64,000 nucleotides of DNA from Epiperipatus broadwayi (GCA_028023455.1 JAQFVV010000010.1:15066001-15130000), one strand, 5' to 3'. Shown: positions 1 through 64,000, counted from the stretch's first letter. The notes: generated by a model not told the origin, from the sequence alone. Numbers and translations: made by a program.

Positions 1-2479
1 AGAATTTGATCTGGAATATTGTACATTTTGTAATTTTTTTCAGAATGAGTTTTTGTGACTTGAATCAAAAGTTTTTTGGATCAAAAGACGGTAGAATTTA
101 AAAATTGCATTGTTTTGTTGTAGTTTTTAATTTTAAAATATATGATTTATCCATCTCCTGAATCTGAAACCTATCTTTTTTTTCACCTAATATTAACAGT
201 AACAGCATCACTAATTCTGTTTAAAGGAATGTTTGTTGCTGTTGTTGTTTTTTAGAATAGCAATATAATATCAATATCTCTCCAATGATCACAAATAGGA
301 GGAACTTTCCTAATTGAATTTATAAAGTAAATGATTCAATATTTAGTCCACCTTTTTAAAAGAACTTGTTTGCACCCTTCTATCATCTTTTTATTAATAA
401 ATAATAAAAATAATCTATCACGATGAATATTATTTTTATTTTTCATTGATTAATCCACATTTTATGCATACTTGGTACATTTCTATTTCAAACTAAAAAC
501 TTTTCAGATATTACACCTTTATTTTACATATATTAATATATTTATTTTTGCCTACTTTATAATTATCACCCAATCAGGATCTACTTAAAAGCTTCTAACA
601 TAATTACATTTTACTTTTGATAATTAAGTCATGTTTGTTTTTTATTCAGTACCTTGTGTTATATTTTTTGTGATTTGTGGCATTGTTTCAATTTTTAGTA
701 GTAGAATATGCAAATACTAAGATAATCCCTTGTATCAACATCTCTAAGCAGTTTCAACCAATTTTTCAGCGAGATTGTTTAGAAATTATTTTTGGCTTCA
801 CTTGTAATAAATGAAAGAATAAGTTAATGGTAATTGGAGATCATGTTTTAGTCTTTTGTTGTTAAAAAAAGTATTTTATTTTACAAGATGTTTCTCAATT
901 AGATGTGATGCTAAACATTCTATTTTTATGTGATTAGGGTAATGCCACAGACTTTGAAAAAAAAACCAAACTTTTTTTATATCATTATCAAGGGACTTTT
1001 TTTAAAAAAGATTATTTTTTATGTGGAACGTAGTATAAGCAAATAGTTTGAAAGATCTCTGATGAATGTATTAAATAAATCAGATATCTGATTTTCTATT
1101 TTGTTATGATTGTTGTTGTTATTTGGATGTTATTATTAAGAGAGCATTTTTGACTAATCAATTAATGCCATTTTTGACATGTAAGAATTTTAATATGATT
1201 GGGATGAGAGTATTTTTCTAATCAGAAACTAAGATTAAATTATTAAAAATAATGGCAATCTTTGGTTTATTTTGGAAGCTCATATCAAAGTTAATAATTA
1301 AAGATAGATTTTATTGTTACATTTTCATTTACCACTGTCAAACTCCCTCCACTCACAACTCCACGCCATCCATTTCAGATAAATACAATAATGACCACTA
1401 CTAATCATTATCGAAACTAGAGATTATCTCTAGCACAGATATAAACTGTAAACCTCAGTTAAAGATTAATATATCTGATTTTTTTATTTATTTTACATAC
1501 ATGGAGTTATTAACCTTTCTTAGTCACAACAACTCCCTGACCCAAATCTAAGCCTGTTCTTAAGGTAAATGATTCTCAATTAGGAACATAGCAATACAAG
1601 ATAATGATATTAGACAATAATTTTTTTCATCATTATTATTTTATTAAGTTCTGAGACTGTAGTATATGATTTTGTTTCATGCTATATATTTGAAATTGCT
1701 TTTCTATCAATATTGGTGAATAATTTTGCTAATCTTTTATATTTTGGTTTGGATTCTATATATATTGCTGGGATCTTTTCTATTAAGAGCAAGTTAATCA
1801 ATTTCTGTTTTTATTTAGTTTGGTTTAAAAGAATATTATGAAAAGAGAAACCAATATTTCTGCTTTAATGATTTTTTTCATTTTATCAACCTTGAGCGAT
1901 AGAGTTCTGGTATATAGTTAGTAATCTCATTGTCTGTAATAGATCTTTGGGATGTGTTTTTGTAATTATTAAATCAGTATTTCTGCCATTGGCTTTTTCA
2001 TTATGTAAAGTTTTGTCTTTCTACGTAATGTATGTATGTGTGTTTGTTTTTATTTCGTTTGTTTATTTGTTAGTTTTTCTTTTCTTGTGCTGTCATTAAA
2101 TTTCATAAATTTGTCACAATACTATGCTTTTGGTAAATTTGGAGAGAGGTTTTTAAATTGTTTTTTTTTTTTTGTTATATCAAGAGGAAATGAAACTGAT
2201 TTTTTGATATTTTAATTTATCCAATAAAATATATTATAAAAAAATAATCGAATGGCTTATTGTTTAGGAATTTATAAAAAAAGTTCGAACACCAGAAGTG
2301 AAGAGCTGGTCCACAATCTATGTTAATTACCTGAGTTTTTGTTAATAGAAATGTAAATTACAAGAGTGATAAGTTTTAGTTTGCATTTCTTTAGGAAATG
2401 GAACCCAATATTATTTTAGATCCCAAGTGCCATTTTAACGGTTGAGAATTTTCATTATTTCCCAAAGATTATTATGGAA

Positions 2480-3600
2480 TAACAGTAGCTAACTATCCAT
2501 ACAATAGTACCATCAAGTACAAGCCTTCGTAATCAATGGATGCATGAAGGTTTGTGCATAAATCTCTATCTAATGCATACTCATCAAATATCCTCAGAAT
2601 AGTTTCTGTCTTGTGGCTTTCATACTTATGGAGCCTTGGATTTGAGAGCATTGCACCTACATCTTAGGATCTAATGCAACTTCCCAAAAAACATTTCTTA
2701 CCTATTTGATTAACTATAAAGTTAGTATCCGCAAATAAAAACAATAATGTTTTCAATCCCAAGCTCATTCATTTGTAAAATTATATAGACCTGAACTCAG
2801 TTCGGTATCTATACATTTTGGTTTTTCAGAAATAGGCAGGATAAGTATCAAAACATCATATGATCACCATTTTATATGTTTACACAGGCTGTTAATAACA
2901 GCAGCTAACTGTCCATACAGTAATGCCACTAAGTGCAAGCCTTTGTAATCAATGCATGCAAGAAGGTTTGTGCATAAAATTCTTATCTAGTGCCTACTCA
3001 TCCAATATTCCCAAACTAGTTTTGCTTTCATTAGTGAGGAATCTTGGAATTGAGAGCACTGCAGGATCTAATGCAACCCCCAGCAACTACCTTTTACCTA
3101 TTTGGTTAAGTACTTGTATGGAGAATTAGTTACTATTATTAACAGCCTGTATACGGATATGAAATGGTGACCACGTGATGTTTGATCGGTTTGTACCTAT
3201 CCTTCCTATAGGATAATGGTGACTGTGATTTTTGAAAAACCAAAGATACCAAATATGTAGATGCTGAACTGAGTTCAGATCTATGTAACTCTACAAGCAA
3301 CTGAGTTTGGATTGAAAACATTATTGTGTTTTCATCTTGGGTTCTTAATTTTATAGTTAACCAAATAGATAAAAGGTGCTGCTGGAAAATTGCATTAGAT
3401 CCTGAGATCTAAGTGCAGCGTTCTCAAATCCAATGCTCCTCACTGATGAAAACCAAAGTTAGAAATTAACCTATGGATATTGGATGAGTAAGTACTAGAT
3501 AGGGATTTTATGCTTAAACCTTCTTGCATTCATTGATTATGATGGCTTGCACTTGATGGCACTACTGTATGGAGGTTCAACAACTGTTGTTAACAACCTG
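2480..3600. repeat. Repeat family A: two tandem copies (about 2480-2900, 2896-3125) followed by an inverted copy (about 3135-3600)
   Basis: Shared blocks such as ccatacagtagtgcca / aatcaatgcatgcaagaaggtttgtgcataaa / ctatctagtgcctactcatcc and their reverse complements. Confidence 0.85.
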
Positions 3601-6600
3601 TATAAATATATGAAAGGGTAATCATGGGGTTTTGATTATTCTTATGGAAATTGATAACTTTAAATATAGGTGTGGGATGATCTAAAAAAAGAAAATAGAA
3701 TTATTATATACACTAAAAATTATCTAATAATAAATTCCAAGTTAATGTTTAAAAGCAAATTTTTTAAACTGGTCAATGACAAAACACTTTGTTCTGAATG
3801 TCCAGGAAGAAACTACATACTGCAAATGATCATGCTAAAGTATGATAATCATATGAACATATGTAGATGGAGATACATATTTACAATATATATATATATA
3901 TAGTTTATCATTAAAATCCCTGCCCATCTTTTAATACCTATATAAAAATACTAATTGCAAGTTCTTGTTTTCTAATATAAAACGAGTTGATCATTTTTGA
4001 AACAATAGTGCTATAGCTTAATGTATAAACTTGTTCTCAATTCAAACTGCTTCTAATTTGTGCATATAGATCAATATACATATATTAATTTTTTGGAATA
4101 AATACATCTATCATATACATATATATTTCAAAATGTTTTTAATACTTCATCAATTTTTTTATTGTTTTATTAAAAAGATATTTCTTTCAGTGCATAAGTT
4201 GAAGTAACTATTTTTGGCTAGGCGATAATGCAAGGATGGAAAGCTGCTAAAACTCTTACCATCTGGTAGTTGATAATTCTTATGAATAATGCCTTTTCTT
4301 TTACTTATCTCTGAAGAACTTTGATGTTGTTTGCCAAATACTTCACTTTACAGGATAGTTTACTCGTTTTTGTTATATATATATCCGCCCACACATTTTG
4401 AAAATGCCGTACTCATAGTATCACTGTGTCTAATCCCATAATACAGTTTGAATCCAACATGGACATAACTATTTTTTTCTTAGAGTTTTTCTTTCAGGTA
4501 ACTAGCCTGTGTCAACTGAGTTAACCATCCACCATAGGCTACTCTTAGGTAGAGGGAAAACTGATGGAAAATCAGTCATTATATCACTAATTGGCAATTA
4601 GCAAGCAAGGTAATTCCCTTCTTCCTCTTCCTTGCATGAGGTCTATCTATTTTAACACATTTATGAATAAAAACAAATTAGATATGTAATAATAATATAA
4701 TATATCATTTTCAAATTATATATAAGAAATGAAAATGATTTCATTTTTTTTGTGTGTGCTATCAAATGATCCAATTAAAAACTCAACCATCATTTTTTTT
4801 TTTCAAAGTTAGCTTGTTAAATATACTACCAAAGATAGTAAAAAATTAAAATTATTACATTTTTGAAGTTAAGGCTATTTGAATTCTCCAGAAAGTTGCA
4901 ATTTTATGATTGTATGCAATTTCATAAAAAATGACTACTCAAGCAAGATGGAGGCTACAAAAATTACCAAATTATAGCTTTTTTTAAAGCCTGCCATATG
5001 ATAAGTGACATTTCAATTTTTAATTTCAAAGAAGTTTCATTTTGGAATCAAGATGTGATCATATTTTTTTTTTATTTTTGAGAAATATACAGAGAAAACC
5101 AGGCACTTCAATAACTAAAGTTTGTTAGGAATAAATGACAACTATTCTTCTTTTTTTTTTTTTTATATTGTTAAATTTTTATTCAACTCTAAACTATAAT
5201 GCAAGTATTTTTATATATGTCATTTTTTTCTTTTTGTAAATATAGAGGTTTAAATTTGTAGAGAACTGTCTTTATATATATTATTAGAAGATAATTCTGA
5301 AAAGCAAATCAATATGAATTTTATCCAGTGCACGTATAATCGTATTTAAAGAATAAATTAATATCATTGTTTTTTAAATAATTTTTAGTTTTAGTTTGTT
5401 AATTATACAATGAAATATATTTTTGTTTAATTCAGTTCTATCAGTCTAATGTATTATGCTACTTTTGATGATTTGTTGGCATATATTTATGAAGATGTTA
5501 TTTGTGATCATTCTTTTATGGTCCCGAACCTTCCCGATATCATTTGTTGATGTCTCATTACTTATATAATTTTAACAGTTTTTTCTTTATTTTCTTGATA
5601 TTCGCTACCTCTAGTCATGTTATGTTATTGCTGTTCTTGTTTTCTTAAGTAGTCTGCATTTTTCTATCTCAAATAATCTTTTTTAATCTTTATTACAAAA
5701 AAAATTAATGCAGAAGACCAAACAATCAGTCCTCTTATTATGGATAGCTTTGTGAATTATTCAAAAAGAACTATTTTTTCTTGATAAAAAAAACTCTCAA
5801 AAGGATATATTTTTAAAATTTCTACAAAAAATCATTAATCATAGTTCAGTTTTCATTAGTTTCAATCTTTATTCATATGCTAGAGATAACATGGCACTTC
5901 ATTTGTTGCTTAAAGTTTGTAGTTTATTATCAGTATAATGCATATAAGGTCAGATTTTCTGTTGAGATTTAAACAATAGTATGACTTTGTTATTATTGTT
6001 TTTTAAAAAAAGAAATCTCATTGCTAATAATCTCTAAAAAGTTGTCATTAACCCAATGTGAAGAAGTTACTAGAAGAATATGTAATGTTGATAAATTAGA
6101 TCATACTAAAAATCACTATCGATAAACTGTCATATACAGATATATAAGAATAATTAGCCAACTCATAAGTGCTGGTTTTGCGCAAAATATGGATATTGGG
6201 GATCATCTTTTTTTTTTTTTTTTGCATATATGTAGTCATATGTATTGATTGTTTGAGATAGAGTGAAGGATGAATATAGACTGGAAAAATCCTAAGTTTA
6301 TATATAAGAATAAATAAGATAGAATGGGCGTGCTCCAGTTTTAAAGATGTTAGATAAAATTACAGAAAAATAAGAGAGTACTCCAAAGAAGGAAGAGCAA
6401 ACTACCCAAAAACTAATGAGGATAAGCTAAAATCTTACCATCATGAACTGAATTCCTGAAGAAATCAAACAAATTATTAGTTCAGCATAGTATGGTAGGC
6501 CTTATTCAATAAGGCACATAATTCTTACTAATATATTTTTGAAGCCGGTAAATAGAATAATTTATTTAGAATAAAGCCACTTTTTTTGTTTTTAATGTTC

Positions 6601-6640
6601 TAGTGTTATATATAGTTAATATGTATTCTCTTTATTATAG

Positions 6641-6816
6641 CATGTTGGAATCCTGATCCTCATTGTAGACCAACCTTTCAAGACATCTTACAAGAATTAG
6701 AAGAGATTGCCCAATCACCTTTCATGAATACTCCACAAGACTCTTTCCATACTATGCAAGAAGATTGGCGATTGGAAATCGAAGAGATGTTCCATGAACT
6801 CAGGTGTAAAGAAAAG
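6641..6816 (+). CDS. slpr: MLK exon: end of kinase domain and first leucine zipper (CWNPDPHCRPTFQDILQELEEIAQSPFMNTPQDSFHTMQEDWRLEIEEMFHELRCKEK)
   Basis: Acceptor tttattatag|CA, donor AAG|gtaatg; 176 nt open. The peptide closely resembles the MLK1/2/3 segment CWNPDPHSRP...SFH..Q..W..EI..MF..LR.KEK (recalled, not searched). Confidence 0.95.
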
Positions 6817-9800
6817 GTAATGCTATATTATTTAAATTTTCTTCTTTTCTTTTTTTAAAGAATAGTTTGAGATTCTTTTTTTTTTTTTTGCTTAGAATTT
6901 GACAGCATATACTTTATAATTACTCTTTCCTATCAATAAATTAAATTCCAAACATTTGTAGCAGTAAAAATAAATAAATAAAATTACCAATTAAAAGGCC
7001 TTTCTTTATATATGGACATTTGGTATCTAATATTCAGTCTATATTTAATCAGAATTAATTATTAAAATTGAAAGAATTTTCATTTTTTTCTTAGTTTTTT
7101 AGACATTTTTCTATACTATATGTTGCTTAGCAAATGATATTAATTAGGAAATGGGACTGCTATCTGTTTTGCAGTAGCTACATTAACAGTCAGTGTATAT
7201 ATATATAAGAAGTAATTTTGGAATTGTAAATTCTGTTTCAGATTAAGGTTCTTCCTGTTTCCTCTTCTTCTTTTTTTTTTTGTATCTGTGTGAATCTACA
7301 TGCATCAAGAATACTGATATATATATATATATGCATTAGGTAAAATCTTTTTATTAATACTATAAGAAACATTCTGAGAATGATCTATGAACTACATATA
7401 TAATGAGAAAAGATAATCTGGAAGTATTAGTAAAATAAATTTTAAAATAAGTGCACTTATAAAAATTTGATTGATATATACCATAGCTCTCCATTGAATT
7501 TTATATGCATTCATTGCAGGGTGATACTTAATGTTTCAAAAGGCATTCTGCCCATCTCATGTAAAATGAATATGATGAGGGGTGGAAACAACTTTTAACA
7601 TCTGCTTAGTTATTTTTTACTATAGTACAACCATTTTTACATATGTAATATTATTATTAACTATTACTTATATATTCCTGCAACATGATTGTTATTGTTT
7701 CTTGGGGTTACAAACTGGGTAGGCAAGATATCAACTTTGAAAGAGAATGGTTTTATGACATTTTAAAGATATATTATGATATCATGGTGGTTTGCAAAGT
7801 AGAGGGGTACCAAATAGAAATATATACTGGCAATATGATATATTAAACATATATATGCTATGGATTCAGGTCACAATATTGATTTCTCTAATACCTGAAT
7901 CCTATACAGATGTGACCCTTTCTACTAATGTAAGATCAGAGTAGCCGCTGAAGTACTAAAAAGATTAAATTGTAACAACAAACATGATGATACATGCAAA
8001 CTTTCTCCTATTTGGAAGATTTTTTTTAAAAAACGTTCTTCTACAGATTTTTGGACTTTGATTTATAAGAAAAAAAATTATAAAATTGATAAATCAGTGT
8101 TTACAGTGCCTCTTTACAACCATTTTATAATATTCTATTCATCACCCAGTTGATAACTAGTGTGGTCAAGCCAAAATGTTGATATATTCATAATCATACA
8201 TAGATGAATACACAATATGTATTTATGTGAATTGCTGTTCAAATGTGGTAGGTGCTGTACTCAATTAATTAGAGTAGAGATGGATGTTTGTAAATAAATT
8301 CAAGCTCTAAAATCAAACTAGTATGGTGAAGATGCAGGGATTTTAACTTCTGGTTTAACTGATGAGTGAAAATTGACCATAAAATACATGTGGTTGGTGA
8401 GATAATGCGTTCTGGTATTTTTAAGTAAGTAATAGATACATGCAATATAATGAACTTTGAAATAAGATGAGTACCTCTAATAATTTGAAATTTTCTTAAT
8501 TATATGTATTCCATAAATGTTTAATTATTATATATAGTCATTACAAGGCAGTATCATTTCATAAGATGTTATAAGATTGACAATAATTGTTGTCCAACCA
8601 TCCCTCTGCCCCTTGTATGAAAGTAGTGTGATAAAGGGGGGGGGGGTGCAAGCAATTTTGGCTTCTGTTTGGTTATTTCTTTCCATGTGAAATATTGATA
8701 ATTGTCTAAAATTAAGAATTTCAGCAAAAAATAAAGAAATAAAAAATTGTGCATGAAAAAATATATAATTCAATATTAATATATATATATTGTAATGGAT
8801 CATTAGTTCCATATGTAACTTTACTAGAAGTTGCCACTAAATACTAAATCTATACTTCTTTGCTATATCAAATTGTAATTTAATATTGAGAATTAATATA
8901 AGAAAAATACAAAAGAAAGAAGTTAAGTTTACTAGAAAGTCACACATAAAAATGTTGGGAAGCTATAAATTATAAAATTAAATTCTTCTAATTAATAATA
9001 AATCTTAAAATAAAAAGACAAATTTACTCAATATGAGTTACATTTGGACACCTATTAATTTAGCATATCAATATTTTATAACTTGAGTAATAGTAATAAA
9101 AGGAACAAAATAATTTATTAAAAAAAAATAATAATAATGTTATTGTAATAGTTACCAATATTTAAATCAATATATCAAAATTGACAAATGCATGTTTGAT
9201 CAACAATCTGAAACATTGCCCCAACAAACCAAACTATTCTTGATCTCAATACCTAGCAACACAATAACTTATAAAGTGAGGATATAAAAATTAAGCAATG
9301 AGTGAAATGCCTTTCATATATAAGCTTAACTGTCTACTACAGTATTCTAGATAACGGCATAGAAACAACAATTATCTTTAAAACTTCATATATAAAACAT
9401 TTAAATATTAATTCATCATTATAACCATATTATTTATAAAGATATAAACATTATTCATAATTAAGAAAGTATTCACTACAAAAATGAAGTCATTATTAAA
9501 AATGAAGCCACAGAAATTTGTAATTGGAACTAACCAATAACATCAAGCTAAATATATGAATAATATCTTAGTTGCCAATACATACAGAATCAATCAAATC
9601 CCATATATATATAATAAATATTTATTACTATTTAAACAATCATTATAAGCTATCATTTATTACATTCATATTATTTTAAACATTATGTTTAAAACATTTT
9701 GAAAATATTACTTGCATACAGCTTTAATAATTACTACAATGGTTGATACAATATTAAGAATTGATTAATTATAAATAATTAATATAAAACAATTTATTAT

Positions 9801-10480
9801 AAAGTTAAATATTAACTCATTTACCAATAAATAAACTTAAATGTCTTTCTGCAGATTTATAAATATAGCAGAATCTCCTTATTATGGTACCTCATTTAAA
9901 AATCTAGATCACCCTAAATAAGTTGTAGTAAAATCATGATTTTACAGCAGCTGATGATTATGAATTAATCCTATTTATGATAGATGAAAATATGAAGAAG
10001 TAGATGATCCGTTTGAGTTTTGGTTCCCAAAGGATAAAAACTGCTTATTTAAAAGTTCATTTTGTGAGTTTAAAATCCAATGTTTTACTTTTAAAATTCA
10101 GCAGCTGACAATTCTGCTCTCATGATCAAAACAGTTTTCTTGATAAGAAATCATTCTTGGCTACTTGCCAATAGAACGTGTGTAATAAGATTTTGCAGTA
10201 AATAAAAAATTGAATTTTTATGCAATGAATGCTTGACTTTTTGAAGCAACATTTTCCCAACTCTTTTCTTTTTAGCTCTTCTTTTGACTACATGACAATC
10301 ATCTTTTTAAAAAATTTTCAGTAAATTCTTAGTTTCACTTTTCTCCTATATATTTAATATTATGAATAAATTGTCATTTATAAAACTAAATAATTGTTTC
10401 ATTCATATATAAAATTTATTATTAATAGATCTTGTTCATATGCTGTGTATTATTAATTACATTTAATGATATTTTATTAG

Positions 10481-10727
10481 GAGCTTCGTTCTCGTGAAGA
10501 AGAGTTGACCAAGGCTTTACTCCAGCAAAAAATTCAAGAAGAATTTTTGAAAAAACGTGAGCAGGAGCTTGCAGAACGAGAAATTGACCTGCTGGAACGG
10601 GAACTAAATATCATGATTCTGCAGCAACAACAGGGGCGCCCTACCCCAAAGAAACGCAAGGGTAAATTCAAGAAGAGCCGTTTAAAATTGCTTAAGCATG
10701 GAGGTCAGAGGATAAGTATGCCATCAG
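10481..10727 (+). CDS. slpr: MLK exon: second leucine zipper, basic region, start of CRIB (ELRSREEELTKALLQQK...RISMPS)
   Basis: Acceptor attttattag|GAG, donor TCAG|gtaaag; 247 nt; overlaps ORF 10505-10750. ELAEREIDLLERELNI and KKRKGKFKKSRLKL are MLK hallmarks. Confidence 0.96.
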
Positions 10728-12169
10728 GTAAAGTAATTTCAATTAAATGAAAAATGGTTATTTAAGAAATAAAATTTAATTTCAGTATTTTTTCCATATT
10801 TGATTAACTTATTAATTTTTTTGACATTGCTTAAAACATTTCAATATATTGTATTTAAGAATTGTTTTTCAGTTGTTAGTTTCAAAGTTTGTTTATTTTC
10901 ATAATGAAAACATATCTATTAAATAAGAAATCTTTTTATTTGTATATTGTAACCATCAACTACAAGAGGAAAAAGAGGAGTATTAAGAGGAAAAGACTAA
11001 CAAATCTATTCATCAACATACAGCTAGACATTAAAGAGAATTTTTCTACACCCAATTATATTCAATAATTAAATGTAAATACAATATGAAGGGTATTGAT
11101 TGAATTAACTGCATTAAATAAATAATTAGTCATGTAAATAAACATCTTCATTATATATATGCATACATTTACCTAATTATATCACAACTAATTATGAAGG
11201 CTCGTACAATTTATACTCTTTGTGAATTAATTAGTTCTAGAATACTTTATGATAATAACTTTAAAATAAATTAGATTATAATTCTCAGGTATTTTAATAA
11301 ATAAAAAATAATATCTTATGCCATCATGTAAAATTACCAAAACAGTATGATGATATTAAAATAAATTTTTAAAAAAGTAAGTAAATAAATAGATAATGGA
11401 ATATCTTCTCAGATAATACATTTTAAATGCAAAATAAAAATTTAGAAATCATGAGAAATCTTTATTTTCATATATGTTCTTAGTCAATATTACTGCAAAA
11501 TTTGATAGTGTTTTAAAATTCAATGCATATAAAAATGCAGACAATTGTACATTTTAATCCAATGTTTATGTTTTAGATTTTATGTTTTAACATTTGTATA
11601 CAAATATTAGATTCTCATTAACATAATAAGTAATAGCAAAGTAGAAATTTTTTTAAACGTGTTACAATTGGATATTTCTTATTTGTATATGTTGTCACAT
11701 TTTGTTTATGGATTTCAAGTAAAAATCATTTTGAATTGTAATTATTTATACATCATTATCTATATATTAAATAGTTTTATGTGATATTTAAATTATTTTT
11801 GAAATAGATTGTTGACAAAAGAAACAGTGAGTTTAGTTTCTTTAAATCTTAAATGAAATATACATTTAGCTTTCTCTGTTTCATCAATTAATTTTTTTAT
11901 ACTATCAGAATTTTTCTTCAAAAAAATTAGCATACAGTATCTGAAATCACATAATTTTGATTTTAATATTTGTAAGTATTGCTGAAAATGTTTTACTTAA
12001 CATATTATGTCTGATAACTATTTTATCTTTATTATACAATTCCATATTTAATTTGCTAAATTTTGAATGCTAATATGAATAGGATATGTGAACAGTATTA
12101 TAATCAATAATAGGCACAAAATTGTCTATGCAATTTGAAAAAATCAGTGACATTTAGATAAAGATCTAG

Positions 12170-13300
12170 CTATTGACTTGTCAATTATATAAAGTATAAT
12201 GGAAGTCTTAATATTCTGCATAATAACATATTTTCAACATAACACAGAATTCTTCGAATCGACTCAAGGAATGATTATAGGTTTATCACAGCCACCTATG
12301 ATAGCAACATTTACATGGGATAAATTAAAATTACAGCCATAAATACTATGCCATTTCCAACAAAAACTTGATTTGGACTATATTGATGATACATTTATTT
12401 TATGGCAACAAAACAAAACACTATTAGAAACATTCTGAACACATATCATTAACATATCTCTTTAAATTATATTCATAATAGAATCAGGTCAAAATTATTG
12501 TTTACAGAAAACTCCATCTATACAAGAAAATATTTAGCATATGCATTCAACAATTTCAGAAACAACTAAGTGTATATCACTATGGATTAGAGAAAAATAA
12601 ATTACTTTGGAAGCTAGTGACTTGGAAAAAGTCCAACATAAAAAAAAAAATCTCTCATAAACAGTGGTTATTCATCAACTACGTTAAGAAAATCTTAGCC
12701 AACAAAAAGAAACATTAAAAGAAAAACAAATGATAGTTACTTTAGTGTATCCATACCCTGAAGAAAACCTGATCAGCTTTCCAAAGTCATTGTGCATGAG
12801 GAATCCTAATCTCTTCAAAACCTAAACTTGAAATGCTGAAATTAGTCACTTAGAAGAGTAATTAAAAGAATATAAAGTAATGACTCTATCTAAAGAAGCA
12901 GATGATACACATACATCAATACCGTACATAGAGGATAAAATAAAAAGAAGAAAATTTAAAGAAACTGTTCACATGTCAATGACAAATAATACCATAAATC
13001 AACTTAGTGTTATAATCCATAGTGCTTGCAAAGTCCTCATTAATCTTTCCCTTAGAAAGAAAAATGGAGAATCAGGAGCATTCTCATAGACAATTATGTA
13101 AATATTCCACTGACTACTGTTTTTAACAGAATAATTAGTTAGTTACAGCACCATATTTAAATTTAGAATTCATGAATCTAAAGATGGCAGGTTTATTTCT
13201 ATGATAATGCTATCATTGGTCAAACCAGCGATCTGAAGAACAGAAAAAAGTACTACTTGAAACATTTATTGTGTTCTATACTAACCCATGAATTATTACT
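12170..13300 (+). mobile_element. Degraded Penelope-like retroelement (RT and GIY-YIG remnants)
   Basis: Fragments read FFESTQGM, YIDDTFILW (tatattgatgatacatttattttatgg), SIPYIE, FRIHE; many stops and frameshifts. Confidence 0.7.
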
Positions 13301-13506
13301 AATAGTTGAATGATTATATTTGGGACAGTATAAATAAAATTTGAATTTTTCTAGAAACATTTAACAATTAAACTAGATGATGGAAGTAATCTAATAATAT
13401 AACTACAAATTTTTAAAATTAGTTTGGGTGTGCGTGTGTGTATATGTGTTACTTTAAATTAGTTTAAGCATACTTGTATAATAATTTAACTTTTTTTTGT
13501 TAAAAG

Positions 13507-13632
13507 ACTTTAGGCACAACATCACCGTTCAACAAACTCCTTCTATTCTTGAGATGCGTAAAATGCATCTACCTTCCAGTCCAGATAGTCCACCAGCATC
13601 ACCAAGCATACCTCGGTTAAGAGCATTTGCAC
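13507..13632 (+). CDS. slpr: MLK exon: CRIB motif and SP-rich segment (DFRHNITVQQTPSILEMRKMHLPSSPDSPPASPSIPRLRAFA)
   Basis: Acceptor ttttttttgttaaaag|AC, donor GCAC|gtaaga; 126 nt, phase 1-1. Completes CRIB ISMPSDFRHNITV. Confidence 0.94.
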
Positions 13633-15783
13633 GTAAGAATTTTTTTTTTTCTTTAAGAAAATAATTGATAAAATTTAGTATACAAAGGTATAACATAGTT
13701 ACTACAATGATGTTAATCATTTTCTTGTTAATTATATACTCAAATTTGATTTTTTACTATACCTCCCAATAATCCAAAAAAAAAACAAATAGAATGCACT
13801 TTACATTTTACTCCTTATATCCCTTTCCCCGTTCAATTACAAAGTTTTTCTTGTCTTTCTAAGGGCTTAATTTGTTGTATTTATGTCTATTTTTGCTTTT
13901 TCCTCCTTAATAGTTTTAAGATAAGAATACTTTTAATTTTGAAGTCCTCATTAAGTTATTTTACCATTATTTCTGCACATATCTAAAGTGTGGGCTTTTC
14001 TCACAAATTTATTATTGATTAATTATTATTCTCGTGAATTTTTTTTTCTCTGTATTTTGAAATTTGTAAATTCTGATTTATTAAAATATATATTGCATTA
14101 GAAAAGTTAAGGAAATAGATATTTTGAAGTAATTTTTTTTTCTCATTATATATATATAACTTGCATTATGTATAATGTATGAAATTTGTCATCTCATATA
14201 GTGAAATATTCACGCTAACAACACTTTCATATTAAAAGTTTGTTGGAAATATTCTCATTTTTTGATGTTAGGATAATGCACACAAGGATTTATACATACT
14301 AACAATCATAAATTCAATTGTTACTAATTTTCTTTTTTTCTGAGTCAACTTAATATCTGGTAAAATGAAAATACACAGAAAAAATAGTTTTTTAATAAAA
14401 GTAGTTTTTTAAATCTAAATATTATTAAAAAAAGAACCTTTTTTGTGTGTATTTTCATTTTACAAGATCATGCTAATATTTACTAAGGCAATAAACGTCA
14501 AGGAATGTACGTTTGAAAATGCGAAAGTAGAGACCTCTACAGGTCTTAACCACAAGCTTACGCTTTGGAAGAAAAGAGGGCAACCCTTCTTTACTTCAAC
14601 CTACTTTCTAAATAAATAGGTGAAGCTGAAGCAGTTAGATCTGAGAGCGTGAAGCTATTCAATACTTCACTAATTAAGTCCACAATTCCTATTACACATT
14701 AGTACTCGTGAAATCTTTCAATTTACAATGAGTCAATGGATATAAAATTTAAAGGATTTTGACAGATTATTTTTAATATATATATATTATAACAATAACA
14801 GGTGAGAAGTTTTGGTAGGTGATGATGATGATGGTTCATCAAACTCCTCTGATGAAAGAATTTATTTGTAAATGTCACTTCCTTTATATCTACAATCATT
14901 TCTTGTGTAACTCTAACAGAATACAAGAAATTAAGATATTATTAATGTAACCCCTATTAGTTTGACAAATAACCAAATTTCTAATATATTATTAAAATAT
15001 TTATTAATATAGCTTAAATAAAGAAAATAATAGATTTATATAAAAAATGTACGTAGAAAGTAATTAACAAATTTACATAGATTAATAAATAATCCAATAT
15101 CGAATTTTATGAAAAATTTTTGTTCCTAAATTATAATTATTCCAATAGAATGAAAATTTGACACAAATAAATCACTAAATGCTTGTTTATTGACTCATTT
15201 TATTTCTGGAACACCTTGGAAAATTTATGCTAGTCACATGTATATGAGAATTTCTATTGCAGATTATAAATTTCACTTAGACAATATTCATAACTAGGTT
15301 TTGCAGTCAAACAGATTTTTTGTTTTCTTAATATTTATTTAGTTTCATTAATGTTTAGTTACCAAAAGACTCTCAGGGTTGACTGCTTTTACAATAAAGA
15401 TTTTAATAAAGACAATGCAGATCAATTAAAGGAACTCTAGTGAGAAACAAATTTCTTCTGCTTTTTACTTAGATATATTATAGTCATAGATCAACATTTT
15501 TTTAAGACTAGACTTTTTTTCCTGTTTTAGATGGCTGCTCTAGCTATGCTTATGTGCAGTTAGTTCTCTCCTCATGCCAATTGACTACCAAAGTGAACTT
15601 TCCCAAGTTTCTTATTTCTTTCTCTTTCTTTAGAATAAATTATAATAAAATTGTAACAACTTTTTATATAGGTTTCTTGTCACCTCAGGAAATTATTTTT
15701 AATTAACTCTATTTTTTTCATTGCATTATAATCCACTTTCAGCTAATTCTATAACTAATTAGAAAGTTTTGGAAATTTTCTTT

Positions 15784-16145
15784 GAGTCTTAAAAATAATA
15801 TTAATATCATCTATGTTCTTTATTACTTCTTACAATGCTTTTTTTACAACTCCCTATTGGCGGTTTCTATTGCCCCAGCAATCTTCTTCAGAACTTGATA
15901 GGGCAATAGAAACCGCCAATAGTGGGTTGTAAAAAAGCATTGTAAGAAGTAATAAAGAACATAGATGATATTAATATAGAAGTTCTGAAGAAGATTGCTG
16001 GGGCAATAGAAACTGCCAATAGTGAGTTGTAAAAAAGTATTATAAGAAGTAATAAAGAACATAGATAATATTAATGTTATATAAATATGGCAATGCAATA
16101 AGAAAGATAAAGTTATAATACTTTATAAAGAGTCTTAAAAATAAT
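15784..16145. mobile_element. Penelope-type terminal-repeat insertion with inverted plus tandem partial copies; 16-bp direct repeat GAGTCTTAAAAATAAT at both ends
   Basis: Left arm 15798-15896 is the reverse complement of 15901-15977 and of 15980-16075. Direct repeats at 15784-15799 and 16130-16145. Confidence 0.7.
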
Positions 16146-17419
16146 TATAAAATGTTATTTTGAGATTATTCATAAAATTATACAAAAAAAAAAAAAGAAG
16201 AAAATTGTTTAGTTTTTTTTAAATATAACCATTTTCTATTCACTTTTATATATATATTTTCTTATTTTAACTTTATTTTCTTACATGATGTTCACACATA
16301 TATTATATTTGCATATCATATCTGCTACAAAATACTTGTATGTGTGTGCAAATACAATCCTATATAACAAAAATATTTACTATTAAGGAATGATACCCAA
16401 ACATTAAAAGATTTTTTGGAAAGCATGAATAAAGGCTGATATTTGTTCATATAAAAGTACTTCCTAGTTTAAAATTATATTGCTATATTTTATTTTGTAA
16501 ATGTTTCAAATGCATTAAAGGGTGTATCTATATTTTTATACCCTTAATAATAGAATTTAGAAAGTCTTTGTGTTATTCCATGGTAATAGTAGCACCAATG
16601 TATGTAGTTTGTTTGTATATATATATTAATTTATTCACATCCACATGTTTTTTTATATACATTTTTGAACTTTTTCCCCTTATCTCTTTTTTTTTTTTTT
16701 TTTTAGAGTATTTTTTTCATAATATATATATTAAGAAATATATAATCTGTTTTTGATTTTATATAAAATACACTTTTTTAAATATTATTCAAAGTTTAAA
16801 TAACATTATTAAAATCCTTCTCACCCTTTCTTGAAGTCATTCATTTCTTTTTGTTGTTTGATAGTCTATAGCCATATTATTTTAGATCATTTATCTATAT
16901 TTGTTTATCTTACATGTTGCCAGTAAATGTTTCATCTACTATCTTTTGTTTACATATTTATTATTTCATTTTTTATCACTTTTCATTTTCATGTTTTAAA
17001 TTTCTTCATCCAAATCTAGCAACCATACATTCAAGCCATTTGTTTTTCTTTGGTTTCAGTCAGGAAATAAAATTGTATTTGCTTATATTTAAAATATAAA
17101 ATAATAATAGCATCTTCTTAATTGATTGTCCTTTGATCCAAGTTAATATACCTGTAACACCTAATTTATTGTATAAGGTGGTTGGACTGCTTTGAGCCAC
17201 TGCCCAATTGTATAATATCAGTGTACCATTGTAATCTTTTTGGCCCACTGCCACAGGCGACAGAATGTGGTCCCTGCACATTTGGGCCTATGAGATTTGA
17301 TATAGTAACTTAATAAAGGTTGCTTTGAAACATAAAATAAAAAAATCTTAGTACTAAATAAAAATATCGATATAAAAAATAGAATATTTATTAAAAATCT
17401 TCATTTGGAATATATTGAC

Positions 17420-17780
17420 ATATGTTTTGAGAGACATGATTCTTGGGGAAATGAGAAAGAAAAAGATTGAAAGGAATAGAGAATGAGTTGGATATGGGGG
17501 GATAATGATCAAATATTAAAAGAACTTGGAGTCAAAAGAGGTTTACTTAATACTATAAAAATTAGAAAGATTAAGTTTTTGAGGTGTATTTTAAGACGAT
17601 TGGATTTTACAAAATATTTTGGAAGGTAACATTTTAGGAAGGCTGAGAGACAGGCCAATATATATTAAAAATATGATTACTGAAATCAAATGTTTTTCAT
17701 ATGCATATATGAAATGAATTGCTGAAGTTAGAATGATGTGTAATGACAAGACATTGCTTTTAGAAGCTGATGATGATATA
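17420..17780 (+). mobile_element. 3' fragment of an RTE-type LINE
   Basis: Degenerate LKELGVKRGLLNTIKIRKIKF...ILEG motif typical of RTE C-termini. Confidence 0.55.
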
Positions 17781-18529
17781 TTTAAACTTATTATTAGATA
17801 TTTTCTTCAAATAATATACTTAAATAATTTTATCTTGAAAAAATTATTTAATTTTTTTTTTTAATATATATATTTTTTTGGTGAATTTAAATAAAGTGAA
17901 AAAATATATAAACAACTTTGCATTCATTTATAAGCAGGTTATAGAATGAACTAATTATTTAGTTTTGAAGCAGAATACCTATGGAAAAATATATTTGAAG
18001 AAAAATACCATTTATATGTCAGATTAAAAATGTGTTTTTCAGTAAAAGTTATAGAAGCCAGAACACATTAAAATATTTCAGTTAATAGAGAGAATTGCTT
18101 TAAGTTAATATTAGTAGTTTCCATTAAAGCTAGTGAGAAGATAGTTAAACTAAACATCATATTCTCTGAATGAGGCATTAAACCAAAGCCATCCAAGAAT
18201 AGAGAAACTGAATAACTTGAAGTAGTTGGCCATGTCTTAACATTATACTTTTGCTATTTATTTTCTTGGCTGAAATCAGAAAAACAAAATGTTTCAAATA
18301 TCATTTATTTGTGCTGGAGATTATCGCATTCATGCCAACAAACAATTAAGTCAAATTAAAATTAAATGTTTATGAACTTTGTAAAAAAGACATTTTTAAA
18401 TTTATTCACGGAAATCTGCTATCACAATATTTACATGATTTATCACAATATATATAGCTATAAGTTCATTTAAATCTTTAAACATCACATGATCACTATC
18501 TCTTTATACTAGCACATAATTGTTATTAA

Positions 18530-18950
18530 ACAAGAGATGGTGATCATGTGGTTTAACACCAATCCTGCCTAATAGGATAGTAGTGGCTATGATTGTTAAA
18601 GAGCCAAAGACACCAAAATGTATGGGTGCTGAACTGACTTCAGACCCATATGACTATATAAGCTATTGAGCTTAGATTGAAAAAATTGTGCTTTCAATTT
18701 CATTCTCATAGTTTTGTAGTGAAGTAGAGAGAAAAGGTGGCTGCTGGAGGGTTGCATTGGATTCTAAGATTTAGGTGCAGTGCTCTCAGATCCAAGGTCT
18801 GACTGATGAAGGCCACAAGCCAGAAACTAGTCTGGGAATATTGGATGAGTAGACACTAGATAGGGATTTTATGCACAAGCCTTCTGGCATCCATTCATTA
18901 CTCTGGTTGGCACAGGGTGGCACTACTGAATGGAGAGTTTTGCCTTGTTC
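18530..18950. repeat. Repeat family A copy (same orientation as 3135-3600) with the best-preserved hammerhead-like core
   Basis: Similar to the 3135-3600 copy and the reverse complement of 43325-43715. Confidence 0.85.
18799..18836 (+). ncRNA. Minimal hammerhead ribozyme-like motif (family A)
   Basis: CUGAUGA-AGGC-CACAA-GCCA-GAAAC-UA-GUC-UGGG: both catalytic core boxes, stem II GGC/GCC, palindromic ACUAGU stem III and GUC site. The stem II closing pair is A.A (non-canonical). Confidence 0.5.
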
Positions 18951-19859
18951 ATTTAAATCTTTCGTTCTAATATTTAAGAAAAGGAAAAACTAACTTGTAA
19001 CAATTATATCTAAATTTTAATATTTTTTTGCTAAATATTTGGTTATAAATTACAAGTATGCAATTGACATGCACACAAACAAAATCAATAAGAAGAAAGA
19101 TATTTTATTAACTATTATTTTTTAAGATCATTTTTAACACCCTTCCTCAAGGTGTCAAAAGTGAATAGAAGCTAGTCCCTATCTTACTTGAAAGTAGCGT
19201 AGGAAAATTACACTGCAAAAATAGTATTCGTTTAGTGGGTAATTTCTAGTCTAATGAATGACTGATAAAAATCATCACAATTATTTAATCTAAAATATAA
19301 ATTATTACTTGTGTTGTTATTTAAAGAATTACTTTTTATAAATTATCAATCTATTATTATGTATGTCCATTAATCTTTTTTTATTATGAATTTTTATTAG
19401 TGGTTGATTAATTAAACTATATATATTATATCATTTTATGTGTCTTTAGTTCCAATCAAATTGGCTTTAGATATACGTGCAAAGGGGAATAATTAGGCGA
19501 TTTGGTAAACATATTGTCTTTTTCATCAAAGAGAAGCAGATGTTCACCTGAAGACCTGAATAATAGCTGGCGTCTTAATAGTATCATAGGGTATTTTGCA
19601 TAAAGCAAGCGCATATCATATATATATATATATGCCATTCGAGCATAGTTGATTTTTATCTTTGCTTTTATTCTGATTATTTAAAAATCATTGTTATTAT
19701 TTGTAATTTGAGTAATCATTACCATTACTTTTGACTCCATTATTACTTAACTATATATATATATATAATGATATACATATATAATTAGAATGGATTTTCA
19801 AGCTCCTTTTAGCTATTAACTCCATCTTATATAATCGATACATGTGAAAAAGATAAATG

Positions 19860-20055
19860 GTCTCTAATATATATATTTCGTCTTGAACCAGTACTCATCA
19901 GTTGGTCCAAATTATCATCTCCCACACATATATATAATCAGTGCTCAGTTTATATAAAGATAGCAAATCTTCAAACTTTAATGGACAGACTTCAATCTTC
20001 TCTACCTTCCAACTCTTCAACCATCCATATTATTGACAATCTGATGATTGAATGC
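19860..20055. repeat. Repeat family B copy with a hammerhead-like motif on the minus strand (19864-19905)
   Basis: Minus strand: CCAA CUGAUGA GUACU GGUUC AAGAC GAAA UAUAUAUA UUAG. Similar to 23695-23930, 29088-29327 and 41043-41480. Confidence 0.75.
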
Positions 20056-20583
20056 TCAATATATCCCATTTCATTCTATTTATTCTGTTATAGTATATTT
20101 ATACCACTAATGATATTTTCCTACCTTCCTTACTATTATTCCATTACCTGAGATTTGAGTCTGATTACATAAAATTTATGTTTTTTATGTCGTAAGTAGG
20201 CTTAGGATTTTTTTCCAGATAACCTGGATATTCAGCTATTATTATGTCTGTGGTAATGGTCCCAGATGAAGGTGAACATTGATGCTCTGATTAAAAACAA
20301 TAAATATAATTGTAATATGAAGCTGTCATCTTTAAATTTTATCACACTTTGTTTATTGCATTATTTATTTAAATTTATTATTAAGACTTTAAATAAAATT
20401 TACATTCCTAGATTTTAGAAAATTTTAATTGCTAATTTATTTAAATATAAGATAATTGTAAATATGATCATCCTATAGTATTTATTTTTCTAAAATAATA
20501 TTTTTTAATCCTCTATCCAAAATTATTGATAATGCAAAGTAATTATAATGCTTTATTTTAGGTTCGCTCTATGTTGTTTAGAT

Positions 20584-21139
20584 TAGCATTTCTCAACCTT
20601 GCCGCCGCGTGACCCAATAGATTTCATTGAAATAGTTCTGTGACCCAAATGTTTATAACATAAATTATAATATAAAATAAAAGATATTGCATCAGCACGG
20701 TACTGTATATATGCATATATTCGGATCAGTTTGATAATATTTATAATGAACAAATAATTTATAAGCTAAAAGTTGAGTTAAAGTTAAACTACATATTTTT
20801 AATTTAAAAACTTAACACATTTTGTTAATTACGAAAAAAGTGTTTTCTTTTCAAATAGGGTTACATTAATTTTCCACCACGGGCGCTGGTTGACGCTTTG
20901 GTTCATTAATTTTAGTTGCAATTTTTTGAACAATTATATTTTGAAAATAATCGCGAAATTTAACATTATGATTATTTAAGTTCAAATTTACTACGCAAAG
21001 CATAGGTAGTATTACTTACTCTTTTTTTTTTTTTTATTAATACTAATATTTTCTTAAAATGTAAATAGATTTTTGCTATCAGATATTTACGTTTTTATTT
21101 CTTTTTCGCGACCCATTACCCAAAGGTTGAGAAACGCTG
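20584..21139. mobile_element. Non-autonomous hAT (Charlie/Buster-like) MITE
   Basis: TIR tagcatttctcaacct / aggttgagaaacgctg; flanks GTTTAGAT and GTTAGATC (8-bp TSD with one slip). Confidence 0.7.
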
Positions 21140-21781
21140 GTTAGATCATTGATGGAGTTCAGATTTGAGAGCAAAAGATTCCTATTATGCTCAATCCATT
21201 ATTTGGACATCCCATGATCTATTTTTTATTTATTATTTTTGCAGTTAATCCCATTTTCTCAATACATTAGAATGAGAGGTGTTCGGGTCATAATCTTTTA
21301 TCTCTTCTATCCATCTTTCTTCACACATGTTTAATCAATAAGATTATAATTTTGCAAATGCAAAGTTTAGTTTTCAATGTTTAAAACTATTGCAGCTTAT
21401 AATTTATTGTTTGTTTTTTTTATTGATTGTTGAGAATATTATACCTTCAAACCACGACTTGAGTATAATTAAAATTCATGCTTACTTGAATATATTCGAT
21501 ATTTTAAGACATTTTCCCCTTTGACTTATTATTTTATTTTTTGCAAAGCAGTAAAATTAAAATTTGCCCTTTTATATAGAAAATAGCTGATTTAAAACCA
21601 GCTGTGTATAAGGCTAAATTGTTTTTTTATTTTATTGAAATTGTTCATTTGTTTATCATTGAATCTAGGGAAATCAATTTAGTGTTCTTCAATTAATTGT
21701 CATTTCATCTGCAAAAAAAAAAAAGCATACAATTAAATATGTACAAATGTAATAAATGGTATTCTAATATGTTAGATTATT

Positions 21782-22019
21782 TCCATCATCTATCACTAAA
21801 TGTTGAATGTATAGAAAATTTAAACTTTTCAAATACAAACAACTTGTTAATAACACATAAATAGACAACATAAGTTAGTAATTACACAACGTGTCGAGTA
21901 GTAGTAATCTCCACTTTTCTTCTATTTCTGTGTCACCAACAAATTGTTTGTATTTGAAAAGTTTAAGTAAAGTTTTAAAATGTTTCTATACATTCAACAT
22001 TTAATGACAGATGATAGGA
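21782..22019. repeat. Imperfect inverted repeat (arms about 65-80 nt)
   Basis: catcatctatcactaaatgttgaatgtatagaaa...ttcaaatacaaacaa pairs with ttgtttgtatttgaa...tttctatacattcaacatttaatgacagatgat. Confidence 0.8.
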
Positions 22020-22870
22020 ATAGTCCAACATATTATGACATTTAATATGACATCATCACAAACCTTCAGGCAAATACAAAGGTAATAAATGATATTCGTT
22101 TTATTGGTAGTAAAAGGGATCAATATAAAATACATTGTAAATCTCTTTCATAAATAGTTGACATCATAGTATATTAAAATCATTTGTGTGAAGAGGTGGA
22201 TAATGTTGCAATAATTAAAACTTAAACTTAAAACAGATTAAAAAAGAATATATACATAAATATTTAGAAACATTCTAATAATGAATAAAATAAATAATCA
22301 TACGGTTAGTCACTCTGGAAATTGTGAAAGCGAATATCAACAATAATTCTAGACATCCTCAACTTTCAAGTTCACTACTTTGCACAGAACTAATAGTGAA
22401 GTAAAGATTTTATTTATTTAGCTTAAGGATTTCTTAGACAGTTTAACTATTAACAAAATGTCACAAAGGAATTTAGAGAAGTTTCAACCAGGATATAGAT
22501 TAACTAGTGCCTTTACTAAGATCTTCAATAAGTTCATGGTTTGTATTTGTCCATAACCACATAGTGTTTGGTAAATTCTATTTATGAAGCAGTTAAGAAT
22601 AATAATTATGGATTGTCCTAAAGCTATTGATGAGACTCTAATTGTGTCTAGGATTTGTTAAACCTATCATAGCAAAAGGAAATTGGAGAGATTCTATTAA
22701 TATTCTTTCAAGATATAAACTCCAGTTAATTTTCCTTAAATTCCATCTTGGAACATTATAACTTTCAGTTATAGAAATGCATACTCCAAAAGTGACTGGG
22801 CTTGGTTTATATTGACTGTGAGGGAAATGATCCAATATCAGTAGTTCAGTAGAAAATAAATTATTTTTTG
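22000..22870 (-). mobile_element. Degraded I-group (Ingi/Vingi-like) LINE fragment
   Basis: ORF 22638-22835 reads DHFPHSQYKP...PRWNLRKINW, resembling the FPHSQHRP...RWNFxKANW endonuclease-RT linker. Confidence 0.55.
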
Positions 22871-23182
22871 TTGAAACAAAACATAAATCAAGAGTGGTTT
22901 TCGTTCAACATTTGCTTGAATCCTAAATGTTTAACATATTAAAATAGGTGCATGATGTTTATGTTCATCCATTCTAAAAGTTAATGACTTGTTTTTCATT
23001 TACAACCCCAAAGATTATTTTGAAAATTGAAATCTTTTATAAATAAGGTTTAGGAAGATTTGGAATAGGAGCATAGAGCTAATTTATATTAGGAGTTTTG
23101 AAAATGTTGTTTACGTAAAAATTATTTATCCCAAAGATAATTACAAAATCATTTAGTTTTTCAACAAAAGCAGTCTACCTTT

Positions 23183-23277
23183 GTCGAGCATTGGTGGCCT
23201 AGTGGTTAGCATAGCTGCCTTCCAAGCAGCTGACCCCAGTTCGCTTCCCAGTCAATGCTTTGACATATCAAAAAAAA
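23183..23277 (+). pseudogene. tRNA-Gly(TCC)-derived retroposed copy (minimal SINE)
   Basis: GCATTGGTGGCCTAGTGGTTAGCATAGCTGCCTTCCAAGCAGCTGACCCCAGTTCGCTTCCCAGTCAATGC; damaged T-arm; A tail; near-TSD aaaagcagtctacc / aaaagtagtctacc. Confidence 0.85.
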
Positions 23278-23694
23278 GTAGTCTACCATACCAGTAATCA
23301 AAATGAAAACATGAATTTTAAGATGTACATTATTAAAAGAATAATAAGTCTTATTGAGTGCAATTACATGGAATGTTGTACTGATTAACATATTCATAAA
23401 GATGCCCATTTTTGATTTTGATATACCCTCAATGTTAAGTTGAAGAAATTTTGTGTTTCTCAGGTGAGATCACTCTGTAAATGGTATACCTGGCACTTGA
23501 AATGTTCCTTGGTTGTTTTTCCATTTCCAGAATCTTCTGTAGTCCTGATGGAGCTATCCTCTATGACTCTGCTGGGGCTTGCATTTATAGCTCTATTTTG
23601 TTTTGTTTTTGGGTAATTTGCTGTCGTTAATCAGAAGTTTATCAAGTTTGATTTTAATGTAGAAACAATTCATTTTACAAACTAATATTTAATA

Positions 23695-23930
23695 TATAGG
23701 GTATTTTGAGCTCAGACTTTTACACGACCCTCAACTCTCCACACTATCTCATACCACTGATACACTTGACCACATATATGTCTAAAAGATAAAAAATCAC
23801 CAATATCCGTATTTTGTGCTAAACCAGCAAGATAGACAATCTTCATATTTTAATGGACAGACTTCACTCCACCCTCCAACTCTTCAGCCACCCATCCTAT
23901 TGAAAATCTGATGATGGAATGCTCAAAGCC
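23695..23930. repeat. Repeat family B copy
   Basis: Shares tgctaaaccagca and taatggacagacttca...tgaaaatctgatgatggaatgctcaa with the 19.9 kb and 41.4 kb copies. Confidence 0.75.
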
Positions 23931-24565
23931 CAAACTAATATTTACTACTTGCAAGTTGGCCTGTGGGAAAACTGTTATCCATTCATCCCATTTAAAGATT
24001 AATTATGTGGCAAAAAAATCAAATATAAAATTATTACCAGGGAATATTAATAAAACAAAGAATACTATAGTTTAGTGATTTTTCACTTATGTTTAAAAGC
24101 TCCTAAGAATCTTAAAATATGAAAAAGAATCAAGAATTTGAAAAAGATATAAAATATAATAAAAATTTAAATTGTGTTACAAAAACTAGTCAAATGATTA
24201 TTTTTAATAATGCTTTTCAATTGATGGATATTTATAGTATTTTGTGAGGAATTCTTATTCAAGACAAATTATCAACTTGTAACTAATTCTGGATTTTTGA
24301 ATTAAACACTGTTAAAATAAGGACGCTATGCAAATTAATTTAATTAAGAAAATAATACTTATGTGAACTTTTTTAATCTTCCATTTAATTGAATGAGTTA
24401 TATTTATTAATATATTAGTTTTCGTTTTCCAATTTTTTTTTTTTCATGTTTTCCAGTTATTTTATTATTTCTGTCTTAATCTTACTAACTAATTTAATTG
24501 TTCCAAATTATTTATTACAAAGTTTCAATAATTGCAATCATTCTTAATATTAGCAGTATTGATTT

Positions 24566-25323
24566 TGTTATATCCGCACTTACGACTGTGCCAATGTTAT
24601 AACTGCAAGTCATACTGTGCGGTCAGCAAATAACGTTATACAATTCCCACGCTGTTCTTTTCCAACGAGTGCTCTCCAACGAATCGGTCTGCAACGAAAC
24701 TCCAATGAATTGGTCTGCAATGAATGCTCTCCAATGAATTGGTCTGCAATAAAGCTCTCCAACGAATTGGTCTGCAATCTCGTCTGCTGAATTGGTCTGC
24801 AACGAATGCTCTCCAACAAATTGGTCTGCCACGAAGCTCTCCAAACGAATTGGTCTGCAACGAAGCTCTCCAACCAATTGGTCTGCAACGAAGCTCTCCA
24901 ACGAATGCTCTCAATATCTCCGCTGCGGTCTCTTTCAGCTACACCCGTGAACTACATTTCCACTGGGCGCTGATCATTAACCACCAGCACTGACGCGAGA
25001 TATCTCTACTTAAATACTGCTTACTCAATACTGCTTGACTGCTCTCTACTGCTCTCTCTGTTACACTGCTAGATGTTACCCAGTCTTCTTATCGCTCTCT
25101 GACAACTGCAACGATCAATCAATGCACTGACCAATAAGGTAACGTCTCTTATCTAGAAACATTTGTAATTAGCAAATATTTCTAGGAATTGTCGATCGCC
25201 ATTACGTCAATGCACTAATTAAATTCCTCAGCTATCAGAGCGCGATCTAAAAACAGCCTTACGAATAAATTCTAGTTTTTTCTGGAGTGCACAAACATGT
25301 CTGCCATTTTACAAAACATTACA
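24566..25323 (+). mobile_element. Solo LTR (758 bp), TG...CA termini, 5-bp TSD GATTT
   Basis: gattt|TGTTA...TTACA|gattt; CpG-rich compared with flanks; AATAAA at 25264-25269 and TATA-like cttaaata at 25009-25016 suggest + orientation. Confidence 0.75.
24673..24908. repeat. Tandem ~28-bp minisatellite (AATTGGTCTGCAACGAAGCTCTCCAACG) inside the LTR
   Basis: About 8 variable units visible directly. Confidence 0.9.
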
Positions 25324-27100
25324 GATTTATTTATTTATTGGGGGGGGGGATAAAACTGATTTTTCAGCAAAACTTCCTAGTTCCGCGATTTTAAAGCTAA
25401 ATATGAATTCTATAAGTTTTTAATCATTTCTAATATGCAATTATTATAATTTAAAAAGTAATTAAGCAATCGAAAATACGGTAAAAATGCTTAGATTTAC
25501 CCCCTGTTTGATTTGATATATCCAGCTTTACATGCTGTTGCTTTCGTAGTTTTGGATATAATTAAGTAGACCAAACAAATGTCAGAAATTTGCAGAGCCG
25601 ATCATTTAAGTACTATGTTGAACTGAAAAATTAAAAATTAATTCTTGACATAATTCTAGTTAAAAAAAATTATTTTCTTAAAAAAAAAAAAATGAAAATA
25701 ATGATCTGTATTCATTAAAAAAAAAAATGTAAGCAAAATTTTATAGTTTTTTTTTGTCTTACTAATAACACCTATTGTTTAATTTCTTATTTGTAAAAAT
25801 AGTCAAGACCGTTATTGTGTTGATGATTATATATGTTGCTTCCGATTCTAATGATAGATTTTTACAACCTGGATAAATTGTTGCTTCAATCTTGTAATTG
25901 CTATTTATTTTTAATTTTCTATTCTGTCTTTATTATTGCATTCTTTATAAAGTGATGGAATATAAAATAATAAACATGATAAAAATTATTAATTGCTGAT
26001 GCTAATCATTTGGATTTATATAAAAATGACCAATCAACTCAGATAATTTAGTTACTTATAATTGTTTCCTCTTCCTTTCTATATCACAAAATAACTTAAA
26101 TACATTCTTCCCCTTATGGTACTAATTATTATCAATGTCATCCATTGATATCTCAATTTATTAATAACAATGATGCTTTACTTCCACAAATTAAACCTTT
26201 GTTGTTGTTTTTGGGGGTATCTACAAATAAGTAGCTAGCTTATTATGTTATAACAGTCGTTTTCAGTTTGTAATCATTTTCGATCCTCAAATGCACACCA
26301 TTACATTTAAAAAAGCATAATACTTGCTTTTGTTGCTGCAAATATTATCATAACTACTTCAGGGGTTTGGTTTTTACTGTCTATAGCAGTTTGACTTGGA
26401 GCATAGTGTAGGTGTATTAATCTCATCCTAAAGGCAGGTTAAATTGATCATCTATAACACAATCTTGTAAGCATCTGGCAACAATTGCCCATTGATGTTT
26501 ACCATCGCTTTCCATCCCTTTAACTGTGAGAGGGAAATATTCTGTCTTGAGAACAATAATCATTCATAATGCATGAGAATATAATGATATGCTACCAGGT
26601 TTTCTAGATGATAACTCTATTACATGGAACATTGTGATGCAATCTTTTCCAAATTGGTTCAATATTCTGTTTTCAGCCAACATTTAAATTTATATTGAAC
26701 AGGTGATGTAATACTTTTTTTTAACTGGAAGTTTCTTGAATGCTTTAAACAATGATTTCAATAATTTATTTTCCCTAAATAAAATTCTCTTTTATTATTA
26801 CCTATCAGATTTTAAACAGTTGGACCAAATGAAAATGATGTCATTAGTTTTAGATAATTGTTTTTTTGTTTGCTTTTTTTTTTTTGTATATGTAATACGT
26901 GTTTACGTTATCTTCTAGCTCATTTTTATTTGTAAAATAAAATGGTCATATTATTGGTGATGTTAGAAAATGCTGTAAACTGATTATGGTTTAATATTTA
27001 TTTATATATTTTGTAATTGCATAGTAAATTTTATAAGGTTAATTTCAGTTGTTGTTTTTTTAATTACACACACATATATATTTAAAAGAATAACAACTTT

Positions 27101-27200
27101 CTCCATACAATAGTGTCACCTAGTGCAAGCCATAGTAATTAATGGCTGATATAAGGTTTGCGCATCAAAATCCCTGACTAGGTGACACTATTATATGGAG
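27101..27200. repeat. Short family-A-related palindrome
   Basis: ctccatacaatagtgtcacctagt (27101-27124) vs actaggtgacactattatatggag (27177-27200): 23/24 complementary. Confidence 0.8.
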
Positions 27201-27762
27201 AACATTGCTATGATTTAACAGATTGTGTAAGCATAAGAAATGATGGTCATGTGATGTTTTAGTAGTTTAATATATATATTTGCATATTTTAATGATTGTT
27301 TATTACTCTAAATTATGCTCTCATTGAGATTCTTTTCTAGTGTTAGGATGAATACAGATTTGCTTGTTGCCATTAGTAATTAGTATCTTAGAAAAACAAT
27401 GTGGGTGTGATTAGTACAGCAATTTAGATATAAAAATGTCCAAGTTTACTAAAACTTATTAGTAAACTTGGACATTTTTTTTTTGGGCAGCTGCAAGTTT
27501 TTGCGCTAACTTTTTTTTCTTCAGTTAATCTATCCATAGATAACCTAGCCATTCAATTTTTGTTTAGTAAATGGGTATTTAGCTAAAAAAAAAAAAAAAG
27601 GGGGGGGGGGCGTAATAATCTGGTTTTTAATTTGAGTCATAGTATACTGACTTTAAACAAAAATATGATTGAATATAATGCACCCTTCACCATCGGTGGG
27701 GGAGATATCCTATTCTTATGGTAACTGTTAATGTATTTTTTTTTCTTTTCTTGCTAACAAAG

Positions 27763-27783
27763 CTGTATCACCAAGTCATTCAG
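27763..27783 (+). CDS. slpr: Microexon 1 (21 nt, phase 1-1): (P/A)VSPSHS
   Basis: ttttcttttcttgctaacaaag|CTGTATCACCAAGTCATTCAG|gtaaat; pyrimidine tract, AG, strong donor, frame-preserving. Confidence 0.75.
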
Positions 27784-28105
27784 GTAAATTCCATTTGTTT
27801 CTCATCAATTTCAATTTTTTTCAATTCTCTTTATAATAAATCCCGTTTTGCATCAATTAAGAGTATTTTTTATTTACTAGTGCTCCATTTTTGTTCTTTT
27901 TTTTAATATATTATTTATTATATATACTTCGGTTAATTTTTCTTAGACACAGCTTAGCATAAGATTGTAATAAACTTTTACATTTAAACTTTTCTTATTT
28001 AGCGTTCCTAGCGCTTATGTTTTTCATTTTTTTATTTATTGTATATCATGCTATTTTCTTTGCTTGTCTGTTAATTGTATTTTTTTTCCTCTCGTTTTTT
28101 TAAAG

Positions 28106-28126
28106 CTGTATCACCGAGTCACTCAG
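28106..28126 (+). CDS. slpr: Microexon 2 (21 nt, phase 1-1): (P/A)VSPSHS
   Basis: ttttcctctcgtttttttaaag|CTGTATCACCGAGTCACTCAG|gtaatt; differs from microexon 1 only at two synonymous third positions. Confidence 0.75.
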
Positions 28127-29087
28127 GTAATTCATATTGGAATTTGTGCAAACTTTCTTATAGCATTTTATAACTCAGTTATTAAAAAAGGAAAAATATT
28201 TCTTTTTATCACTATAATTTTATACATTTTAAAATTCTTTAATAAATTTTTGTGGCAATAATTTCATCATAAAACTTTTTTCTTTCGATTGTTTTATATC
28301 TAAGAAATATATATATATTGTTATTGCAAAGTTAAATATTGTATTCTCCTTTCAGTCTTTTACCAGTTAAGTGTCTCAATTTACCTCTTTTCCTATTCCT
28401 AATAATTCTCATCTGACCAATGAGGTATTTAATTAAGATTAGCTTACCGATAACAAAACTTTTAATTTAATAAATAAATTGGCTTTTTAACTTATAAATG
28501 AGTTTAAAAAAGAACATTACATAATCGGTCTTTCATTAATATACTGTTACTTTGTTCACATAAGTGTGTGTGTATATATATATATGTTGTATAGAAACAT
28601 AGCAAATAACTTTTTCCAAATAATATGTCAAAAAGTTGGATGTTACTTTCATATTCATAAGCTTGTAAGAAGAACCTGGGTTTAAAAATTCTCAAATTGT
28701 TGGGATCTAATGGAGCATTGATATCTGAAACTGTTTTAATGTTTCAAGATCAAATATCTCAATAATAATGACTGCTGTCCCTAAATGGAGAGAATGAGTC
28801 TTTTAAAAATAACTGTGGTTAAGATTCATTGTTTATTGAGAGAAATTGTTAATCTTAAGAAGAATTGTAATCAGAATATCTATTTTCAAATAAATCATTA
28901 CAGAGATCAACACACATCTGAAATTCTGTTAAAATGATGATTGAATGCATGTTAATAATTTTTATTAGTTATTCATAAGACTGGAGATTATCCACTTAAT
29001 GAATAATATTTCCAAAGTATAATTTTCAGTACACACAAGGTAGGGACTGGTTTCCTACCCACTATTAACACCTTGTGGAGGAGGGTA

Positions 29088-29327
29088 ATCATAAACATAT
29101 GACCAAAGACGTGAAAAAGATATATGACCTTCATTATGTGCTGAACCAGCACTCATCAGTTGACCCATACATATCTTTATCATTGTTCAGTAAAGAGATC
29201 ATGTATACTGGACAATGATAACGATATGTGTAAGAGAATGTGAGCTGCACCAACTGATGAGTGCTGGTTTAGCGTAAAATGGAGATCATACATCTTTTTC
29301 ACATATCTTTGGTCATATGTTTATGAT
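29088..29327. repeat. Family B fold-back (inverted pair with degenerate CUGAUGA cores)
   Basis: atcataaacatatgaccaaaga...aaccagcactcatcagttg pairs with caactgatgagtgctggttt...tctttggtcatatgtttatgat. Confidence 0.85.
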
Positions 29328-32008
29328 CACATCCCTCTACAATCCTTACCTTGTGTGAATGATATACTGAAAATTACACTACAAAAATATTCATTAAATG
29401 ATTGAATGCACATTATAAAATTAAATATCGCATCGTTTATCATTTCCCTGAACGCTGAAAAGGGTTTTTGTTTAATGATCATTAAGACAAGTTTATTCCA
29501 GATTGTCTCCTTGTAATTACAAAACATAATGATGGAGTTGCCATGCTCATATTATGGAAGTTTTTTATTCTGTTCAACAGACTATTTAAACAGTTGGGGG
29601 TCAAACATTATTTCAGATAACATTGTTATCTTCCAAGATTATAATTTTTCAATATATACCTCCCATGCAATAAAATAGTTGTGTGAAAATCATGAGAAAA
29701 ATGATATATATATATATACAATTCTTTAACTTCCCAAATAACCTAATTTAAATATTATAGAATCTCCACAGACTATTTTTGGATGAATGTAATTGATGTC
29801 TAATATTTCTATAGATGCTTTTCATAATTAACATTCATCCATATAAAATACAACCAATTTTTAGTTCAAATAATGGTACTCTGTATATGATAATCTTCAA
29901 TTTTCTCCTTTCTTTAACATATAAATGTGCATGCACACACACATCTTTATTCTGAAGTTAAAGTTGAATATTGAGTAAAATTCCCGGACATTAAAATAAC
30001 CCATTAACCGAAATATAAATGGGGAAAGTCATGATATATTTATTGTGGATATTTTCTATCTTCTTCATATAAATTTAACTATCATTCTTCAGAACACCGT
30101 TTAGTATCATGGGATTTTTTCCTTATCTTTCCTCCATTTCTCAGCCTTGTTTTTTCATAAAGCTTCTTATTCATTCATAAACAATTGAATTTCACTTTGC
30201 TCTGTTATTTTATTTTACTAATCTTACGTATATGTGAGTATATATACTTCAAAATTACTTATTAATATTATTGTTTCTTTGTATTTTGTTTTTAATTTCA
30301 AAAATATATTGTATGATTTATTTATTTTTATTATACAAAGATTGTTACTCTTAACTCTCTCATGATGTTTACCACTTTATGACCCTTATTTGAATTGTTG
30401 TCTATTAACTGTATTATTTTGATCTTATATGATTTTCTTTTAGAACTATAATTGTTTTTCAATTTACCTGTTATATAATGCAATGGACATTAATGATGCT
30501 TTAAAGGGCAAACCTAGGATAGTTGATAACGCACATTTAAGATGCTGTTTTGAGTAATTATTTATCTGTTTTATATTTGGTTAAGTCTGGGTGGTGTACT
30601 TCATCATCATCATACTCGTCATTCAATTGGGTGCCATCAGGTTTTATATTTTGGTTAAATTGGATAGTATTGCTGTATCATTGGAATAATTTCTTACATA
30701 ATTATAGCTGTGAATGTATTTGTTTTCCTCTATTTATCAAATAAAATGCAATAGAATATTAACTATAATACATAAAAAAATTAACAGTGCTATGTATATG
30801 TTAAATTTAAATGAAACATCAGAGAGTGAAATTAACTTTGCTTAATGTCTTTTAAGTTCAAAATTTCTATCAAATTCTGGGAATCTTTGTTATGATGAAC
30901 AGCTTGAAAGAAAATGTGTGAATTAACTGCATATTTTTAGGATGTAGCTTCAGTGTTCCATATTTCTGTAGTTTTGTCAGTATTTTTCTCATTGGCAAAT
31001 ATTTTGCTGATAGGATGTCTGCTCATCAATAGAATATTTAACAATATAGTATCAGTCTCTTAATATTGCAATATTATTTGCATGTTTGCATATAAATATG
31101 CTGGATAAATTTAAATATTCATAGCTGGAAGTCATTTATTCCTGTGTTAAATATTAGAAAGAAAGCATTTGTATAAATATTTTAATCAAAAAAACAAAAT
31201 TTGTAATGTAATTAGAATAAAGTTTGGAATGTAATTATTTGTTAAAACTTATTTAATTTTGTTAATTATGTAAGAAGCCCCAACTCCATGTGATATCTGA
31301 AAAATCTTACATCAGTGGTAAGAAAACCTGAAAAGGTTTAAAAAAGGGTGTTGAGCTATTGTTAAAAAAGTTACTAATCAGAGCCAATCAAAATTAATCA
31401 GTAGTTTTTATTAATTACAATTTTTTAGCTAAATATTTAGATGTTAATTTGAATTATTCTTCTTATTGAATAAAAAAATATCCAGTAAATAATTATATTA
31501 AAATTATCTCTAAAAATAAATTTATTTAAATATATATATACATATATTGTTATCATATAAAGAAATAAAATAATTCTTATAATCTCAATGTAGATATTAG
31601 TTAGTTACCTAAATAATTTTTTTCTTAATTTGATTTCTCATTGAATTTCTATCTTACTTTATGTAATTTCAATCTCTCCTTTATATATATCTTTTGTCTA
31701 TCTGCATGTGATTAGTTATTTACTATGGAATGATCATTTCGATATCTAGATATTGGCGTTGATAATATAAAATGGGTTTAGATTAAAGTGGCATTGAAAT
31801 TATCTCATTTGTGTGGTTTTAATAAATATAAGCAAAAAAAAAAAAAAATCAGTATTATAATTTATATAGTAAATTGAAAAAAAGGTTTTTATCTATAAAC
31901 TGAGATCTGCGGGTTATAAATATCTTGGACATAAGTGCACCCCAAGTTTAGACATTAAAATCATTTAGTTAAGATTGTTTTAGGTTTGAATAGATAAATA
32001 GAGTAAAT

Positions 32009-32449
32009 CAGGGGTGGGCAGTTGTTTTGGCTCGGGGGCTGCAGAGGTTGGCAGAGAGCCGCATTGTGAAAGCGAAGGTTAGCTGAGGGCCGCACCTTTT
32101 TTTCATGATGCAATAAACACTACTTTATTCTCTGTATTACCAAAAAAATATTTGTTTGTCCATTCTTCATTAAACACATGATATTCATCACCGATTTTTT
32201 ATTTTTTCAGAGGGTTCATGGTTTCACTAAAATTGGAAATGTATATATTTGCTAATGCAAAGACAAAATTTAAATTAACCAGATCAACTGGAAAAGCACT
32301 GCATATCATATCAATACTGCGCATGTGTATTGACATGGCCATCCTAGTAGAAAATAAGAGACGAATCTTCGGTCATGCATGGGAAGGAAATCTCAGTTCA
32401 AGGCAGATATTTCTGATTGTCTTGGTGGGCCACTATTTGCCCATTCCTG
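32009..32449 (-). mobile_element. hAT (Buster/SPIN-like) MITE, copy 1
   Basis: TIR CAGGGGTGGGCA / TGCCCATTCCTG; perfect 8-bp TSD GAGTAAAT (nnnTAnnn); reverse complement of 48199-48667. Confidence 0.92.
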
Positions 32450-33469
32450 GAGTAAATCATGATTTTTTTTGTTTAAACCTCCATAAATCTTGTTATTAAT
32501 AACAACCTTTACTATGAAATAATTATACAATAATTTAAACAAAAAAAGTAATGCCATTAATTCCCTTTTTTTACTATTTGGCCATGAAAATAAAATGATA
32601 TTTTTAGATGTTGCACAATTCTAATTCGTCTTCTTTTTGGTTTATGTATGTAAAATAAGAAAATTGAACAGGCTGGATAATCTATAATTTTTTTTAAGAT
32701 CTGAATTATTTATTTTGCTTTAACAGTAGTTTCTCTTATATTTTTACGCATTAAATAGGTTGTTTGTTCTTACACTTCTGCAGTAGTAGATTGCAGAATC
32801 TTACTAACGCCAATTGGGTGACTTTCACTGAATTGAGATGTCTCCGAATTATGCTGTGCTTCCTTATGTTCAATTTTTGGAACCAAATGCTGTTATTTTA
32901 AAATATTTTTCTAGTTTATTTTTTATTCTTTTTTTTCAGTAATGTGAAGTATTTTTATGTATATTTACTTTATTTTTTATTTAGAAATGAAAATATAATT
33001 TGATAATAAATTTCTTTTATTTCTATCAAATACTTGATCGTATATCTCGTACATGGAGCTAGGGTATATGCAAAATGTACAGACAAAGGAACATACTTCA
33101 CTAAGAAATGAAAAGATATGTTGAAGTTTAATGTCATTACAATGCAAATTTATTAAACAATGAAATTGTGGAATATACACCTAATTAAGGGCATATTTAT
33201 AGTAAAATAAAATTGATTGATTTCTGTTTATAGGCTGGGTGAGAAATAATATTAAATTAGAAATAAAATGTTTAGAAGGATGCAGCACACAAAGCATTTA
33301 TATCCATATATATCTACATAAAAAATAAGATGTATAGATAATGCATTTGTGAGGGGGATGGAAAAGAGATTATAAACAAATTAGTCAGAATAAAAGAAAG
33401 ATATTGTGAAAAATGAATATGAAAAATTGTTTAAAATAAAATATAATGGTGAGTCAATAATTGTATACA

Positions 33470-34250
33470 CTTAGGCTGTATAATTTATTTTAAAAAACTT
33501 TCAGAAAAGAAAAATACATCATTTTGCAACATAATTTTCCAGCTTTTCAAAACATTGTCTATCTATCAAGAAGCTTTTGTATTCCTTCATTAAAAAATGT
33601 TTTAGGCTGAGCTGTAAGCCACAAATACACTGTTACCCTTCTTTATCAAACATAAATCTCCATCCTTACATGGCTCTTTCCAGGACCAAACAGATGATAG
33701 TCAGATGGTCAAAACTACAGAAAGGGTGCTCCAACATCTCAAAATTAAAAACTTTTGGACAGCAGTTTGTGCTGGTGCATTGTTGTGCAACATACAATGC
33801 TCTTGGATATAGCCTTCTAAAGTTGTGACCATTCCAATATAATAAATGTTATTGATTGTTGAACCTTTTTTCTTGATAATGTTCCAATACTGACCCTTGA
33901 GAATCCCAAAAATTGTAGGAATCAATTTTCTAGCTGATAATTAATACTGACATAAACTTCCTTGAACTTCTCTGATAATGACAAAACACTTTCTTAATAC
34001 TGTACACAAATTCTTCAATAAATATTGGCACCAAACACTCCCTCAGACACAAAAAAATGAATCCCTGCAAACTGCTTTTCTTTTGTACAAATCACAAGTC
34101 GGGCAGCTACCCATTATTTCTCACACCAGACTCATAATTGAATGTTCAAAACTGCATAGCAGTGACTGGGAAGAGATCTCATACAGGATGCATTGATAAG
34201 ACAGTGCAGCCAGAAGAAATTTTAATATAAGCAGAATGTGAATAATTTTT
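33470..34250 (-). mobile_element. Degraded mariner transposase relic
   Basis: Minus strand: WVAARL (WVPxxL), MLHNNAPAQT (LHDNAxxH), FEMLEHP..SDYHLFGP (HPPYSPDLAPSDYHLF). Confidence 0.75.
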
Positions 34251-36209
34251 GACTCACTCTCATATATATGGTTTGAAGGGTAAAAAGATTTAATCCAGTT
34301 TCTCCAATCTCTAACCTCTTTTCCACATCACACCAGCATACTTCTAATGAATTATGTTTTTTCTTTCACTATTCCTCTTTAGAAACAGTTAAAGAGATTT
34401 TTATTGCAGTAGTGGCTATTTTAAAGTTTGTTACTTTTTACCTATCATTAGTATCATCCTAACTCCGGAAAGGAGGATGGAGATTGATAAAGAGGAACAA
34501 AAATTAAAAGTTTTTAACCTATCTATAAACCACGTTTCACATCCAGCTCTTAATTTCACATCTTACCATGCTTCCTTTTAATCTCATCTGTAATAAGCTT
34601 CTATTTGTGAAAAATTTCAATAACTTGCCTAATTGTAGCTTTCTATTATATTCTGCCTTTGGTTCATAATCTACCAATGAAACTGTATATTCATAATGCT
34701 TATGCACCATGCTTGGAAATTACAACAGTTAACTTTGTTTTAAGCTGTTAGTGTAGGATTTAACAATACTTTGATTTCAATTGTTGTTATATAAAATTGC
34801 TTATAAGTATATACTTATACAATTTATAGAATAAATTAAACTTCTTTGTCAAAAAGAAATGTATCATGTAGATAAAACTGATTCACTATATATTAAATGA
34901 AATAATTGATGCTTGAACATGATAAGTTGTTGTTTTTTTAATGAATTTTTATCATAGGATTTTGGCTATCATATACAATTGTGAATAAATACATATTTAT
35001 ACAAAACATACAATTAAATTAAATTTCATAAAAGAGCAATATTATGGATACTATATTCTGATTACATGTTTTTGAAATATCCTGACATTAGAAACTACCA
35101 CCATTTATTGTCTTATGCTTTAAAAATAAAATTTTAGCATAGAATTTTATTTTTTTTTGGTGTCATACATTGTACAATTAGGAATCAATATGTATTACAA
35201 GTGTTTATATTGCATACAGATAAATACATTTTGTCCTAATAGTTCATATATTCATTATTTCCATTAATATGCACACTATAATAATTGATGTCTTTGTAAA
35301 TATTTTTGGAATCCCATATTGACTGATCTAACTGTTGAGAAAATAGAGGGCTTCATGCAGTTCATATAATTTTAAACCATCTTTTTTTGGTCTTTCCCAT
35401 TTGGAATAGTAAAAGATCCTTAAATGGGAATTTTCAAGCGTACAACAATGCATTTACCATGCGAAACATTTGTTTCATTTGGAAAATAATTATAAGTACA
35501 GTAATTCATTTTTGAGTATAGTGATCTATGCTAAATCGTAATTAAGGATTCCCAGTTTAATAATCTGTTCTTGTTAGTGATTTTTGAGTTTTCAGAAAGT
35601 AGTATATTCAGAATATTTAGATAGCAAATAAAAATTGAACTCAAAATTGCTATGTGCAGAAATATTGTTGCATAAATACAATCCCATTGTTGAAGTCAAT
35701 ACATGAGGATAATTAATAGCATGAGAAATTTGTAAAAACTGATATTTACGTCAATCCAACTGGCTATAAACAATGAAGTTTAAAAAAAGAAAATGAAAAC
35801 ATATAAAAAAGAACTGCTTATATCAGACAAGGTAAGAAGAGTATATTCATCAGATACTTACTCATAGTGGAAAGTCAGTCAGTCCACTATATCCATCAAC
35901 AGTGAACCATATCAATAGCCATAGTTTAGCATGCGACTTTTATCTATGCATTCAGATTTGAAAATAAAGCATATTATGGGGGGAAATTATTAGTGAAGAT
36001 ATTTATAATTCTATAATAGTTACGAATGAAAAATGTAGTTCTTTTATTTATATTATTATTTTTAATATATTTAAAAATTAGATATTACATTTATTTAGAT
36101 AATTTTTATATAGTCTTCAGATTTGTTTTAAGAAAAAAGTTACCCAAATATATACACATATATATTTTCTTACCTGATTTATTACATGTTTTTTTTTTTT
36201 TCTTTCAAG

Positions 36210-36227
36210 TCTCTCCGAGTCACTCAG
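36210..36227 (+). CDS. slpr: Microexon 3 (18 nt, phase 1-1): (V/L)SPSHS
   Basis: tttttttttttttctttcaag|TCTCTCCGAGTCACTCAG|gtaata; long U tract, frame-preserving, same peptide. Confidence 0.72.
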
Positions 36228-36399
36228 GTAATAATATATTATTGTGCATCTGAGTTTTTTTTTATCTTTTGAGTTCATCTTGTTTTTAAGTGTTTATTTC
36301 ATTTTTTAAGATTATACATGTGCATATAAATTTATAAAATATTCAGAACCAATTATAAGCCATTTCAAAAATATTAATTATATTATTATTATTAGATGC

Positions 36400-38040
36400 T
36401 CTTAATTTGATCTAGTCTCCTGGATAATATTTCTCTGGAGTGATCTATCATCTGCTGATTTGTCAAATTCCTCAGTATTCTTTTAAGGATAGCAATCCTT
36501 TCATCTCATGGTTTCAGTTGGTAATTTGTACTTCAAGTAAAAGTTGTGGATTAATTTATTTAGTATTAATTTTCATTTCTTCCCCAAGGAACTTTTGCTA
36601 TCCTTCCTCTCAAGGTCCACCATTTACTTACATAGAGAATCATTGGAAATACATAACTTGAACAATTCTGATTCATTTTTAAAAACTTGACACTACATAA
36701 TTGAAACTCGTATTTCTTTGTATTTTTTGCCTCTTGAAATCTTTGTTATTTAAATGATCCTACAATATGAAAATTGATAGCATCTATGTCTTCATTATCA
36801 ATTTTGAAATTAACTGATGTCTTTGTCATTATGATTTCTTCATATTATGACAATTTCTTTAGACTTATATTCCTAAATAAATATTTTCAGACTTTCCCTA
36901 TGATTGGCTATAGGAAACATCATTTAGGATATATAAAATTATTGTTGTTTCTTCTATCTTGAATTTGCATTTGTCTAATGTAATTTTTTTCATTAAACAT
37001 TCAATGTGTAATTTCAGTAAATAGACAATTTGGAACTCTTAACTCTTGCCAATCCTTTATGTTCACCATGCCCTATTTTATCTATAATTTCTAGTCCCAT
37101 GTAGATTTCTCTTGAGAGTAATGAAATGCTTTAACTTTTCCTAAGAATATTCCATCTTAAAAAGCCTTGTTCTAATCATTAAAGCATATTACCTGTTATA
37201 GTATTCCTTGGCTATTTTAATTATTTGATGCGCTTATAAGAGATATTATATTATAGCTTGGACACTTTAACAAAATTTCTTTATTTGGTTTTGGAATATA
37301 AAATTTGATTTATCTCTAACTATCTGTTGAATAGTTTTCTATATTTATTGGTATATTTTAGTGATGAGAACTTTTACAGGTTTTTTTGAAATAAATTTTT
37401 TGATGCAATGCTGTCATTTTTTTACAGAACGATCTCAAAGCTAATTTAACCTCCGCCAAAAGTATTCTATATGGTTTAACTATTCTCTTTATTTCTTTAA
37501 TGTTTGATCATTGTTACTTAAGTAATAATCTGTCCATGTGTATTTTTCAGTAAAATCTTTTGAATTTGAAACTTCGTTTGATAAATCATGAATTGCCTTA
37601 AAAACTATTTGTTTTTCGAAGTTCATTTTCAATTATATTGCAAATATTACAATATTGTTTCTTGCTTGAGGGAGGGGGGGATATTTTTGGGAATTTCTCT
37701 AATATCTTTTAGCATTTTTAATTATTTTTGGATTCTCTTTTTTCCTTGGCAATTACCACTGCATTCTCTGATTTTTTACTTAATCAGTCAAACTTTTCTT
37801 AATTTAATTTTTTTTTCCTACCCATTGATTTTCCATCAATTACATTCATATACCTCAAAATTATTTTTGCTGTTATTCTTAAAAGGGATGGACATTTTCT
37901 CTAGATTGAACATTGGATAAGCTTGTAGAGAAGTTCTTTTCTTAATGTCTCAAAACTTTGCCTATAAATAATTTTTGGCTCTGACCCTCAGTCTGCTCCT
38001 GGCCAAGTTTTCATTACTAAAATTCAATTCTTCTGGGATA
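36400..38040 (-). mobile_element. Degraded RTE (BovB-like) LINE
   Basis: Minus strand KTWPGAD.GS(DH) endonuclease end and FIPKPNK...C.SY..ISLIS RT motif; many stops. Confidence 0.65.
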
Positions 38041-38632
38041 TGCCAAATAGATGGATATTAAAAATAAAAATGACTGAAATTTTGGTCAAACCATCTATTC
38101 TTTAATGTGTTTTTCTCAAAATTCTTGTATTATAAAAACATACATATATAAATCTATTTTTTATATTTAATGTAAACTATTGATAATATGACGAGAATGA
38201 TAAAAGATAAATATGTTAATACAACAAAGTTATCTAACATTTACATTATCATTCCGCTAATATATTTTTATTTCTGTTTGCTGGTTAGTTTGAAAGTCAG
38301 TAATCTTTTCTACAATATAAAGTTGCACTCAGAACTCTCTTTTGTAATCCACTATTGCCCTGAAGAAAATAGGATATTATTGAAATGTTGGAAAATATCT
38401 TGTATACTATAATAATGATCAAGACTATTATTATACTGAATTTTCTTATCTGTTTTTACTTATGATGAAACCCAAAGAATACTTGATTCATGTAATAATT
38501 TTAAAAATCTCTCAAATCTATAATTTTTTAAAATGCATCATTACAGACTAAAATAGTAATAATACTTAGTGTGATGATGTAATAGATAATTGTTAAGCAT
38601 AGATAACTTTATTATATAAATATATATTTAGT

Positions 38633-38679
38633 CCACTAGAGGGAGCCTGGGACTCCAGTTCACGCTATTACAGGCTCCC
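38633..38679. promoter_or_regulatory. CTCF-like motif CCACTAGAGGGAGC overlapping a 9-bp hairpin (gggagcctg/caggctccc)
   Basis: Matches CCASYAGRKGGCRS at 13 of 14 positions; GC island in an AT-rich intron. Confidence 0.35.
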
Positions 38680-39769
38680 AGTTTTATTCACCAAAGTTAT
38701 AGTTTAGTTTTGAATTCATGGAAGAAAAGTTTACTAAGATGTAAGTGAATACCTGTTTTATTGTTTTTTCATCCTTACAAGAAATTTTAAATCAGTTTTC
38801 ATTCAAGAATAATTGAAATTACCTACCGTTACGTTTATGCAAACAGCTGTCATTGGAAATAGGCAAAAGCTAGGTTAAGTAATTCTTAGAATCATTAGAG
38901 TAACATAAATCTTTGAAAAATAGTTTTAAATGAAACCAAATAATTTTAAAAAGAATAGATACTCTAGAAATCCTAATTTTATTGATAGAATAAAAAGAGA
39001 AAACATTTGGACATCAAATCTCATTGAAAATGTTGAAAATAAAAATGTTAACAAAATCGTTTTAAGACCTTATGGCTGAAAACTAGTCAGGAAAGACAGA
39101 AAACAGTCTAAGGAACATTATAGATACAAAAATTTATCATAAAACTAAGAAAAAAAGAAATCCCAGTGTTCATAGGAATTAAGTTATGATATCATTGGGT
39201 TGAACCAGAAGTTGCCGAATGTGGCAAATCAGTGCAGGTCGAATAAATTATTTTGTAATTTCATTTCGATCTCAATTTTAGAACTGAATGTTATAGATTA
39301 TGACATAAGCTATCTTCCTGCACAAAATCAAGTTTCTCTGATGATCACAACAGAAGTTATTAGCCCACTTCCGGTGCACAAAAAAATTAAAAAAATTTCA
39401 AATCAACACAGAATTACAAAGAAATGATGATTTAAAGGCAAAATTAGTACAAATGATATTTTAGACCTAAACAGAGACGTTGAAGCTACAAATGATTCAT
39501 CCTCTTAATTATTTCAAAGTTTAACAACAAACTTTCAGATTATACAACCACATCCTTGATTACAAATCAAGACCTAGAATTCAGACCAAAGAAGCAGAAT
39601 CCAATTAATATCAACAAATAAGAATCATAGTGAACCCTGAGGGACTTTATAGTTGGGTGTGATGAACAGATATTGTGAACATTTGCAGACACAGGAGGTT
39701 GATAATGATTACAGACTTTCAGCTCTATTGACCTCAGTGTGCAAGGTGATATGGACAAATGGTGTATAT

Positions 39770-40870
39770 TCATGGTGTGCAAGTAAATTGGCTTGATTCC
39801 AGACTACAATGATTCAACTGTTGCATTGGTGGGTATGGGTTTGCACTCCTATTCTTTTCCTCAGGTATGGTGGTGATGGTCATGAGGGGCTTGGTATATT
39901 TGTGAGGGCAGTTGGCAGTCATTGCCAAGCCCGAGGATACCTGCTGGGCACATGAATGTTGCTGCCCTCCATTGGACTTTGCCCTGAGAGGCTGCTGCAC
40001 TCCTCTGATAGATTGTTTATTAGGACAGTATTGGTTTGTGCTCATTATTTTGTTTCCTTAGTTAACTTTAAAATTAGAGCATTTGTAAGGTGGTTGGTCT
40101 GCTTTGGGCCGCCGCCAATTTTATAACTTTGATGGAGTTTTTGCTGCAATAATTTTGCTGGCACGGGTCTGCACTCCTCTTTTCTTCCTCAGGGTGGTGG
40201 CAGTCATTGGGGGCCCAGTTTATTGGTGCAGGCTGTTGACAATTATTGTCGCTACCTGGAAAACCTGCCAGGAGGGTACCTGGTCAAAGTCTCAGCACCA
40301 TTCCTGCTTTGGTCGGCTGCTGTGGTGCCTTGATAGGTTGGTTTTGGGAAGTGCAGATCTGTGCTCACAACTTGTTAGTTTTTCTTAGTTGGCTTTCCAA
40401 TTCTGGGTAGATAGAATGAACGTGGTCCCTGCATATTTGAACTGTTAATTGGGAGACAGAGGTATCTAGAATGGTCTTGACATGGCTTGGCTGCGGGTCA
40501 AGAGTTTATTGCTTAATGGACTTGAGTCTTGGATCTCGCAGCCTGTTGTGGTGGTTGGCACAATGCTGGACTTGTCCACCTATTCAGCTGAAGCATTTGA
40601 GTCTTCACTTTGGGTCCCAGGGGTGGGATATTTGGGTGATGGATAACTTCTCGGTGGCTGGGCCATGTAGATCCATGTTCAGATACACATTAATCAACAT
40701 TATAGCAACCCTTTTATGGATATAATTGTTATTAAGCATATGTACTTTATATAATCAATAATTGTTTTACCTTGTTACATTGAACACTTTGTAATTCTTA
40801 ACAGGTAAGTGTACCCAAAAATTTTTGTAATCTTTTTACTAATAAAGGTTACTTTTGAAAGTATATAAAT
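39770..40870. repeat. Unidentified GC-richer element with diverged ~330-bp internal tandem units; related fragment at 17165-17340
   Basis: tgcactcctattcttttcctcagg (39842) vs tgcactcctcttttcttcctcagg (40170). gtaaggtggttgg, gtggtccctgca and aataaaggtt(a/g)cttt are shared with the 17.2 kb fragment. Confidence 0.6.
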
Positions 40871-41009
40871 ATATATTTTAGTTCAAAAATAGGAACAATG
40901 CTATACTATAGTCTAATTATCCTCTGTAACAATATCATTGCTTGTTACTCCATTACTATCATTGTACTATCTTAATATGTTTAAAGTTACGTCATAAATT
41001 TCAATGAAT

Positions 41010-41480
41010 TCTATTATATACTGACAAATGTTTATCAGTCTCATTGGCTATCTTAATATATATCTGAGCACTTATTTCATATATGTGTAGAGATGATAAT
41101 CTGGACCAACAGATGATTGCTGGTTTAGCATGAAATATTATATGGGTGATTATTTATCTTTTCGATATATATGTGTTCAAGTGTATCAGAGATATGAGAT
41201 AGAGTGGTGAGTCTTTTGAAAAGTCTGTACTCATATACCCTATCTATTATATACTGACAAATGTTTATCAGTCTCAAATAATCACCCATATACATATTTC
41301 ATGCTAAACCAGCAATCATCTGTTGGTCCAGATTATCATCTCTACACATATATGAAATAAGTGCTCAGATATATATTAAGATAGCCAATTTTCATACTTC
41401 AATGGACAAGTTTCAATCTACTCCAACTCTTCAACCATTCATCCCATTGAAAATCTGATGATGGAATGCTCAATGTACAA
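41010..41480. repeat. Family B copy with a recent inverted duplication
   Basis: 34-bp perfect direct repeat (41010-41043, 41243-41276); 113/114-nt inverted arms (41043-41155, 41276-41389) differing by one indel. Confidence 0.9.
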
Positions 41481-43324
41481 GACATAATCTATTTAATACA
41501 TATACAAGAGATGGGCAGACATCTCTACTATGTAATAACTGAAATACAGGCTTATTATGTACCTGTATCAATATATGTAATGCATCACTTGAACTTTGGA
41601 AGAGTAAATCCTTTAGTTAGTATATAAGATTGTAATTTCAAAATGAATTTTATCAATTCTGCCCAATATTTCTACTATCAGTGGACTAACATATTGTACT
41701 GATTGCTCATAGCAAATTAATATAATAAATTAGAATGCCCTTTGCTAAACAAGAATAATGCAATAATGTTCAAGGCAAACTATTTCAAATTATAATAATT
41801 GATTTAAAATTGCAAATGAATTTTGCAGAAATTTAGTCCATCCCCCCAATGCTGGACCAAATTAGTTAGAAATTTTCTAGTGTTATTTTAATATAAACTT
41901 ATATTTAGCCTGTGGGAGAGTTTCTAAGTTACCTGCTGCTTTGTGGTGGCATGAGGGTTATAAGTAACTATGATTCAGCAAGAGTACTTTTGTACTAAGA
42001 ATGTGATCCATTTGGAGGTCTTTAAGAAAGCTAAAAGGATGCTGGACCACAAGCTAAATTTTAAATTTATTGAATCATAATTGCCCATGCATATATAATT
42101 TTATATTTAATTGATTGGGTTGCTAATATAATCTTTTATTATCCAGTAACTTGAAACATTATATAACTCTTAAGTGCATATATTAATTTGTTTTGAATTT
42201 AACCATTGCTCTAATAGTTATCATTTGATTTCAGTTCAACTTAATTGTAAGCTGTTATATTGCTTTATTTTGCATAACCAATAGTAACTAAGCTCAAATT
42301 TTTTGAGCTTTTATTATGAATAAATAACCTGTTAAAATTAAATATTGTTTGAGTTTCTATGTAACTACTGCTCTTAAAATTTTTACTTTCAATTTTTTTG
42401 TTACTTGAAAGTTTGTATTAATCTCTCATTTAGTTTACATAAAAGAATGTATTTCATTGAATAATTCATATTGACATTAGACCATTTTTACTTTGCAGTT
42501 ATTCTTTACTGCTATTTTCCTCATTACTGCTTGTATTTATTATTCTGTCTTTAGGAACAAATCTGTTAAAGATTTAATTCATGTTTTTAAATTCAACTGA
42601 CAATAATTCAATAACATTATACAGTAATGGCTACTTGTTCACTATAATAATATTACTCTTCACTTATATGCTCTTATTTTGAAAAGATGGAATCTAAGGA
42701 AGGTGATGAATGCCTAGTGTCATTGTGTTTTGTTCTTTTTTGTTTACAGCATTCATATTTTTAAAACTTTATAAAGTTATTATAAATTGTTTACTATTTA
42801 TCATAGCTAAGTAAGATTTACATTTTATGGGCTTCTGAAAAAAATAGCCTTCTTAAATCATGAAAATGTAACATATTCACATCTTCTGTTACAAACATAG
42901 ATTCCATATTAATTTTATCATTGTTTACTTTCTCAATATTATCCTTAAACATTATACTAAAATGTAGATATGTATCTAGTCACTGTTTAATAAACCCACA
43001 TCTATATATACTGAATATATGTGCATATATTTAAAATTATTCAAAAAAATTCATGTTCCATTGCAATGATTCATTTGGGAATATTTTTTAATACTATATC
43101 GCTTTGATTTCATCATAATTCTGCTAAGAACAACTTTTGTTATGACAATTCTTATAATTTATTGTTTTCTTTTAAATATATTTTATTTTACAATCATTAA
43201 ATCTTTTTCAGATTTTGTTTTATTAATATCTTTTAATTCAAAAAAATAATTGTGTAACATGGCACCTTTTGATGTCATTTCTGTTTTATTATTATTAACA
43301 TCCAAATTTCTCTCAGAATTCATA

Positions 43325-43890
43325 AATCGGGCAAAACTCTCCATACAGTAGTGCCAATCAATGGATGCCAGAAGGTTTGTGCATAAAATCCCTATCTAGT
43401 GCCTACTCATCCACTATCCCCAGACTAGTTTCTAGTTTGTGGCTTTCATCAGTGAAGAACATTGGCTCTGAGAGCACTGCACCTAGATCTTAGAATCTAA
43501 TGCAACCCACGAGTCTAAAATTGAAAACATAATATTTTCAATCCAAGCTCATTAGCTTATATAGTCATATAGGTCTGAACTCAGTTCAATAATCAGCCAT
43601 TTTGGTATCTTTGGTTCTTTAATAACCATAGCTACCACTATCCTATTAGGCAGGATTAGTATTAAATCATTAAATATCACATGATCACCATTTCTTATGC
43701 TTGCTCAAGCTGTTAAAACAGGCAAAACTCTCCACACAGTAGTGCCACTCAATGCAAGCCAGAGTAATCAAAAGCCTTCTGGCATCCATTGATTACTCTG
43801 GCTTGCACTAAGTGGCACTACTGTATAGAGTTTTGCCTGTTTTAACAGCTTCAGCAAGCATAAGAAATTGCAATCATGTGATGTTTGGTG
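43325..43890. repeat. Family A copy followed by a ~200-nt hairpin (43676-43883)
   Basis: Arms of about 95 nt around the loop 43772-43788. A further family A fragment lies at 44410-44512. Confidence 0.85.
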
Positions 43891-44935
43891 GTTTAAATTC
43901 ATAAATCCTTACAGTATTTTTATTCTGAAACTCACTATGTAATTAAAGTTTATCCATGGGAGTTATTTTTTACGAAGTTTAGGTTAATGTGATGTCAACA
44001 TTTTCTCCCCCAAAGTTTATTTTCATATGAAATTTAGAGGTATTTTGTGAAGGTTTGAATTATTTGATGAGTACTAATTTTAAAATTGATTATATTTGTG
44101 CGTTAACATTCATTTAAATGATTTTTTTCATGGACAAAATATGCAATTATAATTTATTTTTTGGAGGGTGGTATTCGTCCATGAATATTTTCTTCGAATC
44201 TCATCTGGCAGAGCCTGGTAAGTATGGGTGACTCTATACCATTTGATGTTAGAGACACTGATAATGAATTACAGATTGTATTTTCTAGAACTTTTTAAAA
44301 GTGTTTAGGAAAGATATTTTGCATTTATTCTTCAAGTATTGCTTCAAATCTAACTGTAATTATAGAAATTATTATTGTTCATTACAGTTAATAATACTAT
44401 TAAACATTACATGATTACCATTTCTTATGCTTGCTCAACCTTTTGGCATCCATTGATTACTCTGGCTTGCACCAAATGGCACTACTGTATGGATAGTTTT
44501 GCCTGTTTTAATAATACTATTACTCAGAGAAGTAAATTACTTCTTTTCCTTTCTACAGATCAGTATCCAAGATATTAGATACATATTGTGAAGAAGTTAT
44601 AAGCTTTCTCAAAGAACTCTTAATAGTTAATAATATTTATTGCTTGTTATTAATGTTATTTATTTATGATTATTATGTGTGTTTGAAGAGAAAGATATGG
44701 ATTGTTTATTTGCAGATCTATTTTACCTCTTATAGAAGTAAAAATATTTGATTTAGTACAAGGATTTCTAAATTGAATAAAATGCCAGAGATGTTTAAAT
44801 AAATAAAAATTTACTTGTTCTTTGAAATTGTTTAGAAAATATCAGTATGCAAACAAGATTTTATAATCACTAATTTTATAGTAAAGATAAAATTATTTTT
44901 TTCTTAAGTAACAATTTTTTTCTTTCTCTTTATAG

Positions 44936-45121
44936 TACCCGTTGGTGGAATTAAAGGTAAAACATGGGGACCAAGTACTGTTCATCAACGAGAACGTGGT
45001 CATTCTCGTTCACGCACATCTATAGATGGAAATAAGCGGTGGTCTAAAAGTGCACCGAACCTAGAAAAATCGTTACGGAGTTTAGGAGGCATTCCCAATA
45101 TAATAACTGTACCAGAATTAG
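44936..45121 (+). CDS. slpr: MLK exon (xPVGGIKGKTWGPSTVHQRERGHSRSRTSIDGNKRWSKSAPNLEKSLRSLGGIPNIITVPEL)
   Basis: Acceptor tctttctctttatag|TA, donor TTAG|gtaata; 186 nt open, phase 1-1. KTWG and WSKSAPNL motifs are typical of MLK C-terminal regions. Confidence 0.9.
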
Positions 45122-46199
45122 GTAATATTATTAATAAGTTATTCATATTTATAAATGTTAGTATTACAGAAATTGGACAACTAACAAAAATATTTGTTTT
45201 CGCATTACATTTTTGATTATTTTGGCACAAAAATAGAAATATAAAATGTGTAATATTTTATTCTTTTTTTTTAACTGATAGAAATTTAAGAGGTGATAGG
45301 TAATATCTTATAGAAAATTAGCATTTCTTTTATAAGTTTGTGAAAGAAAATGTCACATTTGTTTGGGTTTAAAGAGCATCAAATTAATACTACCAGATTA
45401 ATTGTAGCATCAATATCCAAAAGTGCTGAATTATTTAATGAGTAATGTTTGCAAAGGTATACTTCATAATACCTAATAGAGCCACCAAATCTAATTCACA
45501 TTAATTTGTATAAAATTTCATCAATACTCAGTCTCAAGTATGATTCGGACTACATTTAATAATAATGGAAAACAAAATCTGTTAGGAGTACCTGTGGTTA
45601 GAATTCAATGCTAATACGCATTATACAAAATTATAGTTTAAAAAAAACCTCAACCGACATAAATGAATCCATTATGAGCTTCAAAAGGAAAACATTTATG
45701 ACTGAACTGCCATTTCAAATCCATTATTTTCTGATTTGAATGTTATGTTATGTGATGCTGTGAACATTAAAAAATGATGAATGGAAGCATGTGTTATATG
45801 GACAAATCAACTAACTATTGGAAAAAAAATGTTAGACCATCTCCAAATGGTGTTAATCAAACAGAATAATTTCTCCCAAATATGGTATATGATTAATAGA
45901 ATAGTTGTGATTTGGACAGTTTTTGAATAAGACTATATAGAGAGGATACTTGGATGATTTAAAAAAGATGTGAAAAGATTGAAAGCTTTTGTACTGTGGA
46001 TTTGGAGAATAGAAAAAACAAGTTTGAAATATATGACTTACTATGTTGAAATAGAAGACAAATTGTGTTCAACATTAGATATATTTAAATGAAAGAGTAT
46101 TATGAAGGATAATACATAAATTTTTAAAAAATGAATAAATGCTGTACTTAAAACTTAATTTTAAATAACATATTAAGAAAAATATTGATAGATTTTAAA

Positions 46200-47990
46200 G
46201 ATGGTTCAAATTTGAATGAAATCAATAAGAAAATAACTGATACACTATTTAGAACTGCAATAAAGATAATGGGTTCAAAAAACCAGCAATTTACTAATAA
46301 ATTTTTTACCAAGACGAGACAATGTATAAAGAAAAAAAAGGAATATGAATATATGATCCGTTAAGAATTTAACATCTAGAATTTTGTAAAATGTACGAAA
46401 AAGAATTATAAGAAAATATAATTGAAAATTGGGCAAGGAAAGTTATGGAAGAGGATAAAAATCTCAGAATTGTTAAACATCATCTTAGAATTGGTAAAAA
46501 AAACTTATTTCTGCAATAAGAAGAAAAGATGGAACTATTACTACAAAGAGAAATAACAATTAAATGTGTGGAAGAGTTCTATAAAGAATTATATAACAAT
46601 AAAGAACAAGGAAAAGTATCTCTTGCAACTACTATATTTTCTGAATTGCCCAGGATTTTAAATTAAGAAATGAGACATGCAATTAAATTTGTGAAGGAAA
46701 AAGCTCCAGATAATGATGGAATTACCATTAGCATCATAAAAAAAGCAGGTTAGTAATAGAAAAATTATTGGCAAAGTTATATACCAGATGATTGGAAGAA
46801 TGCAGTAGTAATATTGATATTTTAAAAAGGTAATAAAGAAGATATTAAAAATTTCAGACCTATTAGTCCTTTATTAGTTCTATAGAAAAATTTTACTAAG
46901 ACAATTACAATTAGTATGCAGCAAATTTTGGATTTTAACCAATCAAAAGAGCAAGCAGGATTTAAAATTGGTTTTATCTCAGTGGATTACATCAAAGTAT
47001 TGAGAAAAGTTATAGAAAGGACCAATGAAATGAATTGCCATTATATTTTGGATTTGTAAATTCTGAAAAGGCATTTGATTCTGTAAGCCTTTCTTCAATG
47101 ATTAAAGCATTGGTTCATCAAGATATAGATTTAGGATATTGTCATATTCAGAAAAATACTCATCAAAATGCAACAGCAATGATTAAATTTCATAGTGATA
47201 CTAGAAAGATTAACATTGAGATGGATATATGAGTGTCTCCATGTCTCCAAAACGTTTTACAGTAGTTTTACATGAAATATTTTATAGAGTAAAATAAGAA
47301 CCTAAGGGGAATAAAAGTAAATGGAGAAATTACATAAGTCATCTAGATTTTAGCAGATGATGTGTTTGTTTTTGTAAATAATGCTTCAGAATTTCAGGAA
47401 ATGTTGCAGGAGTTATATCAGATAAAAGTAAAACTAAAGTAAAATAACATCCAATAGATTTTCTCAAAAAAAAAGAAATAAAGATTGATAGTGATGAATT
47501 AGAAGTTGGTAATTACAAATACTTTAGTCAGATGGAAGCATAATGAATGAAAATAATCATAGAATTAAACTTGTGGAATGCTTTTGGTAGAAATAAATTT
47601 AATATTGAAAGAAAGTATGCTTATGTATTGGAAAGGGAAGGTTTTTATATTTTAGCAGTTCTAACTTATGGATTTGAGATTTGGACTCTTAACAGAAGAG
47701 CAATACAGAGACTTCAAACTATTCAACTAGCCATGGAGAGAACAAAAAACATAATTGAGAGAATAAATATATTACTGAAATCATTAAAAGAATTAAGAGA
47801 TTGGACTGGAGCTGGGCTGAACATATTGCTAGAAGAAATGATAATAGATGAACAGTTAACTAAATTCCTAGAAAGAAACCACACATGAAATGAAATAAAT
47901 AAGTTTGTTCATCCTTACATGAAAAAAAGAGATTGGAGAAACTAGATTAAACTTGTAGAGGCTATCCTGAAGTGGATCGATAAGGGTTGA
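46200..47990 (+). mobile_element. Degraded RTE-clade LINE reverse transcriptase
   Basis: PDDWKNAVVILI.KGNKEDIKNFRPIS, EQAGF, LYFGFVNSEKAFDSVS, LADDV, VLTYGFEIWTL, QLAMER; multiple stops. Confidence 0.85.
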
Positions 47991-48198
47991 AAATGATGGA
48001 TAAAAATCAGAATAATGATCAAAGGGGATTGAAAGAAATAAAACATTCTTTCTAGCAAGATTCACTATTTTGGAATTAAAAATTAATAGAATTTAGTTAA
48101 ATATAACAAATCAAAATTAATAATACTTATTAAGTACTCTTTTGTTTCAAGAAAATGATAGGAACAGTAATTACATATGTGGTCAATAGCGTATAGAG

Positions 48199-48667
48199 CA
48201 GGGGTGGGCAAATAGCCGCCCTCTAAGAGTTTTTATGCGGCCTTCCAAGACAATCAGGAAAATCCATCTTGAACTGAGATTTCCTTCCTGTGCACGACCG
48301 AAGATTCATCTATTATTTTCCACTAGGATGGCCACATCAATACACATGCACAGTGTAGATACTATGTGCAGGGCTTTTCCAGTTGATCTACTTAATTTCA
48401 ATTTTGTCTTTGCATTAGCAAATATATACATTTCCAACTTTAGTGAAACCATGAACCCTCCGAAAAATCGGTGATGAATGTCATGTGTTTAATGAAGAAT
48501 GGACAAACAAATATTTCTTTGGTAATACAGGGAATAAAGCAGTGTGTTTATTGCATCATGAAAAAAGGATGTGGCCCTCCGCTAACCTTTGCTTTTACAA
48601 AGTGGCCCCCGATGCGGCCCTCCACCAATCTCTGTGGCCCTCAAGCCAAAACAATTGCCCACCCCTA
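48199..48667 (+). mobile_element. hAT (Buster/SPIN-like) MITE, copy 2; internal-deletion derivative keeping the transposase N-terminus
   Basis: TIR CAGGGGTGGGCAA / TTGCCCACCCCTA; perfect TSD GTATAGAG. ORF 48485 FNEEWTNKYFF...KAVCLLHHE resembles the SPIN/GTF2IRD2 N-terminus. Confidence 0.92.
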
Positions 48668-49478
48668 GTATAGAGAATAGTAATAAATAAACAGGTAAAT
48701 GCCTAGAACATTGATTAGTAATAGAATGTAATGTGTAATATTGCTATTTTATATTGATGCATGCAAACTTATTTCAATCATTTTGAATATTTTGTCAGCA
48801 AGTATGCAAATTTATCCAATTATTGATTTAGAAGCCAATCAGTTTGCTTGTTTGTTGACAGGATACCAAAAAAAAAAGTCGCTATAGCTTTAAGGATATT
48901 TAAATGTACTCTTCCAGAAATATTTGCATTAAAAGTAAATGACAATTTTAATGATGTAACACAAGATATTCAAACTTCAATTGTTTCTATAACCATATTC
49001 TTATATATATTCTTTCATCTATCTCATTTTAAATTACATTTTCTTATGTATATCACTCGCATTCTGAATCATTTCCCAAATTGTTTATTTTACGCATTAA
49101 TATTTTCTTTAGGAAAAATAATATATAAATTAGCAATAAATAGATCAATTTGAGAATCAAATATAAAAATAAAGAGAAAAAAAAATTTTGTAAGGTTTTC
49201 AACACACTGGGATTTAACAATAATCTGAAAACAGACAAAATAATTATTTTAAATAAGAAGAATCATTTATCTTTATCATAAGTTACTTTTCAGTTTTACT
49301 TTCAAAATTGAAGTTTATTCACACCCAAAAGGGATTTACAAAATATACATATCAAATACAAAATTTCAATCAGTTTTATTCAAGCTATGATATATAATTT
49401 TGTATAGAATTTTTATGCATTTTTAAAACATATGGAATTTGTTTATTTTTTCCATTTTAATGTAATAAAGTAAATTCA

Positions 49479-50150
49479 TTTTTTTTTTTTTTAATTAAGA
49501 AAAAATTTACAGTGTCAGGTAGCTATATTTTGCTGATTAGAATAGTTTTATGTAGAAGTTCAAAGCTTTGCAACCACTCTGTGTGGCATTGTCATCATAT
49601 TATTTAGTGCAGTAGTCCGAGATGTTGTCTCATCGTCAGATATGGTAATCTGAGCCCATGTGTCCACAAAGAGATGCTCTGGCACAAGGAGGCGATCTCT
49701 GTTCTTCATGTTTATTAGTATTTTTTTTAAAGTTCTCCAAGGATCACTATGTCCTTGTCTGAAGATATGCTGGCATCTGGTGATCCATAAAGCATGTAGT
49801 AGGCATGCCGCTAGCCTGATAGTTGCATACTTTCCTTCTTTCATTGCTCGATCAATTGACAGGACATTGCCACAGCCAGAGGAAATGCTTGCGATAATTT
49901 TGTTTCTAGTGTATCTCAAGTATGAGCAAGCATAGAAGATGTGCTCCAGCGTTTCTTCATGTATATTACAAAGTTTACACATGGGGCTTATTTGACGAAA
50001 TCCTCTTTGCATCACCAAAAAGTGACTGGTGGGCAAAGAGGACAAGTTAAACTTGATTATAAAATCAACCAACTTTGGTCCTATCCACCAGTATCTTGAC
50101 TTCCTGAGCATTTGTTTCACTGACAGTCTTAATCAGGTAGAACCCCATTT
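49479..50150 (-). mobile_element. 5'-truncated Tx1/L1-clade LINE 3' end
   Basis: Intact 186-codon ORF (49560-50120) with CCHC knuckle CKLCNIHEETLEHIFYAC and LWITRCQHIF; short 3' UTR; poly(A) read as the T tract near 49479-49492. Confidence 0.8.
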
Positions 50151-50494
50151 ATGTATTTTTTTTTTACTTCTCTCTGATAAAAAAAATGTTTTAAACAATT
50201 TTTTTATTATATATATATATATTTGGCAGTAGAGGTTAAGGAGTATACAATAAAAGATAACTCTAAAATAATTACATATTAATTTGCCTTATTTAACATG
50301 CTACTATAATAAATTATATATGCATAATATGAAAATCAGCATACAGTCATTATAGAAAAAATGTTTGATGCTAGTGTGAATCGTCCTTTCTTAATCAACT
50401 TCCTAGATATTCAAATTTAATAATTCTCATAAATATGCATTTTTCTATTTCCTAGTTAAATAATCATAAATAGGTACTAAATATGTTTAATCAC

Positions 50495-50855
50495 TTTATC
50501 CCTATCTAGTGCCTACTGATCCAATATCCCCAAACTAAAGCACAGCACATAGATCTTTGGATTTAACGTATCCCTCCAGTAGCCACTTTTTAGTTAATAT
50601 AAAGAGCCCAAAATAATAACCCAATAATGTTTTCAATCCAGACTAATTTGTTTGTATAAGTCATATAGATATCTATATATTTTAACTACACAAGTGAATT
50701 AGTTTGGCTGCTGAGGGGGGGGGGTCATTAGATCCAAATATCTAGAGGCATTGATCTCAAATCTAACCTCCTCATTTATGAAAGCCATAAACTAGAAACA
50801 AGTCTGGGGATATTCAACACGTAGGCACTATACAGGGATTTTGAAGCACAAATTT
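50495..50855. repeat. Family A inverted pair of partial copies
   Basis: tccctatctagtgcctactgatccaatatcccca versus tggggatattcaacacgtaggcactatacaggga. Confidence 0.75.
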
Positions 50856-52136
50856 AATTTCAATATGTGTATAGATATAAATGCATTATATTCCAATGTC
50901 CATGTTACTGAGTTTAAATTGGTATTATCAGATACATTTTTGACATATTAAATATTAATATTGTCTGAAAAATGCTTCAAATTTACCTCATGATAGCTTA
51001 AATAATAAAAGATCTAATTTTCCATTTCAATACTGAGAAAAAGAATGGGAAAGAAAAAAAAAAAACTCACAAATATAAAGACATTTATTACAGTTTTATT
51101 CAGAAGCCTTTAAAACTAAAATATATGTTTTTAGTGATATTTCAAATATCTTCACCACCACATAACTTTATTTTGTTTTGAATATACAGGTTGCTAATTT
51201 TTGAGCAAAAAAAGATTAAAACTTTCTAGTAAAACAATTTCTGGGAAAATAAATTTATATTTAATTATTAAATTTCATTCTGGTTTTATTCTAGTCATAT
51301 ATAAAAAATAAAAGTCCAACTTTGAATTTTTCATGTAGGACTTCTTTTTATTTTTATAGCATTGAAGTTAAAACATTAGTTGTTGTTTTTTTGTTTTTTT
51401 TGGAATATTGTAATTTCGTTCAATAGATTAAAAACATATACGAATGCTAGATCTTAAGACGAATTATAGGTAAAATTATAATTTCTGTAGATAATTTATT
51501 TGATAAAACAGTTTTCCAACGTTTATTTTTTCTCAATAGTTTTGGATAAAATAATTCGTCTTAACATTTTTTTTAAAAAAAAAACAAATTAAAAAGAAAA
51601 ATATTAGAGAAAATGAACATTTACAGTGTGGAAACATATACTGTGGAGACATATACCGCTGTCTACTTAATATTTGGAAATAGTCAAAAGCAGTGCAAAA
51701 TCATTTTTATATATGTATAATCTTATCGTTCTATAAATGGTAATGTTGGCTGAAAGGAACATTTTAATAATAATCTTTAAATAGTGTTACTACTTATAAA
51801 GTTTTCTACCTACTAAGCCCACAACCTGAAGTTCGAATCCAAGATAGTCTTATAGTTTTTCTTTCATGTAAACATTCATTATTGATTAATAAATGGTCTT
51901 CTGTTATTAATTAGAGAATAAATTTCTCAACCAAATTATCCAGATGGTCATCAGTGCACTGATTTAAAAAATATATAATATGATATAGCCTTCACCATTA
52001 TTGGAGGAGAAATCATATTCATACAAGAGTTGATCCCATGATTTATGAATATTTTTTTAAAATTTACTGATATAATTTCTACTAGTTATTTATATCATAA
52101 TTTTTCATTATATATGTTTGGTTGTGTTTTTTTCAG

Positions 52137-53404
52137 ATTATGAAGAAGATGAATGGCCTGAAACGCCAGGATTAGCAAAGCCTACTCTTGTTCCATATAA
52201 TGGCACTTCTACTCAGGAAGGTAGCTTAAAAAGATTTACCATAAAAAAGTTCAGCGAACTTGTGCTGTACAATATTGGTGCCATGTTGGCAGGTATAGGA
52301 GCAGGATATGATATTCGTGTCTGTAATTCAGTACAACCACGTCTTGGTGCTAGCACTGAGTGTGATGAAGATGAGACAAAAAGTCGCAATAGGGACTCAA
52401 TTATAAGTTCAGATTACGAGTGGTCAACACCATCTGGTTATCCACATAATACTTACCATGGACAGACTCGGCATTATCGACCAAGTTTGAATCTTGAAAG
52501 TAATTTGCCCTTGCGTTTCACTGATTCACCTCAGCATTATGCCAATACTCCTACATATACACAATCCCCACGTCGAAAATCTTCAACGGCTAGTAATGAT
52601 AGTGATGCATACATGTCAGTGGCATCATCAACAATTGATCCTTCGAGACCTGATACTTATCAAGTGTATGAAAGATATGTTGATCATAGCAGAGCTGATC
52701 TGTATCAATCATATGATCATTATTTAGATTATATTCGGCCTGATCATATTTTTCAAGGATATGATCGTTTGCATGCTTATGATAACTATGGAAGGCAGGA
52801 TTCTTTTACTCAAGAAATTCCCAAAACTCCACAACGATATGCATATTCTGGTAATCCTGATAGGAATAGTATATATTCTCATCGGCGCACTCCTTCAAAT
52901 ACCTCCACTTCATCAAATCCTTCATATGCATTAGAAGATACTCATTTAAGACCTAATGACTGTAATACAGACATTTACCGGTCTCCAGAGCACAATTATT
53001 CTCATCATCCTGCACCACCTCCTCCACCACGACGGCAGAATAGTGGTGAACATCCTGAACGTCCTGCTACTCTTGACATCAATTCACGTCCTCGCTCCAT
53101 GCTTAGCAAACTTAAATATACTTCTCCTATGGGAAGATCTCCCAAAACATCAACATCAAGTGGAACTCCCACTACCAGTACACCTACAGAAAGTACTGCG
53201 GCCAGTGATGATAGCTCATGTGTGTCTGCTAGAGTGCGATTCTCTCCCATTTATGGCCAAAACCATGATGGTAAAACTTCTCTTGAACATTTTGACAGCC
53301 ATTCACAGGACAACAGTACTCCTGCTCACAGACTGTCAGTAAAAAATCGTAAATCTTCCTCCGAATTAGAGAGGAACTTATTACATAATGATCCTGGTGT
53401 TTAG
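52137..53404 (+). CDS. slpr: MLK terminal coding exon, Ser/Pro/Tyr-rich disordered tail ending ...LLHNDPGV*
   Basis: Acceptor gtgtttttttcag|AT; in frame with the phase-1 upstream exon; ORF 52118-53404 open to TAG; contains HRRTPS. Confidence 0.88.
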
Positions 53405-53689
53405 TAATATCTATAATATAATGTATTCATAAATCAAGAGTGGTTGCACATTTGTGGAGTTCGCTGTTTAGTGTAATTCTAATAGTAATTGCAAAAACAA
53501 GTGTGCAAATAGAGTTGTGTTTGAACTGTTGGTTAATGAATTGCAGTGAAAACTAAAAAATTCCATCGTTTTTTTTTCCTTTTGTCAAATACTGTGAGAA
53601 GAAAATGTTGTGCAATATTTTTTAAAAAATTTGGGAAATAAATAATTTACTGCCTAAAATAACTGGAACGAAGAAACAGTTATAAATGT

Positions 53690-53870
53690 ATATAAATTCT
53701 TTATTTAATAATATATACATATATATGTATATAAACATATATATTAAAACTGTTTTTAAATCAATATACGTGTATGTATGTAGATATATGCTATATATGT
53801 GTAAATATGACATACATAGATACATATACATTACAATGTGTATACATATATGTATGTATATATATATGAA
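53690..53870. repeat. Degenerate (TA)/(CA)-rich microsatellite in the probable 3' UTR
   Basis: atatatacatatatatgtatataaacatat... runs. Confidence 0.8.
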
Positions 53871-56800
53871 GTTAATAGTTTGTTTTTAAAATGTCTAAAT
53901 GTTGATATCTATTATTATGCAATGAAATCTGTTGTACAGTTAACGTGTATGGAGATTTCATCATTATCATGTCCCGGAACTAAGATCTGTCAGCTACACC
54001 ATTTATATGAAGAAAACAATATACACATACAATATTTTGTGAAGAAGAAAATGAAGTCTATAAATTCAGAGTCTTATGTACATTTATGACCTGTTATTAA
54101 AATAAGAATATATATATATGAATAAAAAAAAATGTACCAGTTACCTTTGGGTGATGTGGATTCCAATCTATTCACTAATATTCAAATATATGCATGCACA
54201 TGGGTAGCGATGTATTTACTTACTAATTTTTTTTATTTTAAAATAATTTGGTTTAATGCCTTATCAATTTTAATTGTTGCCTAATTTTGTAATTGAACCT
54301 TTACAACACTTCGATTGTTCCCAATTTCTAAAACAAAGAACAAATTTCTTTTTTCAGTTTTTTTTTTTTTTGTTTTTTCGTGCTAGTTTGTAATTTTATT
54401 ATAATTAATTTTTCCAAAATATATATATAAAGTTGTAAATACTTTTTTTAAGAATTATTCAGACTAAATATATATATATAAAAAAAAACCATAAATGATG
54501 CATTTCTGAAAACTGTTGAATATATTCTTAATTATATTCCCCAGTTATTTTCCATTTCCTTATTTTATTTCTGGCATCCATTTTCTCTCTGCTTTTCATT
54601 TCATCAAAATCTCCTGGAAATATACGCAAGAGTGGTTCTCAAGATAAAGTGCCTTCACAACCGTTTCCTTTTCATGTTGCATTACTTAATTAAATTCTCT
54701 CTCTGATTTCATCTATAAAATATGTGTATTTATGAATATTTTTGTGCTTAAAATAATATAAAGTTCATAAAAGTAGTTGGAACAAAAATGATAATATAAA
54801 GAAAAGCATCATCATTAAATACTAAAATTCTTGCTTGATCTGAATGCTTTTTAATCTATTTATATAATTATTAATTACTAAATTCATAAGCCTATGTTTA
54901 ACTGTATATGTACAGGTATATACTCGCAAATACTATTAAAGATATATTGGGTTTAAAAATTATTTTGAGTCATCCAGCAGTCTTTGCCAAATTAAGTTTT
55001 ATTTATTGTAATTTTGTTTTCATTCACTTCCTTCCTCTAAGAATCTTCAGATGTGTCTTTTAAAATTGACCTGAACAACTCTGTATTTTAACAGGAGTTT
55101 GTAGGAAATAAAACAGGTGAGGAAATTTTATTTCATATAAAAGTAAAAAAAAAAATTTAAAAAAAAAAAAAAGGAAAAAAAAAAGAAAAGCAAGAAAAAA
55201 AAAATACCGTACATAACGGACGTTAGTCTCTACCGATACTTAACTTCCCATATTGGGCACGTATTCATTTCATCATCCCCTCTCCCTCAATATTCAATAA
55301 ATTTCAGGGCTGAAAAATTACATTTTTTAGTTAATATCATTTTATAAATTTACTTTTATTAATTATTCTTCTACAAAAGAAAACTTCGGGCTTCTTAAAA
55401 ATGCATTAAACTAATATAGTTTTTCTTGCTCCTACAACAAGTCATTTAATTTCAATATTTTTTATAAATCTTTGAGAATGAATAATGTATATAAATATAT
55501 ACTCACATTTAGCTAAATATATGTATAGATTGAAATAAACTGAACATATATTAAAGGAATTTATATATCCATACATAAAAATGAGTACCGAGTTTCAAAA
55601 CAAGAAAATATTCCTAAATGTGAAATTCATTGGCGTATGTAAAAACTTACTCCTCCAGAAAATATGCACAAAAAATGAATACAGTAATATAATCAAAATT
55701 TGTAAAGGCTGACTACATTATAAAGAATATAAAATTATACTAAAATTGATAATATAACAACATTGAAAACCATTGTCTGTCTCAAAAAATGCAGTTATGC
55801 TTTGTAATAAAGGGAAATAACGGGAAGAAAACTTTAAGAAACTAAAAAATAATTTCTCAGTAAAAATTAAACATTTATAGAATTTATTTACCCTCTTACA
55901 TTATTCAGTTATTGTAACCTTAACATTTTTAATTAATCATTTTATATTCTTAAGATCCCTAATATAATTTGACAACAATTTATAAGAATTTGCAATGAAT
56001 TATTAACTTGATGATTGCTGTAGATTGGCAAACATTAAGAGACATGCACATCTGTCTTGAAATAATCTTTACTGATATTTTAGAAAAGATTTATCAAAAA
56101 AAAAAACTTCACTCCTATCAGATCAATTATAGTTTCATGTTAAACTAAACTATTTCTCAAATGCACAAATTATTTTTATACTTACGGTTTTTCAAAAATA
56201 CGACAACCTATTTTTTCATAAGCAAATCTAATACATGCTTTGTATGTGAATGAATACCAGCGATAAATTCTTTGTAAAATAAAGTATTATAATATTTTAG
56301 TAATTTATAGCTTCTTTATAAAATTTAACTAATATTATTACTTAAAAATATACGGCAAAATTAATTTTAAAGTTGTCATTTATCGACTTTTTTTTAAAAA
56401 AAAAAAATGCAACATATGATTTTAGCTATTAAAAATTTTGAAAGTTTCATATTTTCTATTAGCAAACCATTTAAAAGAAAAAAGGAATAGCAACCAGTTT
56501 TGTTTTGTTTGTTTTTTCAATTTAATTTTCACATAAAGCAATTATTGACAAATGTAACACAAATACAAGTTTTATTGCAACAAAAGGAATAAATTAATTT
56601 TTAATTTGGTCAAAAATAAGCTAAAATTTTTAATATATCAATAGAGCTAATATAAACAAAAGTGATATCAAGGATTTATGGTCCAGTATAATCAATGTTA
56701 AATGCAGATTCATTACTGCACCATCCTCAGTAAAGATTTGTTTCCTATGTAGTAATATAATAAGTACTTATTTTGAGAGACATGCAAGAAAAATAATCAA

Positions 56801-56879
56801 CAAAATACATCGATGACTTCATTAAATGTAATATAATTTTCTACTTCTTTTCCTATGTATTGATTTCTATAACATATAC

Positions 56880-57084
56880 CATTTACACCTTCTTAGAGAT
56901 ACTTTATCAATACTTTTATTTGTATTACACTAACAGTTTCGACTATCCTGCAGTCATCATCAGAGTTCTTGTTGGGTTTTGGTAATAGAATCAACAAGAA
57001 CTCTGATGATGACTGCAGGACAGTCGAAACTGTTAGTGTAATACAAATAAAAGTATTGATAAAGTGTCTAAGAAAGTGTAAATG
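56880..57084. repeat. Near-perfect ~93-bp-arm palindrome of Penelope-type termini, each arm carrying a hammerhead-like core
   Basis: Arms 56880-56974 and 56992-57084, 17-nt loop; ACU CUGAUGA U GACUG CAGGA CAGUC GAAAC U GUU AGU at 57000-57037. Confidence 0.85.
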
Positions 57085-58192
57085 ATATGATATGTTATTC
57101 ATTAAATGTAACATGTTAAGTCCTGATTTTAACTTTGAAGTATATTTTTACTTACATATAAATTTACTGTAAATAGTAAAATAAATTCATTTTTAAAATC
57201 AATCAATAAAGATTGTTGTAATTATCAACTAAAGCTTAAAATAATATTATGTATTTCACAACCAAAATGTTTAATAGACATTTAAAAATAAATAAAAACT
57301 TTCAAATTAAAATTGCAAATATATATTTATGAATAATTTTACTAATTGTATATGCTAAAAGCAGATTTTTTTTTTTTAAAAAAAAACTTTTTCAAAATAT
57401 TATATAAAGTAATAAAAGATAAATAAAATTCATATAAACATGCTTTTCATTTTAATGACTATTATTGAGAATGTCTAAGTAGATCAAACATTATATAAAT
57501 AACATTGTTTGTTTGTCAACTGATAGTAATGAAATTGAGAGAAACAACATATCAGCTACAGATTAGATTTATCTGAAAGTAATGCCTATTTTTCAAGAAT
57601 TGGCAATTATATAAAACAAAGAATCTTATATTTTTTACTAACCCAAATTTCAATATATATATAAATTTTAAAAATTAAAGAATATCCTATTATATTTACT
57701 ATTTAAGATTTATTTTTAAATAATCGCTTGGTGGCGCTGTTTCTGTGCAAAAACAAAATTATACTATTATTTATTTTTTTTACTTTTAAACTAAATTTGA
57801 ATTAATTTACAATACTTCAAAAGGAAAATTATCTCTATCTAAATGTAGATTTTAAAATTAATTGCATTTTTTAAAACTATATTCTATTTAAAATATAAAA
57901 TTTGTGCCATTATAAATTAAATATTTCTACCTCCAAAATATCCAAATATCTTTAATGTTTATACATTAGTTATAAATGTTGATATTTTTCTTTTCTTTTT
58001 TTTTTTTTAATGTCATATTTTAAGAAAAATAATTTTTAAAAAATTATTATGAAATTTTGTTAGTATTTTTGTGCAATACATATATATCATATAATTTTAA
58101 CAACATTCAGTATACCATGAGGGCTAACTGCAAATCATCATTTGCAAATTTTTGCTGCATCTTTTAGTTTACTTATAAAACTGTTATATTTA

Positions 58193-58288
58193 GTCAAGTG
58201 TTGGGGGTTGAGTGGTCAGCTCAACTGCTTTACAAGCAGTTGTCCCGGATTCACTTCCCGGCCGCTGCTTTGACACATGGAAAAAAAA
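58193..58288 (+). pseudogene. Degenerate tRNA-Gly-derived retroposed copy
   Basis: gtcaa leader, tRNA-like body, tttgacacatgg plus A tail; 16-bp TSD aaaactgttatattta (58177-58192, 58285-58300). Confidence 0.75.
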
Positions 58289-58942
58289 CTGTTATATTTA
58301 AAAACTGGCAGTTTAATCTTGAAGTTTTACACAAGTTTTATTAGCTTTAAATCATATTCATTTTTCTTTAATGCTATTGGTATAATATATCATTACTAAA
58401 ATATTATAATTAACAAAATATATATATTTTCAAATAAATTGTATAATTATTAAAATGACATTAATTTTAAGACAGAAGTGCGTAATTATTTGTCATCACA
58501 GATATTGTAATTTAGGCTTCATATATATAAAAAAAATATAAATTTAGACATAAATACTATTATATAAGGTGCAAAATTAAAATGCTCTTATAAGTGCATA
58601 TTTTTTACACTATATTTAAAATAACTAGATACTAGATTTATAATTTTATCCTTTTCCTTTTTAATTATATCTTTAAGGGATGCCGTGCCATCTTGTTATG
58701 GTGGTCCCGTATGCAGAGATGATATTCATGAATGTACATTAGCTGTTATTATGATTACTAAAATTAAATAATAATTAAAGCAAAATTATTTTCACAACGC
58801 TAATGTTTATAATTTTGAACATTGTGCAACTACTTTTAATTAGATGTAAAAGTAGATATTTATATATTATTTATATATAATCACACATCGATGCAGCACA
58901 AAGACACATCTGTGCAATAAATTAATATAAAAATAGAATTCA

Positions 58943-59039
58943 GTCAAGCGTTGATGGCCTAGTGGTTAGCATAGCTGCCTTCCAAGCAGCTGGTCCGGAT
59001 TTGCTTCCCGGTCAATGCATTTGACATATGAAAAAAAAA
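58943..59039 (+). pseudogene. tRNA-Gly(TCC)-derived retroposed copy
   Basis: GCGTTGATGGCCTAGTGGTTAGCATAGCTGCCTTCCAAGCAGC...; B box damaged (TTTGCTT); TSD aaaaatagaattca on both sides. Confidence 0.85.
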
Positions 59040-62000
59040 TAGAATTCATATATACAATATATGATATTCATGTAAAAATGCATATACACATGTATAAATG
59101 TGATTAAGTAGAAATTTGTGTGTGTAAATATACATCTTGTTGTTTACCGCAGAGTAAAAATTTAGATTCAGGTCAGAAAAGAAATAAACCTTAACATTAA
59201 AAGGGCACAAACACTTATACATTGTTTAAATAATTTGTAACTAATAAGTTTTTATATTTTACTAATGACATTCCAACGTAGATTTAATAAGCTCAGCATT
59301 ATAGGGATTCCAGAAGCCTATTGTTTTCTTTTGTAATAGAATTTCCCCCATAATTGTATATATATGTCATTGTTATAAATAGTCCTTCCATGATTTATCT
59401 GACGACAAGATTTTTTATGCCCTGGTATATATATATATTTTTATTATTTTCAATTTTTACTAATCTGTGTATTTAAAAAGATTCTTATGATGCCCCATCA
59501 AAATTATCATTTTATAAAAAAAGAGTTCATCGGACTTTTTGTTCTTTTAATATTTTTCTTTGTGATAAGTGCCAAGGGGACCTTGTAAACATTCCATTGT
59601 ATTTGTTATTGTTTATTGAAAATTTTATTGTTTCGGTGAATGAAAGTAAATTTTATAAATTATATTATTATACATATATCTATATATATTTATAAATATA
59701 TATATATAACTAGTTTGTTTTATTTTTTAAAGAGAGGAGGGAGGGGGAGTGATAATTCTTGTTGGGGTAATCATGTAAGAAATTTTGTTTGTATTTTATT
59801 TTCTGTTTTGTTTTTAAAACATTTTCTTTGACCCGAAGAAGAAATATTTCTGTTAATAAAGATTGAATGCCTTATACTTGACTTTTGATTATTTTGCTTT
59901 ATTTTGTTTTAAGAACACATGCATACATAGATGTATTCTACTTTTATAATAATAATTGTAGTTTACTCCCTTGCACATGCGCTTTACAGATCGAACACAA
60001 TTATAATGAATACTCTCCTTTCCAAACACAATATAAAGTCTTTTTAAAGGACAGAATGGATCACTCTATCCTTTTCACCCAAACTATGTGTATAGGCAAA
60101 TCTGAAGCATTTGGAACTGAGAGCGTGAAGATTTAATTAATCACTTTAAATTACTTATAATCTGATTTTTGTTGATGACGCAAAATTTTTACTATTTACG
60201 ATATGTCATTGTAATTTACAGTTCATCTAATTCATATTTTATTTCAAGAGGCTCTTTCTAGAGAACACTTTAGTGCTTAAGCCTTATTTAATCCTAATGA
60301 ATGGAAACCTTTACTAAAAAGAAATGTCAAAATATTAGGTGATTTAATTCCTAACAGATTTTATTATCCATTAAAATGAATTAGGATATATAAGAATAAA
60401 GACATTTTGTTAGAAGTAAAAGCAAAAATGTGTTAATACTAAAGAAAGGTAATGGAGCAAAGAAAAATTTACAATAGTAAAAAAATATTTAAAGCATGGT
60501 ATATGATAATAGTTATCTTTAAAAATGTTTTAAAAAAAGATCACTAAAGTTAATGTAAAAATCGATTTAACAAATATGCAAAGGGTAGAGATATAAGAAG
60601 TGGAAAGAACATGATGAAGTTCTTACAGAAGAAAAGTTATTATGCAAGCAACAATAGAAAAGTTAGTATGCTAGTAATAAAGACTCATTTGAAAAATATA
60701 GAATACTAAAAACAGTGAAAAAAGTGAATAGATGTTAATAAGGAGAATATATAAAAATTATAATTAAAATGAATATTTTAGAAAAAATTACAAAAAGTAT
60801 ATATGAATAGAGGAAATTTAAATGTACGGAATAGTATATGTAGCTATAAAATCAATAATGTTTAATACAGAAAATTGTTTTAAGAATCTAAAATAACTAA
60901 GTTCACTACTTTTAAATTGTGATTTGATCTATAAACAAATCAGTTTAATTAAATATAATCCATTAAGATTTTAACTCTCAAGCAGTGGACCTTATATTTT
61001 TGGAAAATAAATAATTACTGCTGATAAATTGTAAATTTGTGACCAATAATTAGTAAATATTCTACAAAATGACATAAGTAATGTAAATTAACATAATTAT
61101 TTAATTTAATGTATTATTTTTTTAAAAAAAATTTTTTTTCTACAATCACCTATCAATCAAAAATATATTTTCAAACATATTAAGTAAATAACTATTTCAA
61201 ATAATTTTGATATATGTAAAATTCAATTTAGTGTCCTTCTTTAACTTGCACTTTTATGCCCTAAATAACCTAAACATACACTTCTACAAGCCCTGTCTAC
61301 ATGTCAAATGGACATTAGAGAAACTAATACAGAGGAAATATGAATGGAGCACTGGTGAAAACGATATGTGAGAAAGGTAGGATGAAGACTAAAAACTTGA
61401 ATAAAATATATAAAAGTTTTTGATAAAGAAAATTGAAATTATTGCTGATTATAAATTGATAAACACTGAAAAGATAAAGAAATGAATTTTTTTACAAGAA
61501 AGAAAAGGCTATAGTAGTTATAATAAGTATATGTTGAGAATTAAGGGCTGAGAGGGTAGATATAGAACTTTATAAAAGGATTGGCAAGATGAATTTCAGA
61601 TAATGAATAAATCTATGCTAACATCTTGGATAAAATTATGAGAAATTTATCCATAGTGGAATGACAAACAGCTGAAAATCAATATTTAGTAAAAAGGAAT
61701 AATGGGAAAAGATTAAATAAGCCCACTTTAAAAACTATGAAAAAAGGCAAAGTGCTTATAAAAAATATAATTAAGAAATAATTTGGAAAAAAGAAAAAAA
61801 TTAAAAGGGATGTTTGATGGGAGAAGAAGAAAAAAAACATACCTAAAATAGAAATAAGATAGAAATGACAATTTAATAAGTTATCTGAAGAAATTATCAA
61901 ACCATGCAGAAGGAGAATGCTGAGAAAAAATTTTGGAAATAAATCCAAAGTATTCAGAAGATTAAAAAAGGATGGGTGAAGAACTTTAAGTAAATAGAGC

Positions 62001-64000
62001 AATAAGTAGATTAAAAAATAGGAATGAATGAATGATTTGGCAGCACAAAATTAATAGAGTAAAGAATTAGTTTAAATGAACTCTCAAGAAAGTTAGATTA
62101 AGTCATATATAAATGAGATTGTGTTTAAATCTGGGATGTAATGAACTCTAACGTTATTTGAAAATTTATTAAATCTGTTAATCCTGATATAAATCTGTGA
62201 CAGCTTTCTATTAAGTACAGGGATGCTGAAAAGTTTATTAATATCATATGATTAATTGATCAAAATCAGAAAATGTTCTATTAAATTTTGCAGGAGCATT
62301 AAAAATAAGAAATGAATTCTTCCATAAAAGTTAGAATATGCTCTGGAATATAATGGAGTTCACCCTTGTGTGAAAATTTGTTAATCTCTATGTATATTTG
62401 GGACTTCTGGTGCAAGTGGACATTGCATATTAGCATAGCAACTAAGTAGATATATAGCAGTGCTGAAAAATTTATTATTAATGTTTGGTTGATTGGTCTA
62501 AACTGGAAATTGGATATAACTTAAATGCATGAAAACAAAATTTAGCTCTAAATAAAAACTACTAGCAAAATTGTATTAAAGATCAGGTAAGCAATAATAA
62601 TTTACTCAAGATAAATATATATTTAATTTATAAAGTAGATAAATTATACAATATATTTTTCAATAAAATTTATTTACAATTACCAAGATTTTCTATGGAC
62701 TTCCCTTTTCTGTACCTATAAAACAAAACAAAAGATTTATATTTAAAATCAAATTTAAAAATAATATACTGTACTTATTTTAACATAGGATATTCATCAA
62801 CAATTACTCATCTAACTAAAGAAAAAAATTCCTAGGATCATTTCAGATCTTTTTGTCAAACAAGCTAAGCTTTCTTTTACCTTCAAAGTTTGATATTTTT
62901 TTTTCTTCCATGTTTTCTTTGTTAAACCAATTACAAATGTCTAAAAATCTCTCCTATCTAATTTTTATTTTCCCTCAAAAAAAAATCCATGCAATCATTT
63001 GTAATTTTACGCTATTCAATTTTTCCATTTTAAATTGCCTCATTTCATGTTTTTGTTGTTCCTTTTTTTTTTAAAAAAAAAAAGAACATTTAAGATGTCA
63101 AACACAAAGATAAAAAAATATACAGAAATAAGAATTATACATATATGTCTACTTTTTGAGAATGACTTCTTACTTTTTCTGATACAGATTTAAGTAGATT
63201 ATTGCGGGGCAAAATCTCTTCAAACCTTCTTAAAAAATGAAGCGATAAGTCATTGCTCATCAGGCTTATTAACTGCCGAATGATGAGAATTGAAGCAATT
63301 TTCTATCCTTGGTTTATTCTCTAAATAAGAATGGTTACATACTGTAATTAATGATATTGGATAATTAGTGGGTCTGTTTGTGATCTGGTTACTTGAAAGA
63401 AAAAATTTAAATTTTATTCAGCCCAAAATGGAATCCATATTGTAGATAGATATGCAATCATTATTCCAGAAAGCCTTTCATTCTGATATAAACTGCACTT
63501 ATATGTTTATATAAGACTTTAGTTTACTATTTATTAAGGATTAATTTTTTCCAAGCATAACTAACATATAATAATATTAATCCTACTATCTATGTTAAAA
63601 AAATATAATATATTAAGACTGCTTTATCTTGTAATAAGATGATGCAGAGTTATCACCTTCACTCCCACTGCTCTGGGTAACTTAGTGCAATAGTAGATGG
63701 GTACGATCTGGAGGTCAAAGTCCAAGGATCATGATGCTAGCTATCATTTCCAACGCTTGAACTTCCATGAAACTCCTAAGCAATAAATTATGTGAATATT
63801 ATTATTCATTCCCACTATTAAAGCTCGAGTAAGTAATTCAAATCTTAAGTTTATATTATTTACATTTTGTCTTACAATTGGTCTACATATAAGAGTTTAA
63901 CAAAAGTTAATTATATCCTCTTGTCAATGTTATATAATGAGCTTGACAATAACTCTTAATAAGCTTTTCAGAATATCCCTATCCCCAGAGTGGTTTTATT

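What the first reader, a model, noticed from the sequence alone, without database searches (positions are those of the whole stretch)
27763..36227. Array of three duplicated microexons, each encoding VSPSHS, hidden in the 31-kb MLK intron
Seen: 21, 21 and 18-nt segments, each with a pyrimidine tract, AG and CAG|GTAA donor, all phase 1-1 like the flanking exons. All differences between aligned codons are synonymous in the MLK frame (CCA/CCG, CAT/CAC, TCA/TCT, GTA/GTC), as expected under protein-level selection. Microexons 1 and 2 also share upstream intron (ctgttaa-tgtattttttt), pointing to exon duplication. Full inclusion gives PRLRAFA-PVSPSHS-AVSPSHS-VSPSHS-VPVGGIKGKTWG. Known: Ser-Pro sites are JNK/MAPK targets and MLK3 receives JNK feedback phosphorylation C-terminal to its CRIB. 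Inference: splicing sets 0-3 identical phosphosite modules just after the CRIB, a counting mechanism rather than a choice among different sequences.
Basis: partly seen in the sequence, partly recalled or inferred. Interest (0 to 1): 0.9.

Follow-up and report, generated by a model that had tools for sequence, protein, structure and literature searches.

The report
Three duplicated MLK microexon candidates
A 31-kb intron of a stress-kinase (MLK) gene holds three tiny, near-identical exon-like segments whose sequence pattern suggests they code for protein. The only transcript that could be read across the site, from a related species, skips all three, so their use is still unproven.

Summary
ME1 (27763-27783), ME2 (28106-28126) and ME3 (36210-36227) lie on the + strand inside the 31,303-nt intron between the CRIB exon (13507-13632) and exon 44936-45121 of an MLK/Slpr-type MAP3K gene. 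Each has a long pyrimidine tract, an AG acceptor and a CAG|GTAA donor. Each is a multiple of 3 nt in phase 1-1. The window holds only these three copies, against 0 expected by chance.

All four variable sites are synonymous third-codon positions in the MLK frame (P about 0.005-0.008). Similarity covers only about 45-60 nt of upstream branch-site and pyrimidine-tract region, the exon and GTAA. This fits old exon duplicates kept by selection on the protein.

Inclusion is not shown. The one junction-spanning RNA contig whose continuation was shown, from related organism E, joins 13632 directly to 44936. No close relative is in the protein databases. About 170 MLKs from other arthropods, molluscs and annelids show no such insert, and the millipede intron is about 330 nt with no microexon.

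The insertion point lies 10 residues after the serine of the conserved PXSP phosphosite. ME1 or ME2 joined to the CRIB exon creates a second P-x-S-P.

Verdict: probably real, lineage-specific, mostly skipped cassette microexons (about 0.55). The "counting" function is untested.

The parts
10481..10727 (+). Leucine-zipper exon of the MLK gene (ends in phase 1)
   Evidence: 94-95% identical to spider MLKs by blastx. Boundaries were read. The splice 10727->13507 is seen in RNA contigs of X5 and X8.
13507..13632 (+). CRIB exon (phase 1-1, 126 nt), carrying the conserved PXSP site (P-A-S-P) near its 3' end; donor CAC|GTAAGA
   Evidence: The PXSP context comes from PMC3407086.
13633..44935 (+). 31,303-nt phase-1 intron that holds the three candidates. 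The same intron position in a millipede is about 330 nt.
27718..27762 (+). Conserved upstream element of ME1: TTAAT branch-like site at -35, pyrimidine tract, TGC at -11, and a 56-nt AG-exclusion zone
27763..27783 (+). Microexon candidate ME1, 21 nt. Encodes (P/A)VSPSHS, where the first codon is completed by the last base of the preceding exon.
27784..28105 (+). 322-nt intron between ME1 and ME2 (GTAAAT...AAAG)
28106..28126 (+). Microexon candidate ME2, 21 nt. Encodes the same peptide as ME1. It has no private substitution, so it is the centroid of the three copies.
36210..36227 (+). Microexon candidate ME3, 18 nt. Its acceptor is shifted by exactly 3 nt relative to ME1 and ME2. It encodes (V/L)SPSHS.
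44936..45121 (+). Next constitutive exon (phase 1-1, 186 nt). Its first codon reads Leu after the CRIB exon and Val after any microexon.
   Evidence: The loose end of the X8 contig at 13632 continues with this exon's first 30 nt.
52137..53404 (+). Last coding exon of the MLK gene (C-terminal Ser/Pro-rich region, through the stop codon)

Best explanation
ME1, ME2 and ME3 are lineage-specific cassette microexons of an MLK/Slpr-type MAP3K gene. They arose by duplication of one about 65-nt unit made of branch site, pyrimidine tract, exon and donor. Selection on the encoded peptide has kept them.

They are skipped in the predominant mRNA. I infer that they are included, singly or together, in a minority or tissue-restricted set of transcripts.

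Each inclusion inserts a six- or seven-residue module, x-V-S-P-S-H-S (x-S-P-S-H-S when ME3 follows the CRIB exon directly), into the conserved linker right after the CRIB motif. The insertion point is 10 residues downstream of the serine of the conserved PXSP phosphosite. ME1 or ME2 joined directly to the CRIB exon makes the junction codon Pro, which creates a second P-x-S-P consensus. Later modules add bare S-P sites.

Shown:
- the sequence anatomy;
- frame compatibility of all combinations;
- the synonymous-only divergence;
- direct 13632->44936 splicing in one related species.

Inferred:
- that the microexons are ever included;
- that the added Ser-Pro sites are phosphorylated;
- that copy number tunes MLK regulation.
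For: - Three copies and no others are in 64 kb, all sense to the gene, against 0 expected by chance.
- Lengths are 21, 21 and 18 nt in phase 1-1, and all 8 combinations keep the frame open.
- Four of four substitutions are synonymous third positions in the MLK frame only. P is 0.0045-0.008 under neutral substitution.
- Homology is limited to the upstream 45-60 nt, the exon and GTAA. Nothing aligns downstream, as expected for old duplicates that kept only their functional parts.
- ME3's acceptor is displaced by exactly one codon.
- Donors and acceptors are as good as those of the gene's constitutive exons. Pyrimidine content is higher (0.80-0.84 against 0.60-0.80) and AG-exclusion zones are longer (56-92 nt against 22-50 nt), which is typical of regulated exons (PMC8797185).
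- The insertion site adjoins the conserved PXSP site.
- A gastropod MLK model also has a small insert at the same junction, so the site tolerates insertion.
Against: - The only transcript contig whose continuation past 13632 was displayed (X8, related organism E) goes straight to exon 44936.
- No inclusion read was obtained. Contigs drop rare isoforms, so this shows that skipping is present, not that inclusion is absent.
- None of about 170 MLK proteins or isoforms from other arthropods, molluscs, annelids and others has such an insert.
- The millipede intron has no microexon.
- Conservation in close relatives could not be tested.
- The selection test rests on only four substitutions.
- Upstream similarity is partly low-complexity T-runs.
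Confidence: 0.55

Rival explanations
1. These are neutral pseudo-exons. A short intronic segment was duplicated twice and happens to carry splice-like signals, but it is never, or only as noise, spliced into MLK mRNA.
For: The only readable junction-spanning contig skips all three. No relative shows an insert. AT-rich introns are full of AG and GTAA, and T-runs inflate the upstream similarity.
Against: This requires several coincidences. Three lengths must be multiples of 3 in the right phase. Four of four changes must be synonymous in that frame only (P about 0.005). One acceptor must have moved by exactly 3 nt. Homology must end exactly at a donor consensus. Only 5 in-phase, stop-free AG..GTRA candidates of 9-51 nt with a good pyrimidine tract exist in the whole intron, and 2 of them are these.
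Confidence: 0.22
2. They are non-coding splicing decoys or 'stepping stones'. The spliceosome recognises them to help or regulate removal of the 31-kb intron, in a recursive-splicing or decoy-exon manner, without contributing protein.
For: They sit spaced along a very long intron at 14.1, 0.3, 8.1 and 8.7 kb intervals. They have strong signals, yet are absent from the observed mRNA. Ubx keeps two microexons in a 73-kb intron that is processed recursively (PMC8605326).
Against: No 5' splice site is regenerated when the CRIB exon (ending ...CAC) is joined to a microexon starting CTGTAT or TCTCTC, so classical recursive removal cannot occur. Variation at wobble positions only points to constraint on the peptide rather than on RNA. 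Ubx m1, by contrast, is conserved even at wobble positions.
Confidence: 0.12
3. The repeated unit is the 3' end of a dispersed, 5'-truncated mobile element, and its position inside the MLK intron is incidental.
For: The sharp common 3' boundary with variable upstream extent resembles 5'-truncated retroelement copies. The intron is rich in transposon debris, including inverted repeats, a zf-RVT ORF nearby and tRNA-like SINE candidates.
Against: There are no further copies on either strand in 64 kb, including the other intronic and intergenic sequence. All three are sense to the gene and in frame. There is no poly-A or microsatellite tail and no target-site duplication. The synonymous pattern would be unexplained.
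Confidence: 0.06

Closest known systems
Drosophila Ultrabithorax microexons m1 and m2 (two 51-nt cassette exons in a ~73-kb intron; PMC8605326)
   Same: Several very short, frame-preserving, similar-sized cassette exons sit inside one very long intron of a regulatory gene. They are included only in a subset of isoforms and insert a short linker next to a functional motif.
   Different: The Ubx microexons begin with a regenerated 5' splice site and are handled by recursive splicing. The MLK candidates cannot regenerate a donor. Ubx m1 is conserved even at wobble positions, whereas here the wobble positions vary. Ubx inclusion is proven experimentally and here it is not.
Fast skeletal troponin T exons 4-8 (combinatorially spliced small exons; PMC2447309, which lists Breitbart et al. 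1985 among its references)
   Same: An array of consecutive small in-phase cassette exons can be combined freely to vary the length and charge of a disordered segment.
   Different: The troponin T exons encode different peptides and are documented in mRNA and protein. Here the modules are identical, so only copy number would vary.
Neuronal eMIC/Srrm-dependent microexon programme (PMC8797185; bee elav microexons)
   Same: Size is below 27 nt. The segments preserve the frame, insert into a disordered or surface region of a signalling protein, and have long AG-exclusion zones and long pyrimidine tracts upstream.
   Different: A UGC close to the 3' splice site is present only at ME1. Neural inclusion is untested. 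Flanking introns here are long (8-14 kb), unlike the short introns described for fly eMIC exons.
Conserved PXSP phosphosite of MLKs (Slpr S512; MLK3 JNK feedback site; PMC3407086)
   Same: The modules repeat an S-P core, with the first as full P-x-S-P, a few residues downstream of this site. ME1 shares a 9-nt identical stretch, in the same frame, with the exon segment that encodes it.
   Different: The constitutive site is deeply conserved across phyla, whereas the modules are lineage-specific and optional. Their phosphorylation is unknown. A 9-nt match is not proof of descent.
Tandem exon duplication giving mutually exclusive homologous exons (PMC9741552)
   Same: Origin by local duplication of an exon together with its splice signals, and same phase.
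   Different: Nothing here enforces mutual exclusion, because all lengths are multiples of 3. No docking or selector complement was found. The copies encode the same peptide, so substituting one for another would change nothing.

Membership tests
MLK / Slpr-type MAP3K gene (host gene) | Kinase C-lobe end, leucine zipper, CRIB motif, PXSP site and the G-x-KGKTWGPS block in that order | tested here: met
   Concatenated exons are 77-83% identical to MLKs of a Logan transcript (P0001), spiders, a millipede, a sea spider and a scorpion. The N-terminal SH3 and most of the kinase domain lie outside the window.
Cassette coding microexon | Length of 27-30 nt or less with canonical AG acceptor, pyrimidine tract and GT donor | tested here: met
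   Lengths are 21, 21 and 18 nt. Each has AG|...CAG|GTAA, and pyrimidine content of the last 25 intron nt is 0.80-0.84.
Cassette coding microexon | Frame-preserving and phase-compatible with both neighbours | tested here: met
   All 8 combinations translate without a stop.
Cassette coding microexon | Observed inclusion in mature mRNA | tested here: inconclusive
   One junction-spanning contig (X8) shows direct 13632->44936 joining. The X5 contig also spans the site, but its continuation was not displayed. X1 and X2 have no cover of the CRIB exon. Contigs drop minor isoforms.
Cassette coding microexon | Coding-type conservation (purifying selection on the peptide) | tested here: met
   Tested among the three paralogous copies only: 4 of 4 differences are synonymous, P about 0.005-0.008. 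Orthologous conservation is not testable, because no close relative's genome could be reached.
eMIC/Srrm-dependent neural microexon | UGC motif close to the 3' splice site | tested here: not met
   TGC is at -11 in ME1 only. In ME2 the nearest is at -45, and ME3 has none within 60 nt.
eMIC/Srrm-dependent neural microexon | Long AG-exclusion zone, long pyrimidine tract and distant strong branch site | tested here: met
   AG-exclusion zones are 56, 92 and 68 nt, against 22-50 nt for the gene's other exons. TTAAT lies at -35 in ME1 and ME2, and CTTAC at -41 in ME3.
eMIC/Srrm-dependent neural microexon | Neuron-restricted, Srrm-dependent inclusion | not testable with these tools
   No tissue-resolved RNA data could be reached.
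Recursive-splicing exon (RS-exon / ratchet point) | Acceptor immediately followed by GTRAGT, so that a 5' splice site is regenerated after the first splice | tested here: not met
   The microexons start CTGTAT or TCTCTC. The junction with ...GCAC gives no GT donor.
Mutually exclusive tandem exons with docking/selector pairing | A docking site complementary to a conserved element upstream of each variant | tested here: not met
   The reverse complement of the shared upstream element has no significant match in the window: 5 hits at up to 3 mismatches against 2.35 expected.
Dispersed repeat / transposon end | Many copies, on both strands and in unrelated places | tested here: inconclusive
   Only the three sense copies occur in 64 kb. 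The rest of the genome could not be searched.

The most novel reading that the evidence does not exclude
Splicing sets the copy number (0 to 3) of an identical Ser-Pro phospho-acceptor module directly behind the conserved JNK-feedback PXSP site of a MAP3K. Isoform choice would then dial the gain or threshold of feedback phosphorylation, or the spacing within a deeply conserved linear motif, rather than swapping one sequence for another.
Probability: 0.1. Interest if true: 0.75.

Novelty: new member of a known kind. Interest (0 to 1): 0.42.

Why it matters
If the three microexons are used, they would be a clean natural case of exon duplication producing a variable number of identical short linear motifs in a signalling kinase. 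They sit exactly beside a phosphosite already tied to JNK feedback and the heat-stress response in flies. That would give a simple, testable model for how microexon arrays tune kinase regulation. It would also be an example of microexon birth inside an intron that grew from a few hundred bases to 31 kb. If they are never included, the case still has value as a caution. Splice-like signals with synonymous-only divergence, based on four sites, would then not be enough to call a microexon.

Tried and rejected
1. RNA evidence. The look-up of sequencing runs on the microexon region listed no holder, as expected for 21-nt exons against 31-mer words. Runs found with the last exon are RNA. It gave the skip form in X8, but the X5 continuation was not printed. 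A stretch that joins an anchor exon to a microexon would exceed the 6-kb limit.

2. Protein databases. An HMMER search of 1.84 billion representatives and two word-index searches found no protein closer than 34-44% identity in the C-terminal exon. Isoforms of this species or its sister species therefore could not be inspected. This is so even though runs X1-X8 hold the transcript.

3. Cluster members of 10 chelicerate MLK clusters show no junction inserts.

4. The millipede orthologous locus L001 has a roughly 330-nt intron with no microexon.

5. A docking/selector search found nothing. An inverted-repeat scan found only transposon pairs.

6. Rfam on the window and on the intron found nothing relevant.

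7. Recursive splicing was rejected on sequence grounds.

8. Descent of the microexon from the PXSP-coding part of the CRIB exon rests on a 9-nt in-frame identity only. That is suggestive, not demonstrable.

9. Earlier scan notes gave nothing on this locus.
Full report
**What is there**

The window is AT-rich, at about 27% G+C. Its + strand carries the 3' half of an MLK/Slpr-type MAP3K gene:
- the end of the kinase domain, 6640-6816;
- the leucine-zipper exon, 10481-10727;
- the CRIB exon, 13507-13632;
- a 186-nt exon, 44936-45121;
- the last coding exon, 52137-53404.

The conserved exons together are 77-83% identical to MLKs of an unnamed Logan transcript, spiders, a millipede, a sea spider and a scorpion. 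The host is therefore a non-insect arthropod of chelicerate or myriapod affinity. I could not name it.

The intron between the CRIB exon and exon 44936 is 31,303 nt and in phase 1.

**Check of the observation**

The three segments are exactly as described:
- ME1, 27763-27783;
- ME2, 28106-28126;
- ME3, 36210-36227.

A 20-nt degenerate pattern for the core plus GGTAA hits only these three sites, all on the + strand. None is expected in shuffled sequence. Relaxing to three mismatches adds only chance-level hits.

A mechanical scan of the intron looked for in-phase, stop-free AG...GTRA segments of 9-51 nt behind a good pyrimidine tract. It gives five candidates in all, and two of them are ME2 and ME3.

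Splicing any subset of the three between the flanking exons keeps the frame open. The junction codons change with context:
- ME1 or ME2 after the CRIB exon starts with Pro, and after another microexon with Ala.
- ME3 starts with Leu after the CRIB exon, or with Val after a microexon.
- Exon 44936 starts with Leu in the skip form and with Val after any microexon.

Because ME1 and ME2 give the same peptide when used alone, there are six distinct proteins, not eight.

**Evidence that they are, or were, real coding exons**

1. The three cores differ at four sites. All four are third-codon positions and synonymous in the MLK frame, while the same differences change amino acids in the other two frames. 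If substitutions fell at random, the chance of four synonymous out of four is 0.0045-0.008, depending on transition bias.

2. Homology among the copies covers about 45-60 nt upstream, the exon and GTAA, and then stops. Local alignment of 300 nt downstream finds nothing above background. The upstream part holds a TTAAT branch-like site at -35 in ME1 and ME2, followed by a long T-rich tract. Old duplicates whose neutral flanks have decayed would look like this.

3. ME3's acceptor is displaced by exactly one codon relative to ME1 and ME2, which keeps the frame.

4. Signal quality matches the gene's constitutive exons. Donors are CAG|GTAA, compared with for example TAG|GTAATA at exon 44936. Pyrimidine content before the AG is 0.80-0.84, against 0.60-0.80. 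AG-exclusion zones are 56-92 nt, against 22-50 nt. Long exclusion zones and long tracts are described for regulated fly microexons (PMC8797185). The UGC motif of that class is near the acceptor only in ME1.

**Evidence on use**

No run held the intronic stretch. That is expected, since 21-nt exons cannot carry 31-letter words.

Runs found through the last exon come from the window's species label (organism A) and several near relatives. Laying four of them on 10400-13700 showed that they are RNA. Contigs of X5 (4,120 nt) and X8 (1,576 nt) carry the 10727->13507 splice.

The X8 contig continues behind 13632 with the first 30 nt of exon 44936, with one synonymous difference. That is the form that skips all three microexons. 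The continuation of the X5 contig was not printed. X1 and X2 do not cover the CRIB exon.

Assembled contigs keep the major isoform and drop minor ones. This result therefore shows that skipping is at least predominant in that sample of a related species. It does not show that inclusion never happens.

**Evidence from relatives**

Neither an exhaustive HMMER search nor two word-index searches found any protein closer than 34-44% identity over the C-terminal exon. The species and its sister species are therefore absent from the protein collections.

About 170 MLKs and isoforms were inspected, from arthropods, molluscs, annelids, nemerteans, a priapulid and hemichordates. In these the sequence across this exon junction is contiguous and strongly conserved: P-R-L-R-A-x-A, then x-P-x-D-G-x-K-G-K-T-W-G. 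The one exception is a gastropod model with a 5-residue insert at the same point.

The millipede orthologous locus has the same phase-1 intron, with the donor C|GTAAGA, but it is only about 330 nt long and has no microexon. The candidates therefore arose in the lineage whose intron expanded to 31 kb. How far they extend among close relatives is unknown.

**Functional context**

The CRIB exon ends with the deeply conserved PXSP site, here P-A-S-P. In Drosophila Slpr this serine (S512) is phosphorylated and matters for the heat-shock response. In MLK3 the corresponding site is reported as a target of JNK positive feedback (PMC3407086).

The insertion point lies 10 residues after that serine, in the middle of the conserved block. 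ME1 or ME2 spliced straight onto the CRIB exon generates P-V-S-P, a second full proline-directed consensus. Further modules add S-P sites.

ME1 also shares a 9-nt in-frame identity with the exon segment encoding the constitutive site. This hints at an origin by partial exon duplication but does not prove it.

Nothing here tests phosphorylation or a counting function.

**Alternatives considered**

- Recursive-splicing exons are excluded, because joining the CRIB exon to any of the three does not recreate a GT donor. This contrasts with the Ubx microexons.
- No docking or selector complement exists for the shared upstream element. All lengths are multiples of three, so nothing enforces mutual exclusion.
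- No Rfam family matches in the intron.
- A transposon-end origin is unlikely, given three sense-only copies, no tail and no other copies in 64 kb. A genome-wide count is still needed.
- Neutral pseudo-exons remain the main rival. That reading requires several coincidences of phase, length, wobble-only change and homology boundary.

**Verdict**

The most likely reading, at about 0.55, is a lineage-specific array of duplicated, mostly skipped cassette microexons. They would add identical Ser-Pro modules beside the conserved PXSP site of MLK.

Use in mRNA is unproven, and the only direct transcript evidence shows skipping. The copy-number "counting" idea is an attractive hypothesis with a low current probability, about 0.1. 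In kind, this is a new member of known classes, namely cassette microexons and tandem exon duplication, rather than a new mechanism.

Noticed in passing
window 18549-18945 and 43356-43771: Two copies of one repeat lie in opposite orientation (83-92% complementary over about 400 nt) and bracket all three microexon candidates inside the intron. Pairing in the pre-mRNA could loop the microexons out and favour skipping.
   Followed up: no
window 41043-41138 and 41294-41389: A perfect 96-nt inverted repeat with a 155-nt spacer, probably a young foldback or MITE insertion in the intron.
   Followed up: no
window 23187-23260 and 58948-59019: Two tRNA-Gly(TCC)-like sequences, one inside the MLK intron. 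Only the second reaches Rfam's tRNA threshold. They may be genes or tRNA-derived SINE heads.
   Followed up: partly
window 24663-24906: A tandem array of a 29-nt unit, 8.8 copies at 81% match, open in several frames on both strands. No Pfam match.
   Followed up: partly
window 46100-50200: Retroelement debris lies between exon 44936 and the last exon. It includes reverse-transcriptase-like ORFs on the + strand and a zf-RVT (PF13966) ORF on the - strand at 49563-50132.
   Followed up: partly
window 12800-13400: Many short RNA contigs from all four runs pile up here at 90-95% likeness, with depth up to 348. This indicates an expressed dispersed repeat just upstream of the CRIB exon.
   Followed up: no
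proteins P0246 (Argiope) and P0261 (Stegodyphus): These spider MLK isoforms lack the DFRHNITV anchor of the CRIB exon and are 43 residues shorter than a sibling isoform, about one CRIB exon. The phase 1-1 CRIB exon itself therefore looks like a cassette exon in some chelicerates.
   Followed up: no
protein P0145 versus P0135 (Batillaria attramentaria): One gastropod MLK model carries a 5-residue insert (LYPDP) at exactly the exon junction where the microexon candidates would insert. It may be an independent microexon or an annotation artefact.
   Followed up: no
window 27636-27718 and 51947-52023: An 84-nt similarity at 75% identity (E = 1e-5) links sequence just upstream of ME1's conserved element with sequence about 115 nt upstream of the last exon's acceptor. 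Its meaning is unknown.
   Followed up: no
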